From Parasitella parasitica NRRL 2501 (Eukaryota; Fungi; Mucoromycota), in contig MU619238.1 of assembly GCA_025201805.1 (NCBI GenBank), forward strand, positions 5,184 to 69,183: a stretch of DNA of 64,000 bases. Direction: 5' to 3'. The notes below the pieces were generated by a model. The model saw only the letters and a list, made by a program, of their open reading frames with translations. It was not told the origin of the DNA and did no database searches. The translations under genes and the position numbers were made by a program. This document shows, in pieces, positions 1 through 64,000 of the stretch; the stretch's first letter is position 1; each line of letters begins with the position of its first letter.

Positions 1-34
1 GAATGCACACGTTAAAAATCAATTCTACCATCAG

Positions 35-2617
35 GGCCATTGTGTCTTAGAGATGCCTTCCGGCACCGGAAAAACAGTTTCTTTGCTGTCTTTAATTGTT
101 GCTTATCAAATGGTAAGCTTTGAAATCGTCGCTGTGTATACAGCACCAACATCGTTTCATTTGCGTAGCAATATCCTGACCAACACAGAAAATTCATTTA
201 CTGCTCACGAACAGTTCCTGAAATCGACAAAGCATTAGCAGAATTGAAGAACTTGATGGCATATAGACAGTCCAAAGGTTTAGTAGAGGATTTCTTCGGC
301 ATTGGGCTTACATCTCGTAAAAATTTGTGCTTGAATCCCAAAGTATCAAAAGAAAGGAAGGGCAAAGTGGTAGATTCCAAGTGCAGAAATCTTACCGCAA
401 GTTGGATTCGTGCAAAAGCTGGTGTATATAAAGCGGGAAACCAACAAAAAGAGCAAGAAGACGATGACTCAATGGATGTAGATCATCAACGCCATGATGT
501 TGAATTATGCAATTTTTATGAAGTGAGTTGGATTGGGGAGGGAGAGGGTTAGGGACCAAAAAAAAATGTCACTGACGATTGAATCTAGACACTTGAGGCT
601 GCGAATTCACCAAAACCCATTCCAAATGGTGTTTACACTTTTGAAGATCTCAAATCCTATGGCAAAGAAATGCAGTATTGCCCGTATTACCTAGTACGAC
701 GAGCTGTAAGTCATTGTTGATGAATTGTCGTTTTGCATAAATTAAAGAAAATCGTTAGATTCCTTTTGCAAACGTTGTGATTTATTCATATCACTACATG
801 TTGGATCCTAAAGTAGCAGAGCTTGTGTCAAGAGAACTGTCCAGAGACTGCATTGTAGTCTTTGATGAGGCACATAACATTGATAACGTCTGCATTGAGT
901 CGCTAAGTATTGACTTGACCAGACCCATGCTGGATGCCAGCGCTAGGAGTGTTGGTATTTTAGCAGACAAGATTGAAGAGTAAAGTATATGGGATCGAAT
1001 GGTGACAGATAGGTTAACGTAATATCTAGAATCAAAAAGACTGATGCCCAGCGGTTAAAGAACGAATACACAAAACTAGTAGAAGGTTTACGAGATGCAA
1101 ATACAGCAAGAGACGAGGATACTTTTATGGCAAATCCTATTTTACCAGACGATTTATTAAAGGAGGCTGTTCCTGGTAATATCAGAAGGGCAGAGCATTT
1201 TGTGGCTTTCTTGAGAAGATTTATCGAGTACTTGAAGGTATGTCAGCCTAGCTAACTTATTTATCTATTAATAAACTGGAAATCTACAGACTCGTCTTCG
1301 AGTAATGCACGTTGTAGCCGAAACGCCTGCCTCTTTTCTGCAGCATTTGAAAGATGTAACTTATATTGAGAGGAAACCACTTAGATTTTGCGCAGAGCGA
1401 TTGTCGAGTTTAGTGCGTACATTGGAATTAACGAATTTGGAGCATTTCAGTAGTTTACAAATGGTTGCTTCGTTTGCCACACTGACATCCACGTACGACA
1501 AAGGCTTTTTGCTCATTCTCGAGCCTTTTGAAACCGAAACTGCCACGGTACCTAATCCAGTCTTACATTTTACGTACGTTTTCAACTAGTTTTTTTGGGC
1601 GTTCATTAATAATATGTGTTCTAGCTGTTTGGATGCGTCAATAGCCATAAAACCAGTATTTGATAGATTCAGTACAGTGGTCATTACATCCGGTACTTTG
1701 TCACCACTCGAAATGTATCCCAAAATGCTGAATTTCCAGGCTGTTGTACAAGAAAGCTACTCTATGACATTATCTCGAAACTGCTTTTTGCCCATGGTCA
1801 TTACTCGTGGTTCTGATCAAGTTGCCATCAGTTCCAAGTTTGAAGTGCGTAATGACCCGGCCGTTGTTCGCAACTTTGGTCAAATCATGGTTGAAATGTC
1901 AAAGATTGTGCCTGATGGTATGGTATGCTTTTTCCCTAGTTACCTTTACATGGAGTCTATTGTATCCATGTGGAATGATATGGGCATTTTGAACGAAGCT
2001 TGGAAGTACAAATTGATCTTTGTTGAAACACCAGATGCAGCAGAGACTAGTTTGGCTTTGGCTAACTATCGCAAGGCGTGTGATAATGGAAGAGGAGCTA
2101 TATTGCTTTCAGTTGCTCGAGGTAAAGTCTCTGAAGGCATTGATTTTGATCACAATTATGGAAGAGCGGTGATTATGTTTGGTATTCCGTATCAGTATAC
2201 AGAATCTCGCATTCTTAAGGCTCGGTTGGAGTATTTGCGCGACAATTTACATATTCGTGAAAATGATTTCTTAACATTTGATGCGATGCGACATGCTGCT
2301 CAATGCGTGGGAAGAGTGTTGAGGGGTAAAACTGATTATGGCCTGATGGTATTTGCAGACAAGGTAATGTTGGCAATACGATTCGTGCCCTTGTTTTTCT
2401 AATACAAGAATAGAGATTCGCAAGAGCTGATAAAAGAGCTAAGTTGCCCAAATGGATCAATCAATATGTTACGGATGCTTCTACAAATTTGTCTACTGAC
2501 ATGTCCTTGGTGATTGCCAAAAAGTTTTTGAGATCAATGGCACAGCCATACGAATCAAATCAAACAGGTGTGTCATTATGGACCGTCAAAGATATTGAAA
2601 AGCACACTTTAAAGTAA
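35..2617 (+). CDS. RAD3: TFIIH DNA repair helicase XPD/Rad3; multi-exon, 5' end lies upstream of the window
   Basis: Walker A in [58 protein letters not shown] pieces are joined by short GT-AG introns. Stop TAA 2615-2617. Confidence 0.97.
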
Positions 2618-3179
2618 ATACAATCTTTGTGTTTGGGATGTCTTGGCGAGACTTCAATCCTGTAGGATTAAGCAATAAATATATTTTCATTAAAACTACT
2701 ATCGAGCTCTCTTTTTTTAATATTGCTTTTTGTCTTTATATCGATGGTTAAATATTATTGTCAATTGATTGCGGTATCAATGTCTACCACATAGCACATT
2801 TTAACGACAAGAGAACAAAGACTACTTCCCACTCCCAACTAACACTGTGCAGCATAGCAAGCCAATCAATGGTCTTGTACATTTCGCAATTTTACTTGAG
2901 CTGCTATAAAAACGATGAATCCAAGCTCTGCAAATGTCACTCACTATTCTCAGTCTTTGTGGTAAAATGAACCCCTTTTGATGTACTCTTTTGAAAAATT
3001 CGAGCAATTTTACACGATACATGTCCATATAGCCATGAATTTCTATAAATCAATCCGTCAGCGATAATTCGGAGTACTAATCATCTCTTTCCAAGATGAT
3101 GTTTACACCTGCAAGATTTCTATTCCACAAACAGAAAGCCTTCTCTTCCTCTTTATCCAAATATAAAACTTACTCAGCC

Positions 3180-4359
3180 ATGTCTGGTAAAGCCAATATC
3201 TTATATAACTTGCATTTATCTGATTTAAAGCGGTATAGATTATGCTAAAGAAAGAAAAGTGGCTATCCAAGCTGTCTTAACAGCCAGTAAAGTGTGCCAA
3301 TCTGTCTTCCAACACCTGGTTGCCAACGAGACTTTGACCAAGGACGACAAATCTCCTGTAACAGGTAATTACAATTTTTGGAAATTCGTACAAAGCGCGC
3401 TTATTCATCAAACGACTATTTTTAGTTGCTGATTTCTCGGCCCAGGCTATTGTAAATACTTATCTCAACAAGGAGTTTGAGGATCCTATTGTAGGAGAGG
3501 AAGACTCCAAGGATTTGCAAGGTGATGCTGGCAAAGCGTTGAGAGAAAAGGTCTTTTCTTTAACCAATGGGGTTTTGGATGATAAAGAGAAGCTCTCTGA
3601 ACAGCAAGTAAGATTTTGTATGCATGCTATGGTCGGTACACTCATCACTAAAACGATGAAAATCTGTAGATTTTAGATGCTATTGATCGTGGTAACTATA
3701 TTGGAGGCCATAAAGGACGCCATTGGGCTTTAGACCCTATTGATGGTACCAAGGGATTTTTGCGTGGAGGTCAATACGCTGTTTGTTTAGCGCTCATTGA
3801 AGACGGTATAGTCCAAGTGGGCGTTGTTGGTTGTCCCAACTTGCCTGTCAATCACAAGGAACCCGAAGGCGAGCGTGGATCTCTTTTCATTGCTGTTCGT
3901 GGACAAGGGGCTTTCCAGCGCACTTTTACTGATGAAACTGAAAAACCCATCCACTTCTCTAATATCAAAAACACCGAAGAAGCTACTGTCTGTGAATCTG
4001 TAGAATCAGCTCACTCATCTCATAGCGATGCATCTGAGATTACTAAAATATTAGGCATTACTAGTGACCCTGTGCGCATGGATAGCCAAGCTAAATACTG
4101 CTCTATCGCCAGAGGAGATGCTGATATTTACTTACGTCTCCCTACTAGCAAAGCATACGTTGAAAAGATTTGGGACCACGCCTCAGGCAATGTCCTTGTT
4201 ACAGAGGCAGGTGGTACTGTAACTGATATTCATGGCAACCCTCTTGACTTCTCCATTGGCCGTACTTTGGAGAAGAACAAGGGCGTTGTTGCCTCCAAGA
4301 CTAATATCCATGCCCGAGTTTTAGAAGCTGTCCAAAAGGTTTTGGATGTTAAACCTTAA
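3180..4359 (+). CDS. MET22: 3'(2'),5'-bisphosphate nucleotidase (HAL2/MET22, inositol monophosphatase family)
   Basis: Spliced translation gives KDDKSPVT-VADF, IVGEEDS, WALDPIDGTKGFLRGGQYAVCLAL, DSQAKY, EKIWDHA. ATG at 3180 is followed by an intron after codon 2. Confidence 0.95.
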
Positions 4360-4632
4360 AGCATTCCCTTTGGATTACATGAGTATTCATACATCCCATA
4401 CGCCTATATATACAAAATAAAAATAAACTTTTATTTCTTCCGTATGGTTCAGCTTGTGTAGCACATTCAATGAAGTCTGAGAGAAAGCTTTCTCGGGAAA
4501 TTGTGCCTAAAGGAGAATTTCAAAGGAAAATTAGCCTTCAGATGCCACATACAGTCGCAGAGTATAAAAGTTCCCCGCATTTTTATTTTCTTTTCTCTTT
4601 CTTTCCAACTGTCAAAAAAATAAAACAAAACA

Positions 4633-5862
4633 ATGTCTATTGCCCCTGCAAGCGAATATACTATCCCTACCAAAGATACCGTCAATCAAGGTGTCTTACT
4701 CAAGGAAAAGAACGATCTTCAATTGGTTGAAATCCCTGTCCCTGAGCCCCCTGCTGGACATGTCCAAGTTCAGGTAAAATGTACTGGTATCTGTGGCTCT
4801 GATGTCCATTTGTGGAAGCATGGTGAAATTGGTATTTTCCCTGTTTGTGCCCCTCAATTGCTCGGCCACGAAAGTGCTGGTATTGTTACTGCCTTGGGTG
4901 AGGGTGTCACTACACTTCAAGTGGGTGATAGAGTTGCTGTCGAAGCGTAAGTATAAAATTAAGGAGCGCAATCACCATTGTACGTAGTCTCATCATGCAT
5001 ATTATTATTATTATAGTGGTATTCCTTGTTCGGCTTGCGATCAATGTATGATGGGCAGATACCATCTTTGTCCCGATGTCATTTTCAAATCCACTCCTCC
5101 TTATGACGGTCAACTTGCCAGATACATTACTCACCCTGCTCGTTGGTTGCACAAGATTCCTGCCAATATTTCGTATGGTGAGGGCGCTTTATTAGAACCT
5201 TTGTCAGTTGCTATTGCTGCTGTCGACCGTGTTAGAGCTCAATTCGGAAGATCCATGTTGATCGCTGGTAGTGGGCCCATTGGCTTGTTGATCCTGGCCG
5301 TCGCTAAGGCTACTGGTGTTCATCCCATTGCTATTACTGATGTGAATCAAAGTCGTTTGGATTACGCAAAGAAAATTGGTGCTACTATGACTTATAAAAT
5401 TAATCCTGAAAACTCAGAATTGCAAACTGCCAAGGAATTGCGTGCTTTGTTCGGCGGTGAAGGTGCTGAATGTTCTTTAGAATGCACAGGCATTGAGAGT
5501 TCTTTTAGAACTGCTATTATGGCCACTCGTGACGCAGGTACTTGTTTGCTTGTTGGTGTCGGAAAGAATGATCAAACTCTTCCTGTGAATAACTTTGCTA
5601 TGCGTGAGGTTGACATAAGAGGCTTATTCAGGTATTATAAATACACTCCAATATGATTCATACAAAGTAGGCTCTAATTTACTTACGTTTCAATATTAGA
5701 TACCATCACACATATCCCCGTGCTATTGCATTGTTATCTAGCGGTATTTTAGATATCAAGCATCTGATTACTCATACTTATGATTTCGCAGATGCTCTCG
5801 AGGCTTTCGAAAAGACTCATGATCGTAACTCTGGTGCTTTGAAGGTTCAGATCATCAACTAA
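4633..5862 (+). CDS. Zn-dependent polyol dehydrogenase (sorbitol/xylitol/L-arabinitol 4-dehydrogenase, MDR family)
   Basis: TGICGSDVH, LGHESAG, GDRVAVEAG, Cys cluster for structural Zn, LLEPLSVA, GSGPIG, FRY-HHTYPRAI. Two introns. Stop 5860-5862. Confidence 0.93.
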
Positions 5863-7302
5863 AACGATTTACAATAACTGTAACTGTACATTACTTCATC
5901 ACTCTCATAAAATATGTCACGAATAAACAATACACATTATCATACATTTTATGGAAGCTAAATCAATCTTGAATATGGACTAACTCAATTTATTTTATTT
6001 GGCTATGGAAGCGTATGTCAGATTTTTGTAAGTATAGCCATAAAAGTACAAATTTTGACACTTTTCATGATTCATTTGAGCCCTTGTTAGCACTCGTAAA
6101 CTCTGTCTAAAATTAGGTTAAGTCTCAAAGACGGCTTTCAAGCGCATAACACTATGAATAAATGATCTAAAGCCATCACAAAAAATCACAGTCTAACCGA
6201 AATATGTTTATCCAAATAAGGGGCAACACTTTGTTAAATAATGCATCAATTGTCAACTCCAAAATATTGAATTTTGCCAAAACTCAAGCAGTAGATGTCT
6301 TGCTTTTTATTTTTTAGCCGAATTATCTATCCTTATCCTTCCTCTCCAGAACATAGTGAATCTGAATAGAGTATCATATCATGATAAAAGAGTTTACCTT
6401 TACTGGATGGGTCCTACATTCTACGGCTCTATACGGCATTTTCGTTATAATGGGGGAACAAAAACAGGGCTTGTATATCTTCGCCCTGCATGATTCTTTG
6501 GGGCTGCATTCAAATGCTGATGTTGTGTATTTATTCTATATTATCAATGAAGGCGTCCAAAATCATACACATTCTCTGTTTCTCTCAATTTTACAATTGT
6601 CGGCAATGATAACCGATTAGCCCTACACCGCCCAAACATGAATAACAATACGAAGGCTTTGCATGCAGACTGTGAGATGTTATCATTTAATTTTACAACA
6701 GCAGAAGTTGTTGCTAAGCCAATTAGGGAAGACAATCACTTTTGGATGAATTAAACTTTAGCAGTAGTAGATCTGATTGTATTCAAGACATTAACGTTGA
6801 TTGTCCCTTTATGATAGCAGACATCCAGAATATATGGTCTTATGATGAAACATTTAAAATTCACATAGTGTTTTTTATAATAAACACTTTCAATTTTTAT
6901 TCATTTGAAGCTGTGCCTTCTCTCTTTTTTTTTTTTTTCGCCTTAGAGGTTCAAAAAAGAACAATGTATGCTTTTTTCAATTAAGGCAAGCCAAGCAATT
7001 TATAAATTGTATGTGGTACATGATTAATTAATCAATTTTGAATTCTTTGGTCAGAAACCGAACCGTGTTTTCTTTTCTTCAACAAAAAAAAAGGCTTAAT
7101 CATGTATAAGGCTGTATTTTGATGTTTTACATAATTCATAAGCTAGGAGAGGCTGCTATTCCAAAAAAAGAGAAAGCAGAAATCGAAATAACCCAAAATT
7201 TTTAATTGGCTGAACTTTTCGGTTCTAATAAAAAAAAAGCTATTTAATAGAAACATCTGTTCGATTTTAATATTTACGTTCTTCTTTATTTCTTTTGAAA
7301 AT

Positions 7303-8331
7303 ATGACACAAAGCATTAATGATAGTGGCAATCATAAAGCCTATTACGTTGGTAGCGAAATAATAGACGATTTCTTAGAACTAGATTCACATCAACAGCA
7401 AATGCAATCAACACAGCATTTGGATGATGATGACCAGGTCATTTATAGAACAAATTCGTTGTCAAAGAATATCCCTACTTGGCGACAACTGCTGCCTCGT
7501 TTAGTTTTATTTGTAGTTATTGGTCTACTGTCACTAGTGTTTTCAATTTCACTGGCACATGTGGTATTAGACATTGGATTGCCTCGAACATTGGAAGATG
7601 TTCAACAGACTGCAATTCAATTGGACCAACTCATCAATAGCAGTTGGAACGGATACGGTTCTGTTACTTTCGTTTTTGCAGTGCTGTATCTATGGCAACA
7701 GGCTTTCAGCATTCCAGGCTCGGTTTTGTTGAATTTGTTGGCTGGCTATCTTTACGGTATCACTATGGGAACGGTTTGGACAAGTTTATTAACAGCTGGT
7801 GGTGCTACTCTGGCCTATGGTTTAGCCATTCTTGTCGGTGAACCATTGATCCGAGTTCCTTGGTTTGTCCGTAAAGCCGAACCTCTTAATCGTCAACTTG
7901 AGCAAGAACGACAAACAGGTGGATTGTTTTGGTGGTTATTGTTTGCTAGATTATTCCCATTTTCACCATACTGGTTCATTAATTTGGTTTCTCCTTTGCT
8001 CGACATCCCTGTGTCTCCATTCTTCTGGTCTACCTTCTTTGGTTCAATGCCATACAACTTTATTTGTGCTCAAGCTGGTGATGTTTTGGGTGACTTAACA
8101 TCGACCTCTGATATCGTTTCCGTCTCCTTGGTTTTAAAATTGTTGATTGTGTCATTTATCTCTCTCGTGCCAGTCATTTGGGGTAAGGCCATCCAACAAT
8201 GGACTCGACAAATTATGGGCCTTCCTCCTTTATTAGATGTGGATTTAGAAAAGTCTTTGAATGACGATGATGTTGAATTGACACTCAGTGGCTACTCAAG
8301 ATTGCCAAATAGCACCAGTAATGCAGCTTAA
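7303..8331 (+). CDS. DedA/VTT-domain membrane protein (TMEM41/Tvp38, SNARE-associated Golgi protein family)
   Basis: YLWQQAFSIPGSVLLNLLAGYLYG, LFARLFPFSPYWFINL, FFWSTFFGSMPYNFI. Single exon, 342 aa. Confidence 0.9.
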   Translation: MTQSINDSGNHKAYYVGSEIIDDFLELDSHQQQMQSTQHLDDDDQVIYRTNSLSKNIPTWRQLLPRLVLFVVIGLLSLVFSISLAHVVLDIGLPRTLEDVQQTAIQLDQLINSSWNGYGSVTFVFAVLYLWQQAFSIPGSVLLNLLAGYLYGITMGTVWTSLLTAGGATLAYGLAILVGEPLIRVPWFVRKAEPLNRQLEQERQTGGLFWWLLFARLFPFSPYWFINLVSPLLDIPVSPFFWSTFFGSMPYNFICAQAGDVLGDLTSTSDIVSVSLVLKLLIVSFISLVPVIWGKAIQQWTRQIMGLPPLLDVDLEKSLNDDDVELTLSGYSRLPNSTSNAA

Positions 8332-8793
8332 AAGAAGCATCTACAACCCTGTATATTTCTCTACAAATGTTAATAAGATTCCCTCTCCTCCTCCTCTCCC
8401 TTTGTCGTACTACTCTGCTTGCCGTATATTTTACAACATCTACTTTAATATAGCGACTCCTTGTTACCTGTAAATTTTTTCTTCTTGTTGTTCTACAAGT
8501 CATACATAAAACCCTATAATAAGGTCTCATCATCTGATATCTTTCCAGACTCTTTTCAGGGTCACATGGTTTATGTCACACCAATGTATTTGGTTATAAT
8601 TATTGAAAAAGATGTTAATAAAGCCATGTAATGAGCATGGCTATTTTATGTAATTAGAATAACGACATTCATCAATTGCCATGTAGTAGCCAACAACAGA
8701 CGGGATTATGGGGGAATACAGTTGCGATTATTCTGAGGTAGTGCTGGAGCTGCATCGTTAATTTGTTTTTCCACACATCCAAAATGTATCTGA

Positions 8794-8821
8794 GCCTCTC
8801 GCCTCTCGCCTTTCGCCTCTC
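8794..8821. repeat. Short tandem repeat (GCCTCTC)x4
   Basis: gcctctc gcctctc gcctttc gcctctc read directly. Confidence 0.85.
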
Positions 8822-9170
8822 ACCCGATCAGTGAGCATTATTTACGTTTGGCATAGTTGATACATATTTGAATCAGCAGATATCTGTGCCATTGTTTATA
8901 ATACGACCCCAAAACGATTTTCTATAACTATTTAACATTTATCTATTAACTTGACACATGTTTATACATATTATCCCAGAACCATAAAATAAAACACTGA
9001 TGCATCTTTTAATAATGCTCCTTGGATAGAGACATTATTCGCGATATATTACATTTGCAATTAGTATATACAGTTGCGATTAGTCATACATAACATTAGC
9101 AATGGGCTACATGTCGCTATTCGAGAAAAACTTTCACGATTAGACATCTTTTTGCAATGAAAATTTGTAA

Positions 9171-9733
9171 GCTTAGTCTTTCTGTCCAGAAAGAAGGCGA
9201 TGCCTTGACCCCAAGCTCCCTCTCAGAACTCAGTCTTTAATGTGTTACGAACTCAAGAACCTCCCGCGTCGTGTGTACATTCTCATTTAATACTGTTGGA
9301 TATTCGAAATACTTGAATAGGAGGCTGGGCTTGATAGGTACATGTACTCCAAGACCTCTTCTAAATGATGTCAAGGTTGTTGCAATAATGAGACTGTTAT
9401 TGTAGCAACTTGTTGCAAGTACTGGCCAAATTATATGCGAGATTGGCTACACTACTGCTCCTTCATGCGTGTATGCACTTCTTGAATCATGCATTTAGCG
9501 AAATACAAGATCTTTTTAAACCAAGTGCTCAAACTTCTGATTCTCTAAGATAGAAGCTACGTCTGCGAAACTCGGAGCCTTGTGAGGCCCATTTTATTTT
9601 ATTTTTGCCAAAAGTGCTATGCAGTGGGCCTTGAATACACCCATCATCTAGGCTCCAGTCTTTTTCTGTTTGAAGCCTACAAGCACCTCTTGAGTGGCCC
9701 CTCAGCTCCTGATGGGCCTTTCTCATTACAGCA
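9171..9733 (+). ncRNA. Candidate structured non-coding RNA of unknown class (tentative)
   Basis: Several local stems with G-U pairs on the + strand: 9376-9389/9396-9409; 9584-9593/9623-9632 inside 9574-9580/9650-9656; 9177-9184/9187-9194; terminal hairpin 9691-9725 followed by ACA. No long ORF. No known family motif recognised. Confidence 0.3.
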
Positions 9734-9875
9734 GTATGTGGTCACAGATTGGACAATTTGATTACGTTGCAGCCTTTTAATGGGATGCGCGTCCTCTTTT
9801 ACTTGTCCAACAAGATACACTTCTTTTTATTTCTGTTATATTGGAAGGAAGCAATATATATATACAATATAAACA

Positions 9876-10973
9876 ATGATGACAGTACAACAATTAGATG
9901 TCCTTCGTGACCAACTCAAGCAAGAGTTGAGCTCTTCATCTAGTAATCTCCAGAAAGTGGGCCAGCTTCTGACGCAAGCCAAGGTAAAAAAAAAAAAACC
10001 AGCAAACAACAAAACATGGCTGGCACATGTGTTTTGCTAAATCATGGCATTAGGTTGGTTTGATTGAACTTGGCGCATTCGTCCCTGTTGCTGGAAAAAG
10101 TGACCCCAATGTACTTGTCACTGCACGTAAGGAATTCATGCTATGGGCGGCTGCAGAAAGAGGACTAATGTTTATATCATATAGGCGATATTTTGGAAGC
10201 AGGTGCTTATTACAGCGTTCGTATCAAGGATATCGCTTCATTTGAAAGATATATTGCTCAACTCAACACATATTATCATGATCTTGCGTAAGAATTATGA
10301 ACGGTTCTGAGCCAGCAGCCACGAAATGTTGACTGACAAATGTACATTCTAGATCTGTACTTCCTCCTTCATCTCAAATGTACTCACTCATAGGGCTGAA
10401 TTTGCTTCGATTACTATCACAAAATAGATTATCTGATTTCCATACTGCACTCGAAACAATTGATCTTGATCAATTGCAATCAAACCAATTCATTAAGCAA
10501 GCTGTTGATCTAGGTAATATAAAGAGACACGCAGAGGCTAGTGCCGGGATTAACCACGCATGCAATAGAGCAATTTTTGATGGAAGGTAGTTATAACAAG
10601 GTCTGGAGCACAAGAAGTACTGTCCAGGGAGAGGAATTCATGTTTTTCTACGATATTTTGATTAGTACCATCAGGTAAGAGATCTATGGTTTATAGATGA
10701 ACTGATGCTAACCGATGTTTCGGTAGACACGAGATTGCCAGTTGCAGTGAGAAGGCTTATGAATATCTTCCTTTGAACGATGCCAGCACTTTATTGTTCT
10801 TGAAGAATACCGAGGAATTATTGAACTTTGCAAAAGAACGTGGATGGAAAGTTAATCCGGCTGAACAAAAGGTCTACTTTGGAACAGAAGATGATAGCAT
10901 TGTCGAAATTCCTCAAGAGCAAATTATCACTCGTACATTAGGATATGCTAGAGAACTTGAGCGTATTGTATAA
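9876..10973 (+). CDS. RPN12: 26S proteasome lid subunit Rpn12
   Basis: ARDILEAGAYYSVRIKDIASFERY, LIGLNLLRLLSQNRLSDFHTALE, EQFLMEGSYNKV, RHEIASCSEKAY, C-terminal GYARELERIV. Multi-exon. Confidence 0.96.
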
Positions 10974-11671
10974 ATTGACGAATAAAGAAGAAGCAACCTT
11001 TTGAAGCACTTTTTTTTTTGTGAATCTAGGCATGTATGATTATTAACATGTCTAGTCTTTGTGCAGTTGAAACTCGCTTTGTCTATTCTTATGAGTAATT
11101 CAGTTTTGTGTTATATTTCAAGAAGGTAGAGTTGAGAGTTACGCTCGTGAGAAGTAATTTCTTTCAATAGCGTTGCAATTGATACCTGAAATCCAATCAC
11201 TTTGAGCACAATAGGAATCTGGAGTTTATATTGTTGGGAGATTCGACTACCAAAAATAATTTTATACCTTTATGTTTTTGGTTTTAATTGTTTTTTATGT
11301 GTATTTTAAGAAGGATTGAAGAGCTGAACAGGTCCCTAATGAGTTTCAATGGAGTTATACTTGTATAATTCCTTTCTACAAGTAAAACTAGGCTATCAAT
11401 GCTTTGTGTATGGCTTTTGGCATCTATGCCCAAATTTACCATATTTAATCTCTGGTAGCAGCTTATTTAGGAAGTTTGAAAGTGTATACAACATACTAGA
11501 GGCAGCGGGAAAAGGTAGACATCTGTTGTGTGTGCAACCTTTAATAATATTTTATACCTGGGCCATTCCAATATTTTTGTTGTTTTTCTTTCTTCTCTTC
11601 CTTTCTCTTTTTTCTTTTATATAGAGAATTCATCACGCACTATATAATTATATTCAAATAAATATATCGAA

Positions 11672-12329
11672 ATGATGCCCGGTGAAGCGATGCTCTTCTT
11701 GTTTGCAGTCATTATGTCTGCATTGTTGTTATTCATGATGGTCTTTTTTGTAAGAATTTTTGCAACACACCAAATCGCAAGCTTAACTTTTTTTTTCCAT
11801 CTAGGTCATTATGTTTTCTGATTTAGAATGCGATTATATCAACCCTATTGATCTTTGCAACAAATTGAATCAGGTAAAAAATTCCATCTTTACACACGGT
11901 TTTCGTGAAAGAGGCTAACATGTTGCAAAGTTTGTTTTACCTGAAATGGGAGCGCACGCATTCTTGTTCTTCATGTTCCTCGTAAATGGGAGCTGGATAT
12001 CTATGATTTTAAATTTGCCTTTGGTTGCTTATAATGTTAAAAAGTAAGTAACGATTCTGTTGTTTTAGAGGAGGAGGGAGGGATCAAATGCTGACATGAC
12101 ATACTGCTGCTAGGGTCATTAATAAGCGTGATATGTATGATGCCACCGAGATTTTCCGTACTCTTTCTCAGCACAAAAAGGAATGCTTCATCAAGCTTGG
12201 TTTTTATTTAATTGTAAGTTCACATATATGTACGTTCATTTCTAGTTGTATTTATGATTTTCTTTTGCGTAGTGCTTCTTTTATTTCTTATACCGTATGA
12301 TTGTTGCATTAATTGCTGCCGATTCATAA
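11672..12329 (+). CDS. ERV14: Cornichon family ER cargo receptor (Erv14)
   Basis: Absent from the ORF track because of short exons. Spliced translation contains IMFSDLECDYINPIDLCNKLNQFVLPE, LNLPLVAYN, MYDATEIFRTL, FIKLGFYL, FFYFLYRMIVALI. Stop 12327-12329. Confidence 0.93.
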
Positions 12330-12401
12330 GATTAATGTCTTTTTAATAAAAGTTATGTACAAAGTAAAGTGGAAATACACATGTATTTTTCTATGTACTA
12401 T

Positions 12402-13898
12402 TTATTGGACCCAAGCGTTATGTAGTTCTTCAATATACTTTGAAAACGTGGATCTGGGTGTTGTTAAAATGCGTTTTCCATTGGCTGCCACCATAGCATC
12501 GACAAGAGGAATTAAAAAGTTCTTGAGCGACTTTGATGGAACTACAAGATCTTGTAATCCTCTCAAAGGTGTAAACAAATGCTCTGGTAAATCATTTAAT
12601 ACTGTTGTACAAGGGAATCTGTCAAACCATGGCAGCAAACTGCTGCTTACTCCTCGAGGGTCTCTATGGTCCGTTGCAATATACACTTTTGCGCGTTTGG
12701 CAAGCTGTTCTGACGAAAATTGGTGTTCACTGGAGCCGTCGGTATTGCTATTATCGCCGTTGAAAGATGATGTTGAAGCAATGCTGAGGCAGTGGTGTGC
12801 TAAATCAACTGATGCATGGTCTTCATGACGTTGCACATACGTCTCATGACTGATGATCTCTGTCATATTCTTTGCAAATAACGCTAGATTAGCCGGGACA
12901 TCCTTACGAAAGGGATTGTCGCCTGTTCTGAAATGCACCGACGTAAATGAGCCTTTGCCACCCAAATAATTGACAATACCCTTTACAGTTTCACCCAGGG
13001 GCGTATCTAATCGATAGTGTAACACCTGTTTGATCATTTCCTGCATTTGTTTATCTTGAGCATCTATTAGATTGAAACGCGTCGAGCCAAAGATACCACC
13101 CAAGTACAGCAGCTTTTCAGTTCTGCGTTGAAAATGACGAGGTAGCAATACTTTATAGTAATGGCGTCCAGAAAATGAGTCGAAATAGTTGAACCTGTTC
13201 TTTAGTAATTCGACGGCTTGAGATTGATTTTGGTATAATTGCCAATCGTACAGTTGAGCGTCTTGATGCAGATAGATGTCGCTGTCGTTCAGCTGCAGAT
13301 CCTCTTTGATTTGTTTCATAGAGACTACGGATTGAAATTGGAATTTGATGCCCACTTCTTGCAATGGACTGAAATCATGTAGGTCTGTCCACGATAGTAC
13401 GCCGAAATTACGATATTCAGCGCACCTCGATCGCTGAACGTAACTAGCAAGTGTTCCAGGCTTTGGGTTTTGGCAGATTTTTGAGAAATCCTTTGGAGTT
13501 GTTAGCCACTCAAGTCGTTCTTCCAATTGAACTCGGTTCATCCATCCAAACACCGAACCAAGAAATGCAGGAGGGATGATGAGCGTACGGTTTAGCATTT
13601 GGGATAGTAGTAACGCATTTGCCAGTTCAATTCTTTGATTTGATAAACCTGAATGCGGTAAATAAGCTAGGTACTTTTCTTCTTCGAAAGATGGTATGGT
13701 TGGAGGCTCCTTTGTTGTGGGTAACATTTTACGCTGTATTGGGTATTTTTCATTCTTATAATAGAATAGTGTTGTGCTAGTCGTTGTGGGTAAAGTGTAG
13801 CATATGAATAATGCTAGCAGTATTAAGCCCGCGATACTTGATTTTCTAGTCTTTGTTGACAATATGGATAGAAATGACATTGATAACTTTTTCATCAT
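12402..13898 (-). CDS. GDP-fucose protein O-fucosyltransferase-like type II membrane protein (CigA-like)
   Basis: N-terminal TM helix; YLPHSGLSNQRIELANA, LNRTLIIPP, SVHFRTGD, VYIATD, LVDAMVAA, TPRSTFSKYI are O-FucT (GT-B) motifs. Single exon, 498 aa. Confidence 0.85.
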   Translation of the reverse strand: MMKKLSMSFLSILSTKTRKSSIAGLILLALFICYTLPTTTSTTLFYYKNEKYPIQRKMLPTTKEPPTIPSFEEEKYLAYLPHSGLSNQRIELANALLLSQMLNRTLIIPPAFLGSVFGWMNRVQLEERLEWLTTPKDFSKICQNPKPGTLASYVQRSRCAEYRNFGVLSWTDLHDFSPLQEVGIKFQFQSVVSMKQIKEDLQLNDSDIYLHQDAQLYDWQLYQNQSQAVELLKNRFNYFDSFSGRHYYKVLLPRHFQRRTEKLLYLGGIFGSTRFNLIDAQDKQMQEMIKQVLHYRLDTPLGETVKGIVNYLGGKGSFTSVHFRTGDNPFRKDVPANLALFAKNMTEIISHETYVQRHEDHASVDLAHHCLSIASTSSFNGDNSNTDGSSEHQFSSEQLAKRAKVYIATDHRDPRGVSSSLLPWFDRFPCTTVLNDLPEHLFTPLRGLQDLVVPSKSLKNFLIPLVDAMVAANGKRILTTPRSTFSKYIEELHNAWVQ

Positions 13899-14526
13899 CC
13901 TGCGTATATGAAAGTCTATGGTGAACGAAAGGAATGTATATATGATGCAAAGTGATCAGAAAGAGAGAAGAGATAAAAAGAGGGCTATTAAATATTTTTA
14001 CAAACAAAGAAAGATGTTCCTGATTTCAAAGGAGTTTTTAGTACGCCGATCACTTATGTTACTCTTTTCATAGCTTCAGGAAGCGTACGTTTCTGTTGTT
14101 ATATACACAGTAATAGTGTCTTTTGTAATAACACACTGCTTGATTTGACATCATCGTGTCTTTCTCTTTTATCTCTTGGCGCAGTTGCACAAGACGATAG
14201 GACAGAAAACAGCATGCAACTAAAAGTATTTGGCAAGACAATGCTCATAACGTATGGCGAAATGCCATGATATTCACTCATTCTTTCCGTTCTTTCGTAT
14301 TATTTATAGCATATTTTCCAACGTTTTTGTCAATGGACAGATTGTTGAATATGGTTTTATTTACTCGTTTTGTAATTAAAAACTATTTTTATAAGACTTA
14401 ACTCAATTGTGTGCTACACCAAAAGAAAGTTTGGTGTAATACAATATTGATGGAATATTGTATTGCACTCAGTGACAAAACGCAGTGCTTCCATTGCCAC
14501 TTTGCACGTTTAACTACACAATTCGC

Positions 14527-14940
14527 GCTTTTTGAACATTAAAACCAAGGAGAACGGCCAACAGCAGTGTTTCCGAAACAAACCTGTCTCCTTGACAAAG
14601 TTCACACAAGCTGCTGGAGCAGATCTTTACCAGAACAAAAGTTAGTTTGACACCACTTGGAAACCGTGATAGCCTTACGAGTTCGAATACCAAGAGCGAC
14701 GTTGAGCTGTTCCCCATGTTCTAGACTCAGATCCTCGAAATGGAAAGTTGCGAGTTGTTCATGTTCCCTAGAGCTTTTCTATTCCATGTCAAAAACATCC
14801 TTTGCTTGCTGAGAGTTGAAAATGCGTGCAGATGTGGATTCATGCTGAGAATCAGTGGTGTTCCTACCAATCAGGTCTCTGTCCTTTATATGGTGTTGGG
14901 TTATCTGAAAGAGCCATCTAAATCCTATCATATCAATGAA
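14527..14940 (+). pseudogene. Decayed coding remnant; diverged inverted copy of 16382-16510
   Basis: One frame reads RFLNIKTKENGQQQCFRNKPVSLTKFTQAAGAD with several later stops. The reverse complement aligns by eye to 16382-16510. Confidence 0.45.
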
Positions 14941-15229
14941 AAAGCATTACTATAACAAGATGAATACATACTGCATATAAACTCTTCGATTTTATCAATT
15001 ATGCAAATTGAAAATAGAAAAACGTTGTGGTGCATTTGATGAGGCAACAATGTAGTATATGCAGTTTATATTAAATTGGATAAAATATAGCACATTGCGC
15101 TACTGTTTCAACTTTGTAGTTTTTCCACATAACAAATGCTTCTGTCTTCAATGAACATCCCCTCTACCCCCCCCCCTTTTTTTTTTCTTCTATTAACATT
15201 TGAACTGAATGGTGATCACAGGAACAATT

Positions 15230-15850
15230 ATGAAGTTCAGCGTATGCCAGCTGCCCGAGAAACTGTGGCATTTGGTTCTGCAGGATATATCTCATTTTGA
15301 TACACAACAGCTATCAATGATTTGTCATCGATTCAGATATTTTACGCTTAAGCACTCTACAAGAAGCATAACCGCATTTCCCACAAGGAGCGCGTCCGCA
15401 TATACTCAAGAAGTCATGATGAAGATTGCTACCACCTTGACTGTCGAACATAGCAATATTACAACTACTTGAGTGAAAAAATCATCCAACATCTACCCAA
15501 CATTAAAGTCGCCAATATTGAATGTTCATCGTAAACTAGCAAGACAACTCTTGATCTATATCTCAAGGTACTGCCATTTTGATGTAATCCATGCTCCATT
15601 GAAAGATATTCCAAAGTGGGAAAAATTCTAACATCATTCAATAGACGGTAAATGTATTCGCGCTAGTGCAGTAAGTGTCAACCATTTGGATGTGTCTCGC
15701 CAAAATGTTAATCAAGACATGTTTCTTTTACAAGGTCGTAATATGTTGCTCGAAAATGATGAAGATCCTCTGCCTGTGAAGACTTTGTCATTTAACTTGG
15801 AAAACTTAGCGTTGACTTGGTGCTATCTAGCAACAGCATTTGTATCCATG
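15230..15850 (+). pseudogene. F-box protein pseudogene
   Basis: F-box-like start QLPEKLWHLVLQDISHFDTQQLSMICHRFR, then in-frame TGA at 15470 and further stops or frameshifts. Confidence 0.6.
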
Positions 15851-17620
15851 GTTTTTTGATGTCTACAAAATTGTCAGCTGATAACACATACTTACAAATA
15901 TATAATCGCTGATAGGACCACCAATAATTCCTTGCTCATTCCGTTTTCGCTCCTCTGCAATCAATCTCCTCAAAAATGCCCTAAAATTGAAAACACCCGT
16001 ACATGCTTTATCCTTGAATGGTATCATGCTTCTTACAGACGATTCTTATGTAGACTACGGATTTGGAACGCAAGAATGGAGAGACATCATGAGAGGACTC
16101 CAGCAAACCTTTGTCAACAAAGACTCTGTTGCAACGATGAATTCACGTTAATTATTGATGATTTCCTAAATCGGTGCTATGATAAAAGTAGGATATCTAT
16201 ATGCTGCACTGAACGCCAATGCATTGTCAAAGGTAAATGATTGGTGTCGATGTTGAATAACCTAGCGGGCATTGTTAATCCAACTTGGAATGTAATGAAC
16301 ATGATGGATACTTTTACCATCAATATGTTCGGTCCCATATTTTTAATCCTTTTCTTATTTATAATTTATCCTTATCTCACAAATTTTTGTTCTGGCGAAG
16401 ATTTCATCCATATCTGCTCCAGCATCTCATGTAAACTTTGTCAAAGGGACAACTTTGTTTTGGGATCACTGCTGTAGGCCATCCTCTTCAATCGTAATGT
16501 TAAAAAAGCTACGCTTAAAATATTATACCAAAAATATAAAATGAATCCACAGTTTTTGGCTTTTCTTGCTTATCGCAGCGAACTGAGGCCAACAAAGAAA
16601 GTTTCTTTTTCAATCAAAAACAAATCCTAGCTAGCCATTAATTGTCAGTACTTTCTTCAGACAGAAACAAGAGCCTGAAGTTACTACAGCACTACTTTCT
16701 GGAACAGAAATGGTAAGTCTGAGCCCTTATAGAGACTAAGAATGATAGCAATACATAATGCATCGATTGTAAAAGACCATTTGAGAGCTGTGAACTGCAT
16801 TTTGAACTGAAGCAATAAAGCCACCTGTAATGAAAGTGTTAAATTTGCTACGAGAAGAACGCGCCTCATCTTATAAATATACAAAAGTTGAAATACGCTA
16901 ACTTTCACAATTTTGAAATATTTAGGTTGCCACCTAAAATCAAAAAAGATTATTAAACAGGTTGGTCGAGATTTCAGCTGAATCGATCGACATTTTTCGG
17001 TGTAAGGAAGAAATGGAGCAAGGGAGCTGGGAGCTTCTAAGTTAATTGAAAATGTATAACGTTGAGCTGTTAACGCTACTAAATATCACTTACTACCCTT
17101 GGATATCAAATTGTTAAGGAGATCCAGGCCATGGGCTGGACTGGCAAATATCGTATTCATACTTTTTGTTTGTCAAATTGTTTTTTTTATTGCTCCATGT
17201 AAATAGGTCCCGAAGACACTATCAAAAGGCAGGCGCAAATAAGAGGTTGTTTGAATAATTACTAATGAGTATTCATACTACTCACTGGAAAATCAACATT
17301 TTTTCGCTTAAGAAACATTGATAATAAATGTGACAATAATTGGAAAGGCCACAACGACAGAGGCAAATGAGAGGACTATTACTACTACCAGATATGGCCT
17401 TTATGCAACAAAAATTGGAATGAGGAGCAGTAGTCAGATAATATTTTATAATGGACCCATTTGGAAAACCCAACTTTTAACTTAAGTATATACCATTGTC
17501 ATGCTCTAATAAGACACCGGATAAACGTTTACTCTTTCTCGCAAATGATAACAAAATTAAGTTTCCTATTTCTTTGATTTCAATCTTTTCAGCTTTTTCT
17601 CACATTTAAAACTACACCTC

Positions 17621-18824
17621 ATGTCCTTTACATCATCTAGTGTACCACCAGCAGAAAGCTTTGATAGAGAATCCGTTGGTTCGAAGCCTTCTTTACCAGA
17701 GCAAGCTTGCGAAATACAAACGTTGATGTGCTCATTCTTGAAAGAGCATACAGCATACGATGTCTTGCCTGTAAGCTATCGGTTGATTGTGTTTGATACT
17801 CGGCTCTTGGTGAAAAAAGCATTGAATGCACTTGTGCAAAACGGTAAAATCCTGCCATGGTACAAAAAAAAAAAAGAAAACCAACCTTGTTTTTTTGTTG
17901 TAGGTATTGTGTCTGCCCCTTTGTGGTCGAGCGAAACACAGAGATTTGCTGGCATGTTAACCGTAGCCGACTTTATCAACTTGATACAATATTATTATAC
18001 CCATTCTTCGGTCGAGGATGCGTTTCGTGAGATAGAAAGCTTTGAGCTGGCCCATTTACGTAATGTAGAGAAATTGGTTGGGGCACCAGCACCACAGCTA
18101 GTGTCTATGGATCCTATGGCAACATTGTATGACGCGTGTCGTAAGCTAGCTGAAAGCAGGGTACATCGAGTGCCTTTATTAGATAAAGAGCCAGAAACTG
18201 GAACAGAGATGATTGTGAGTGTGATTACACAATACCGTATATTGAAGTTTATCGCCTCTAATGTGAGTATCATGATTTCGCACTTTTTGTCTGCCCTCAT
18301 CTGATGCATTCTTGGACAAGTTTAAACACACAAAAGCATTGAAACAACCATTATCAGAGCTAAAGATTGGGACTTACGAAAATGTCGCAACAGCATACAT
18401 GTCAACACCTGTAATTCAAGTCATCAATATGTTTGTGGAGCAAAATATAAGCGCTGTACCCATTATAGATGCAAATGGCGTTGTGATCAATGTATACGAG
18501 ACAATTGATGTGATGGTAAGATTTTTAGTCAAGTTATATTTCAAGGATTATTGAAACAAGAAGTTATTTTTGCAGAGCATTGCAAGATCAGGGAGATATA
18601 AAGAATTAGACATTCCTGTTGGAGAAGCAATGGAAGCGAGACCTAAAGACTATCCTGGAGTGCATACATGCACACTAAGTGACACATTGTATTCCATCTT
18701 TAGGACTATCAGAAAGCAAAGAGTGTATAGATTGATTATTGTGGATAGAGAAAACAAATTGATTGGAATAGTTAGTTTATCGAATATTTTGGGGTATCTT
18801 GTAGGTCATACTGCAAGGCGCTGA
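17621..18824 (+). CDS. SNF4: AMPK/SNF1 gamma subunit (4 CBS domains)
   Basis: TAYDVLPVSYRLIVFDTRLLVKKAL, GIVSAPLW, FAGMLTVADFIN, VITQYRILKF, ISAVPIID, GVHTC, LIGIVSLSNIL. Three introns. Confidence 0.96.
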
Positions 18825-19113
18825 TTATAGTATCTACTCCAAATAATAAAAATCTGTGTACATAACATTAATTTTGGTAATCATTATTGTAGCTGTCATT
18901 TTGCTACATACAACACTGTCGCGAGCAGTGAAATGTTGGTGATATTGAGACGCTTTGTGTTACAGTTACACACGAGTCAGTAAGAGAAGCATTATATTGC
19001 CATACAGCCAATGGTAAGGTATGACTCAGTATGATTGACAAATAATGAATAAAAGATGTTTATGCATAGATAGTGCTAATATTATAGAGAAAGAGAGAAG
19101 TATATACAGCTAT

Positions 19114-20263
19114 TTATCCGGGAGGGAGCAAGGAGGCATCGACAACATCAGAATCTTCGTATGAATGCTCAGTTTGGGGTTCATAATGATCATGGACAGG
19201 AGATCTAGGCATTGCCATAATACCTTGAAAAAAAAAATCGAGCAGGCAAAGAATCAATATCCAAAATAAACACTAATAATGATTAAACTTACCTGTTCTT
19301 GAGGCTTCAAGAATACCAAAAGGCTTACAGAGCTTCATGAATGAAGATAATCTGCTGGATTTGGCACATAACTCGATGATTACAGAGTCTGAAGAAACAT
19401 CAACAACCTTGCCATCAAAGAGACGAGTAAGCTCTGTCAAGGCACGCAAATGAGAGAAGGTCTCGCGAAGGGTATCTGAAGAAGAAATGGCGGATTGCTG
19501 TACAACAATATTAATTTATGTCAGATCTTGTGATAATTAAGTTTCTCCCTTACGTTCTTGAAACGAGTTACATTCTCATCTTCATATTCAACCTCGTCAT
19601 CCAACTTGGCAGTGGGCAACTGTTCATGCAAGTGTTCAGGACCAAGAATCGAGACCTTGATCAGTAAAAGTTCACGCTCAACCAATTTTGTCTTTGAGTA
19701 GTCCAATACAGCCCAGACAGGAACCTATTCAACACACCTTTGTTAATGATATCCCTCGACGCACAAAAATCTGCTGATAATACCAAATCTTCCAATTGAC
19801 GTCTAGCTTGTTCAATTTGAACATTTCTTCCATTAAAGACAATCGTCATACGGCTAAGATCCTCGACTTCTGTATTAGCTACAACAAGAGACTCAATATT
19901 AAAACCACGAGCAGCCAAAATACCAGACACACGACTGAGCACACCAGGCTCATTTTGAACCAAACAATTCAATACATGACGAGTTTCAGGCTGGAGACTA
20001 GGAGCTGGTGTGTTGTAGAGAATGTTGGTAACTGCATCTTCTACAGTAGGCTGAGGCACAACGGGTACAGGGGCAAAACGGCGCTGACGGATGTGCTTCT
20101 TGAAAGAGATGGCAGAGGTAGCAGAGCTGCTTTGAGAGGCTAAAAACCTGGCATTGTTGATGACAGGAGAACGAGTGTTGTGAACCTACAGTACGTTAGA
20201 CCAAGAAAAGCTTATATGCACAAAAATACAACTTACAGCACGAGTTGCAATTGATCTGAACAT
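19114..20263 (-). CDS. ILV6: Acetolactate synthase small (regulatory) subunit, mitochondrial
   Basis: HVLNCLVQNEPGVLSRVSGILAARGFNIESLVV, LSRMTIV, ERELLLIKVSILGPE, C-terminal VDASLLPPG. Transit-peptide-like start MFRSIATRA. Confidence 0.96.
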
Positions 20264-20726
20264 GTCGATATGAAATGAGAGAAGAAAAGAAAAAAAAAGA
20301 AAGAAATGTGGAGACGTTTCTATTTATACCAAATGAATGGTAACCCCAGATTTCAGCAATTCAGGGAATTTCCATGTAGTCTCATTACTGTTGATAGCCT
20401 GTGACGACAAGTTGAATCATTTGCAACAAAGAGAGCTTATTGGTACATCTAATAATGTAAATCTTAACTTCAAACATTCACCTGCTTTTGTTTGAGCAAA
20501 TGCATAAGAGAGAACCGCGAAAAACCAGCAATATAGCTGTCATACTCTCAACATCTGCAATAACTAATTCAATTTTTACTACACGCTTTGATATATTCTC
20601 TCGTTTGTTTTCTTTTGGTATCTTTATTTGATGCGCTAGTTACACCAACAAGATGAACTTTAAAAAGCCACTTGGACAAGAAAAGCAGGCTGCTTGAAGC
20701 TGCATGATTTAAGGGGTGAAAATCAG

Positions 20727-22473
20727 TTACGAAGGTACGACAAAGCTTTTCACAGAGACATTGAGACCATCCAAATGCCTACAACAATCCGTAAATAATG
20801 TATCTATACTTTATATTTGATACGCTTTCTTACTTTCGAATCTTTGCGTCCAAAGAGGGTTCAGCAACGATCTTGCTCTTCTTCTTACTATCAACGAGAG
20901 CATTGGCCAACTGCTCTTTAGCTTCTTTCTGTGATTTTCTTTGATCAATCATATGTTGTAAATTCTTGTAATGGTGGATAACAACAAACTTGTCCTCTGC
21001 AGTGATATAAAAAAGAATCAATGATGGCTTGTATATAAATTACACCGAAAAAAATGAATTAAAAACAAACAAACCGTATTTATCCACAATATCTTGTTCC
21101 TTTCCAGAGGATTTCTTAACGACTTTTTTCTTTGCATTAACCTGCTCATCCAAATCATCTTGACCAGTCATCATGCCGTCAAGCAAACGCTCGAAATTCT
21201 TTTTGAAATCAATAATGAGGCAATCTTGTTTATCTTCGTGCAAACGAGATCCTCGGCCAAGCATTTGTTGAAATAAGGGCTCTGAATTGGTTTTACGAGT
21301 CAGCAAAATGCAATCTACCTGAGGAAGATCGGTTCCTTCAGTCAAAATTGCTACATAACAATAGTTGGTATTAATCATTATGAAAAATCTGTCAGGTACT
21401 CACTGCAGTTTACTAAAACAGGCACTTTTCCTTCCTTGAAGTCATCGAGGATCTTTGTTCTAGTCTTGGGATCTGTTTTGCTTGTAATGAACTTGGCATC
21501 AACGCCTTTAGAAATGAAATCGTCGCATAAATCTTCAGTTTTTTGAATATTTCGGGCAAAAACCAGAGTAGAAGTTCTTTGCTTCTTGGCAGCAAACTGC
21601 TGCCAAGAAGCTATGACAACTTCATGATATATATCTTCGTCGAGAAAATCATCTGTATCGACTGTTGTTACCCTCAAATCACTTAAATATCCAATACTGA
21701 TCATTTCCATCAAGCCTAAATGGAATGATACGGGTCCAAAAACAGGGTCGAGAGATTTTTTATCAGCTCGTTTGGGAGTAGCAGTACAACCCCATAAGAG
21801 AGTCTTGGAGCCTTTCTCCAGAACACCAAAATACTCAAATATACGCATATAAGTTTTTGCTACACCACGATGCGCTTCATCAACAATCACAGCTTTAAAC
21901 AGCTTCGGATCAAACTTATTCATACGGTATTTCGACTTGTCTTTCTTGTCTTTGGAATTCAAGCTTTGGACAGAGCCGATAACCACATCCGTAGTCAAAG
22001 GATCTGCAAGGTTTTTTTCCTGTTCGATGTTGACTACCTATACCAACGAGAGCATGTCAATATAGTATCTATATAATTGCCGATGTATTGGTACCAATTT
22101 GGGATTATATTTCGAAATCTGGGCTTTCGCTTGATTCAGGAGCTCAATTCGATGACCTAACACAAGAACTTTGGTTGCCTTAGGATTAGGGGATGGTATA
22201 AGTGGTATCAAGTTGGACATAACGACCTATTTCTTTCATTAACATGCCTATTTATCTGTGAGCTGCATAGTTTTTAAACTTACAGTCTTTCCGCTTCCTA
22301 CATGTAGGTAATGTCGTTATCAGTATCCCAATTTTTTATTGTGCTTAATTGTCAAAATCAAGTTACAAACCTGTTGGAAGAGAAATAAGATGCTGGTATT
22401 GGCCTTTCTTGATGCTGGCCAGTGTATCTTTGATGCATCTGTCTTGGTAATCTCTTAGTTTTTCGGTATTCAT
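20727..22473 (-). CDS. SF2 DEAH helicase, Irc3-like (short, divergent copy); 3' end either 20830 or, with one more intron, 20727
   Basis: LRDYQ Q-motif, SLPTGSGKT (spliced through a 14-nt micro-exon), LGHRIELLNQA, VDEAH, GCTATP, ILTEGTDLPQVD, QMLGRGSR. Confidence 0.85.
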
Positions 22474-22583
22474 ATTACTGGGGGGCGAAGGTATAGTATA
22501 TTGAAAAGAAAAGAATACAAGCGTTTGGTTGTGCTACAAACTGTATGTGACCGATGTTGCTTTAACGGGGAGGTTTCCAATTA

Positions 22584-23571
22584 CACTGCCTTCACCCCCA
22601 ATTTTCGCTTTTCAACGAACTGATTTCGTTTTGGTCTTTGACCAATTGTCGTTTTTATAAAGCCCAATCTTCGTTTTTTTTATTGGCCAAAATTCGTTTT
22701 GGTAAGAGCACATTTTTCGCTTTCGTCGCTCCCAAAGTTCGCTTTTAAATCACTCAATTTTCGTGTTTTTTTTAACTTTTGCGTTTACATTTCAATGAAT
22801 AACAACTTTTATTACGAAGACGGACAGGGCAAGTTTTTGGACGAGCAAGGAAACGACGCTGTCGACTGGGAGGAGGAGGTTGATCCTTATAATCTTGGTA
22901 CTTTGTTGACTTTGTCACAATATCGAGCTTTTCAGAGTCGCTTTCCGACAGAGGATATAGAAGAGCTCGATGTACAGATGGAAGAGTTATCCAAAGAACT
23001 ATCGCAGGGTGAAACTAGTGGCAAAAAGTACAATGTGTATTCTGATAACCAGAAGTCAGTGTTTTATTATTTTAACAGAATCAAGCTTTGGAAGGCTGCC
23101 CCTTCGGGACGTAAAGCGAACATCGAGCCACGAACAGCACAGATCTGGGCCAAGAGACTCAGAGAAGATCCCAGCTGGAACATCTATGAGAAGCAGACGA
23201 ACAAGGTTAACCGAAAGCCTTCTTAACTTCAGCAGGATCATAAACAGCATCTTCTGGAGTTTTTCGATAACTACCCTCAAGCAACGAGGCATGATGCTGT
23301 GGAAAGTCTCACTGAAGCATTTGAGGGCTTTAGTCTGAAGGAAACAGCAGTCGGCAATTTCATCCTTTATGAGTGCAATTTGACTATGAAGCGAGTAACT
23401 TTACAACCTGTGTCGTGAAATAGCCCTGAGAACCTTGAAGCACGCTACAGGTGGACGCATGAATGGGTTATTAATTCGGATATGAATTACGTCGAGAACT
23501 GTGTTTTTTTGGATGAAGCTGGTTTCAATATCAACATGAGAAGCCCTTTCGCTTGTCCAATGAGAGGCACA
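22584..23571 (+). mobile_element. Tc1/mariner-IS630 DNA transposon: 5' portion with inactivated transposase
   Basis: TA followed by TIR-like CACTGCCTTCACCCCCAATTTTCG; subterminal TTCG(T/C)TTT repeats; HTH region (ANIEPRTAQIWAKR); first catalytic Asp in NCVFLDEAGFNINMR. In-frame stops at 23224 and 23416. Truncated near 23571. Confidence 0.85.
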
Positions 23572-25009
23572 CCTCTTTGTTCATCCAATGGATATATTCT
23601 GTTCAACACTGCAGAACTTCGAATATATATAATAATTCAAAGGCTTGAATTCTATACTTTGTTTCAAAGTTGAGACACAGTACTTTCACTTCTATAACGG
23701 GAGGGAATGAACGCTGCATGAATTGAACATTCAGTTCCTGAAATATGATTAGATAAGAAGCGTCGCAACTTTAATTTTATCCTCTTTATCACCTTTGTTT
23801 GTTGTAAGTGTTCCTTATCTCAAAGAGGTAGCTAATCTCCATTAAAATTTTATCAAAAGTTGTACATAAATATTATATGTAGAAATTTGGATGATGTTAT
23901 TGTATGAGAGAATTTTATTTTTTCATACAGTAACATACTCTAATTATACGTTATACCTAACTTTTTGTTATGTATGATTTATAAACAGATTGAGTTTGCA
24001 GCAACTTGAAGACACGAATATGATTATTAAATCATTGAGTGAATTTATATTCATTGATTTTTTACTATTTTATATTATCTATACCCTCAAATACCACAAA
24101 GACAAAACGCATATATTTCACAAATGTTCAAAGCTAGCGATAATTGTGTCGTGCACGAGTTCAGTAATAAGAATGGAGAAATATCGGTACCTTCAGTCGA
24201 TAAGTTGTATCCAAAAGAATTGGGGACTAGAGTTGATATGCTTCTCACAATAAAAAATTTGGAGTTTCTTTGTGAAGAAGTACACCTCATAAGCAGATAG
24301 GCCATCCATCGACCATGATAGTGTTTTTCAATAAAAAGTAAACTGAAAATTAATGACAGCTACACATTTAAGTAAGATGAAGTTTCGATGAAAAAGTAGA
24401 AAAAGCAGAAATACATATGCATATAGTGTCTTACGTATTTCACGCTGGTTAAGCGCTCGAATAAAAATGTAGTCATCGTTGGTTTTAATGCATGTTGTGC
24501 GAGTTATCTTTGTCGCACACAGTGTTAAAAAACACAAGTTAAGAGAGTAAGATTTGACATACATATCTTTATAGAAGCCTTGTTTGATACATATGTAATT
24601 AAGGATGAGCTCAAATCTTGAGAAGCTTTAGTGCTAAATACAAAAGACTTGAACGTATAGATTGTCTATATATATGCACACACATATGTATGAGCACTAA
24701 CATATTACATAGAAATTTGGATGAATGACCCATATTTTTACTATGATGTGAGAGAGGCTTTTTCCACTCAAACGTGAGTATAAAATCTCACAAGGTGATG
24801 AAAGTATACAAATAATAAAGTGTGCAGCTTTGCCACTCTAGATAATCTTTAGTGAAATTATGAACTTAAGATTCTTTTTCATATGCACTAACAATGTGAA
24901 CAAGCTTTGATTTTATTATGTAAAAATTCATATAAGGGTCAACATCATGAATGTGAAAGTTATAGACTGTGATAGGAGTATGAGTGATTTCTCTGCATTA
25001 TTACAATAT

Positions 25010-26689
25010 TCAAGATGTTGTATCGTTCTTCTTTTTTTGTTTTTTGTGAGGGGAAACATGGGGACTTGGTTCATCGACAACCTCCTCTAAAACGTCTTGT
25101 GTAAGATCAATATTATCCAGTAGCTTGTCAAGAATATGTTGTGTGTCTTCAACTAAATATGAAATTCCATACATGTTTTTTACAAAAGATGGCATTACTT
25201 GCGGGTTTATAGATGATGGGCCGAGACTAGAAAAACTGTAATCATTCACGAAGACATAGCTATGGTCGCAAGGTTTGCAAATACTGTAAACGAAGACTCG
25301 TCCATTGTAAAATTGTAATCCGTATAGCTTTAATTTTCTGATAAGCGTTTTTGATGGCACCTCCATATGTGAAACAATATTTTTGAACATGGCCTTCAGA
25401 TTCTTACAAATTTTGTTTCTATCTTCCAGATAGTGCGTGTTGTTCACTTTTTCAAATGGTCCCGATATTTCTATTATCATCATCTCTAAATTGTATTTTT
25501 TGTCCTTCACAATTACATCGATCTTTGGTCCAGCGTATCGTCTCTCATCATCAAAGAGATGTCTGTTGATTTCAGCGGCTTTAGACTTGAGGTTGGTCTC
25601 ACCAAAGAGAAGTGCAGTGCGTGAATTGATATGTAATAAATTTTTTAAAACAGGTGACAGAACAAAGTAAAGAAATGTATCTTCGTTGGCGTAATCATCC
25701 TCTTGTAAGTTGCAATAATGCAACTTGATCACCTTTAATACCCACATTTTGATATGCTCATCTTTGCCCCCACTAACAAGTTGTTTTTCCTTCTTCTCTT
25801 TCTTTATAGCTTTTTTTCGATTAGTTGCAAAGTGTACAGAATTTAAAACTAATTTGCAGATATTTCCAGCTTCAGTGTTGCCTTTACAGACGTTTGTGAA
25901 CTTTGATTTGAAAAACTTGTAATTTGGTTTTCCGAAAACGTCGTATAACTGGTTTTTTTGGGTATTTACTGCAAAGTCGATGATGCCAAAATACAGCATG
26001 CTGTTGATGGAGTAAATACAATGTTACCTCTTAGATGTTATAATACACTTACTTTTGCTTTCCTAATTCTTTTACGTACTTCATTTTGCTTTTAATCTCT
26101 TTTAACTTGTTTTCATATACAATATTTGCAATGCTTGGATTGTCATCACTGAGAAACGGGTTTTCCCCTGAAGAACTTCCAGACTAAAGAAACAAACGTT
26201 GGTAAGTTTAACTTTTTAAAAACGTTTTAAATAATGCGTTACCGTCATAGAAAAAGAAACCTCTTGCGAAAATTCACCCAAGCTTTCTGCAATGCTCCTC
26301 TTATTTTTGTTGCTGTTAATAATCTGACGTAAAGTGGTTAGCATAAGTTTTATCAGTGCTCTTCAAAGTTATCTTACTGAATTTCTCAACAACAATAATT
26401 CGTTCCAATCGACCTTAAATAGATCCAGAGTTATCTATAGGACGCCAGTCTCTATTAGTTCAAGTGTTTCTATCGTGAGATATTCGAGATCGCTTACTTG
26501 AACCTCTTCATTTCTTGCTTTAAAGTCTTTTGCTAACTGGTACCAATTTTTTTTCAGAGTTTCCCAATCTTCATCGTCGTTGAGATCCATAGTTGCGCTG
26601 TGTCTTGCCACATCAATTCTGTGGGAGCTTACAAATTCAAAAAACGAGAAGTTATCTCTGTTAGCACTGTAGAACTTTATAATGTCCAT
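25010..26689 (-). CDS. Lineage-specific orphan protein with a C-terminal PD-(D/E)xK-like nuclease domain; multi-exon
   Basis: 329-aa last ORF with NEDTF, LFGETNL, GPKIDVIV...LEMMIIEISGP, DRNKICKNLKAM, LYGLQFY. Upstream exons have canonical GT-AG sites from ATG 26689. Confidence 0.65.
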
Positions 26690-26964
26690 TTTATGAGAAT
26701 AAAGTGTCAATAACTACGTTGAAGTTTAGATCTATGGGCAACATTATAAATGCAACTCATTTGATTGGATAGTGAGGCTGGTGACGTACACTTTTTATAT
26801 TTGATTGCGAAATGATTTTTTCCAACTGACCATTCTTTACAACAGAATTATTTATTCCTATTCCGTTTAGTGCAACGAAGTTTAGGTATTTCTTTTCAAC
26901 TGCTTCTACAATCACCAAATTTAACTTTTGTTACAGATGGGTTATTAACAATAGAATTGGATGA

Positions 26965-27949
26965 GGACTTCAGCTGAAGGCTTTTGCGATATCCAATGTG
27001 TTCGTATACATGTTCATAAGGTTGAGGGGGCTACTTTATTGTGGTCTTGCAACACCCAATGTGTTCATNNNNNNNNNNNNNNNNNNNNNNNNNNNNNNNN
27101 NNNNNNNNNNNNNNNNNNNNNNNNNNNNNNNNNNNNNNNNNNNNNNNNNNNNNNNNNNNNNNNNNNNNNNNNNNNNNNNNNNNNNNNNNNNNNNNNNNNN
27201 NNNNNNNNNNNNNNNNNNNNNNNNNNNNNNNNNNNNNNNNNNNNNNNNNNNNNNNNNNNNNNNNNNNNNNNNNNNNNNNNNNNNNNNNNNNNNNNNNNNN
27301 NNNNNNNNNNNNNNNNNNNNNNNNNNNNNNNNNNNNNNNNNNNNNNNNNNNNNNNNNNNNNNNNNNNNNNNNNNNNNNNNNNNNNNNNNNNNNNNNNNNN
27401 NNNNNNNNNNNNNNNNNNNNNNNNNNNNNNNNNNNNNNNNNNNNNNNNNNNNNNNNNNNNNNNNNNNNNNNNNNNNNNNNNNNNNNNNNNNNNNNNNNNN
27501 NNNNNNNNNNNNNNNNNNNNNNNNNNNNNNNNNNNNNNNNNNNNNNNNNNNNNNNNNNNNNNNNNNNNNNNNNNNNNNNNNNNNNNNNNNNNNNNNNNNN
27601 NNNNNNNNNNNNNNNNNNNNNNNNNNNNNNNNNNNNNNNNNNNNNNNNNNNNNNNNNNNNNNNNNNNNNNNNNNNNNNNNNNNNNNNNNNNNNNNNNNNN
27701 NNNNNNNNNNNNNNNNNNNNNNNNNNNNNNNNNNNNNNNNNNNNNNNNNNNNNNNNNNNNNNNNNNNNNNNNNNNNNNNNNNNNNNNNNNNNNNNNNNNN
27801 NNNNNNNNNNNNNNNNNNNNNNNNNNNNNNNNNACCCAATGTGTTCATAAACGCGGGCATAAGGTGGAATTGAGCTTTCTTTTGCTGTGATGGTGCTGTC
27901 TTTGCCAATTATTCTGGACTTCAACTGACGGCTTTTGCGATATCCAATG
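26965..27949. repeat. Degenerate tandem repeat flanking an assembly gap (gap 27069-27833)
   Basis: ggacttca(g/a)ctga(a/c)ggcttttgcgatatccaatg occurs at ~26965 and ~27916. acccaatgtgttcat lies on both sides of the gap. Confidence 0.75.
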
Positions 27950-28142
27950 GGTTTATGTATGTTTGTAGGTCCTCTATATATATATGTATTGACTCAATGC
28001 ATTCAACCTTGAAAAACTTTGTAATTCTGAGATTCGCAGTTTTTCGATTGCCCAGTTGCAACACATTTTATATGGAAGTCTCTCAAATGCATGGCCTCAT
28101 AGCAAGCCCTTTTAATATAAGATATAAGTTTACAAATAACAT

Positions 28143-28938
28143 CTAAGAAAGAGATTTGAGATACACCTCCATGTTGGGACGTTTCTCAATTGCATCAATA
28201 AATTTGGCGAGGTTAGGTGCAGTGCCTTTCAGCTTATCGCGAGCCCCACCATCGTCAATCATATGATAAACCAGAAAATCAGGATAAGTGATCTATATAT
28301 GTATATATATATGTTAGCAATCTATTCAAATATTTGCCTTGTGTAGACTACTTTTTCACCAAGAAGATAAGGACCGTTGTAATTAGAGTAATACTTTTCA
28401 AATAGACTGATTTGTGCTGGAATTACATCCTTGGCGTAACTGGCTTGTTCCTCCTGGATGTGAAACGCAAAATGTGTTAATGGCTGTCATCTGTAATAGC
28501 TTTTCGATATACAGTATGTACTAACTTCGGACCCAAAGAAAGCACTCTTCATTTGTCCAAACCAAATATCATTGAGTTCAGCAACAACATCCAAAAGCTG
28601 GTCTTCTTCAGGAGTCGACCCATGATATTTGCCGCCCAACTTGATGGAAATATAGCGCATAATAGCGACAGTCTTGAAAAACCTTCGACCGCTAGTCTCA
28701 ATGTAAGGAAGTGTACAAGAGTGAGCGCCATCTTGTTGAAGCCTTTCCTTGAGATCAAGCCATTCGGCACTTTGTATACGAACATATTCATGGTCTAATC
28801 CGGCATCTACAAGCATGAGTTTGACATTTTCCCCACGAGCACGGGTGACTATAAAAATGATTAGGACTATAAAATGACACAGACATCTCACTTACGTTTT
28901 GCACCAACAATAAAGTAACATAAAGTGATTTTATCCAT
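28143..28938 (-). CDS. Glutathione S-transferase (Tyr-type, sigma/pi-like), tandem copy 1
   Basis: MDKITLCYF...RARGENVKLML, TLPYIE, GPYLLGEK-ITYPDFLVYHMIDD, RPNMEVYL. Three introns. Confidence 0.9.
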
Positions 28939-29581
28939 TTTTGATATGTAATTGTAGCAACAGCGGTTCAAATAAGAGTATAATTTATACTAGTCTTGAG
29001 ATGCGAAGGATTATCCCCAAAAAAAAACCAGAATCAACCCCACCAGATTGTTTGAAGATCTGATTGCTATTCTTTAGACACGTATGCGCATATTGGTTTG
29101 AATCGTTCATTGAAGGGAATTATAATCTTTCTTGAGGAAGTAGTCTGCTTGCTATGTTTGTCGACCTCTCGCAAAGAGTTCCAGATGCTATGCTAAGGAT
29201 AAATATAATTCCAAGCATTGAGCATGTAGCGCTTAAATGTATACAGATATCTTATCAAAAAATAGACTATGACAGAATTGCTATATATATTAAAACGATC
29301 TTGAGTCAAACCAGGCTTTTCTGATGCATATGCCAACTTTTTTTATAGCTGGATATCATTATGCTTTTTAAAAGCTTGAAAAAGCCTGTTAACTGGTCGA
29401 GGAATATCATATGCGCGTTTTAATCTCAAAACTATCTGCTTAAATGTCAAGATTTACTAGTGGGTATTTTTTTCAATGCAAATAGGCATAAATGCACTAT
29501 GTCTATTCAATAAATAAATAATTCCCCATCACTGTCAGCATAACATATATAAAATGGTCTTTATTGATGATAAATATATAT

Positions 29582-30374
29582 CTAAGAAAGAGACTTGAGG
29601 TATTGTGTTATGTTGGGGCGTTTCTCAAAGGCATCAATAAACTTGACAAGATTAGGTGCAACACCTTCCAGCTTGTCGCGAGCCCCACCATCATCAATCA
29701 TATGGTAAACCAAAAAATCAGGGTAAGTGAGCTGCATGTAGTGGTTAGTAAACCATCCATATGATTTTTTTCTACAATTTACCTTTTCACCAAGGAGATA
29801 GGGGCCTTCACGATCAGCGTAATACTTTTCAAACATGTCAATTTGTGCTGGAAGCGTATTATTGGCATAATTGGCTTTTACTTCCTACATATTATGCGAA
29901 GGTGTTAAAAGGCATTATTATGGATAACTTTGTGAGATATAGTCCAACTTACGTCAGATCCCGCGAAGGAGTTCTTCAAGTGATCAAACCAAACATCACT
30001 GACCTCAGCAACAACGTCCAAAAGCTGATTGTCTTCAGGAGTTGATCCATGATATTTGCCCTCTAGTCGCGTGGAGAGGTAACGCATGATAGGGACCGTC
30101 TTGAAGAAGCATTGGCCATTGGTTTCAATGTAAGGAAGCGTGCAAGAATGGGCGCCTTTTTCTTTTTTAAGAGTCTCCTTTAATGCTGGCCATTCAGGTC
30201 TTTCTACACGAACATATTCGTGATCTAATCCAGCATCTACAAGCATGAGTTTGACATTTTCTCCACGAGCAAGTGTGACTAAAAAAAATAATCAGGATCA
30301 TGGCAGCATCGCTTGCTATGTGTTATGTTACCTTTTCCAGCAACGAGAAAGTAATATAAAGTGATTTTATCCAT
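29582..30374 (-). CDS. Glutathione S-transferase, tandem copy 2
   Basis: Same motifs and intron positions as copy 1. ATG at 30374. Confidence 0.9.
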
Positions 30375-30908
30375 TTTTAAATATGTGGTTGCAGGAAGAG
30401 CTGTGTAATTACACGATCTATTGAAGTTAAATTTATATTAGTTTGTGAACTGAGCGTATGAACTGGACATTAAAGGACTGTCTTGCCCCTGATCATTCGC
30501 TTATAAATTTATTTCAATGACCCGCTTCCCCAAAAATTAATGTGACCCCACGAGAGTACTCAGCGTATTTTCGGTTTACTTGATAATCCGTATAAATTAT
30601 TGTTAAAAAAAACGGATTTGAATAGGGAAGGGAGAGTGCATCTCGAAGAAATGATATATATTCATAGCATTTCGGTCGACTTTTTACCGATACTTCGGAT
30701 AAATACAATGAAGGCGCAGCAGATCATGCAACGCTCGAAAACGCGCAGACTACATAAATAAATAGACTATCAGTAGTAGTGCATTACTTGTATCGTAACA
30801 AAACATGCATTCAAAAAAATTTAAAAAAAAGAGCTGTTTTGCCATACGACGCTATGTACTGCTCCGCCAAAACTTATCTTTATCTATACGATACACGTAT
30901 CTATCTAT

Positions 30909-31644
30909 TTAAGCAGAAAGATGCTTCAAGTATTTTATCATGTTGGGACGTTGCTCAAAAGCATCGATAAATTTGATAAGATTGGATGTCAATTTCTCGC
31001 GAAGCGTATTATCATCAATCATGTGATAAATCAGAAAGTCAGGATAAGTAAGCTACACATGCATTGTAAGGAAATTGTCTTAGCGACTCAATTGGGTGAC
31101 ATAAATAATACCTTTTCGCCAAGAAGGTAAGGACCTTTGCGATCAGAATAGAACTTTTCAAATATGTCGATCTGTGCTGGAATCGTTTTATTGGTATACT
31201 CCTCTTTTAGTTCCTGCGCAGATTACGATCGTGTTAGTAGCTGGTGTCCATAAACATATTCATACGAACCTCAGAGCCATAAAATGCCCTCTTCATTTGC
31301 TCAAACCAAGTGTCATTGAGCTCAGCAACTACATCTAAAAGTTGATCTTCTTCAGGAGTTGCTCCATGATATATGCCACCCATTTTAGTGGAAACGTAGC
31401 GCATGATAGGAACACTCTTGAAAAATTTTTGACCTGCTATTTCAATGTAAGGAAGCGTACTAGAGTGAGCCCCTTCTTGTTGAAGTTGTTTCTTGAATGG
31501 AGGCCATTCGTCTCTTCGTATACGACCATAGTCATGGTCCAAACCAGCATCTACAAGCATGAGCTTAACATTTTCTCCACGACCAAATGTGGAGCTGGTT
31601 TCGAGCATAAAGTAGCATAAAGTTATACGATCCATCTGTGACAT
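30909..31644 (-). CDS. Glutathione S-transferase, tandem copy 3 (lacks intron 1)
   Basis: MSQMDRITLCYF...FGRGENVKLML is continuous. Two introns. Stop TAA 30909-30911. Confidence 0.9.
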
Positions 31645-32236
31645 GAACTAGCAGTATGTCGTCCTAAAAGAACACGGGCTACGACTACCGAAGTACAATT
31701 TTATATGAGTTACTAGCATGCAAGGACTGGTTTACCTCTGATTTCACGCTCATGCATCACTGTCTCACCAAACTGTTGCGGGTACGGTAAATATCTTCTG
31801 CTAATACCATGTGGAAGCTTTCGAATAATACGGGCATCTCCTTCAAATTGCTATGAAAATCTTAACGTAACATGTTGTTTGAGTCTCATCACAACATTGC
31901 TAGTAAACTAGCTTAAAACGTAACGTCGAATATCTACTACAGAGAAGATAACAGCTTATCCAGAGCACGTAGACGTTTAGCAAAATTGACCAAGTAGCTC
32001 TGTTTTCATCTTTTACGATCAATACATTTGAATTTTGCACGCTGCAACCTAATTCACGCAAAAAGATACATGCGTATTGAGTAATTGTCAGTGCGAGCTC
32101 GTTTATATGAAACTGTCAAGTGGTTTATCATGGTAGCCTCCAGCAGTGAAAACGGCTCGTTAGAACTCAGAACAAATAGATAGCATTGTTCCAAAAGTTT
32201 TTACATTGCTCTTTTTCAATTAAAAAGTACAAAAAT

Positions 32237-33208
32237 ATGCCACCTCGATTTGGAGGAGCACCTAAATGTCCACGCTGTGAGAAATGTAAGTTGATTTCAT
32301 AATGAAATTTGTATGGAATTGACCGATTTATTTTTTCTCTCTTCTTCTATATAGCTGTTTATATGGCGGAACAGGTAGCGTTAAACATATTGATAAACAA
32401 TATCAATATACTAAAAATAGCATAGGTTCTTGGCCCAGGAGGACAGTGGCATAACTACTGTTTGACTTGCAAGGTAATAAAGCCCTATTTTGCATGAATT
32501 TAGCTGACTAAAAAGCGCCAAACAGGAATGCAACAAAAGGCTCGATTCGACAACGTTGACAGAAAAGGATAATGAGGTAAGGATGACCTGAGAAAACACC
32601 AAGCATGATGAATTAATATGCAAATAATAAAAGGCCTATTGTAGAATCCGCTGTAGCCGTAAATGGGGACCTAAAGGTTATGGATTTGGTAACGTATTGT
32701 TTTTTTATGGTAAAATGTGTGTGCACATGCGTGTATTAATGCGTTTCACTATTCAAGCTGGAGGTGCTGCATTCTTGAGCACAGAGAACAAGATGCCTAG
32801 TGAAATCCTGTGAAACTGATACTTTTAGGACAGTAGCAGCAGCAGCACCCACTTTGCCTGCTCGCGCAACACCACCATTGCCTTCTAGACCAACAAACAA
32901 TGACAACCAGGTCATAGTACATCAGAAATCATACAAGCTATGTACCTCGTAAATTTGGTTTTCAAGCACAACAAGATATCTGCACTGGATGTGGTAAGAT
33001 CGTTTACGCAGCTGAACTTGCGTTGGGAGCGGGCAACAAATATCACAAAATGTGCTTGAAATGTTGTCAGTGCGGTAAAAGGCTAGATTCTACTAATATG
33101 GTAGATCGTGATTTCGATCTTTATTGTCGAGGGTGTTATTCCAAGTCTTTTGATCCCAAGGGATATGGTTACAATAATTTACTAACACCTGAAGGGGCTA
33201 CCCGTTGA
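32237..33208 (+). pseudogene. Two-LIM-domain cysteine-rich protein (CRP/CSRP-like), apparently disrupted
   Basis: FGGAPKCPRCEK..WHNYCLTCKECNKRLDST..GPKGYGF and a second LIM domain CTGCGK..YHKMCLKCCQCGKRLDST. In-frame TGA at 32811, a frameshift in the linker, and CRIRC in place of the expected CxxCY. Confidence 0.75.
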
Positions 33209-33407
33209 ATAAATCTATATCATCTTGACGCAATCATGTATGGTGCATCACCTTGCCTTATTTGGACTATGACGATCCAAATGAACATTCAATGATGCAA
33301 CGATTTGCAAATACTGTTAATTTTCAAGTATATAAAAAGAGCAATGATTGTCAACTACGAATCAGTTAGTTTACAATATCTGAATATAACTAAGAAAATA
33401 AACTAAA

Positions 33408-33701
33408 ATGGATTTCTCAAAAACTGAATCAAAGAAGGACCGCGCTGTTGGCAACGTCAAGGACAATTTTGGAGGCGCCGTTGGTAATGATTCTCTCCAA
33501 GCAGAGGGTAAGGCACAAAACAGCTCTGGTCAGGCTCAAGGAGTTCTTGCCACTGCTCAAGATTATGTAGCTGGTGCTGCTGATCAAATCTCGGGCGTCG
33601 TGAAGGGTGCTACCAACTCACTTACTGGTAACAACTCTGGAGAAGCTGGAAACAAGGTACAAGAGAAGAAGGGTGAGGCTCAAAAGAACTGGAACTCTTA
33701 A
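33408..33701 (+). CDS. CsbD/LEA-like small hydrophilic stress protein (Hmp1-like)
   Basis: GNVKDNFGGAVGNDSLQAEGKAQ and GVVKGATNSLTGNNSGEAG repeats. TATAAAAA at ~33330. 97 aa. Confidence 0.85.
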   Translation: MDFSKTESKKDRAVGNVKDNFGGAVGNDSLQAEGKAQNSSGQAQGVLATAQDYVAGAADQISGVVKGATNSLTGNNSGEAGNKVQEKKGEAQKNWNS

Positions 33702-33845
33702 ACTGTATCCCCCCCCCCATTACTACTTTTATCAAACTAAATCGATCCCCTTTCATATATTAAATAAATGAATACACCATTTGTCAATCTCTAAATACGC
33801 AACTACTGTATATAAAGAGGTTTATTTACATCTACTTTGATATTT

Positions 33846-35567
33846 TCAAGATATACCAAGTGTTCTTTTACTAAACTCGTATACGGCATAGCTAATACTA
33901 ACAGAAGGCACGACCTTGAATAGCGTTGGCCCTAAACCTTTGTAAAATCCTCTCACACCATCAGCATGGAGCGTCTTTTTGGCGGCATCCCAAGCAGAGG
34001 TGTATCTATGTGGATGTGCAAGTGTCCCTTGAGCTTGCAGTCTATCAAGACGTTGGATTAGTCTGTGTATTTCTCTTGATGATGTCAATAGATGAAAAAT
34101 ATACCTTGTTCTAATCATGTTTAAAGGATACACACTGCTGGCGCCAATTGATCCACTCACCATTCCACAGGCCCATAAGATCAAGACATTGGGCTGTTTA
34201 CTTTTACCGTGCTCGTCCTTTTGTGCATTTATATATTGCAGATATGTCACTTTGAGCGTTTCATAGATACCCATATCTAATGCTTGGTATGGAAATACAC
34301 CCATTAAACTCACAGTTAGCCCAGGCCAGAACCCTTTCAATCCGCCTGTTCTGTACATTGATTTAGCTGTATTGAATATCAAGTTCTTTTGTCTCGCCTT
34401 GAAGACGTCGCGTTTCTTTTCTCCGGTGGCTTCGATGATCATGGAAGACATGATGCGAGTCTTTAGGGTCTCGACGGGATAAATACAAAATTGGGCACAG
34501 AGACCAGCTATACCACCAGCGACAAACCTCGCACTCACAGGTATACCATTCTTATCTTTTGAATCCGTTAGTTCTGCTCTCAAATACATAAAATTTGATG
34601 GCTGACTCAGGCACAATCTTTATGACATTGAGGCCATTACCAACAAAGAACGCTCTGAATCCGCCTTGGTGGTAAATGTTCTTCATTCCCGTTAGAAGAG
34701 CTGATTGCGAGTTTTTGGCATTCGCCGTTGATGTGATGGCTTGTTGATGCATTTTCGTGTATGATGTTTGGGTAATGAGGTATATTTTGAGTCTATCAAA
34801 CGGAGCTGTACATGTTCTGGACACAGCACCTGCCATACCACCTGCAGCTAAATATTTATATGCGTTATGTGCTGTTTCGTCTGTGTGAGGAATCACAACT
34901 TCGGCATCGTGAGTAAGCTGGGTAGAGGATTGATAATATTGATAGATTTCTAGTATTGTAGTTTCACGTGGAAGTAGCTGAGGAGAGAAACTGGGTTAGA
35001 AGCATTTACGTACATCCGCTTCAATTATACTTTACTAATAGGAAATCCCGCCAATCCTGAAAATCTATGTAGCCATTACCCTCTACACGACGACAACAAT
35101 AAAAGTCAGCATGAAGTACCATCATCCCTCCCCCCCCCCCCACTTTACACATTACCAATGTCAATGACATGCATGAAATTCTCGATATCTTCATCTGTGA
35201 CATGAATACCCGCATCTTTCAAAGCACATTCAAGATCTTTGGCATGTATTCTGAAATCCCCTGATTTGTTGATTTCAGAGAACAACTGCCAAAGGTCCTT
35301 TTCTTTATCCAAAACATAGGTTCTAAACTCGTGGTAATCTATAATTCCATCTTGCGCTGTATCACATTTCGCTAGTAGATCAGTAACGTAACGCGTGTGT
35401 GCTGGCAAATGTGTTAATTTGAGAAAGCCTCCGAGAATTGCTTCAGAATCCAGATACCCTCGTCCTTTAGAATCCAGTGATTCGAATAGACTCTTTATCC
35501 TTGCTTCTCGTTCGCCAGCTTTTTCGTCGAAATAAGGATGTGGTGACCCAGGTATCGACGAACTCAT
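33846..35567 (-). CDS. SAL1: Ca2+-binding mitochondrial ATP-Mg/Pi carrier (Sal1/SCaMC) with an apparent internal frameshift near 34578
   Basis: N-terminal EF-hands (DSKGRGYLD, DTAQDGIIDYHEF). Carrier repeats AGGMAGAVSRTCTAPFDRLK, YPVETLKTRIM, YPLNMIRTRLQAQ. The frame changes at FYVFE/AELTDS with no room for an intron. Confidence 0.9.
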
Positions 35568-35918
35568 AACTATAAACAGACCTTAATATTTTCCCTTTTT
35601 GTACAATAAAAACGAAACCCTACCATTGATTATCTTTTTGCTGTGTAAAAAATTGTGATACTGTTTTATAATCCAAAAGAAAAAGAAAAAGGAAATAAAC
35701 GAGCGTTTGTTGTCTATAGTTGGCCCTGGTTTTTTTTCTATGATATAACAAAATTGCTGATCTTTGAAAAACAAAAACAAAAAAAAAGGTGTGGGGAAGA
35801 TGAACGAGATTTTTTTGTAGGTTGATCTCGTCCTATAAACACCCAGTGCTCTCCCCTGTTGGACAAAGTGGCATAGTATGTGCTAAAATGCTATCATAAC
35901 CAAATATACGTGATTTTA

Positions 35919-38900
35919 TTATCTTTTGTGAGGGTCTTCTAAATCAACAAATCCAAAGCATCTAACCCACTGATCATCAGGCACCAGTGATCCGAATAGC
36001 TCTTTCATCCTTTGTCCCAACTGTATAATAAAGATATATTTTTAGTGCTGAATGGCAGCAGGGTTGCAGTATATTTACCTTATCTAGTTCTATGATAATG
36101 CTTTCCATCATGATAACATAGGCATAATACACCATATAACACTCGTCTTTAACAGATTCGTTGCTATCTGTTAAGTCATTCTTTTTCAAATCTGCTGTTA
36201 GCTTTGGTAACTTCTGCAATTTCAACATGAGCATTTCTCTTGCTTTTTCTGCTGGAGGCAGATAAGGCGGTAAGGGTGTCTTTAATTGCAATGCAGATGC
36301 AAGCAAATAAAAGTAAAGCAAAACACTTCCTGCCATCTCCATCAGTTCCTGGCTGGCTGGCAGCATGAGATCCCGTCTTACTTGAGTGGCCCAGACGTCT
36401 TTCAATATAACAATACGGATCGACAGGAACTTGTCGAGAATGTTTTGGCAGGATGTGAGCATCGCTTCGTATGTTTTGGCGGGGAATGGACCCTTTAGGC
36501 GAGGTTCGTTGGGTGCGTAGGCTAACAAACCTTGAAGTTCTACTAGGCTAACTTGCAGCGAAAATTCCACATGCTGGAATTGGATAGACCTTGCTTCGTT
36601 GCGTTTTGCTATTGCCTCAAGCTCTTCTCGCGAGGTAACTGATCTACTATTGCTACTGCCATCAGTTGCTGCCCTGCCGTCTAAAATGACTTTTTTAACA
36701 AGGTGTGAATAATTTGTACTGGAATCATTTTTTGCTGCTGCTGCATGAACAATCGAGCGGGTGTTGTCTTCTGAATACTCTGCCACCAACTGCTTGTAGT
36801 ACCATGATAATCGAATGAGCAAATCCGAAAGCCCTTTTCGCATCTCTTTCCTTGCTTCAAACGGCCAGATATAGGCTGTAACTACCAAGCCTACGTGGTG
36901 CAGTTAATTGTTGTCAGTAATCCATATAGGTATATACAATATGTATTTACAAACTAACCGATAATGACACCAGCAGACACGGTTGCGCATCTCATGATAG
37001 CCAGCTCGATTACATCAATAACCTGCTCTTCATTTCTATGATTGTACATGAATGGTACAATTAAATTGTAAGAAAGTAAAGAAAACAAGCCAAATCTTCC
37101 ATGTTTATGATTCAAAATCATCCAAAAGCAAGGAATAGAAAATGCCCAAGACATTAATAGCAAGATGGGACCCTGATGTGGCAAAAACAGATAGAATAAT
37201 ACTGCAATGACTGAACCAAGGATAGTAGCTAATACTCGCAACACGGCAACCTGATTTGTCCCACCTACTGTAGGAGACATCACAGCCATGACCTATGTTG
37301 CCAATATGTGTTTAAATTAGTATTGCTACAATGCAAATCTACGAAAACGGTATATAATTACCGTAATAAGGGTCCAATCCATCTTCCAGGTTATAAAATA
37401 CTCTCGTGTTGCCGGGATGAATGCCATGGACGCAATTGCAAGAGCAATCAGTGTAGATTTAGACGCATATCGCACTGTATGCTGTCTAAACCATGAAAAA
37501 AAGCCCCAAAGGGTCAGAAAGAATCTTCGAAACTTTGTCTTTGGCTTGGGAGTATGCAGCGTATTGAACGTGTTGTTATTGTTTGGCACAAAAGAGTCAA
37601 TGGAGCTCTTTTTAATAATGACAGGTTTAGCTTTGTTGCTTTTACTTCCTCCATCTTTCGTATTTTGCTGTTTTTGATATTGAGCTTGAGTATCTGCGTG
37701 TCGTTGTCTCGAGTAGAAACAACAGCACAAGAACCAAACTTTGATACATAACACTATTAACACCCCATCAACGACACTTGTAAAAATATATTTGTACTTA
37801 CATGGGCTAACCAAATATCTTTTAATCATTTGCCAGAATCCTCCCTTCTTGTTTTGCTCCTCGTCATATTCGAATACGGACTGAACACATTCTACCAACA
37901 CCATCAACTCTTTGGCAAACTCCAGTAAGCAAAATACAAAAAAGTAGACCAAGAAAACATCTTCAGCAGGAAATTGGTTCATTAAATGCGAGTGCAATTC
38001 TTCAGGATTGATAGTGGCATTTTTCATCCGCATGCGCTTCATCTTTCGACGATACATGCGAGTCAATGCCAACTGTTGCGACTCTTCAAACAGAGCTATT
38101 GCCATTGCAAGATTTTGTCGCATTAGCCCGAAAGATGGTGTGGTCTCAGTTATTTGGCGGGTGAATCGACTTTGCAAGTGCACTATTGTTTGTTTGCAGG
38201 TGTATGCTAGTGACTTCATGGGAGGTCTTACCGTCTTGATAAATTGTACCAGCGCACCTTCTTCCTCTTCTTCTTCTCCTCTAGCGAGATGGTTATCATC
38301 GATTTCCTGCTCAATATGATAGTATCCATTCAGTGGCTGCCTTTCCGTTTGCTTCTTTAGCGATCTACCGCAGTTGTCGTCGTCTGCATCTGCGTCTAAG
38401 CTGTTTCTGTTACTGCCGCCAAACATTGACTGCGTGGACATGGTGTGCTCTTTCTTCAACTCGTATTCCATCTTCTTTCTTTGGTCTGTTGCCTTTACAT
38501 GATATACCTTCTTTTTTCGTCCGTAATGTGAACCTAGCTTGTCATGTTCTTGTGGTATAGAACCGTAGTTGGATGCATACTTTTTTCCTGGGCTTGCAGA
38601 TGTCTTCATGACTTCAAACTGCAATCCACAACTGCTGCGTAGACCGCCCACATGCTGGGCTAATCTTTGCAAACTAGATACAATGGTGTCATATCCTGCG
38701 GCATGCCTCCAGATATCTAGATTATAGTACTCTTTTTTAGCATCCGCTAGAGAAGATTGCAATGATGTGAAGCTTGTGCGATGGGCATTAATGGCGCTTT
38801 GTAAATTCTCGTTTGCGGTAAACTCTGGCAAGTCTGTGTCTAGTAGAAAGGTCTTGGTGAGCAATTTTAACAGGATTTTGATAGCCGTTAGCGTATCGTT

Positions 38901-40662
38901 GATGTCAGCCCTGTACACAGTTTGTTAATATACACACTAAAGTCCATAAAGATATGCTTACTTGAGCTTTTTAGTCGCTGTCATGGGCCATATAAACCAG
39001 CACACAAAAGCAGATATTGCTGTCCCTATAGTCACTATAGCAAACATCTCTTCAATGTACGTAGGATCAAAGTATGAAGGAATCACCGAGCCTTCTTTTA
39101 CCAAAACTGGAAATATGATCATGAATCCCAACCCACAGCCTACAAAAAGATTTGAGTTTAATCTTATATTCCTGGCATAAACCGCCCATAATTTACTTTA
39201 CCTGTTCCAATGGCTGGTTTATTGTAATGCGCCTTAATGAAGGATAATACAAATGTGCTACCAGCAAGCCAAAATCCAAGTGTTACACAGCAGGAAGTGA
39301 CATAATAATCCTGGGATCTCAAGTAAATGGCTACCAACATGCTTAACAACGAAATCAAAAGAGCACAGACTGTATAAAGTAGACCATAACCTGCGGCTTC
39401 TACCATACCGCCGACTGTTTTGGAAGGATTGAAGAAGACGGTTACCGTGGCAATGACATGGCTAGAAATATTTGCTGTTCCCAACATGCTGTTCAACATT
39501 GGGACAAACGTAAACAACGATCCCAATAAATAAGCAAAGCTACATTTCAGTACCATCTTTTGTCTATAGGACAAGGTAAAGAAATGACGCACAACCCATT
39601 CATACGCTGATTTCGCACCTCTCAAAAAGCAACTTCGGTTGGAATTCTTGAATTTCTTGTCTTTTCGTCTTCTCTTTACACGGCCGTCGAAATTATCCTC
39701 GTCTTCGCTTGTCTCGTTTGGTTGAAGGTCTTGAATAATCATGTTGGGATCTGAGGAGGAGGTTGGAAATAAGAGTGCTCTTCTTTCTCCCTCTTCTAAT
39801 ATATGATTATAAAATCTGTATGTGTAGAATACTTAGTTCGTTTGCGCAAGATTTTGATTAAAAAAAGCAGAACTTACTCGTTTGTTTGGCTTTTACTGGC
39901 TTGTCTTTGATGATGTGCATTCACTTCCGCTTCATCTTCCTTACCATCGAAGTAAAAATGATTGTAATGCCCCTTTATCTTTTTTTTCCCGTAATCCATA
40001 GATGCTGCCATTGGCATAGTAGATAGGGATACAGATCGTTTTTGCCTTGTTCCATCATCCAATACGACTTCATATTCCTCGCTTAAGTAATCATGGTAGT
40101 AAGATCCTGCAGGAGATCGAGATAACATACCGCTGTCCAAAGAGCCGTAATAGTAGAAATTGTTGGGTATGCTTCCACTGGTGCTTTGAACAACTGACAT
40201 GGGATGTATTATCAAATTGCTGCTGCTGCTTGCTGTGATGGGCGGCGCAGCGGCCTTGTATTGATTTATACTATCAAGCTCATTCGCTGCTGTGGGGCTG
40301 TCTACTGTTAGAGTGTTGCTGTTTTTGTCGATTGTAGCAATGGTTTCAATGAATGGCGTCGTATTTTCATTCTCAATTATAGTTTCTAGTCCCTGCCCTT
40401 GCTCTTCATCATCTGACTCACTAAGGCCAATTGCAGTATGAAATGTTTGCACAGAAAATGCACTCCTACTTGATGTAGAAGGCATTGGCCGTAAATTGTT
40501 CAAGTGAGAGTTTCTACTTGTTGATGGCGTAGGATTAGGTGTAAAGAAATCATCATCAGGAACAGACGAAGCCGATACATTTATTTCTGGAGTTGTAGTT
40601 ACATATCTTGCTAAGGTCTTGCCTAATAGCTTGCCATCTTTGCGATTATCTGCTAATGGCAT
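35919..40662 (-). CDS. ArAE/FUSC-family (fusaric acid resistance-like, aromatic acid exporter) membrane transporter
   Basis: VLKCSFAYLLGSLFTF, TVFFNPSKTVGGMVEA, LAQHVGGLRSS, VYFFVFCLLEFAKEL, MSPTVGG, IWPFEARKEMRKGLS, EPRLKGPFP, LPPYLPPAEKAR. Multi-exon with a long disordered N-terminus. Confidence 0.9.
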
Positions 40663-42912
40663 TTTAATTGTAAGGAAAAAAGAAACGAGCTCTAAACAAA
40701 TCGACCAACATTATTTATACTGATTCGTTTGTTGGGCGTTCTTTTGATGTGCAACAGCAAACCCCTTAAGCGTCATGTATCATATATCGTAAGTATGAAA
40801 TCTGAAAATAAATGCGTCGTTTCTTTGTTTGGTTATTTATATTTGCTTAAACCTTGCGAAAAATATGTATAATATGATACACTCTTAAGAGTAATTTTTA
40901 TGGATTGATTCCCTGTTAATTTACACGCAATCGTTACCCCTGATTTTTTACCTTAAAACGGACGATGAACCTAACCCGTTGATTTTCACGTCTTGTGCTA
41001 CTGTTTGGAATGAATCATACAAATACCTACACATCTTTTGTCGAAATGGTTAGACCTCTTCAGGCGTAGCTGAAATCTTGTTGAAATGTAGGCAGTGAAA
41101 TTGAACCAACACGCGTTAAAAAACAAAGATTAAAGCATTCACTGGTATTCATGGTATTCTAAAAAGAGAGAAAACTAAACAGGTATAATTTTCTTTAGGT
41201 GAGTAACGGCTACAATCCCATTACTGATTGAGCTGGTTAACTGCTCGCTTTGATGGTATTATATATGCTTACCCACAAACACCATTCGGCTTGCTGTTGT
41301 ACGAAAAAATTATGGTTATTACTTTTTCGTGTTATGAATAGGCTCTAGCATATGCAGCCCTATATACTTCAAGCATACTTCCTCCATCTACCTTTGCTGT
41401 CCAGGTACCGCCAAAACAAGAAGCCGCATAATTTATGACACATGTGTTAATTACCTGTAAAAACTTCTCAAGAATTTTTTTTTGTATATTTCCTATAATA
41501 TCTTGAATGCATTTACAAACGCTGCAGAGTTGATTTGCTCTATTGTCATTAAGTTTCCTTAGGTTATTTCTAATAGAGCCATTGAGTCATCGATTAGACA
41601 ATTAATTTTTTCAATCCATTTTAGTTGTTTTCTGGAGGTATTCCCTTAACAAGAAAGGAATGTTGCTGAATGGTGTCATAGTGATGGCCATAATCATGTA
41701 ATAATATTACAATTTTGAGCAAATTAATCTTAAATAAAACATGTATTGCTATTTGCACAATAGATTATTACTCTATGTACAACGTTTGAATTCACTCTTT
41801 CGTTTATCAAGTGAATAAACATCGACTATTACCTTCTAATATTTTTGATGTTTACCATATAGTTTTTGTAATAGAAACCAAGATATAAACTTTTTTCTTC
41901 GATTTATGTATCAATTAAAATGTCAGCTGTTTTTAGGTTATAGATCAAATCTTAGCAGTAATGTATTATACCAACTATAATATATCATAAGCGAGCATGA
42001 GCAGAAATGCGTAGTAAAATGGGATGACTTTATGTACACATGGCAAAAAGACACACGAGTGGCGCCAGTGAATGGCTGATCTTTATCCTGGCGCAGAGTA
42101 GATGTTCCTGAAAATAATGTTAAATCCTGATGAATGTTCTTCCACCAGATCTACTATGAAAAACATTCTATCATCTATACGTACCTGGGCTCTTATCTTA
42201 CTGTCGATTCGTACATTCCCATCCTATGGATTGGTTCAAGGCTTACCTAATTATCCAATATCAAGACCTTATTGCTGCGGCACTGTCAAATATCTATAAA
42301 TGCCTAAACTAGTTTGAATCCGGATTGAAGCTTGGAATAGCTAAATAAATATATTCAGTTCTAATTATATTTTTTCTGTTATTCTAAACAAGCTGGAAGT
42401 GTTCGTATCCAAATACATCCTATGTATAACGAATATTACAGTATCATGAATTCTCAAAACAAATTGAAATTGTGCAAATGGCAACACCGAAAACAGAAAC
42501 CTTGTTTTTAAAAAAAAAAGAAGTTTATAGGTATGTGCTTTTTTATATGCAAAGCAGAGGTCGGGTTTTTTTCGGCATTCGTTCTAATGGAGGTTCATTG
42601 CTCGTTAAATATAATTTTATACTACTAATGATGGATTCAAAGAGACTTCTGATTGCGCCCGCCATGATATGATTATGACAAGTCAGTTAGCAATTTTACT
42701 GTCTTAAATGCAGAGATGTATCCAGTATTTTCAACGATATCAATATCATTCTTGTTGTGCCAGTTTGAAGAGCGCAGCGAAATGTTTTTTGTGTAGATGT
42801 TTTGTTATTATTTCAAAGTGATACTCTCTGAATATAACTAGATACAAGGCTCTGAATACTTTTATTAACATAAAATATGATCTCTATTCATACTAAACTG
42901 AGTATGTTAATT

Positions 42913-44141
42913 CATGTTTATCCACATAACATCTGATGTTTGGCAGGAAGTGTCAAGCATTATACTATATCACAGCATTTTCAGGAACAGGCCAATTTGT
43001 TGTATCCATAGAATACCATGGTTACCACTATTTCAACTCACTTGTCATGGCAACCGTTCCTGGTCGGATCTAAGGTTAAATGGCATTGATTATTCTATCT
43101 AGTAAATAGAAGCATTCAATAGAATGTCTTGTATAAGAAACCATCTATTTGGGCTTTACTTATTCTAAATTGCGAAGCTCAACTTATCGATGAATAATTC
43201 ACATTCATAACGATTAGCTGATTAAATATAGAAATAGGTCTTGCTCTGACTACTACTGTGTTATAATCTTGTTTGACAATTAAATGTCAAACATGACCTG
43301 ATTGTATTTTATAGATTGATTTAGATAGATTTATTCTAATATAAATAGACAGCTTCTTGTCAATCAATAAATCAATAGTTTTGTATCTGGTAGACTAAGT
43401 CTTTATTACATTCTTACTGTTATATTTTTATATCACATACAATCACCTGCTGTGCTCATTTTCAAGACCTGGCACAACATTGGTAATTCTTTCACAAATA
43501 AGGAATAAGCTACAACAAGTTGTAATTGGACCTCTTGCAAGGTTCCAGGCTTATTCAAAGAATACATCTAGATCAGATCGCGGGATGTCTGTGATGGAGT
43601 ACAATTATCTAGTAGTAAGGGTAGAATGATGTACTATGTTAATGGAGTGTTGGTGTATCTAATTGTTGACATTGCTATCAGGGTTATTACTACTTACTAT
43701 ATAATATATGTAGATATTATTGGACAAGAAGTAATTGACAGCAATGCGGCGATGGTTATATGAACTATAAACTTACAGTATATGTAAACAACGATCGGTA
43801 GTGACAGATCAGGTTTGCAGTGATAAGGATGATTTATAGATAATAGATTTTGCTAGTATATGAGAAATGTTTATGGTAATAAACTATAAAAGCTATTACA
43901 GATATTTTCACTAGCGTTCCAATATCTGGTAAAGGTTGAACCTATTTATAATAATTGAATGTTTCATGTAAACTGAGACATCATCATGTAATGTGAATCA
44001 TTACAATGTCGGGAAGACATACTACCCAATCTTCTCTTTAATGTTAAATAGAAAGATAGGTCTGTCCTGGAAATGCTGTGATTTAATATAAAGGTTTGAC
44101 ACTTCTTGTCAAAAACATCAGGTGTTATGTGGATAAACATT
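42913..44141. repeat. Diverged inverted repeat pair (~80 bp arms at 42913-42993 and 44059-44141)
   Basis: The reverse complement of the left arm (ggcctgttcctgaaaatgctgtgatatagtataatgcttgacacttcctgccaaacatcagatgttatgtggataaacat) aligns with ggtctgtcctggaaatgctgtgatttaatataaaggtttgacacttcttgtcaaaaacatcaggtgttatgtggataaacat. Confidence 0.8.
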
Positions 44142-44685
44142 GATTGGGATATATTTTAGTATAAATAGAGATCATATCTTATGTCAATAAAAGTCTTCAG
44201 CATTGTATCTAATTTTATTCAGAAAAGTCTTTATTACTTTATACAAATCATATTTACATAACATTACGCTGCGCCCTTTGACCACTGGCACAGCAAACGT
44301 ATTTCACACCTGCTGGGACTGATATGAGATCGTGATATGTGAGACCTTGCCATGTTATTAATATAAAAATGCGGATCTTATATATAGTTTAAGTAATAAC
44401 CTTGACAGCTGAAGCCTTGATAATTCTATGAGCTTATTGTTATAATTCATATTTATAACTGTAATGAAATGGCACCTATTATATAGCACCACAATTACAT
44501 TAAAATAAAACCCAGATGGATCATGGCTGATCAATCCAAGAAAGAAATACATGAAAAGCACAAGTAAACATTAACAAGTGTTGGTAGAGGCTTGCACTCC
44601 TGATCAAAGTACAATCTCCTACAACACTGGCACATGCTAATGTTGAACAACGCTACTCATAATTACAAATAAACAAATTCTAAAC

Positions 44686-44762
44686 ATGTATAAACAATGC
44701 AATTGTCAAAACAATTGCAATAATTCTAGATGCCAGAAATGGCTTGTTTATTACACAATAAG
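44686..44762 (+). mobile_element. Possible remnant of a transposon C-terminal CXC-like Cys motif; cut by gap 44763-45067
   Basis: Translation KQCNCQNNCNNSRCQK resembles the CxCxxxCxxxRCxC tail of integrase-type DNA transposon proteins. Confidence 0.35.
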
Positions 44763-45199
44763 NNNNNNNNNNNNNNNNNNNNNNNNNNNNNNNNNNNNNN
44801 NNNNNNNNNNNNNNNNNNNNNNNNNNNNNNNNNNNNNNNNNNNNNNNNNNNNNNNNNNNNNNNNNNNNNNNNNNNNNNNNNNNNNNNNNNNNNNNNNNNN
44901 NNNNNNNNNNNNNNNNNNNNNNNNNNNNNNNNNNNNNNNNNNNNNNNNNNNNNNNNNNNNNNNNNNNNNNNNNNNNNNNNNNNNNNNNNNNNNNNNNNNN
45001 NNNNNNNNNNNNNNNNNNNNNNNNNNNNNNNNNNNNNNNNNNNNNNNNNNNNNNNNNNNNNNNNNNNNTTTTTTTTTATTTTTTTTATTTTCACATAAAA
45101 TTGATCCCAATTTTATTGCAATAACAATTAAATAAATTTAAATTAGAGAAAAATAATCTAACTGATAATATAGCCTGTAATTTTTTAATTTTAGCTGAA

Positions 45200-45283
45200 A
45201 GTATCATGGCCGAGTGGTCCAAGGCGTCTGACTTAAGATCAGATCCGCTCACGCGGGCGTGGGTTCGAACCCCACTGGTACTA
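45200..45283 (+). tRNA. tRNA-Leu (anticodon UAA), intronless, long variable arm
   Basis: Acceptor stem AGTATCA/TGGTACT plus discriminator A; A-box TGGCCGAGTGG; anticodon stem TCTGA/TCAGA with loop CTTAAGA; variable arm CCGC-TCAC-GCGG; B-box GGTTCGAACCC; downstream T-run terminator. Confidence 0.96.
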
Positions 45284-45786
45284 CTTTGTTACCTTTTTTA
45301 AATCATCTTTTTCTTTTTATTTTGTCAAAGTGTCGTGTGCAGAGATGTGTTAGTTTTGTGTTGTTTTAATAAGTGTATATAAAGTATAAAGTAAGAGATG
45401 AAAGATAGATGATATTTATTCTTTTGTATTTCAATTGATATTTATAATAACTGACAGTGTTACATACAAAGTCTGCATGTACCTGACAACTTGCTATTTG
45501 TTTTAATTACAAAGTTGAGAGGATCGAGTTCAACAGATTTTCATGATTACTAGTAAAAAATATAGAAATACTCGTTTTCTCTCAAGATCCAGATAGTCAA
45601 AATGTCGTTTCAATGTATCTTTTTATACTGGTTTTCCAAGGATTAATGATTATGATATGAACCGAAATTTTAGTGGATTATTAATCTGCCATAATTATAG
45701 ACAGGAGATCACGGCATATTAGACTTTATAAAACGCATACACATCAGGATTATTGTTTTATTTGAAGTCTATATTATATTCTGTTT

Positions 45787-48700
45787 CTACAAATCCCACA
45801 CAATTTCATCAACATACATTGAAACGGTTTGTCTTGATCCGCCGAAAGCATCCAAGTCGTCCACATAAATTTTAAGCTGTCCCGGCATGCTTTCTTTGGG
45901 GTTAGAGATGGCAATTGAAAGAGTAGTGGTTCCTCCAGGCTCTACAGTACCAGAACGATCTTCATTTAATCCAGAAATCATCACAATTTCATTAGCCGGA
46001 AATTCAGCCGGGCCTTCCACCGATACCTTGAACCGTAAGGGTACCTTGTTGGCATGATTGATAATTGTAAGAGGCAGATTCTCTGGCATGCACGCAGAAT
46101 CCATGATATCAGAGCTTCTATTATCATTGTCCTGATAGTAGGTTACGAGCTTGAAATCTAGTCTTCGTTCACTAAGAGCAAAAGTAGCTGTTTCATCTAA
46201 AGCACATCTCACAGGGATTGTTTCTCTCATCCTAGCTGTTTGAACGCCTTCTACCTCATCGTCATCATCTTCTGCGGGACTTGTAGTTACCCAAATTTTG
46301 GCCATAATGACACCAGCAGGATCGGTGAGCTCAGGACGATTACAAGGCAAACGAGAAGTTTCATTAGGCGATGCTCTTACTCTAACTTCAATGCTGCCCT
46401 GAGGACCAATTGCAATATCACCTTTGAGAGGAGAATTAGTGTAGCGAGACAAGACATCCAAATTAACGTAGGAGCTCAATTCGGGCGTGATATCAGCACC
46501 AATTTCAAACCGTAAATCGTCATCTGTCTTGTTGTGTATCACAAACCAGTTATCACAGGGTGCGTTTTGAAGAGCAATAGGATGATGCAACGTGGGCAGC
46601 ACCAATTCGCCGTTACTTGATAAACGTTCAAACCGTAATTCAAACACTGTCATCAGCGCCTTCAAATGAAGGTGCATTACGTTGGCATGATTGCGCAAAT
46701 TTTCAATTTGAACATCAAAACGATGTAACCCAGAGGTTTGGTCAGGCATTTGTTTAGGCGTTAGCAAACCCTCGATGCGCTGATGCTTGCGCGATGGGAT
46801 ATAAAATGTCTTTTGTTTGATTGCGACCCCATTACGATCCAGGGGAGTAAAGCTCATAAACTCGGGTGTATTGATAATGTATGTAGCCGGTACATCCGAC
46901 AAGTTGCGGATTTCAGCTTCAAAGCGAGCAGGTTTGTAAGAAGTGCTGTGTCCAATTTTACCCAAATCAATACGATCCACAACAAGTTCCGTTCGAGACA
47001 CACAAAACAAAGCTTCCAATTCAAGAGCAAGAACCTCCAACTTCTGATGAGCGTCATACAATACCATCATGCCTTTCAGGGACCCGCTTTGGCCTTGGAG
47101 CGCTAAATATCTACCGTCTTCATCCAGTTTTTCAGCAGATGGGTTATGCAAACGCACACAAATTCGTTGACCAGGTTGCAACAAGACTTGACCGCTACGT
47201 TGTGCAAATAGGCTCTCCTTGTGTTCAACAGCAACATTTTTGATTTTGTTTTCATTGACAGCGAAACCAGCAGTGATGTCGATATCGCTCATGACTACAA
47301 GCTGCATTGGCTGTCCAGATGTATTTGCAATGTCGATCTCACGTACATAGAGACGGTTTGCATCAGCTTCTGGTAACTCTATCATCCGCAAAACTGTTTC
47401 ATCTTCACTCTGTTGAGCCACGGGACTGATGTACACACTTTCCCATTTGATAACAGGCAATGGATCAGCTTCATGATGATCAATTTGTTTACAAGAATTC
47501 GTATAGCCATTTAGAGGTTTATTGCCCAAAAGCCGCCTTTTAAAAGGCAAAGTCCAGGCATTCAACTTTTTACAATTCACAAAGAGTCGAACGCGAATCA
47601 CAAACACCTCCTGGCTGTTTCTTTTGTTGGTCACAATCAGCTTTTCATTCAAAAGTCCATAGCGATATGCGTTGATTCTAAACGTGATCTGGGCCAAAGA
47701 GGCTGCAGTCGAGCTGCAATCATTCAAAGAGCCACGGCAAACACTGTCAACACTGCCAGAGACATCATTTGGTTGAGGGCTCGCGAGGCTTTCCTTTCGC
47801 TTCTTTTCGTCCGCATCCAAATATCCGATATCCGAATCTCTGTGAATTTCAGGACTACGCCATCCACGCAAAGTGCCACTACGACGATCTAATTCAATAT
47901 TTGCGCTTGAGCATTCAATGTCGTAATCCAATGGAAGCTCTCCAGATTTGTTCTTGATGGTGAAGGCGCCGCAGATTTCTTGTTGCAGCAGATCAGTATA
48001 GCCCAAATTAATAACTTTGTCAGACACCTCAAGATGGGATTGTCCAATGATGGATATGAATTTGACGGTCTGAGTCAGCATCAACAGCATCTCTTGTTCT
48101 TTTGGCTCATGGTCAGAATCGTCCTTTTCGTAGACAGAGAATTTTATTCCGCCAACCAGTTTACGGCACTCGTCAGCCGAGTTGCCAAGATATCCCGTCA
48201 ATAGATTAGGCTGAACAGCCACCCAAACAGTTGCCATACCTTTATGCTTCAAAGGCATCATCTCCACAAGGCCATGCTCACCAGCCTCATCCATAAATAT
48301 CAACACTTGATGGGACAAGTTACTTTGACATGTAATAAAAACATCTTGGCTAGAGTTGTTCTCAATCAAAAGAGGAGTTACTTGAGAATACTTGCTTCCA
48401 GGATCAACATAGGAGAAGCCGAGATCCATTATGCCGTTTGCCTCATTGTCCAAAGAGGGGAAATTCAAATACGTGCTGCAATGAACTAAACACTGAATGG
48501 TAAAAGGCTGTATAGACCCAGTGTGCTTGTTTATGACAGAGAACTTGAATTGTTGTCTGCCCACTTGGGTGGGTTTTATGCCATAGCGAATTTTCTTTGT
48601 TTCTCCAGGCAGCAGACCCTTAACTTCCTCATCGGCATCAAAGTAAAATACTGATGGTTCTTGAGCAGTGGACAGCATGAGCTCCACAGGCTTGTCCGAT

Positions 48701-51700
48701 GTATTGGTAACCCTGACGTAGAATACAGTATCTTGATTCACCTCGACACGACCGCCATCGAAAAAGTCTCTTTCCAGTTTGATGGCTTCTTTCTCAACTA
48801 CAGGCTCTTTGATATTATCAGGAACAGCGCTGGTTTCACCATGATTAGTCGTAGTGCTCTCTTCAACAAGCAAAGCAGGATGAGCTAATTCAGTAGATTT
48901 ATCAGTAAGAGATTTTGTAGCAGTAGTCGAAACCATAGTCGCAGACAAGGCGGTGGTGGCACCAATGGCAGCAGTGGCAGCAGCAGCAGAAGTAGCGTTA
49001 GTGGAACTAGCCATTGACGCAGTATATGCTCTAGTTGATGCAGCGCCAGTATTTTCACCATCATTTTCAATAGCTAGTGCATCAATGTAGGCGGCTTCAT
49101 TCGTGTAGACTTCGGCAGCATAAACAACACTTTTGCATACATCAGTATTCTTATATTCGTGTACCAAAATACGGCCCTTGACAGAAATGGCGGCATGAAG
49201 CTCTCGATCATCCTTGGTATCTTGTGTTTGAAATGGCCTCGGTACAGGCTTGAAAGTGACAGACACGGTTTTGGAAGCATGTGCATCAAGATGAAATACA
49301 ATACTCTCTGCAGTCTTTTTGAATATCGCGTTGTTTTCCTTGATACTACTGGCAGATGTTGCTGGTTCGATATTGTTAACATTAGCATCCTTGGCATTGG
49401 TTTCGACAGTAGACGGACAATCTGAAGATGGAGGTTCTTTTGCTTCAACATCATATCCAGTTTTGGGAGATTCGATGGGAGCAATGTTCTCTTTGGAATC
49501 AGAACCCTCATTTTCGCTTTCCAAATTCTTCAATTTAGCAAGTTTACGCAGGTACTTTTTGACTTTATCAGGCTGAGCTTTACGTTTAGCAATCTTGAGC
49601 TTTTGCTCCAAATTCTCAATTTCTTCTTCAGCTTCTTTAGTCAAGGTATTGGTGTCATCTTCCTTGACGTCAAATTCAAATTCACCATAGTAGCGGCCAA
49701 ATATCACCTCATTTGGATCCACCCTTACTTCAAACATGCGAGATTGCTTGTTGGTGTTTGTCAACACAATAGTCTCGGTGCGCTGACAAAGCTGATCTAC
49801 CAAGCAGCGTCCAAAGGAAATCTCCAAAGACTTGATCAAGAAAGTAGACGGCTTGCGAACTTGAGCTTTCAGCAGCAACACTTGATCGTTGGTGCGATCA
49901 CGGATATTCTCGACCACCAGTTTCTCCATGAACGGACCAGACAAAGTCGGTTCAAACACAAAATCAACCTCTCGCTTACCGTAGGAACGGACGACACCGT
50001 AACGACCTACATCCAGATCAATGTCTCCTGAAGCGATCGACCCTGATTTCCGAATAGCGTAGAGCAGAGGCGTCTCACTACGATTGTGCAACACAATTGT
50101 CTTGGCATGGCGTTCATTTCGCTCGACAAGCCCAAAGTTGATGTTCTTCTGACCCAAGTCCATCACAGAACGACACAGCTGAGAACGCAGAATCACCTCA
50201 CGTACAGGGATATCGGTCTGTCTCAAGTCCAGCAAGTTTTCAAATTCGGTTTGTTCGATATCACGGTCAAATTGCACTAATCTCAAAAAGATGCGAGCGT
50301 CTTGTTTCTTGGGAGCAGATTGGATATGGGGTTTAGTAGAGCCGCAGGGAGTTATTACTACGACAACTTCCTCCTCGCCCTTGGGATCAACATCAACGAG
50401 CGAAGTGCGCACCAAAACACCCTTCTCTACCAGACGATCGAGCTCTCTGCGCCATGCCAGTTGATATCGGACAAATTGCTCTTCGGCAGATTGTTTAGGA
50501 AACAAGGGAGGTGCAGTCTTGGAGCCGTGTTCAAGCACAGAGATCAAGTCTTCGAACGGAACACGCGATTTACCTGCAATGTCAGACCAGTCCAGATTCT
50601 TTCTAGACTTATACCTTGCAGCTGTGATGCCCAAAGAACGCTTGGTCTTTGCGTTACGTGTGCCATAGTTGTTGTGGCGAGTATGGTCAGACAATCTCGT
50701 GGTATCAATGCGTTTCTTTGTCGTGGATGATGAAGCTGCACTGCTACTGTTGATCTTGGCAGATGTAGAAACACGAAGGTGATGACGACCCCCGGCTGCA
50801 AGTGTTGCATCTTTGCTGGCATCGCCGTTTGCTCCATGTTTGGTGTTGGCGATGTGTCTGCTGTTGGTAGCATTATTGTGCTTTTTGCCTGTAACTGGCC
50901 GCTGATGATGCTGAGGCTTGTTGGGTTGCACAGCATCATTCAAATCCGTGTCCTTGCCATCCACGCAACCACTCTCTTCGGGTATATGCAATAATCTGCT
51001 GTGGCCCTTGCGATGGTTCTTCAAGAAGCTGGGATCTGAACTGACTTGGATCATCTTTCTTCTATAGGATTTGAGAGAGTGCAAAGATGGCAGGGCTAAA
51101 TCAAGGTAAGCAGTCGACGAATGAGCCTGATCAATCTTCAATTGCTGTACTGAATTACGGAAGCGTCTAGCAGCCATCAAGTCCTTTTTCGCATCTGATG
51201 TACGTCTTTTGCTGGTTGCTTCAGATTCAGAAATTGGCGTTTTCGATGTGTCCTTGGATGCAGGGGGTTTTGGTTTAGCAATGCGGCGGTTGCTGATTGA
51301 TTCCAGCAGGAGCTTGGACCGTCTTCTGCTACTGACTGTCGATGCGAGCGCAGTAGCGGGTATATCAGCAACAACGTCTCCCTTCTCAATGGCTTCGGCA
51401 GTAATAGAGTTGGAAAGCTTTGACGATGATGAAAGGTTGGCCGAATTTGTTGTCGCGGCAGACGCTGCATTCAGGGCAGCAGATGAGGCGACGGCGCTCG
51501 CTGTGGCAGCAGGCGTTGCGTTTTCGTTAATCTTGTTCTTATTTCGAGTGTAGATGGCAATATCATCGGGTATCGATGTGGTGATTTCCAGCTGCAGTGG
51601 CTTGTTTCTGATATTTTCGACCGTAAATGTTCGCAATGAAGGCGAATTGAGAGCAATCGAACCAAAGTCGAGGAAATTTGCACCTGTTGCCGTCAAGATG

Positions 51701-53868
51701 CGGTAAAACAAGGAATGAAAAGTTACTCTGTTCTTGTCAATGTTGGTGCTGTGGACTTCGATGATCTGGTCGTTGTCCTTGTTAATAAAGTTGACGAGGG
51801 TAATCTGCTTGCGATAGTCAGGATTGACTTTGCGAGGATACAAGTCCAACTTGAGTTCTACATAGCTTCTTGGCTGAATGGTGATTTCACCTCGTAGACA
51901 ATTGAGCACTTTTGAACTGAACTGAAGCTCCACACGTGCCAATATGTCTGAGCGGTTGAAGATGTTGATAGGCAGAGACTTGAGGGTACCCACGTCTGTA
52001 TCACCAAAGTTGATCACTTTTGGAATAGCTTCTACAAAAGAGGTGCAGGTTCTTGCCCTACATTGAATCACTTTTTTTTCTTTTGGCTCTTCCGTGCGAA
52101 AGGTACCATATTCAAGCAGAATTCTAAAATTCCTTCGAATTAGCTGACCGGCATTAAAGTCTGTAATACAGGCGTCCTTTTGCGGTCGATAGGAGACTTG
52201 GATCACTCGCTCAGTACCTGGTTTCAGCACAAAATCTTCGATGCGTGTATAGCTTTCAGTTGTGCTTAAAGTCTCAGGGGCGTTTGAGAAAGGAGCAACA
52301 ACCGAGGCAGATGATACTGAACCCGCGGGAGAATTCTCTACAAAGGAACCAGAATCTGGAAACATGCTGCTGTCAACGCTCATCAGACCACTCAAACCAA
52401 GCTCAGAATCAGAATCCTCCGGGATTGTTGGCTGCGATGGATAATGGATGCGAGAACTGCCAGGCGATTCGGTCAACGCAGGCGAACAGGAGCCATCGTT
52501 GTCAGATGCGCGGACTGGAGTAGGCGAGGATGATCGAGAGCTCAATTCGCTGTTAGGGCCTGATAGCTCACTCATACCCGTAGCAGGTGTGTTTACTCCG
52601 CCTGTGTTGTTGCGACTCGTGCTATTATTGCTGTATTTCCGTCTCGTCGAGTTCATTCTAGTCGAGTCCACACGATCCAAAAATGCCTCATTTCGCTCCA
52701 CAACAGTTGTATCTTGCTTGATGTCAAAAATGACTTCGGCGCCATCAGGCAAAAACCGCACTTCTAATGGCGATTCGCTGACATTGTTCAGCACGATTTG
52801 TTGCACAGCCCAAGCACCAGAAATACAATCACCAAAATCTACCACATTGCCGCTGCTAACGATCAACGTCTCCTTTCTCAGCACAGATCGAACGGTAGCA
52901 TGTACTTTGGTCTGCACTACATTGCGAGCGTCGTTTTCGTTTTCGACTTGCAAGTCGTAGTTGTATTCGCCGACCTCCTTGGGCATAAAGAGCATACGAA
53001 CTTGCTTGCTGGAATAACTGAGGATAGGCTCGTCCAAAACCAACGCAGCACCCGTATCCGCATCGACGAACTGCAACCAATCTGAATTACTGATATCCAT
53101 GGTGTTCAGCAGCCAATACAGATCAATCTCGGATCTATTCTGTATCGTAAAATCCTTGTAGTACGTCTCGCCCAATACACAATCATCAAAGTTCAAGCCA
53201 GTTTCTGCAACATCCGTCCACAACGCAGACTGGCACACACTCGCTCTGAATTTAACAGACACTTGGTAGTCGGCTAAACTGGAGGTGTATAGCACATCTT
53301 TTACTGCTGCGCCATCGTCGACCTGATTTCTATCAGCCGAGTTGCTGTAATATCCAAAGAAAAAAAGACTTCCAGTAACGTTAAACATACTGAATGTCTC
53401 GGTGTCATCTGCAACTGAAATATCAAAGTCATCTTCGTTGTTCTCTCGAGCATCATCGGCAAGACGAGACGAAGTTTCTGGTAAGAACGCCAATATAAAG
53501 CTGCGAGTCTGGCCAGCAGCCAAACTGATTTGGTCAATATGGTTGATGTAATTGAACAACTGATTAAATGGGTATTTTCCAGCCTCACGAGACCAGCTCA
53601 CAGTGTTGGTTGTCATGATGTTTTCTAGACTTGCTTGCGGGAGGCTGGATATGTTTTCGTTTTCTAATTGAAAAGCAATTTGATTTCGCAAATTAGACCT
53701 CATCTTGACGAGGATAGTCTGATCTGACAAGTTGTGAATCTCGAGTTTTCTGAGTGCATGCAGTCCGTTCAGATATACATTGTCTAGTGTGATGCGGCCA
53801 TGGAGTCCAGATAACTCAAACATTGGTTTTGTCGTGGTATTAGCGAGTGTCGTCGGTTCATTATTCAT
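45787..53868 (-). CDS. Giant intronless 2693-aa protein with tandem ASH/PapD-like Ig-fold repeats (Hydin/CFAP47-like architecture), function unknown
   Basis: Uninterrupted 8082-bp ORF. Recurrent [LI][DN]FG-x(10-14)-hxhxN[RT]S modules are separated by Ser/Ala-rich low-complexity inserts and a short coiled coil. Confidence 0.85.
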   Translation of the reverse strand: MNNEPTTLANTTTKPMFELSGLHGRITLDNVYLNGLHALRKLEIHNLSDQTILVKMRSNLRNQIAFQLENENISSLPQASLENIMTTNTVSWSREAGKYPFNQLFNYINHIDQISLAAGQTRSFILAFLPETSSRLADDARENNEDDFDISVADDTETFSMFNVTGSLFFFGYYSNSADRNQVDDGAAVKDVLYTSSLADYQVSVKFRASVCQSALWTDVAETGLNFDDCVLGETYYKDFTIQNRSEIDLYWLLNTMDISNSDWLQFVDADTGAALVLDEPILSYSSKQVRMLFMPKEVGEYNYDLQVENENDARNVVQTKVHATVRSVLRKETLIVSSGNVVDFGDCISGAWAVQQIVLNNVSESPLEVRFLPDGAEVIFDIKQDTTVVERNEAFLDRVDSTRMNSTRRKYSNNSTSRNNTGGVNTPATGMSELSGPNSELSSRSSSPTPVRASDNDGSCSPALTESPGSSRIHYPSQPTIPEDSDSELGLSGLMSVDSSMFPDSGSFVENSPAGSVSSASVVAPFSNAPETLSTTESYTRIEDFVLKPGTERVIQVSYRPQKDACITDFNAGQLIRRNFRILLEYGTFRTEEPKEKKVIQCRARTCTSFVEAIPKVINFGDTDVGTLKSLPINIFNRSDILARVELQFSSKVLNCLRGEITIQPRSYVELKLDLYPRKVNPDYRKQITLVNFINKDNDQIIEVHSTNIDKNRVTFHSLFYRILTATGANFLDFGSIALNSPSLRTFTVENIRNKPLQLEITTSIPDDIAIYTRNKNKINENATPAATASAVASSAALNAASAATTNSANLSSSSKLSNSITAEAIEKGDVVADIPATALASTVSSRRRSKLLLESISNRRIAKPKPPASKDTSKTPISESEATSKRRTSDAKKDLMAARRFRNSVQQLKIDQAHSSTAYLDLALPSLHSLKSYRRKMIQVSSDPSFLKNHRKGHSRLLHIPEESGCVDGKDTDLNDAVQPNKPQHHQRPVTGKKHNNATNSRHIANTKHGANGDASKDATLAAGGRHHLRVSTSAKINSSSAASSSTTKKRIDTTRLSDHTRHNNYGTRNAKTKRSLGITAARYKSRKNLDWSDIAGKSRVPFEDLISVLEHGSKTAPPLFPKQSAEEQFVRYQLAWRRELDRLVEKGVLVRTSLVDVDPKGEEEVVVVITPCGSTKPHIQSAPKKQDARIFLRLVQFDRDIEQTEFENLLDLRQTDIPVREVILRSQLCRSVMDLGQKNINFGLVERNERHAKTIVLHNRSETPLLYAIRKSGSIASGDIDLDVGRYGVVRSYGKREVDFVFEPTLSGPFMEKLVVENIRDRTNDQVLLLKAQVRKPSTFLIKSLEISFGRCLVDQLCQRTETIVLTNTNKQSRMFEVRVDPNEVIFGRYYGEFEFDVKEDDTNTLTKEAEEEIENLEQKLKIAKRKAQPDKVKKYLRKLAKLKNLESENEGSDSKENIAPIESPKTGYDVEAKEPPSSDCPSTVETNAKDANVNNIEPATSASSIKENNAIFKKTAESIVFHLDAHASKTVSVTFKPVPRPFQTQDTKDDRELHAAISVKGRILVHEYKNTDVCKSVVYAAEVYTNEAAYIDALAIENDGENTGAASTRAYTASMASSTNATSAAAATAAIGATTALSATMVSTTATKSLTDKSTELAHPALLVEESTTTNHGETSAVPDNIKEPVVEKEAIKLERDFFDGGRVEVNQDTVFYVRVTNTSDKPVELMLSTAQEPSVFYFDADEEVKGLLPGETKKIRYGIKPTQVGRQQFKFSVINKHTGSIQPFTIQCLVHCSTYLNFPSLDNEANGIMDLGFSYVDPGSKYSQVTPLLIENNSSQDVFITCQSNLSHQVLIFMDEAGEHGLVEMMPLKHKGMATVWVAVQPNLLTGYLGNSADECRKLVGGIKFSVYEKDDSDHEPKEQEMLLMLTQTVKFISIIGQSHLEVSDKVINLGYTDLLQQEICGAFTIKNKSGELPLDYDIECSSANIELDRRSGTLRGWRSPEIHRDSDIGYLDADEKKRKESLASPQPNDVSGSVDSVCRGSLNDCSSTAASLAQITFRINAYRYGLLNEKLIVTNKRNSQEVFVIRVRLFVNCKKLNAWTLPFKRRLLGNKPLNGYTNSCKQIDHHEADPLPVIKWESVYISPVAQQSEDETVLRMIELPEADANRLYVREIDIANTSGQPMQLVVMSDIDITAGFAVNENKIKNVAVEHKESLFAQRSGQVLLQPGQRICVRLHNPSAEKLDEDGRYLALQGQSGSLKGMMVLYDAHQKLEVLALELEALFCVSRTELVVDRIDLGKIGHSTSYKPARFEAEIRNLSDVPATYIINTPEFMSFTPLDRNGVAIKQKTFYIPSRKHQRIEGLLTPKQMPDQTSGLHRFDVQIENLRNHANVMHLHLKALMTVFELRFERLSSNGELVLPTLHHPIALQNAPCDNWFVIHNKTDDDLRFEIGADITPELSSYVNLDVLSRYTNSPLKGDIAIGPQGSIEVRVRASPNETSRLPCNRPELTDPAGVIMAKIWVTTSPAEDDDDEVEGVQTARMRETIPVRCALDETATFALSERRLDFKLVTYYQDNDNRSSDIMDSACMPENLPLTIINHANKVPLRFKVSVEGPAEFPANEIVMISGLNEDRSGTVEPGGTTTLSIAISNPKESMPGQLKIYVDDLDAFGGSRQTVSMYVDEIVWDL

Positions 53869-53987
53869 AATAAAGAGTTTCTATGAATTCTCATTAATNN
53901 NNNNNNNNNNNNNNNNNNNNNNNAAAAAAAAAAAAAAAAAAAAAAAAAAGTATTTACAAAGTATGTGTTGTTGTCCAAACAAGTCTT

Positions 53988-54023
53988 TGTCTTGTGTGTC
54001 TTTTGTGTCTTGTGTGTCTTGTG
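53988..54023. repeat. Minisatellite (TGTCTT[G/T]TG)x4 upstream of the giant ORF
   Basis: Four 9-bp units read directly, next to a poly-A run and gap 53899-53923. Confidence 0.85.
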
Positions 54024-54796
54024 TCCTCTGCGATGCCCTGCTGGTAAAGTACGTAGAAAAAGAGGCTTCTATGGAGTATTTAAAGAAGAAAACGAAGAAA
54101 AAAGAATAAGAAAAAATGAGAAACTGACAAAGCATTTCCACATCTAAAACATAATACGGCACATACAAACCTTGTGACACGTGTGGTTCAAACCAAAGAT
54201 CCCGACTTTTATAGTGAACGAATGGCTCAGTTAGTTGATGTATAAGAGCTTGTCGATTAGCTATTGATGAACCCTGTTTTTTATTTTATTTTATCAAGGT
54301 ATAATGATATGTGCAAAAGAAGAAGCACTTTGATCTCCGGCCCCAATTGCTGTTGCTTTGAAGGAACCACTCGAATTGTTTGTTGTGGTATTATTCCCAG
54401 CATGGGATTACGTGAAATGCTATACCGTTGGCTTTTTGTTTGGGCTCAAATATGCGCTCAAGTACATGTGATACTTTTCAACGCTTTTAATAGTATTCTA
54501 AAAGCAGCTTCTCGCTCGACGATAATACCGAATCCCTTGTTATGTGCTTCTCTAGTGGATGCATGTATGTAGTTGATTTTTGTGTTTATTTTCAAATGTT
54601 TGCATATGCCCCCATGATGCTGCCAAATATATACTATAGTTTTTGATGTGCAACCTTGAAAACGGGATTCCGTGTTTACGCAGCAATAGCAATCAAAGAC
54701 TGTCCATTTTCACCATGGCAGCGGAAAATTCATTACTAGCAGTATTATTAATCACCAAAGAACGGGGCCGTGGCTTTGACTAAAAATAAAAGATGG

Positions 54797-56559
54797 TTAT
54801 TTATTCTTGGTATACAGTCGTGTACACCATGATTGAATGACACGAGAAATGTACAGAGAACGAGGGGACCAACTAATGTAGCTAACATGATGTCCGGCCT
54901 ATTTGTCAACCGTGTTTAGTCTTTTCAACATGCACAACGTATCATAGCACAGACTTACAGGCAACAGAATAAGCGTGCATGTGGAATTGGGAGCAGTGGC
55001 TGAAATGGACGTTAGGATATTCTAACTAGGGCACTGAATTTTCAGCTTACCTTCATCGCAAGCAATCTTCATCGCTTTGGACATTTTGCATTCAGTAAGG
55101 CTATCACGTTCCCCTGCAACCAGTAAAAATGGTACCAGGCTCTTTGTCTTGGGCACTAGAGCCAAGGGAGAATGCTGGTTCAAGAAGTCGACATCTACTT
55201 TATCCAAGTTGGCTACCTTTTTACAAAAGAAAAGAGCATGGTGAGGATCGCTGATTTGGTCCAAAGAACCACTCAAGCTAACAACACCACGAACTGAGGT
55301 ATCCACACTTTCAAATCCTGGCTGAAACTGAGGATTATTCGTCGTCATAGAAACCATGCAAGCCAAGTGAGCACCGGCAGAGTCGCCTACGTTAACCATA
55401 AGAATGTGTTTCTAGATCAAAAGCAAATGTATTTTCACCTGACAAGACGATGAAGTTGGGGTCACCGCCAAACGACGAAATGTTTTGCTTTAACCAACGA
55501 ATGGCACGTTTGATATCCATCAGATGAGTAGGATAAGCATTCTTTGGAGCCAAGCGATAGCCGACATTGACAGTAATCTATGCCGACAAGTTAGAATCTA
55601 CAAGCTTGTGCAAGTACCACGTAGGCTTCCTTACCCAATTGTTCTCTGAGATCATCAACTTCTGAAACGGATAAAAAGTATCCTTGGAACCCATTCTCCA
55701 TGCTCCACCATGAATATGTACCTTTGTTGCATGCACACATTTAGGATCCAACGGGTAATCTTCCATATAAACGTGTGTACTTACTAAAACTGGCCTTAAT
55801 CTAGCGTCAGTTGTTGAAGGTACTTCCTGAGAGAAAATATCCAGCATCATTTTCCGAGGCTGACTAAAATCTTGGTTTGATGTTTCCAATGCGTCTCTAA
55901 TCTCCTCGTTTGTTGCATAGGTAACTGATAGGCAATGAATTGTTTAAACATTTTTACTATTATCACACAAGCACCTTACTGTTGGGATGAACTTTAATAT
56001 TTGCTGGTGTCCAAATGGGATTGATCAATTTCTTCAAATCGTCAAAGCTAACTATGTATTTGAGTAAACTGGACAATATTACACATCATTTTTCTTGTAC
56101 CAAATAATGCTAGCCATAGGCTTGCTTGTGTTGTCCAGAGATCTGATCGTCTCATCAGCTACACTTTTGTCTTTGAGCATTTCGAGGAACAAAACCGCAA
56201 GACCACCGAAATTAACAAAGTCGATGGAATAAAAGAGCCAAGCCAAAGTGTAATCTAGAAGTATATAAACATGAATCCAATGCAATTTTTTTTAAAAAAA
56301 ACAATCAGGGAACCAACTTACTGAATCCACCCAAGAAGCCGACAATCTTGATCCATACCAAATTAATAAATATAATTTGAAGGGAGAATTCAGTTACCAT
56401 GGAAGAGGTAACTTCGATAATAAATAGATACTTGCGCAATGAATGAGCGAATAGCTGCCTAATCACAGGCTTATCAAATGCGCAGAGGATGAAAAACGAG
56501 GTAAATAGCACAGAGAATATGTAGCTAGTAGCAGCAAATGCTGAAAATAGCGAAAGCAT
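54797..56559 (-). CDS. Membrane-anchored alpha/beta hydrolase (HSL-like esterase, isoprenylcysteine methylesterase/BD-FAE type)
   Basis: VHIHGGAWRMG, VNVGYRLAPKNAYPTHLMDIKRAIRW, GDSAGAHLA nucleophile elbow, AGERDSL, AGHH. N-terminal TM helices. Multi-exon. Confidence 0.9.
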
Positions 56560-56938
56560 ATTATCTGGCAAAAGAGACTGAAAGAAGGCTCTTTCCACAC
56601 TTTAAACAGCTCTTTTTAAATACGGTAGGCATCGTTGTCATGTGAAAAAGGGTCATCCTATTAAAGCTCCACATCAAAAAAAAAAGAAGAAGAATGCTTC
56701 ATCGTAACTTGTATCCATTCTTCCACTGAATTTTGCAATTATTTTGAAAATTTGTGTGAGGTCAAGTTGCCCAGAATAATGGGGTTAACTTGGTCAAATG
56801 ATTGAAACTGACTTGCCCAGCATTTTGAAAATAAATTTACTGCAATGTTCAAATAATTTGGCCAGCTTTTGATAACAATTCTTTATGAGTAAGTAATCGC
56901 ATTTTGGATGAAGTCTTAAAGTGAATAATAGTGAGGTA

Positions 56939-58171
56939 TCTATCTATCTATATAATTAAAAAAAATGGAGTCTGCTAACTTTTTTTACACGCTTCGTAAA
57001 AAATAGCTGCATTAAAGTCGCTTGAAGCTCTAAACCAAGGAGAAATGGAGTTAACAAATGCTTTAGTTGGTTTTTTCAGTTCCATTCCAGTTTGTTAAAT
57101 TTCGAGAAGTTGACATCGAGCCAAGCACATCCTCAATTTCAGAAACTAATTAAAAATACTTTAACACTTCAGAAAATTATAAGTAAAATGTGTGTATGAA
57201 ACAAAACATGAAATAGATGATCATGTACATTAATTTAAAATTAAAACTCTTTAAACAAAGTGAATAATGTCGAAATTCGGGCGAAAAAGCTTGAATCTTT
57301 CGAAATTGGACATGGTCTAACCAGCAAAGGCGACTTTTTAAGCTGCACATTCTGTTTTATTTAATGCAAATATGTTGACACTTTTTATTACTACAAACAC
57401 AGAGTGCCTGCTATCAGAATCTGCTCAAGTTGTGGTCAAGAAGGCCATTCGCGTTCTGCAAGCAGGCTTTGCCTCAATAACACCCGTGCTAATACTAACA
57501 TTTGCGGAAGCTGTGGTGTTATAGGCCATCATCGATCTTCTTATCGTCATTGCGCTAACAACATTGCTAATCGTATGACTCAAATTTGTTTTCACTTTAC
57601 AATCATAATCGAAGTCTTTGTATAAACTGGGATCTCAATCTGAAACTATGAAAGTAGATCAGCAAGCAGAAACAATCAGCGTTAATGATGCAACAACCAG
57701 CAGACGTGTTTGTTCAAGCTGTGGACAAGAAGGTCATTTGCGATCTACCAGTATATTATGTGCCAAATCAATACATAACAATACTCATAACATGGCTAGA
57801 AGAAGCACACCCTCTTTCACCGAACGCCATGATCTTGGTGGAAGGAACAGCATCTGTCACCATTGTCAAGCACGCATGTGGGCATAGAGAAAAATGGAGG
57901 CACCAGTGCAAACCCCGATTTCTCTTTGTGCATAGAAATGCCTCAACTACCAAAAACTATACTGGATCATACACCGATAATATTGTATTCCATGAAGCAT
58001 TTAAATAACTCTACCGATTTTTACGTTTGTTTTTTCTATTATGTCTTACTACATCTATATTTTTATTTCTGTCTAACAATATGTTTTAACTTACAATAAA
58101 AGAGCATTCAATATCTGAGCTCCCGGTAGGGCGACGATGGCCGTCGTGAGCGAAGCAAGCAGGTCAGCTAG
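56939..58171 (+). mobile_element. Non-autonomous (internally deleted) Helitron with both termini
   Basis: 5' A|TCTATCTATCTATATAATTAAAAAAAATGG; 3' GC hairpin (58131-58147) then CAGGTCAGCTAG|T, i.e. insertion into an AT site with no TSD. Internal zinc-knuckle repeats CSSCGQEGH and the Helitron N-terminal motif RHDLGGRNSICHHCQARMW. No Rep or helicase. Confidence 0.85.
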
Positions 58172-59340
58172 TTATCTTTAACGGAATCGCCTGAAGAATC
58201 TCAAAGCATCAATTTTAATATTACAGCACATGAATCAAGCGTCTATAATGCATTAGGCTCAGGTACTTTCAATTTCAACCAACAACAGCAACCAGCAGAA
58301 AGAGCCCAGCAGCGAAAAGCAGATGGCGAGTCTATATCAGACCTGGAGCATTCTACTGATGGGGAGAGTGATGAAGAGCACAAAATTCCCTCCGACTTAC
58401 CAATCGACCACCATCCATACCGTACTTGCGAGTACAGTCTTGAATTCATGGGTTCAGATGAGGAAAAAGAAGAAGAAGAGGAAGAAGAAGAAGAGGAAGA
58501 AGAAGAAAGAAACTCAACCAGATCTGCAAAGACTTCAAACGAGTCAAAATGGATGATAAATGACATCTGTATCTCTGATTTATGTCTTAGTTTTAAGGAG
58601 GCATCCTTAAAATTAGCCAAAAGCATTAATCCTTCACAACTATCTGATATTCGTCTCCTTGCCTTGAATGACATCTATAAATTTGATAGAGATTTCTCGT
58701 CTTCTATCAGCAAATATTTTTCAACCAAAGTTCACACCATGCTCAAATCGACTTTATCTTTTGATACTTATCTCCCTGCAAGAGGCTTAAATTGTTACGA
58801 CTGGTGCATGGATATTGAAGTATCACCTCCCGTTGACTGCATCGCTTCAATAACGCTGTGTGCCGATTTACTTACAAAAGCCTGTAACAGTAAAAATTTC
58901 TTGGATATACACACTGCCCAGATTTTGACCCAGATCCTCCCAGTTCTAGTCAATGGCCCTCCTGAAGATTCAACAGAAGATAGCTACGTACACTATTACC
59001 TTTCACCACTGCTATCATCGGTCTTCTCAACTGGTCCTCTGCTAAAGATGAAATGGGCCAATGGCAAATTAATGAAAAATCAAACATAATTCAAACCTGA
59101 TTTTCTGGTATACAATAACTCCGGCAGCAAGCAATATGTAATTATTATTGCAGAGTTCAAACCTTCCGAAAAAAAACTCGTACATTCAATCAGACCTGGT
59201 GAAGCTTGCAAAACAAACGAAGGAGATCTCAAACAAAATGATAATCAATGGAGTTTCAAAACCTGAAATCTGTGGTATTCACTGAGAAGGTGAAAACGTA
59301 TACACATACATCACCCATTATTCTGGGCAACTTGACCTCA
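58172..59340 (+). pseudogene. Pseudogene of an orphan PD-(D/E)xK nuclease-like protein
   Basis: The ORF with a poly-Glu tract and STEDSYVHYYLSPLL..KWANGKL stops at 59087. The same frame continues FKPDFLVY...IIIAEFKP, then after a frameshift SDLVKLAKQ...ICGIH*. Confidence 0.7.
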
Positions 59341-59665
59341 CATAAATATTCAAAATAATTCTCTAGTTAATGAATGATATGGTATTATGCTCTCTGGTAT
59401 CTTTCTAAGGTTGCAATCTTTTTTTTTTTTTTTTTAATACCATATCATTCAGTTAATTAGAGAACTATATTAGAGGTTGTATCTGACATAGTTTCTACAC
59501 TGTGCGCGGCTTGGAAAGGGATAAAGAGGTGACATATCAGACATTTTTTTGTTACAAATATTTTTCAAGTCGGGAACGGGAGTTGACTGGGATTAAGTTA
59601 AATACGACATCTAATTCAAAAATTCAGTAAATTGAGGGTGGAAGCGCTGTTCACTATAATCAAAC

Positions 59666-60893
59666 ATGAAAGAGTCGATCAATGAAGAAGAATCTGAGAA
59701 AACTACCCAAACTGTTCTCCCAGACATCAAAAAAATGACTAAAGTTATTCATAGTATGCCAAATGTTCGCTGGGCTCCTTTGACAGGCATTCCGTTCGAA
59801 AGAAGAGTCCAAACAGCCGTTGTTCTGTTGTGGGTTTTCCTTTTGGGCAATTGCATTACTCTGTTCTGTTGTTCCCTGTTTCTACCTGTCCTATGGCCTC
59901 TTCATATAGCTTACATCATCTATCTTTACCGTGATCAGTCGGCTGAGAATGGCGGGCGTCGCTCAGATTGGTTTCGACGCTTGCCAGTGTGGAACTATTT
60001 TGCTGGCTATTTCCCAGTTAAACTGGTGAAAGAATCAGATTTGAACCCTTGCAAGAATTATGTCTTTGGCTACCATCCGCATGGAATAATTAGCATGGGG
60101 GCGTTTTGCAATTTCGCAACAGAGGCTACCAAGTTTTCAGAGTTATTTCCTGGCATTAATGCGTCTTTACTGACCCTCACAACCAACTTTAAATTCCCTA
60201 TTTACCGTGATATCATATTGGCTCTTGGCATCGCATCTGTTTCGCGCCATTCATGCGAGCATATCCTATCTTCAGGCCCAGGCCGTTCCATTGTCATTGT
60301 CATCGGTGGAGCTTCAGAGTCTCTGAGCGCTCGTCCGGGAATAGCTGATTTGGTGCTCAAAAAGAGATTAGGTTTTATTCGAATGGCAATTCGACATGGA
60401 GCCGATCTAGTGCCTACTTTCTCGTTTGGAGAAAATGATTTGTATGAGCAAGTTGACAACTCAAGCGGCAGTTGGCTCTGGAATGTTCAAAAGAGAATGC
60501 AGCGAGCTGTGGGATTCACTATGCCCTTGTTTCATGCTCGTGGCATTTTCAATTGTAAGCTACCTTCTTTCTGGAAAAAAAACAAGCAGATCAACTCATA
60601 TTTTTGTTAGACAATGTCGGATTGATTCCTTACAGACATCAAGTGGTTACTGTTGGTAAGGGAGCTTAACGCATGTAAAATGAAAGATAACGGTTACACT
60701 AACTGCCAAATAAAAACTTATAGTTGGAAACCCAATTTCTGTGCCTAAATTGAAGGCAGGTCAGACAGAGCCTACTCAAGAGCAGCTTCTGGAAACTCAG
60801 GCATTGTATATCGAGGAATTGGAGGCTATCTATGAAAAATATAAGGATGTCTATGCAAAAGACAGAAAACAAGATATGCGCATTATTAGTTAA
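59666..60893 (+). CDS. DGA1: Diacylglycerol O-acyltransferase type 2 (DGAT2)
   Basis: WAPLTGIPFERRVQT, GYFPVKL, FGYHPHGIIS, GGASESL, RLGFIRMAIRHGADLVPTFSFGEND, VGKPI. Two introns. Stop 60891-60893. Confidence 0.96.
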
Positions 60894-60959
60894 AAAGACT
60901 GAAGGAAATCATGGTATTTATTTATTGCATATATTTATTCTTAGAGAAATCTATAAAGA

Positions 60960-62110
60960 ACTGTGCTCGTAAAGAAGCATGATAAAAGGCAGAAGCTGCT
61001 TAATTTGCCATGTCCAATATTCTTTGAAATACATTGAGCGATGAAAGCACCACCTCTTCTAATAGTCTGTTTCTTTCATGTCAATTTTACTAATCTTTTC
61101 AAGTCCTGTATGGGCCGAAGCGAGACACATGCCAGGATTTGACCTGCTTCCAGTTGCAACTGATGTAACCTACAAGGCCGTCCAAGGTGATTACTACGCT
61201 TGCACTTCTGTCGTATATAACGAAGGGTTAAGAAAGCAGGTAGTAATCTTTCAAGCAATAATTGGTGGTTAAACAACAAAGTTTTACAGAAGGTATCTTT
61301 CGCTAGTTCTTCAGGTACTTTGACATACTAAAAGAACTTTTTTTCAAGTACTATCAGACTATTGATTCACTGAACTTATTGGTTTTTGCTTGTTGAATGT
61401 TTGAATCCCATCTCAATTACCACATTGAATGGCACAAGGACTTTTAGAAACCAGGAGCAAGAGCAATCCTGGCCTCCTTTTTCACTCATTAATAAAAACC
61501 CTGCGTCCTCCGTGATATAATCACTTGCAGTATCTCTATTCTTTAGCTTGGGAAATAATCGTTATGTCATAAAGATTTAAGTCTCAAGGCTACTTTATGT
61601 ATTGGGTGCAATCAGCAAGAAGAGTGATTCCCAACTATAAATGTTGTCCTTTTGGCTTCAAGGTCGCCATTTCTTCGTTTAGTGTACATTAATGTGCATT
61701 TCTGTTGAATCAACCTTCGATTGTACAGTTAATAGATTGAAGACTGAATTTCCTGTGGTTGAGTGGTGGTTGCAACCTTTTGTGAGCTCAGGGATATTTC
61801 CAGGGCAAAATCAAAGCAGACTCAATGCCTGCTGTGTCACCCTACTCGTAATTCGCACCAAAGAAGATGTTCAAGAGAGTGAATCTGGTGTAAAAGCATT
61901 GTTCTCCAAGGGACTTAACGAGGCACAGTGCCTGGTGTTAAACACAAGGATGGAAAGTGATTTTTCGGATATACTACCAGTAAATAAATCAATTCAGTTT
62001 TGCAGAACCATATAACAAGCTTGCATGCAGATAATTCGTCTTGCTTTATTAATTTAGTGAATGTCCTAGGCGATGGTAAATGTGGGTATCGTTGCTCTTG
62101 CTCATCAGAT
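60960..62110 (+). mobile_element. Heavily decayed Mutator-like (MULE) transposase remnant with a C-terminal OTU-like motif
   Basis: Fragments ATDVTYKAV..YYACTSVVY..VVIFQAII (first Asp region), QGYFMYWVQSARRV (decayed GCxxH), EFPVVEWWLQP..SGIFP, and VNVLGDGKCGYR (OTU catalytic motif). Many stops. Confidence 0.6.
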
Positions 62111-62998
62111 ACACGAACGTTTGCAAGTAAAAAAAAATCCATAAAAGATTTTTTTCGTAAGTATATTATGGTATACTCTATTTTGAGGGTTCATAGAAAC
62201 CTTCAATGTAAAAGTAGTTTCTTTGCAGCACATTCTATAAACAGAAAACCTTCCAATACCTTCCAAATAAAGTTTCAAATCACCTTTAATCAAGGACACA
62301 TTCTCTTTACAAAAAAAAAAGAGCACATCCTTAATTAAAGTAAACTCTCTTGTTGGCTTATGAATCTTTTCACAAGCTTATTTGCTTGAAGATGATCTTT
62401 CTGAAATGACTGTGCTATATGGAACAGCTAAATTTGCCCAATGTCACAGATAAATACATTATGCTTTAAAAACCGGTTTTTGTTTTGGATAAACATAATC
62501 AGAAGAGGGAGGATTGATTCAATGAAGAATGCACATGTCCCACAATCAAAGCGTAGCAGAATCAGGTTTAAGCCATCATCCCGAGATAAAATGTTGGGTG
62601 TCATAACGGCACTTTTATAGACATGTGAAATACACAAAAGAATCACTGGCTTTAAAACGGTTTACAACAACACAGCAAAATGTGATTCTCTTTTTCTTTC
62701 CCTCTTTTGCGGATTCTTTTTTTTTTTTTTTTTTTGTGTGCTATTTCTGTTCCATCAGAACATCGTCCCAACTCACTGATATTTCTGCCAACTATTCTTG
62801 TTCGTCTCATTTACACTGTCTAATTCATCGCATCGCAAAAGTTCCAGCCAGGAGAGCTCGTCTCATTTGGTTTCCAGTCAACAACAGCAATTGCCAGGAG
62901 GAGGAGACGCCGATGCAGATGAAGGATTTGCCTCGTCATCGTCGGTCGAAGAAGACCAAATATTCGAGGTGATACGACGCAAACGGAGCAGCCACCAA

Positions 62999-63946
62999 AT
63001 GCCAGCCAAGCCAAACGGGCCAGATCCCATTGAAAAGAGCCGTAAGCTCCTGCATGAAAAGATCAAAATGGCACCTTTGGAATCCGTTTTGTGGATCATT
63101 TCGTTTTCCTGGGTATTCTACCAAGTGTTTAGAACGAGGGCGTTTGACAATCAGGTCATTGCTGGCTGGATTGGCAGCATTTTACTGGGGATTTTGATGG
63201 TGCGCTTCTCTTCAAAACAAAAGAGCAGAAATGAAGACTCGGCAACCTCCTCTGATGAACAGCTGGATGTCCATGATCATGGCCATCATCATCACCATCA
63301 TCATCAGCACTTTCAACTCAAAAAATCAGATGGCGATCCACTGACAAAACCAGCCTGCAAGATATCAAACGAATTCCCAGAGTCAATCAACCGTATCTTT
63401 GGCGCCAGCAAAACATCATTCAGGTAAGCGGATTTTGGGTTTCAGAAAGAAGTCATCATCAAGACTGACTTTGGCCGCAGAGCGAACGCAGACGATGGTC
63501 TACTATGCGGTGTGTTGCTCTTGCCAATGGTAGCAGCCACAAAGCTTGTTGATGCATCGAGTAAAAACGCTGATCGATTTCAAATTGCCTACTTGCAGGT
63601 GAGGATGGAGCTTGTGCTATTTATGAGTGTCATTTTGCTGCTGCTCGTCCTGACCAACGATTATTCGCACCCTGTCAAACGAGTGATTCGCAAACGAGGA
63701 TTGTTTGTGTCCAGTATTTGCGTATCAGCATTATGCACGACACTCTTGACCCAGTTCACGCCTCTCGCTCCCGTATTGACAGAAACACCCGTTGCCATGA
63801 CAGTTTTGTCGGTCACCATGTTCCAATGGTTCCTCTATATTTGCGTTGTTACGCTGAAAAAATGCTTTACGCTGGGCGAAATGTGCGTTATTTCTCAGGC
63901 AGCTGCTGTGGTCGTGTACGGCGCATCAGAATACATTTGCTTGGCT
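62999..63946 (+). CDS. SEC59: Dolichol kinase, 5' part; continues beyond the window, true start uncertain
   Basis: After an intron (63424-63480): ANADDGLLCGVLLLPMVAA, several TM helices, LKKCFTLGEMCVISQ (FTLGE motif). Confidence 0.75.
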
Positions 63947-64000
63947 GTGAGTTTACATCATGATTTGTTTATTTTTATTTTTATTTTTTTTTTTTTTTTT

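What the first reader, a model, noticed from the sequence alone, without database searches (positions are those of the whole stretch)
45787..53868. Intronless 2693-aa protein with about 14 ASH/PapD-like Ig domains: a Hydin-type scaffold in a fungus presumed to lack flagella
Seen: one 8-kb ORF with no intron, although most neighbouring genes have several. It carries about 14 similar modules, e.g. GLNFDDCVLGETYYKDFTIQNRSE, VVDFGDCISGAWAVQQIVLNNVSE, VINFGDTDVGTLKSLPINIFNRSD, FLDFGSIALNSPSLRTFTVENIRN, NINFGLVERNERHAKTIVLHNRSE, EISFGRCLVDQLCQRTETIVLTNTNK, VINLGYTDLLQQEICGAFTIKNKSG, RIDLGKIGHSTSYKPARFEAEIRNLSD. No signal peptide or TM segment is evident. There is a coiled coil (EEEIENLEQKLKIAKRK) and long disordered inserts. 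Established: this LDFG..IxN pattern marks ASH (ASPM-SPD2-Hydin)/PapD-like domains. Their long tandem arrays occur in ciliary central-pair proteins (Hydin, CFAP47, CFAP65, DLEC1), in CEP192 and in TRAPPII subunits; Mucorales have no cilia or centrioles. Inference: an uncharacterised cytoplasmic scaffold, either a repurposed ciliary/centrosomal relic (spindle pole body or microtubule role) or a membrane-trafficking factor. This is the best candidate here for an undescribed system.
Basis: partly seen in the sequence, partly recalled or inferred. Interest (0 to 1): 0.8.

Follow-up and report, generated by a model that had tools for sequence, protein, structure and literature searches.

The report
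Ancient cilium-independent ASH-repeat scaffold protein
A real 300-kDa Mucor protein made of about 14 Hydin-like beta-sandwich modules belongs to an unstudied family found from amoebae and algae to fungi, with or without flagella, so it is an ancient scaffold of unknown job and not a ciliary leftover.

Summary
Window 45787-53868 (-) is one uninterrupted 2693-aa ORF with no signal peptide or TM segment. It has about 14 beta-sandwich modules: nine are recognisable as ASH/PapD-like repeats by sequence, and 11 are modelled by AlphaFold2. Four long disordered inserts sit inside or between modules. A 45-residue conserved helix lies inside one module.

The protein is not an orthologue of Hydin, CEP192/Spd-2, CFAP47/65/74, TRAPP subunits or TMEM131. 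It belongs to an uncharacterised family with full-length collinearity in Dictyostelium, Capsaspora, ichthyosporeans, choanoflagellates, oomycetes, Naegleria, Anaeramoeba, a malawimonad, Picozoa, Paulinella, Mesostigma, a liverwort, and chytrid to mucoromycote fungi. It is shortened in Basidiomycota. No Ascomycota or animal appeared among named hits. Presence does not track flagella, so "ciliary relic" is not supported.

Family hallmarks are QKNINFG...KSGSIASGD and E-LEQKLKIA-RKG. Mucorales lost the ancestral C-terminal ~600 residues and carry a second, short paralogue on another contig.

Function is untested. I favour a cytosolic elongated scaffold, possibly microtubule- or MTOC-associated (about 0.3), with a trafficking role as rival. 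RNA evidence could not be obtained. The scan had not noted this family on other DNA.

The parts
45787..53868 (-). Whole coding sequence, 2693 aa plus TAG stop, no intron
   Evidence: collinear with the Rhizopus orthologue end to end
53233..53820 (-). N1 (aa 17-212): beta-sandwich with a helical insert; no sequence similarity to the other modules
   Evidence: AF2; hhalign
52888..53223 (-). N2 (aa 216-327): ASH-type module
   Evidence: Pfam Cep192_D4/CFAP74-4th/HYDIN Ig; AF2; hhalign 96% to M1 and C5
52045..52866 (-). N3 (aa 335-608): ASH-type module split by disordered insert IDR1
   Evidence: AF2: strands at 335-384 and 540-608, pLDDT under 50 at 392-537; hhalign 75%
52258..52695 (-). IDR1 (aa 392-537): Ser/Thr/Pro-rich acidic disordered insert
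51739..52035 (-). N4 (aa 612-710): ASH module
   Evidence: Pfam ASH 33.9 bits; AF2; hhalign 91-95%
51529..51687 (-). N5a (aa 728-780): first strands of an ASH module
   Evidence: Pfam Cep192_D4 37.9 bits, profile positions 8-50 only; hhalign 95% to the first 40 positions of C1
50554..51528 (-). IDR2 (aa 781-1105): basic (pI 10.6, net +29) Ser/Thr-rich disordered linker
   Evidence: basic in most fungal orthologues, not in all eukaryotes
50173..50553 (-). N5b (aa 1106-1232): conserved block, inferred to complete N5; not modelled
   Evidence: conservation; inference only; weak hhalign support
49864..50166 (-). M1 (aa 1235-1335): most conserved ASH module, carrying the family hallmark QKNINFG...KSGSIASGD (aa 1274-1282 = window 50023-50049)
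   Evidence: Pfam; pan-eukaryote alignment; hhalign
49069..49857 (-). M2 (aa 1338-1600): ASH-like module interrupted by the conserved helix and a disordered stretch; not modelled
   Evidence: inferred
49519..49656 (-). Conserved charged helix (aa 1405-1450), motif E-LEQKLKIA-RKG--DK
   Evidence: invariant columns in 25 fungi; kept in Dictyostelium, oomycetes, Naegleria, choanoflagellates and Riccia
48799..49068 (-). IDR4 (aa 1601-1690): Ala/Ser/Thr-rich disordered linker
48481..48783 (-). C1 (aa 1696-1796): ASH module, the one that matches Hydin best
   Evidence: Pfam HYDIN Ig/ASH; PDB profile hit on Hydin E 4e-10; AF2
48043..48429 (-). C2 (aa 1814-1942): beta-sandwich, divergent in sequence
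   Evidence: AF2; hhalign
47551..48033 (-). C3 (aa 1946-2106): ASH module with a 42-residue disordered loop (aa 2010-2051)
   Evidence: AF2; hhalign 96% to C1
46999..47454 (-). C4 (aa 2139-2290): beta-sandwich, divergent
   Evidence: AF2
46648..46992 (-). C5 (aa 2293-2407): ASH module
   Evidence: AF2; hhalign 97% to C1 and N2
46192..46638 (-). C6 (aa 2411-2559): beta-sandwich
   Evidence: AF2; hhalign 67% to N4
45793..46182 (-). C7 (aa 2563-2692): last beta-sandwich; the protein ends here, where non-Mucorales orthologues continue for 600-900 residues
   Evidence: AF2

Best explanation
**Shown**
- The gene encodes a cytosolic, about 300-kDa member of an uncharacterised family that appears to date from the last eukaryotic common ancestor.
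- The ancestral plan has four collinear blocks:
  - an N block of five sandwiches;
  - a middle block of two ASH modules plus a conserved charged helix;
  - a C block of seven sandwiches;
  - an extension of three to four more sandwiches ending in a helical domain.
- Mucorales lost the extension.

**Inferred**
- The protein works as a long, semi-rigid string of beta-sandwich modules joined by flexible, probably phospho-regulated linkers.
- It would lie along or bridge a large cellular surface and recruit partners there.
- The indispensable part is the N block plus the middle block, which every lineage and every shortened copy keeps. Its hallmark patch KSGSIASGD and the LEQKLKIA-RKG helix are the likely binding sites.
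- The surface is most likely microtubule-based or at the microtubule-organising centre and nuclear envelope. I give this about 0.3. The reasoning is analogy with Hydin/FAP47/FAP65/FAP74 and Spd-2/CEP192; it is not tested.
- The role does not depend on cilia.
For: - **Reality and architecture.**
- **Family breadth.** 183 word-search relatives across early-diverging fungi. The exhaustive profile search gave 1305 hits at E<=1e-3 and 346 at E<=1e-30, and the 150 best were all under 1e-91.
- **Named members**:
  - Fungi: Batrachochytrium, Blastocladiella.
  - Amoebozoa and Holozoa: Dictyostelium, Capsaspora, Creolimax, Sphaeroforma, Salpingoeca, Mylnosiga.
  - SAR and Picozoa: Aphanomyces, Albugo, Phytophthora, Paulinella, Picozoa.
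  - Green lineage: Mesostigma, Riccia.
  - Other supergroups: Naegleria, Anaeramoeba, Gefionella, Diphylleia.
- **Collinearity.** All four blocks are found in order in these taxa.
- **Hallmark motifs.** They are conserved in all of these taxa.
- **Core.** The N and middle blocks are retained in Basidiomycota and in the Mucor short paralogue.
- **Closest solved relatives.** By profile these are Hydin (E 4e-10 and 1.5e-8), FAP74, FAP65 and FAP47. By fold they are the central-pair chains of 7som, 7sqc and 9ijj (E down to 7e-38).
- **Cytosolic.** No TM segment or signal peptide.
- **Rest of the genome.** The only other hits of the HYDIN-type Ig model are the short paralogue and an OCRL-type 5-phosphatase.
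Against: - There is no experimental or expression evidence.
- The microtubule/MTOC link rests only on analogy with other ASH-array proteins.
- Generic Ig arrays (NUP210, alpha-2-macroglobulins, mastigoneme) also appear in the fold search at weaker scores.
- The basic charge of linker IDR2 is common in fungi but not universal.
- The middle region (aa 1100-1690) was not modelled.
- Absence from animals and Ascomycota is only 'not seen among named hits'.
Confidence: 0.6

Rival explanations
1. It is a divergent orthologue of Spd-2/CEP192. It would serve as the pericentriolar-type scaffold of the acentriolar spindle pole body, with the M1-M2 pair plus helix as the equivalent of the Spd-2 domain.
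For: - Cep192_D4 is the top Pfam family.
- D4 is the first ASH domain of the Spd-2 domain (PMC11922060).
- The second module of the M1-M2 pair carries a large insert with a conserved helix, as in the Spd-2 domain.
- Dictyostelium keeps Cep192 in an acentriolar centrosome (PMC8467581).
- No animal member of this family was seen, and animals have CEP192.
Against: - There is no hit to Cep192_D5 (PF22074), the second half of the Spd-2 domain, in any scan.
- The D4 hits fall on four separate modules (N2, N5, M1, C1) and are not collinear with D1-D8.
- The defining motifs LxGYGG and GDExxR are absent from the window protein. In the 21 relatives checked LxGYGG never occurs and GDExxR occurs only once each in Piromyces and Blastocladiella, far C-terminal of the M1-M2 pair.
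- Profiles A1 and A3 hit no CEP192/Spd-2 chain in a PDB copy dated after that paper, at E up to 1 and 10; I did not confirm that those entries are in the copy.
- A chytrid orthology study found no CEP192 in chytrids, which have this family (10.1101/2025.01.03.631223).
- The Dictyostelium centrosome review lists no Cep192 in Albugo, which has a clear member of this family.
- The insert in M2 lies mid-domain, not after strand f.
Confidence: 0.13
2. It is a membrane-trafficking factor. Its ASH modules would bind Rab GTPases or vesicle coats, as in OCRL/INPP5B and the TRAPPII/III subunits.
For: - ASH domains occur in TRAPPC8/9/10/11/13 and in OCRL (established knowledge).
- There are weak sub-threshold Pfam hits to TRAPPC13_C (E 5e-5) and to OCRL-like ASH in one orthologue.
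Against: - No TRAPP-specific N-terminal domains, no phosphatase and no lipid-binding domain were found.
- The TRAPPC13_C hit is below its cut-off and overlaps the generic HYDIN Ig hit.
- The closest sequence and fold matches are axonemal ASH arrays, not trafficking proteins.
Confidence: 0.17
3. It is a decaying relic of a ciliary central-pair protein (Hydin, CFAP47, CFAP65 or CFAP74) left over from a flagellated ancestor.
For: Domain-level similarity to Hydin, FAP65, FAP74 and FAP47.
Against: - There is full-length collinear orthology with proteins of the same architecture in flagellate and aflagellate organisms alike.
- Conservation is strong, at 30-35% identity over about 1600 residues between Mucor and chytrids.
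- No Hydin_ADK domain or CH domain was found.
- The ORF is intact over 8 kb.
Confidence: 0.03
4. It is not a functional gene, only a chance ORF or a pseudogene.
For: No RNA evidence was obtained.
Against: - The ORF is 8 kb and open.
- Hundreds of orthologues exist.
- The AlphaFold2 models are confident.
Confidence: 0.01

Closest known systems
Hydin (central-pair C2b projection protein; PDB 7n6g, 7sqc, 9ijj)
   Same: - It is a long cytosolic tandem array of ASH/PapD-like Ig modules with no TM segment.
- It is the best sequence-profile match among solved structures (E 4e-10 and 1.5e-8).
- It is among the best fold matches.
   Different: - Hydin is about 5000 aa with many more modules and a Hydin_ADK domain, and it is confined to organisms with motile 9+2 cilia (established knowledge).
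- The window protein has no such domain.
- The similarity is at single-module level only.
- This family has its own four-block plan and hallmark motifs, and it occurs in aflagellates.
Spd-2/CEP192
   Same: - It combines long disordered regions with a run of ASH modules.
- Cep192_D4 is the top Pfam hit.
- It is a scaffold that also works at the acentriolar Dictyostelium centrosome (PMC8467581).
   Different: - The window protein has no Spd-2 domain: no D5 hit and no LxGYGG or GDExxR motif.
- The domains are not collinear with CEP192.
- No PDB profile hit to CEP192/Spd-2 structures was found.
FAP47/CFAP47, FAP65/CFAP65, FAP74/CFAP74 (central apparatus)
   Same: ASH-array fold. There are weak profile hits (E 0.003-0.2), Pfam CFAP74-4th and CFAP65-4th Ig hits, and top Foldseek chains from 7som, 7sqc and 9ijj.
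   Different: The window protein has no CH domain or other family-specific parts. These proteins are ciliary only; this family is not.
ASH domains of OCRL/INPP5B and of TRAPPC8/9/10/11/13
   Same: Same domain superfamily. The genome's own OCRL-type gene is the only other hit of the HYDIN Ig model apart from the paralogue.
   Different: Those proteins carry one or two ASH domains attached to catalytic or TPR parts. Here there are about 14 sandwiches and nothing else.
TMEM131/TMEM131L
   Same: PapD-like Ig arrays. There are sub-threshold Pfam hits.
   Different: TMEM131 has a signal peptide and a TM segment with luminal arrays. The window protein has neither.

Membership tests
ASH/PapD-like Ig superfamily (domain level) | Pfam hits over the curated cut-offs | tested here: met
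   PF22073 73.7 bits (cut-off 35.5), PF22544 52.8 (25.5), PF15780 45.3 (27), PF24798 43.6 (28), PF24507 38.3 (27), PF14874 32.9 (27)
ASH/PapD-like Ig superfamily (domain level) | Seven- to eight-stranded beta-sandwich fold | tested here: met
   AF2 models are all-beta, pLDDT 86.8 and 72.7. The best Foldseek matches are ASH arrays of the central apparatus.
Spd-2/CEP192 | Spd-2 domain: adjacent ASH4 (PF22073) and ASH5 (PF22074) pair | tested here: not met
   No PF22074 hit in the window protein or in three holozoan relatives. PF22073 hits are scattered over four modules.
Spd-2/CEP192 | Conserved motifs LxGYGG (motif 1) and GDExxR (motif 2) (PMC11922060) | tested here: not met
   Neither motif, nor relaxed forms of them, occurs in the window protein. 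In the 21 relatives LxGYGG never occurs; GDExxR occurs once each in Piromyces (aa 3706) and Blastocladiella (aa 3438), far C-terminal of the M1-M2 pair.
Spd-2/CEP192 | [quoted passage not shown] | not tested
Profile searches of the PDB found no CEP192/Spd-2 chain.
Hydin | Hydin_ADK domain, about 5000 aa, orthology to central-pair Hydin | tested here: not met
   No such Pfam hit. Similarity to Hydin is limited to single modules of 75-100 residues.
TRAPP subunits with ASH domains (TRAPPC8/9/10/11/13) | Family-specific N-terminal TRAPP/TPR domains | tested here: not met
   None found in the Pfam scan. TRAPPC13_C scores 23.7 bits, below its 27.9 cut-off, and overlaps the HYDIN Ig hit.
TMEM131 | Signal peptide and transmembrane segment | tested here: not met
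   Polar N-terminus. The best 19-residue hydropathy mean is 1.48.
The unnamed pan-eukaryotic family described here | Collinear N, middle and C blocks | tested here: met
   Profiles A3, A1 and A2 match in order in the window protein and in 20 or more distant taxa.
The unnamed pan-eukaryotic family described here | Hallmarks QKNINFG...KSGSIASGD and E-LEQKLKIA-RKG | tested here: met
   Present at aa 1242-1282 and 1414-1430.
The unnamed pan-eukaryotic family described here | C-terminal extension (three to four sandwiches plus helical end) | tested here: not met
   Absent from the ORF, from the window and, with a protein query and a profile, from the whole assembly. It is absent in all Mucorales orthologues, which end at the same point.

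The most novel reading that the evidence does not exclude
The family is the missing cilium-independent ancestor-type ASH scaffold of eukaryotic microtubule-organising centres. It would be a structural component of acentriolar centrosomes, spindle pole bodies or the perinuclear microtubule apparatus in fungi, amoebae, oomycetes and unicellular relatives of animals. Its M1-M2-helix core would be the ancient counterpart of the Spd-2 domain. Animals would have replaced it with CEP192, and ascomycete yeasts would have lost it, which is why model-organism cell biology never met it.
Probability: 0.15. Interest if true: 0.85.

Novelty: new variant of a known kind. Interest (0 to 1): 0.6.

Why it matters
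ASH-domain arrays are regarded as a signature of cilia, centrosomes and Golgi traffic. Here a 300-400 kDa ASH-array protein with a fixed four-block plan appears to date from the last eukaryotic common ancestor and is kept under constraint in many organisms that never build a flagellum. It was not seen in animals or ascomycete yeasts, which would explain why nobody has studied it.

It is directly testable in tractable species that carry it: Mucor lusitanicus, Cryptococcus neoformans, Ustilago maydis, Dictyostelium, Capsaspora and Phytophthora. The natural truncation series says where to look first. That series runs from the full form, to Mucorales without the extension, to Basidiomycota and the Mucor short paralogue with only the N and middle blocks. 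It points to the M1 patch KSGSIASGD and the LEQKLKIA-RKG helix.

If the protein proves to be part of the spindle pole body or the cytoplasmic microtubule apparatus, it would bear on how acentriolar organising centres evolved.

Tried and rejected
2. **Animal orthologues.** A word search with the choanoflagellate member returned only three proteins, because low-complexity words filled the candidate list. It says nothing about animals.
3. **ESM Atlas.** The feature search and the shape search gave only generic ASH clusters.
4. **Kinesin fusion.** Two Malassezia gene models join a kinesin motor to this protein. In the DNA they are two tandem ORFs, and other Malassezia models start at the second one. 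I treat this as a merged gene model, not a Rosetta-stone link.
5. **Missing C-terminal extension.** It was not found downstream in the window or elsewhere in the assembly with a protein or a profile. The same tool found the gene itself and a paralogue with profile A1, so the search works. The 306-N gap at 44763-45068 cannot hide it, because all Mucorales orthologues from other assemblies stop at the same residue.
6. **Neighbour genes.** The look-up of encoding contigs had no record for the window protein, the M. circinelloides orthologue or the second dictyostelid.
7. **Size of Dictyostelium Cep192.** It could not be found in the papers read.
8. **Locus tags.** Tags of six family members occur in no searchable paper.
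Full report
**The observation.** Window 45787-53868 on the minus strand is one ORF of 2693 codons from ATG to TAG. It is richer in G+C (0.43-0.49) than its flanks. The calculated mass is 300 kDa and the pI is 5.8. The N-terminus is polar, and the most hydrophobic 19-residue stretch averages only 1.48 on the Kyte-Doolittle scale, so there is no signal peptide or membrane segment. The Rhizopus orthologue aligns from residue 1 to 2693 in a single piece, so no intron needs to be assumed. Neighbouring genes (a DAGAT acyltransferase around 59666-60610 and a BD-FAE/FSH1-type hydrolase around 55025-55399) appear only as ORF pieces covering part of their Pfam profiles, as expected for multi-exon genes.

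**Domain make-up.**
- Pfam gives six ASH-type families over their curated cut-offs, led by Cep192_D4 (E 1.7e-20), HYDIN/CFA65/VesB Ig (4.9e-14) and ASH (1e-11). Scanned in pieces, the hits fall on aa 222-315, 617-690, 730-775, 1240-1325 and 1696-1791.
- AlphaFold2 with a 109-row alignment folds aa 1690-2693 as seven consecutive beta-sandwiches (mean pLDDT 86.8).
- AlphaFold2 with an 89-row alignment folds aa 1-790 as four sandwiches and the start of a fifth (pLDDT 72.7). The stretch 392-537 is disordered and lies inside the third sandwich.
- Profile-profile comparison of the individual modules links N2, N4, M1, C1, C3 and C5 at 84-97% probability over their whole lengths. N3, the first half of N5, the first half of M2, and C6 link more weakly. 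N1, C2, C4 and C7 are sandwiches by model only.
- Two points are inferred because aa 1100-1690 was not modelled. The first is that N5 is completed after the 325-residue linker. The second is that M2 is one module interrupted by the helix.
- The linkers are Ser/Thr-rich. The longest (aa 781-1105) is strongly basic (pI 10.6), as in most fungal orthologues but not in all eukaryotes.

**Relatives.**
- A word-indexed search found 183 relatives. These cover Mucorales (96% identity to Mucor plumbeus, so the window is from a Mucor), Umbelopsis, Endogonales, Mortierellomycotina, Glomeromycotina, Basidiobolus, chytrids and Neocallimastigomycota. All are annotated as hypothetical.
- An exhaustive HMMER search with a 25-row profile of aa 1100-2100 found 1305 proteins at E<=1e-3 and 346 at E<=1e-30. 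The 150 best were all below 1e-91.
- Names recovered for 30 of them show the breadth of the family:
  - Fungi: Batrachochytrium, Blastocladiella, Sorochytrium, Dinochytrium and the basidiomycete Ceraceosorus.
  - Amoebozoa: Dictyostelium purpureum.
  - Holozoa: Capsaspora, Creolimax, Sphaeroforma, and the choanoflagellates Salpingoeca and Mylnosiga.
  - Stramenopiles: Aphanomyces, Albugo, Phytophthora.
  - Other supergroups: Paulinella, Picozoa, Mesostigma, the liverwort Riccia, Diphylleia, Naegleria, Anaeramoeba and the malawimonad Gefionella.
- A search seeded with the Ceraceosorus protein added Ustilago, Sporisorium, Malassezia, Tilletia, Mixia, Cryptococcus, Kwoniella and others. It added no Ascomycota and no Agaricomycetes.
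- No animal appeared among the named proteins. This is not proof of absence.

**Architecture across eukaryotes.** Non-Mucorales orthologues are 600-900 residues longer at the C-terminus. This extension is itself well conserved: three to four more sandwiches and a helical end with the motif YYIVDQLVYY...GENFFQLA. Profiles were built for the N block, the middle block, the C block and the extension. They match in that order in Dictyostelium, oomycetes, Naegleria, Anaeramoeba, Gefionella, Riccia, Picozoa, choanoflagellates, ichthyosporeans and all non-Dikarya fungi outside Mucorales. The family is therefore one orthologous lineage with a fixed plan that appears to date from the last eukaryotic common ancestor.
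- Mucorales lack the extension. It is not in the ORF, not in the window and not found in the 32.8-Mb assembly. Orthologues from other Mucorales assemblies end at the same residue.
- Basidiomycota keep only the N and middle blocks.

Two motifs are kept in every supergroup sampled: QKNINFG...KSGSIASGD in module M1, and the charged helix E-LEQKLKIA-RKG--DK inserted in M2. They mark the part of the protein that no lineage has given up.

**A second copy in the same genome.** Profile A1 also matches contig C94 of the assembly at E 1.2e-130. This copy has the N block (41-60% identity) and the middle block (46%). It stops just after M2, at the residue that corresponds to aa 1593 of the window protein. 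It lies in two ORFs in different frames that meet in the disordered linker, so there is an intron or a frameshift. A maximum-likelihood tree of the middle block places this short copy, with three unnamed short proteins, as sister to the long Mucorales proteins and inside the branch that follows Umbelopsis (SH-aLRT 99). The basidiomycete short forms group elsewhere. So the duplication is specific to Mucorales, and the truncations in Mucorales and Basidiomycota are independent.

**Comparison with known families.**
- *Hydin and other central-pair proteins.* Among solved structures, profiles of the N and middle/C parts hit only Chlamydomonas Hydin (E 1.5e-8 and 4e-10), FAP74, FAP65 and FAP47, each over single modules. 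Foldseek ranks chains of the Chlamydomonas and mouse central apparatus first for both models (E down to 7e-38 and 4e-28), ahead of generic Ig arrays. "Hydin-type" is therefore a fair description of the modules. But there is no Hydin_ADK or CH domain, and the family plan is its own.
- *CEP192.* This needed a closer look because Cep192_D4 is the top Pfam hit and D4 is the first half of the Spd-2 domain that defines the family (PMC11922060). Several tests speak against membership:
  - The second half (D5, PF22074) is never hit.
  - The D4 hits lie on four different modules.
  - The defining motifs LxGYGG and GDExxR are absent from the window protein; among 21 relatives GDExxR occurs only once each in Piromyces and Blastocladiella, far C-terminal of M1-M2.
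  - No CEP192/Spd-2 chain is hit in the PDB.
  - A chytrid orthology study reports no CEP192 in chytrids (10.1101/2025.01.03.631223).
  - The Dictyostelium centrosome review lists no Cep192 in Albugo. Both chytrids and Albugo have this family.
  
  I could not obtain the Dictyostelium cepH or human CEP192 sequences, so a remote relationship is not excluded. I give it 0.13.
- *TRAPP subunits and TMEM131.* They fail on their defining parts.
- *Rest of the genome.* The HYDIN-type Ig model finds only this gene, its short paralogue and an OCRL-type inositol 5-phosphatase. That fits a fungus without axonemal ASH proteins, although such counts are lower bounds.

**How it most likely works.**
- *Shown:* it is a soluble string of about 14 sandwiches with flexible inserts and a conserved core.
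- *Inferred:* it serves as an elongated platform that lies along or bridges a large structure and recruits partners. The M1 patch and the helix would be the key contact sites, and the Ser/Thr-rich linkers would be regulatory.
- *Which structure:* this is open. Hydin, FAP47, FAP65, FAP74 and CEP192 all work on microtubule-based structures. By analogy I favour microtubules or the organising centre at about 0.3. A Rab or membrane-traffic role, as for OCRL and TRAPP ASH domains, gets about 0.17.
- *What the distribution excludes:* the phyletic pattern rules out a role that needs cilia.

**Limits.** There is no model of aa 1100-1690. Absence in animals, Ascomycota, Agaricomycetes and seed plants is only unobserved. 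The paper searches cover open-access text only. The scan's own notes held nothing on this family apart from the present finding.

**Verdict.** This is a distinct, unstudied, pan-eukaryotic variant of the ASH-array proteins, not a ciliary relic.

Noticed in passing
G000:C94:106989-110928 (+) (loci L003, L004, L005): A short paralogue of the window gene, with the N and middle blocks only. It lies in two ORFs of about 409 and 968 codons in different frames that meet in the disordered linker, and it ends just after module M2. It keeps KKSGSIASG and EQKLKIALRK. A tree makes it a Mucorales-specific duplicate.
   Followed up: partly
Orthologues P0051, P0053, P0059, P0081, P0103 and others; absent after window 45787: All non-Mucorales members carry a conserved 600-900-residue C-terminal extension: three to four more sandwiches plus a helical end with YYIVDQLVYY...GENFFQLA. 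It has no Pfam or PDB match. Mucorales have lost it.
   Followed up: yes
P0185, P0295, P0330, P0364, P0351 (Basidiomycota): Ustilaginomycotina, Malassezia, Tremellomycetes and Mixia keep only the N and middle blocks (1350-2300 aa). No Ascomycota or Agaricomycetes appeared among 129 hits.
   Followed up: partly
L001:5932-14113 (Malassezia brasiliensis): A gene model fuses a kinesin motor to the ASH protein. In the DNA these are two tandem same-strand ORFs (5932-9249 and 9470-14113), so it is probably a merged model. The same adjacency is annotated in M. vespertilionis.
   Followed up: partly
window 53899-53923, 44763-45068 and 27069-27833: Runs of N (25, 306 and 765 bases). The first lies 31 bases upstream of the start codon, next to a long T tract. 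The second explains the cluster of overlapping stop-free 'ORFs' at 44686-45135 and the low G+C reading there.
   Followed up: yes
G000:C102:58354-59812 (-) (locus L006:4354-5812): An OCRL/INPP5B-type inositol 5-phosphatase with its ASH domain and a RhoGAP remnant. It is the only other hit of the HYDIN-type Ig model in the assembly.
   Followed up: yes
window 59666-60610 (+) and 55025-55399 (-): The neighbours are a DAGAT-family acyltransferase (E 4e-85) and a BD-FAE/FSH1-type serine hydrolase exon. Other flanking ORFs (37326-40662) have no Pfam match.
   Followed up: no
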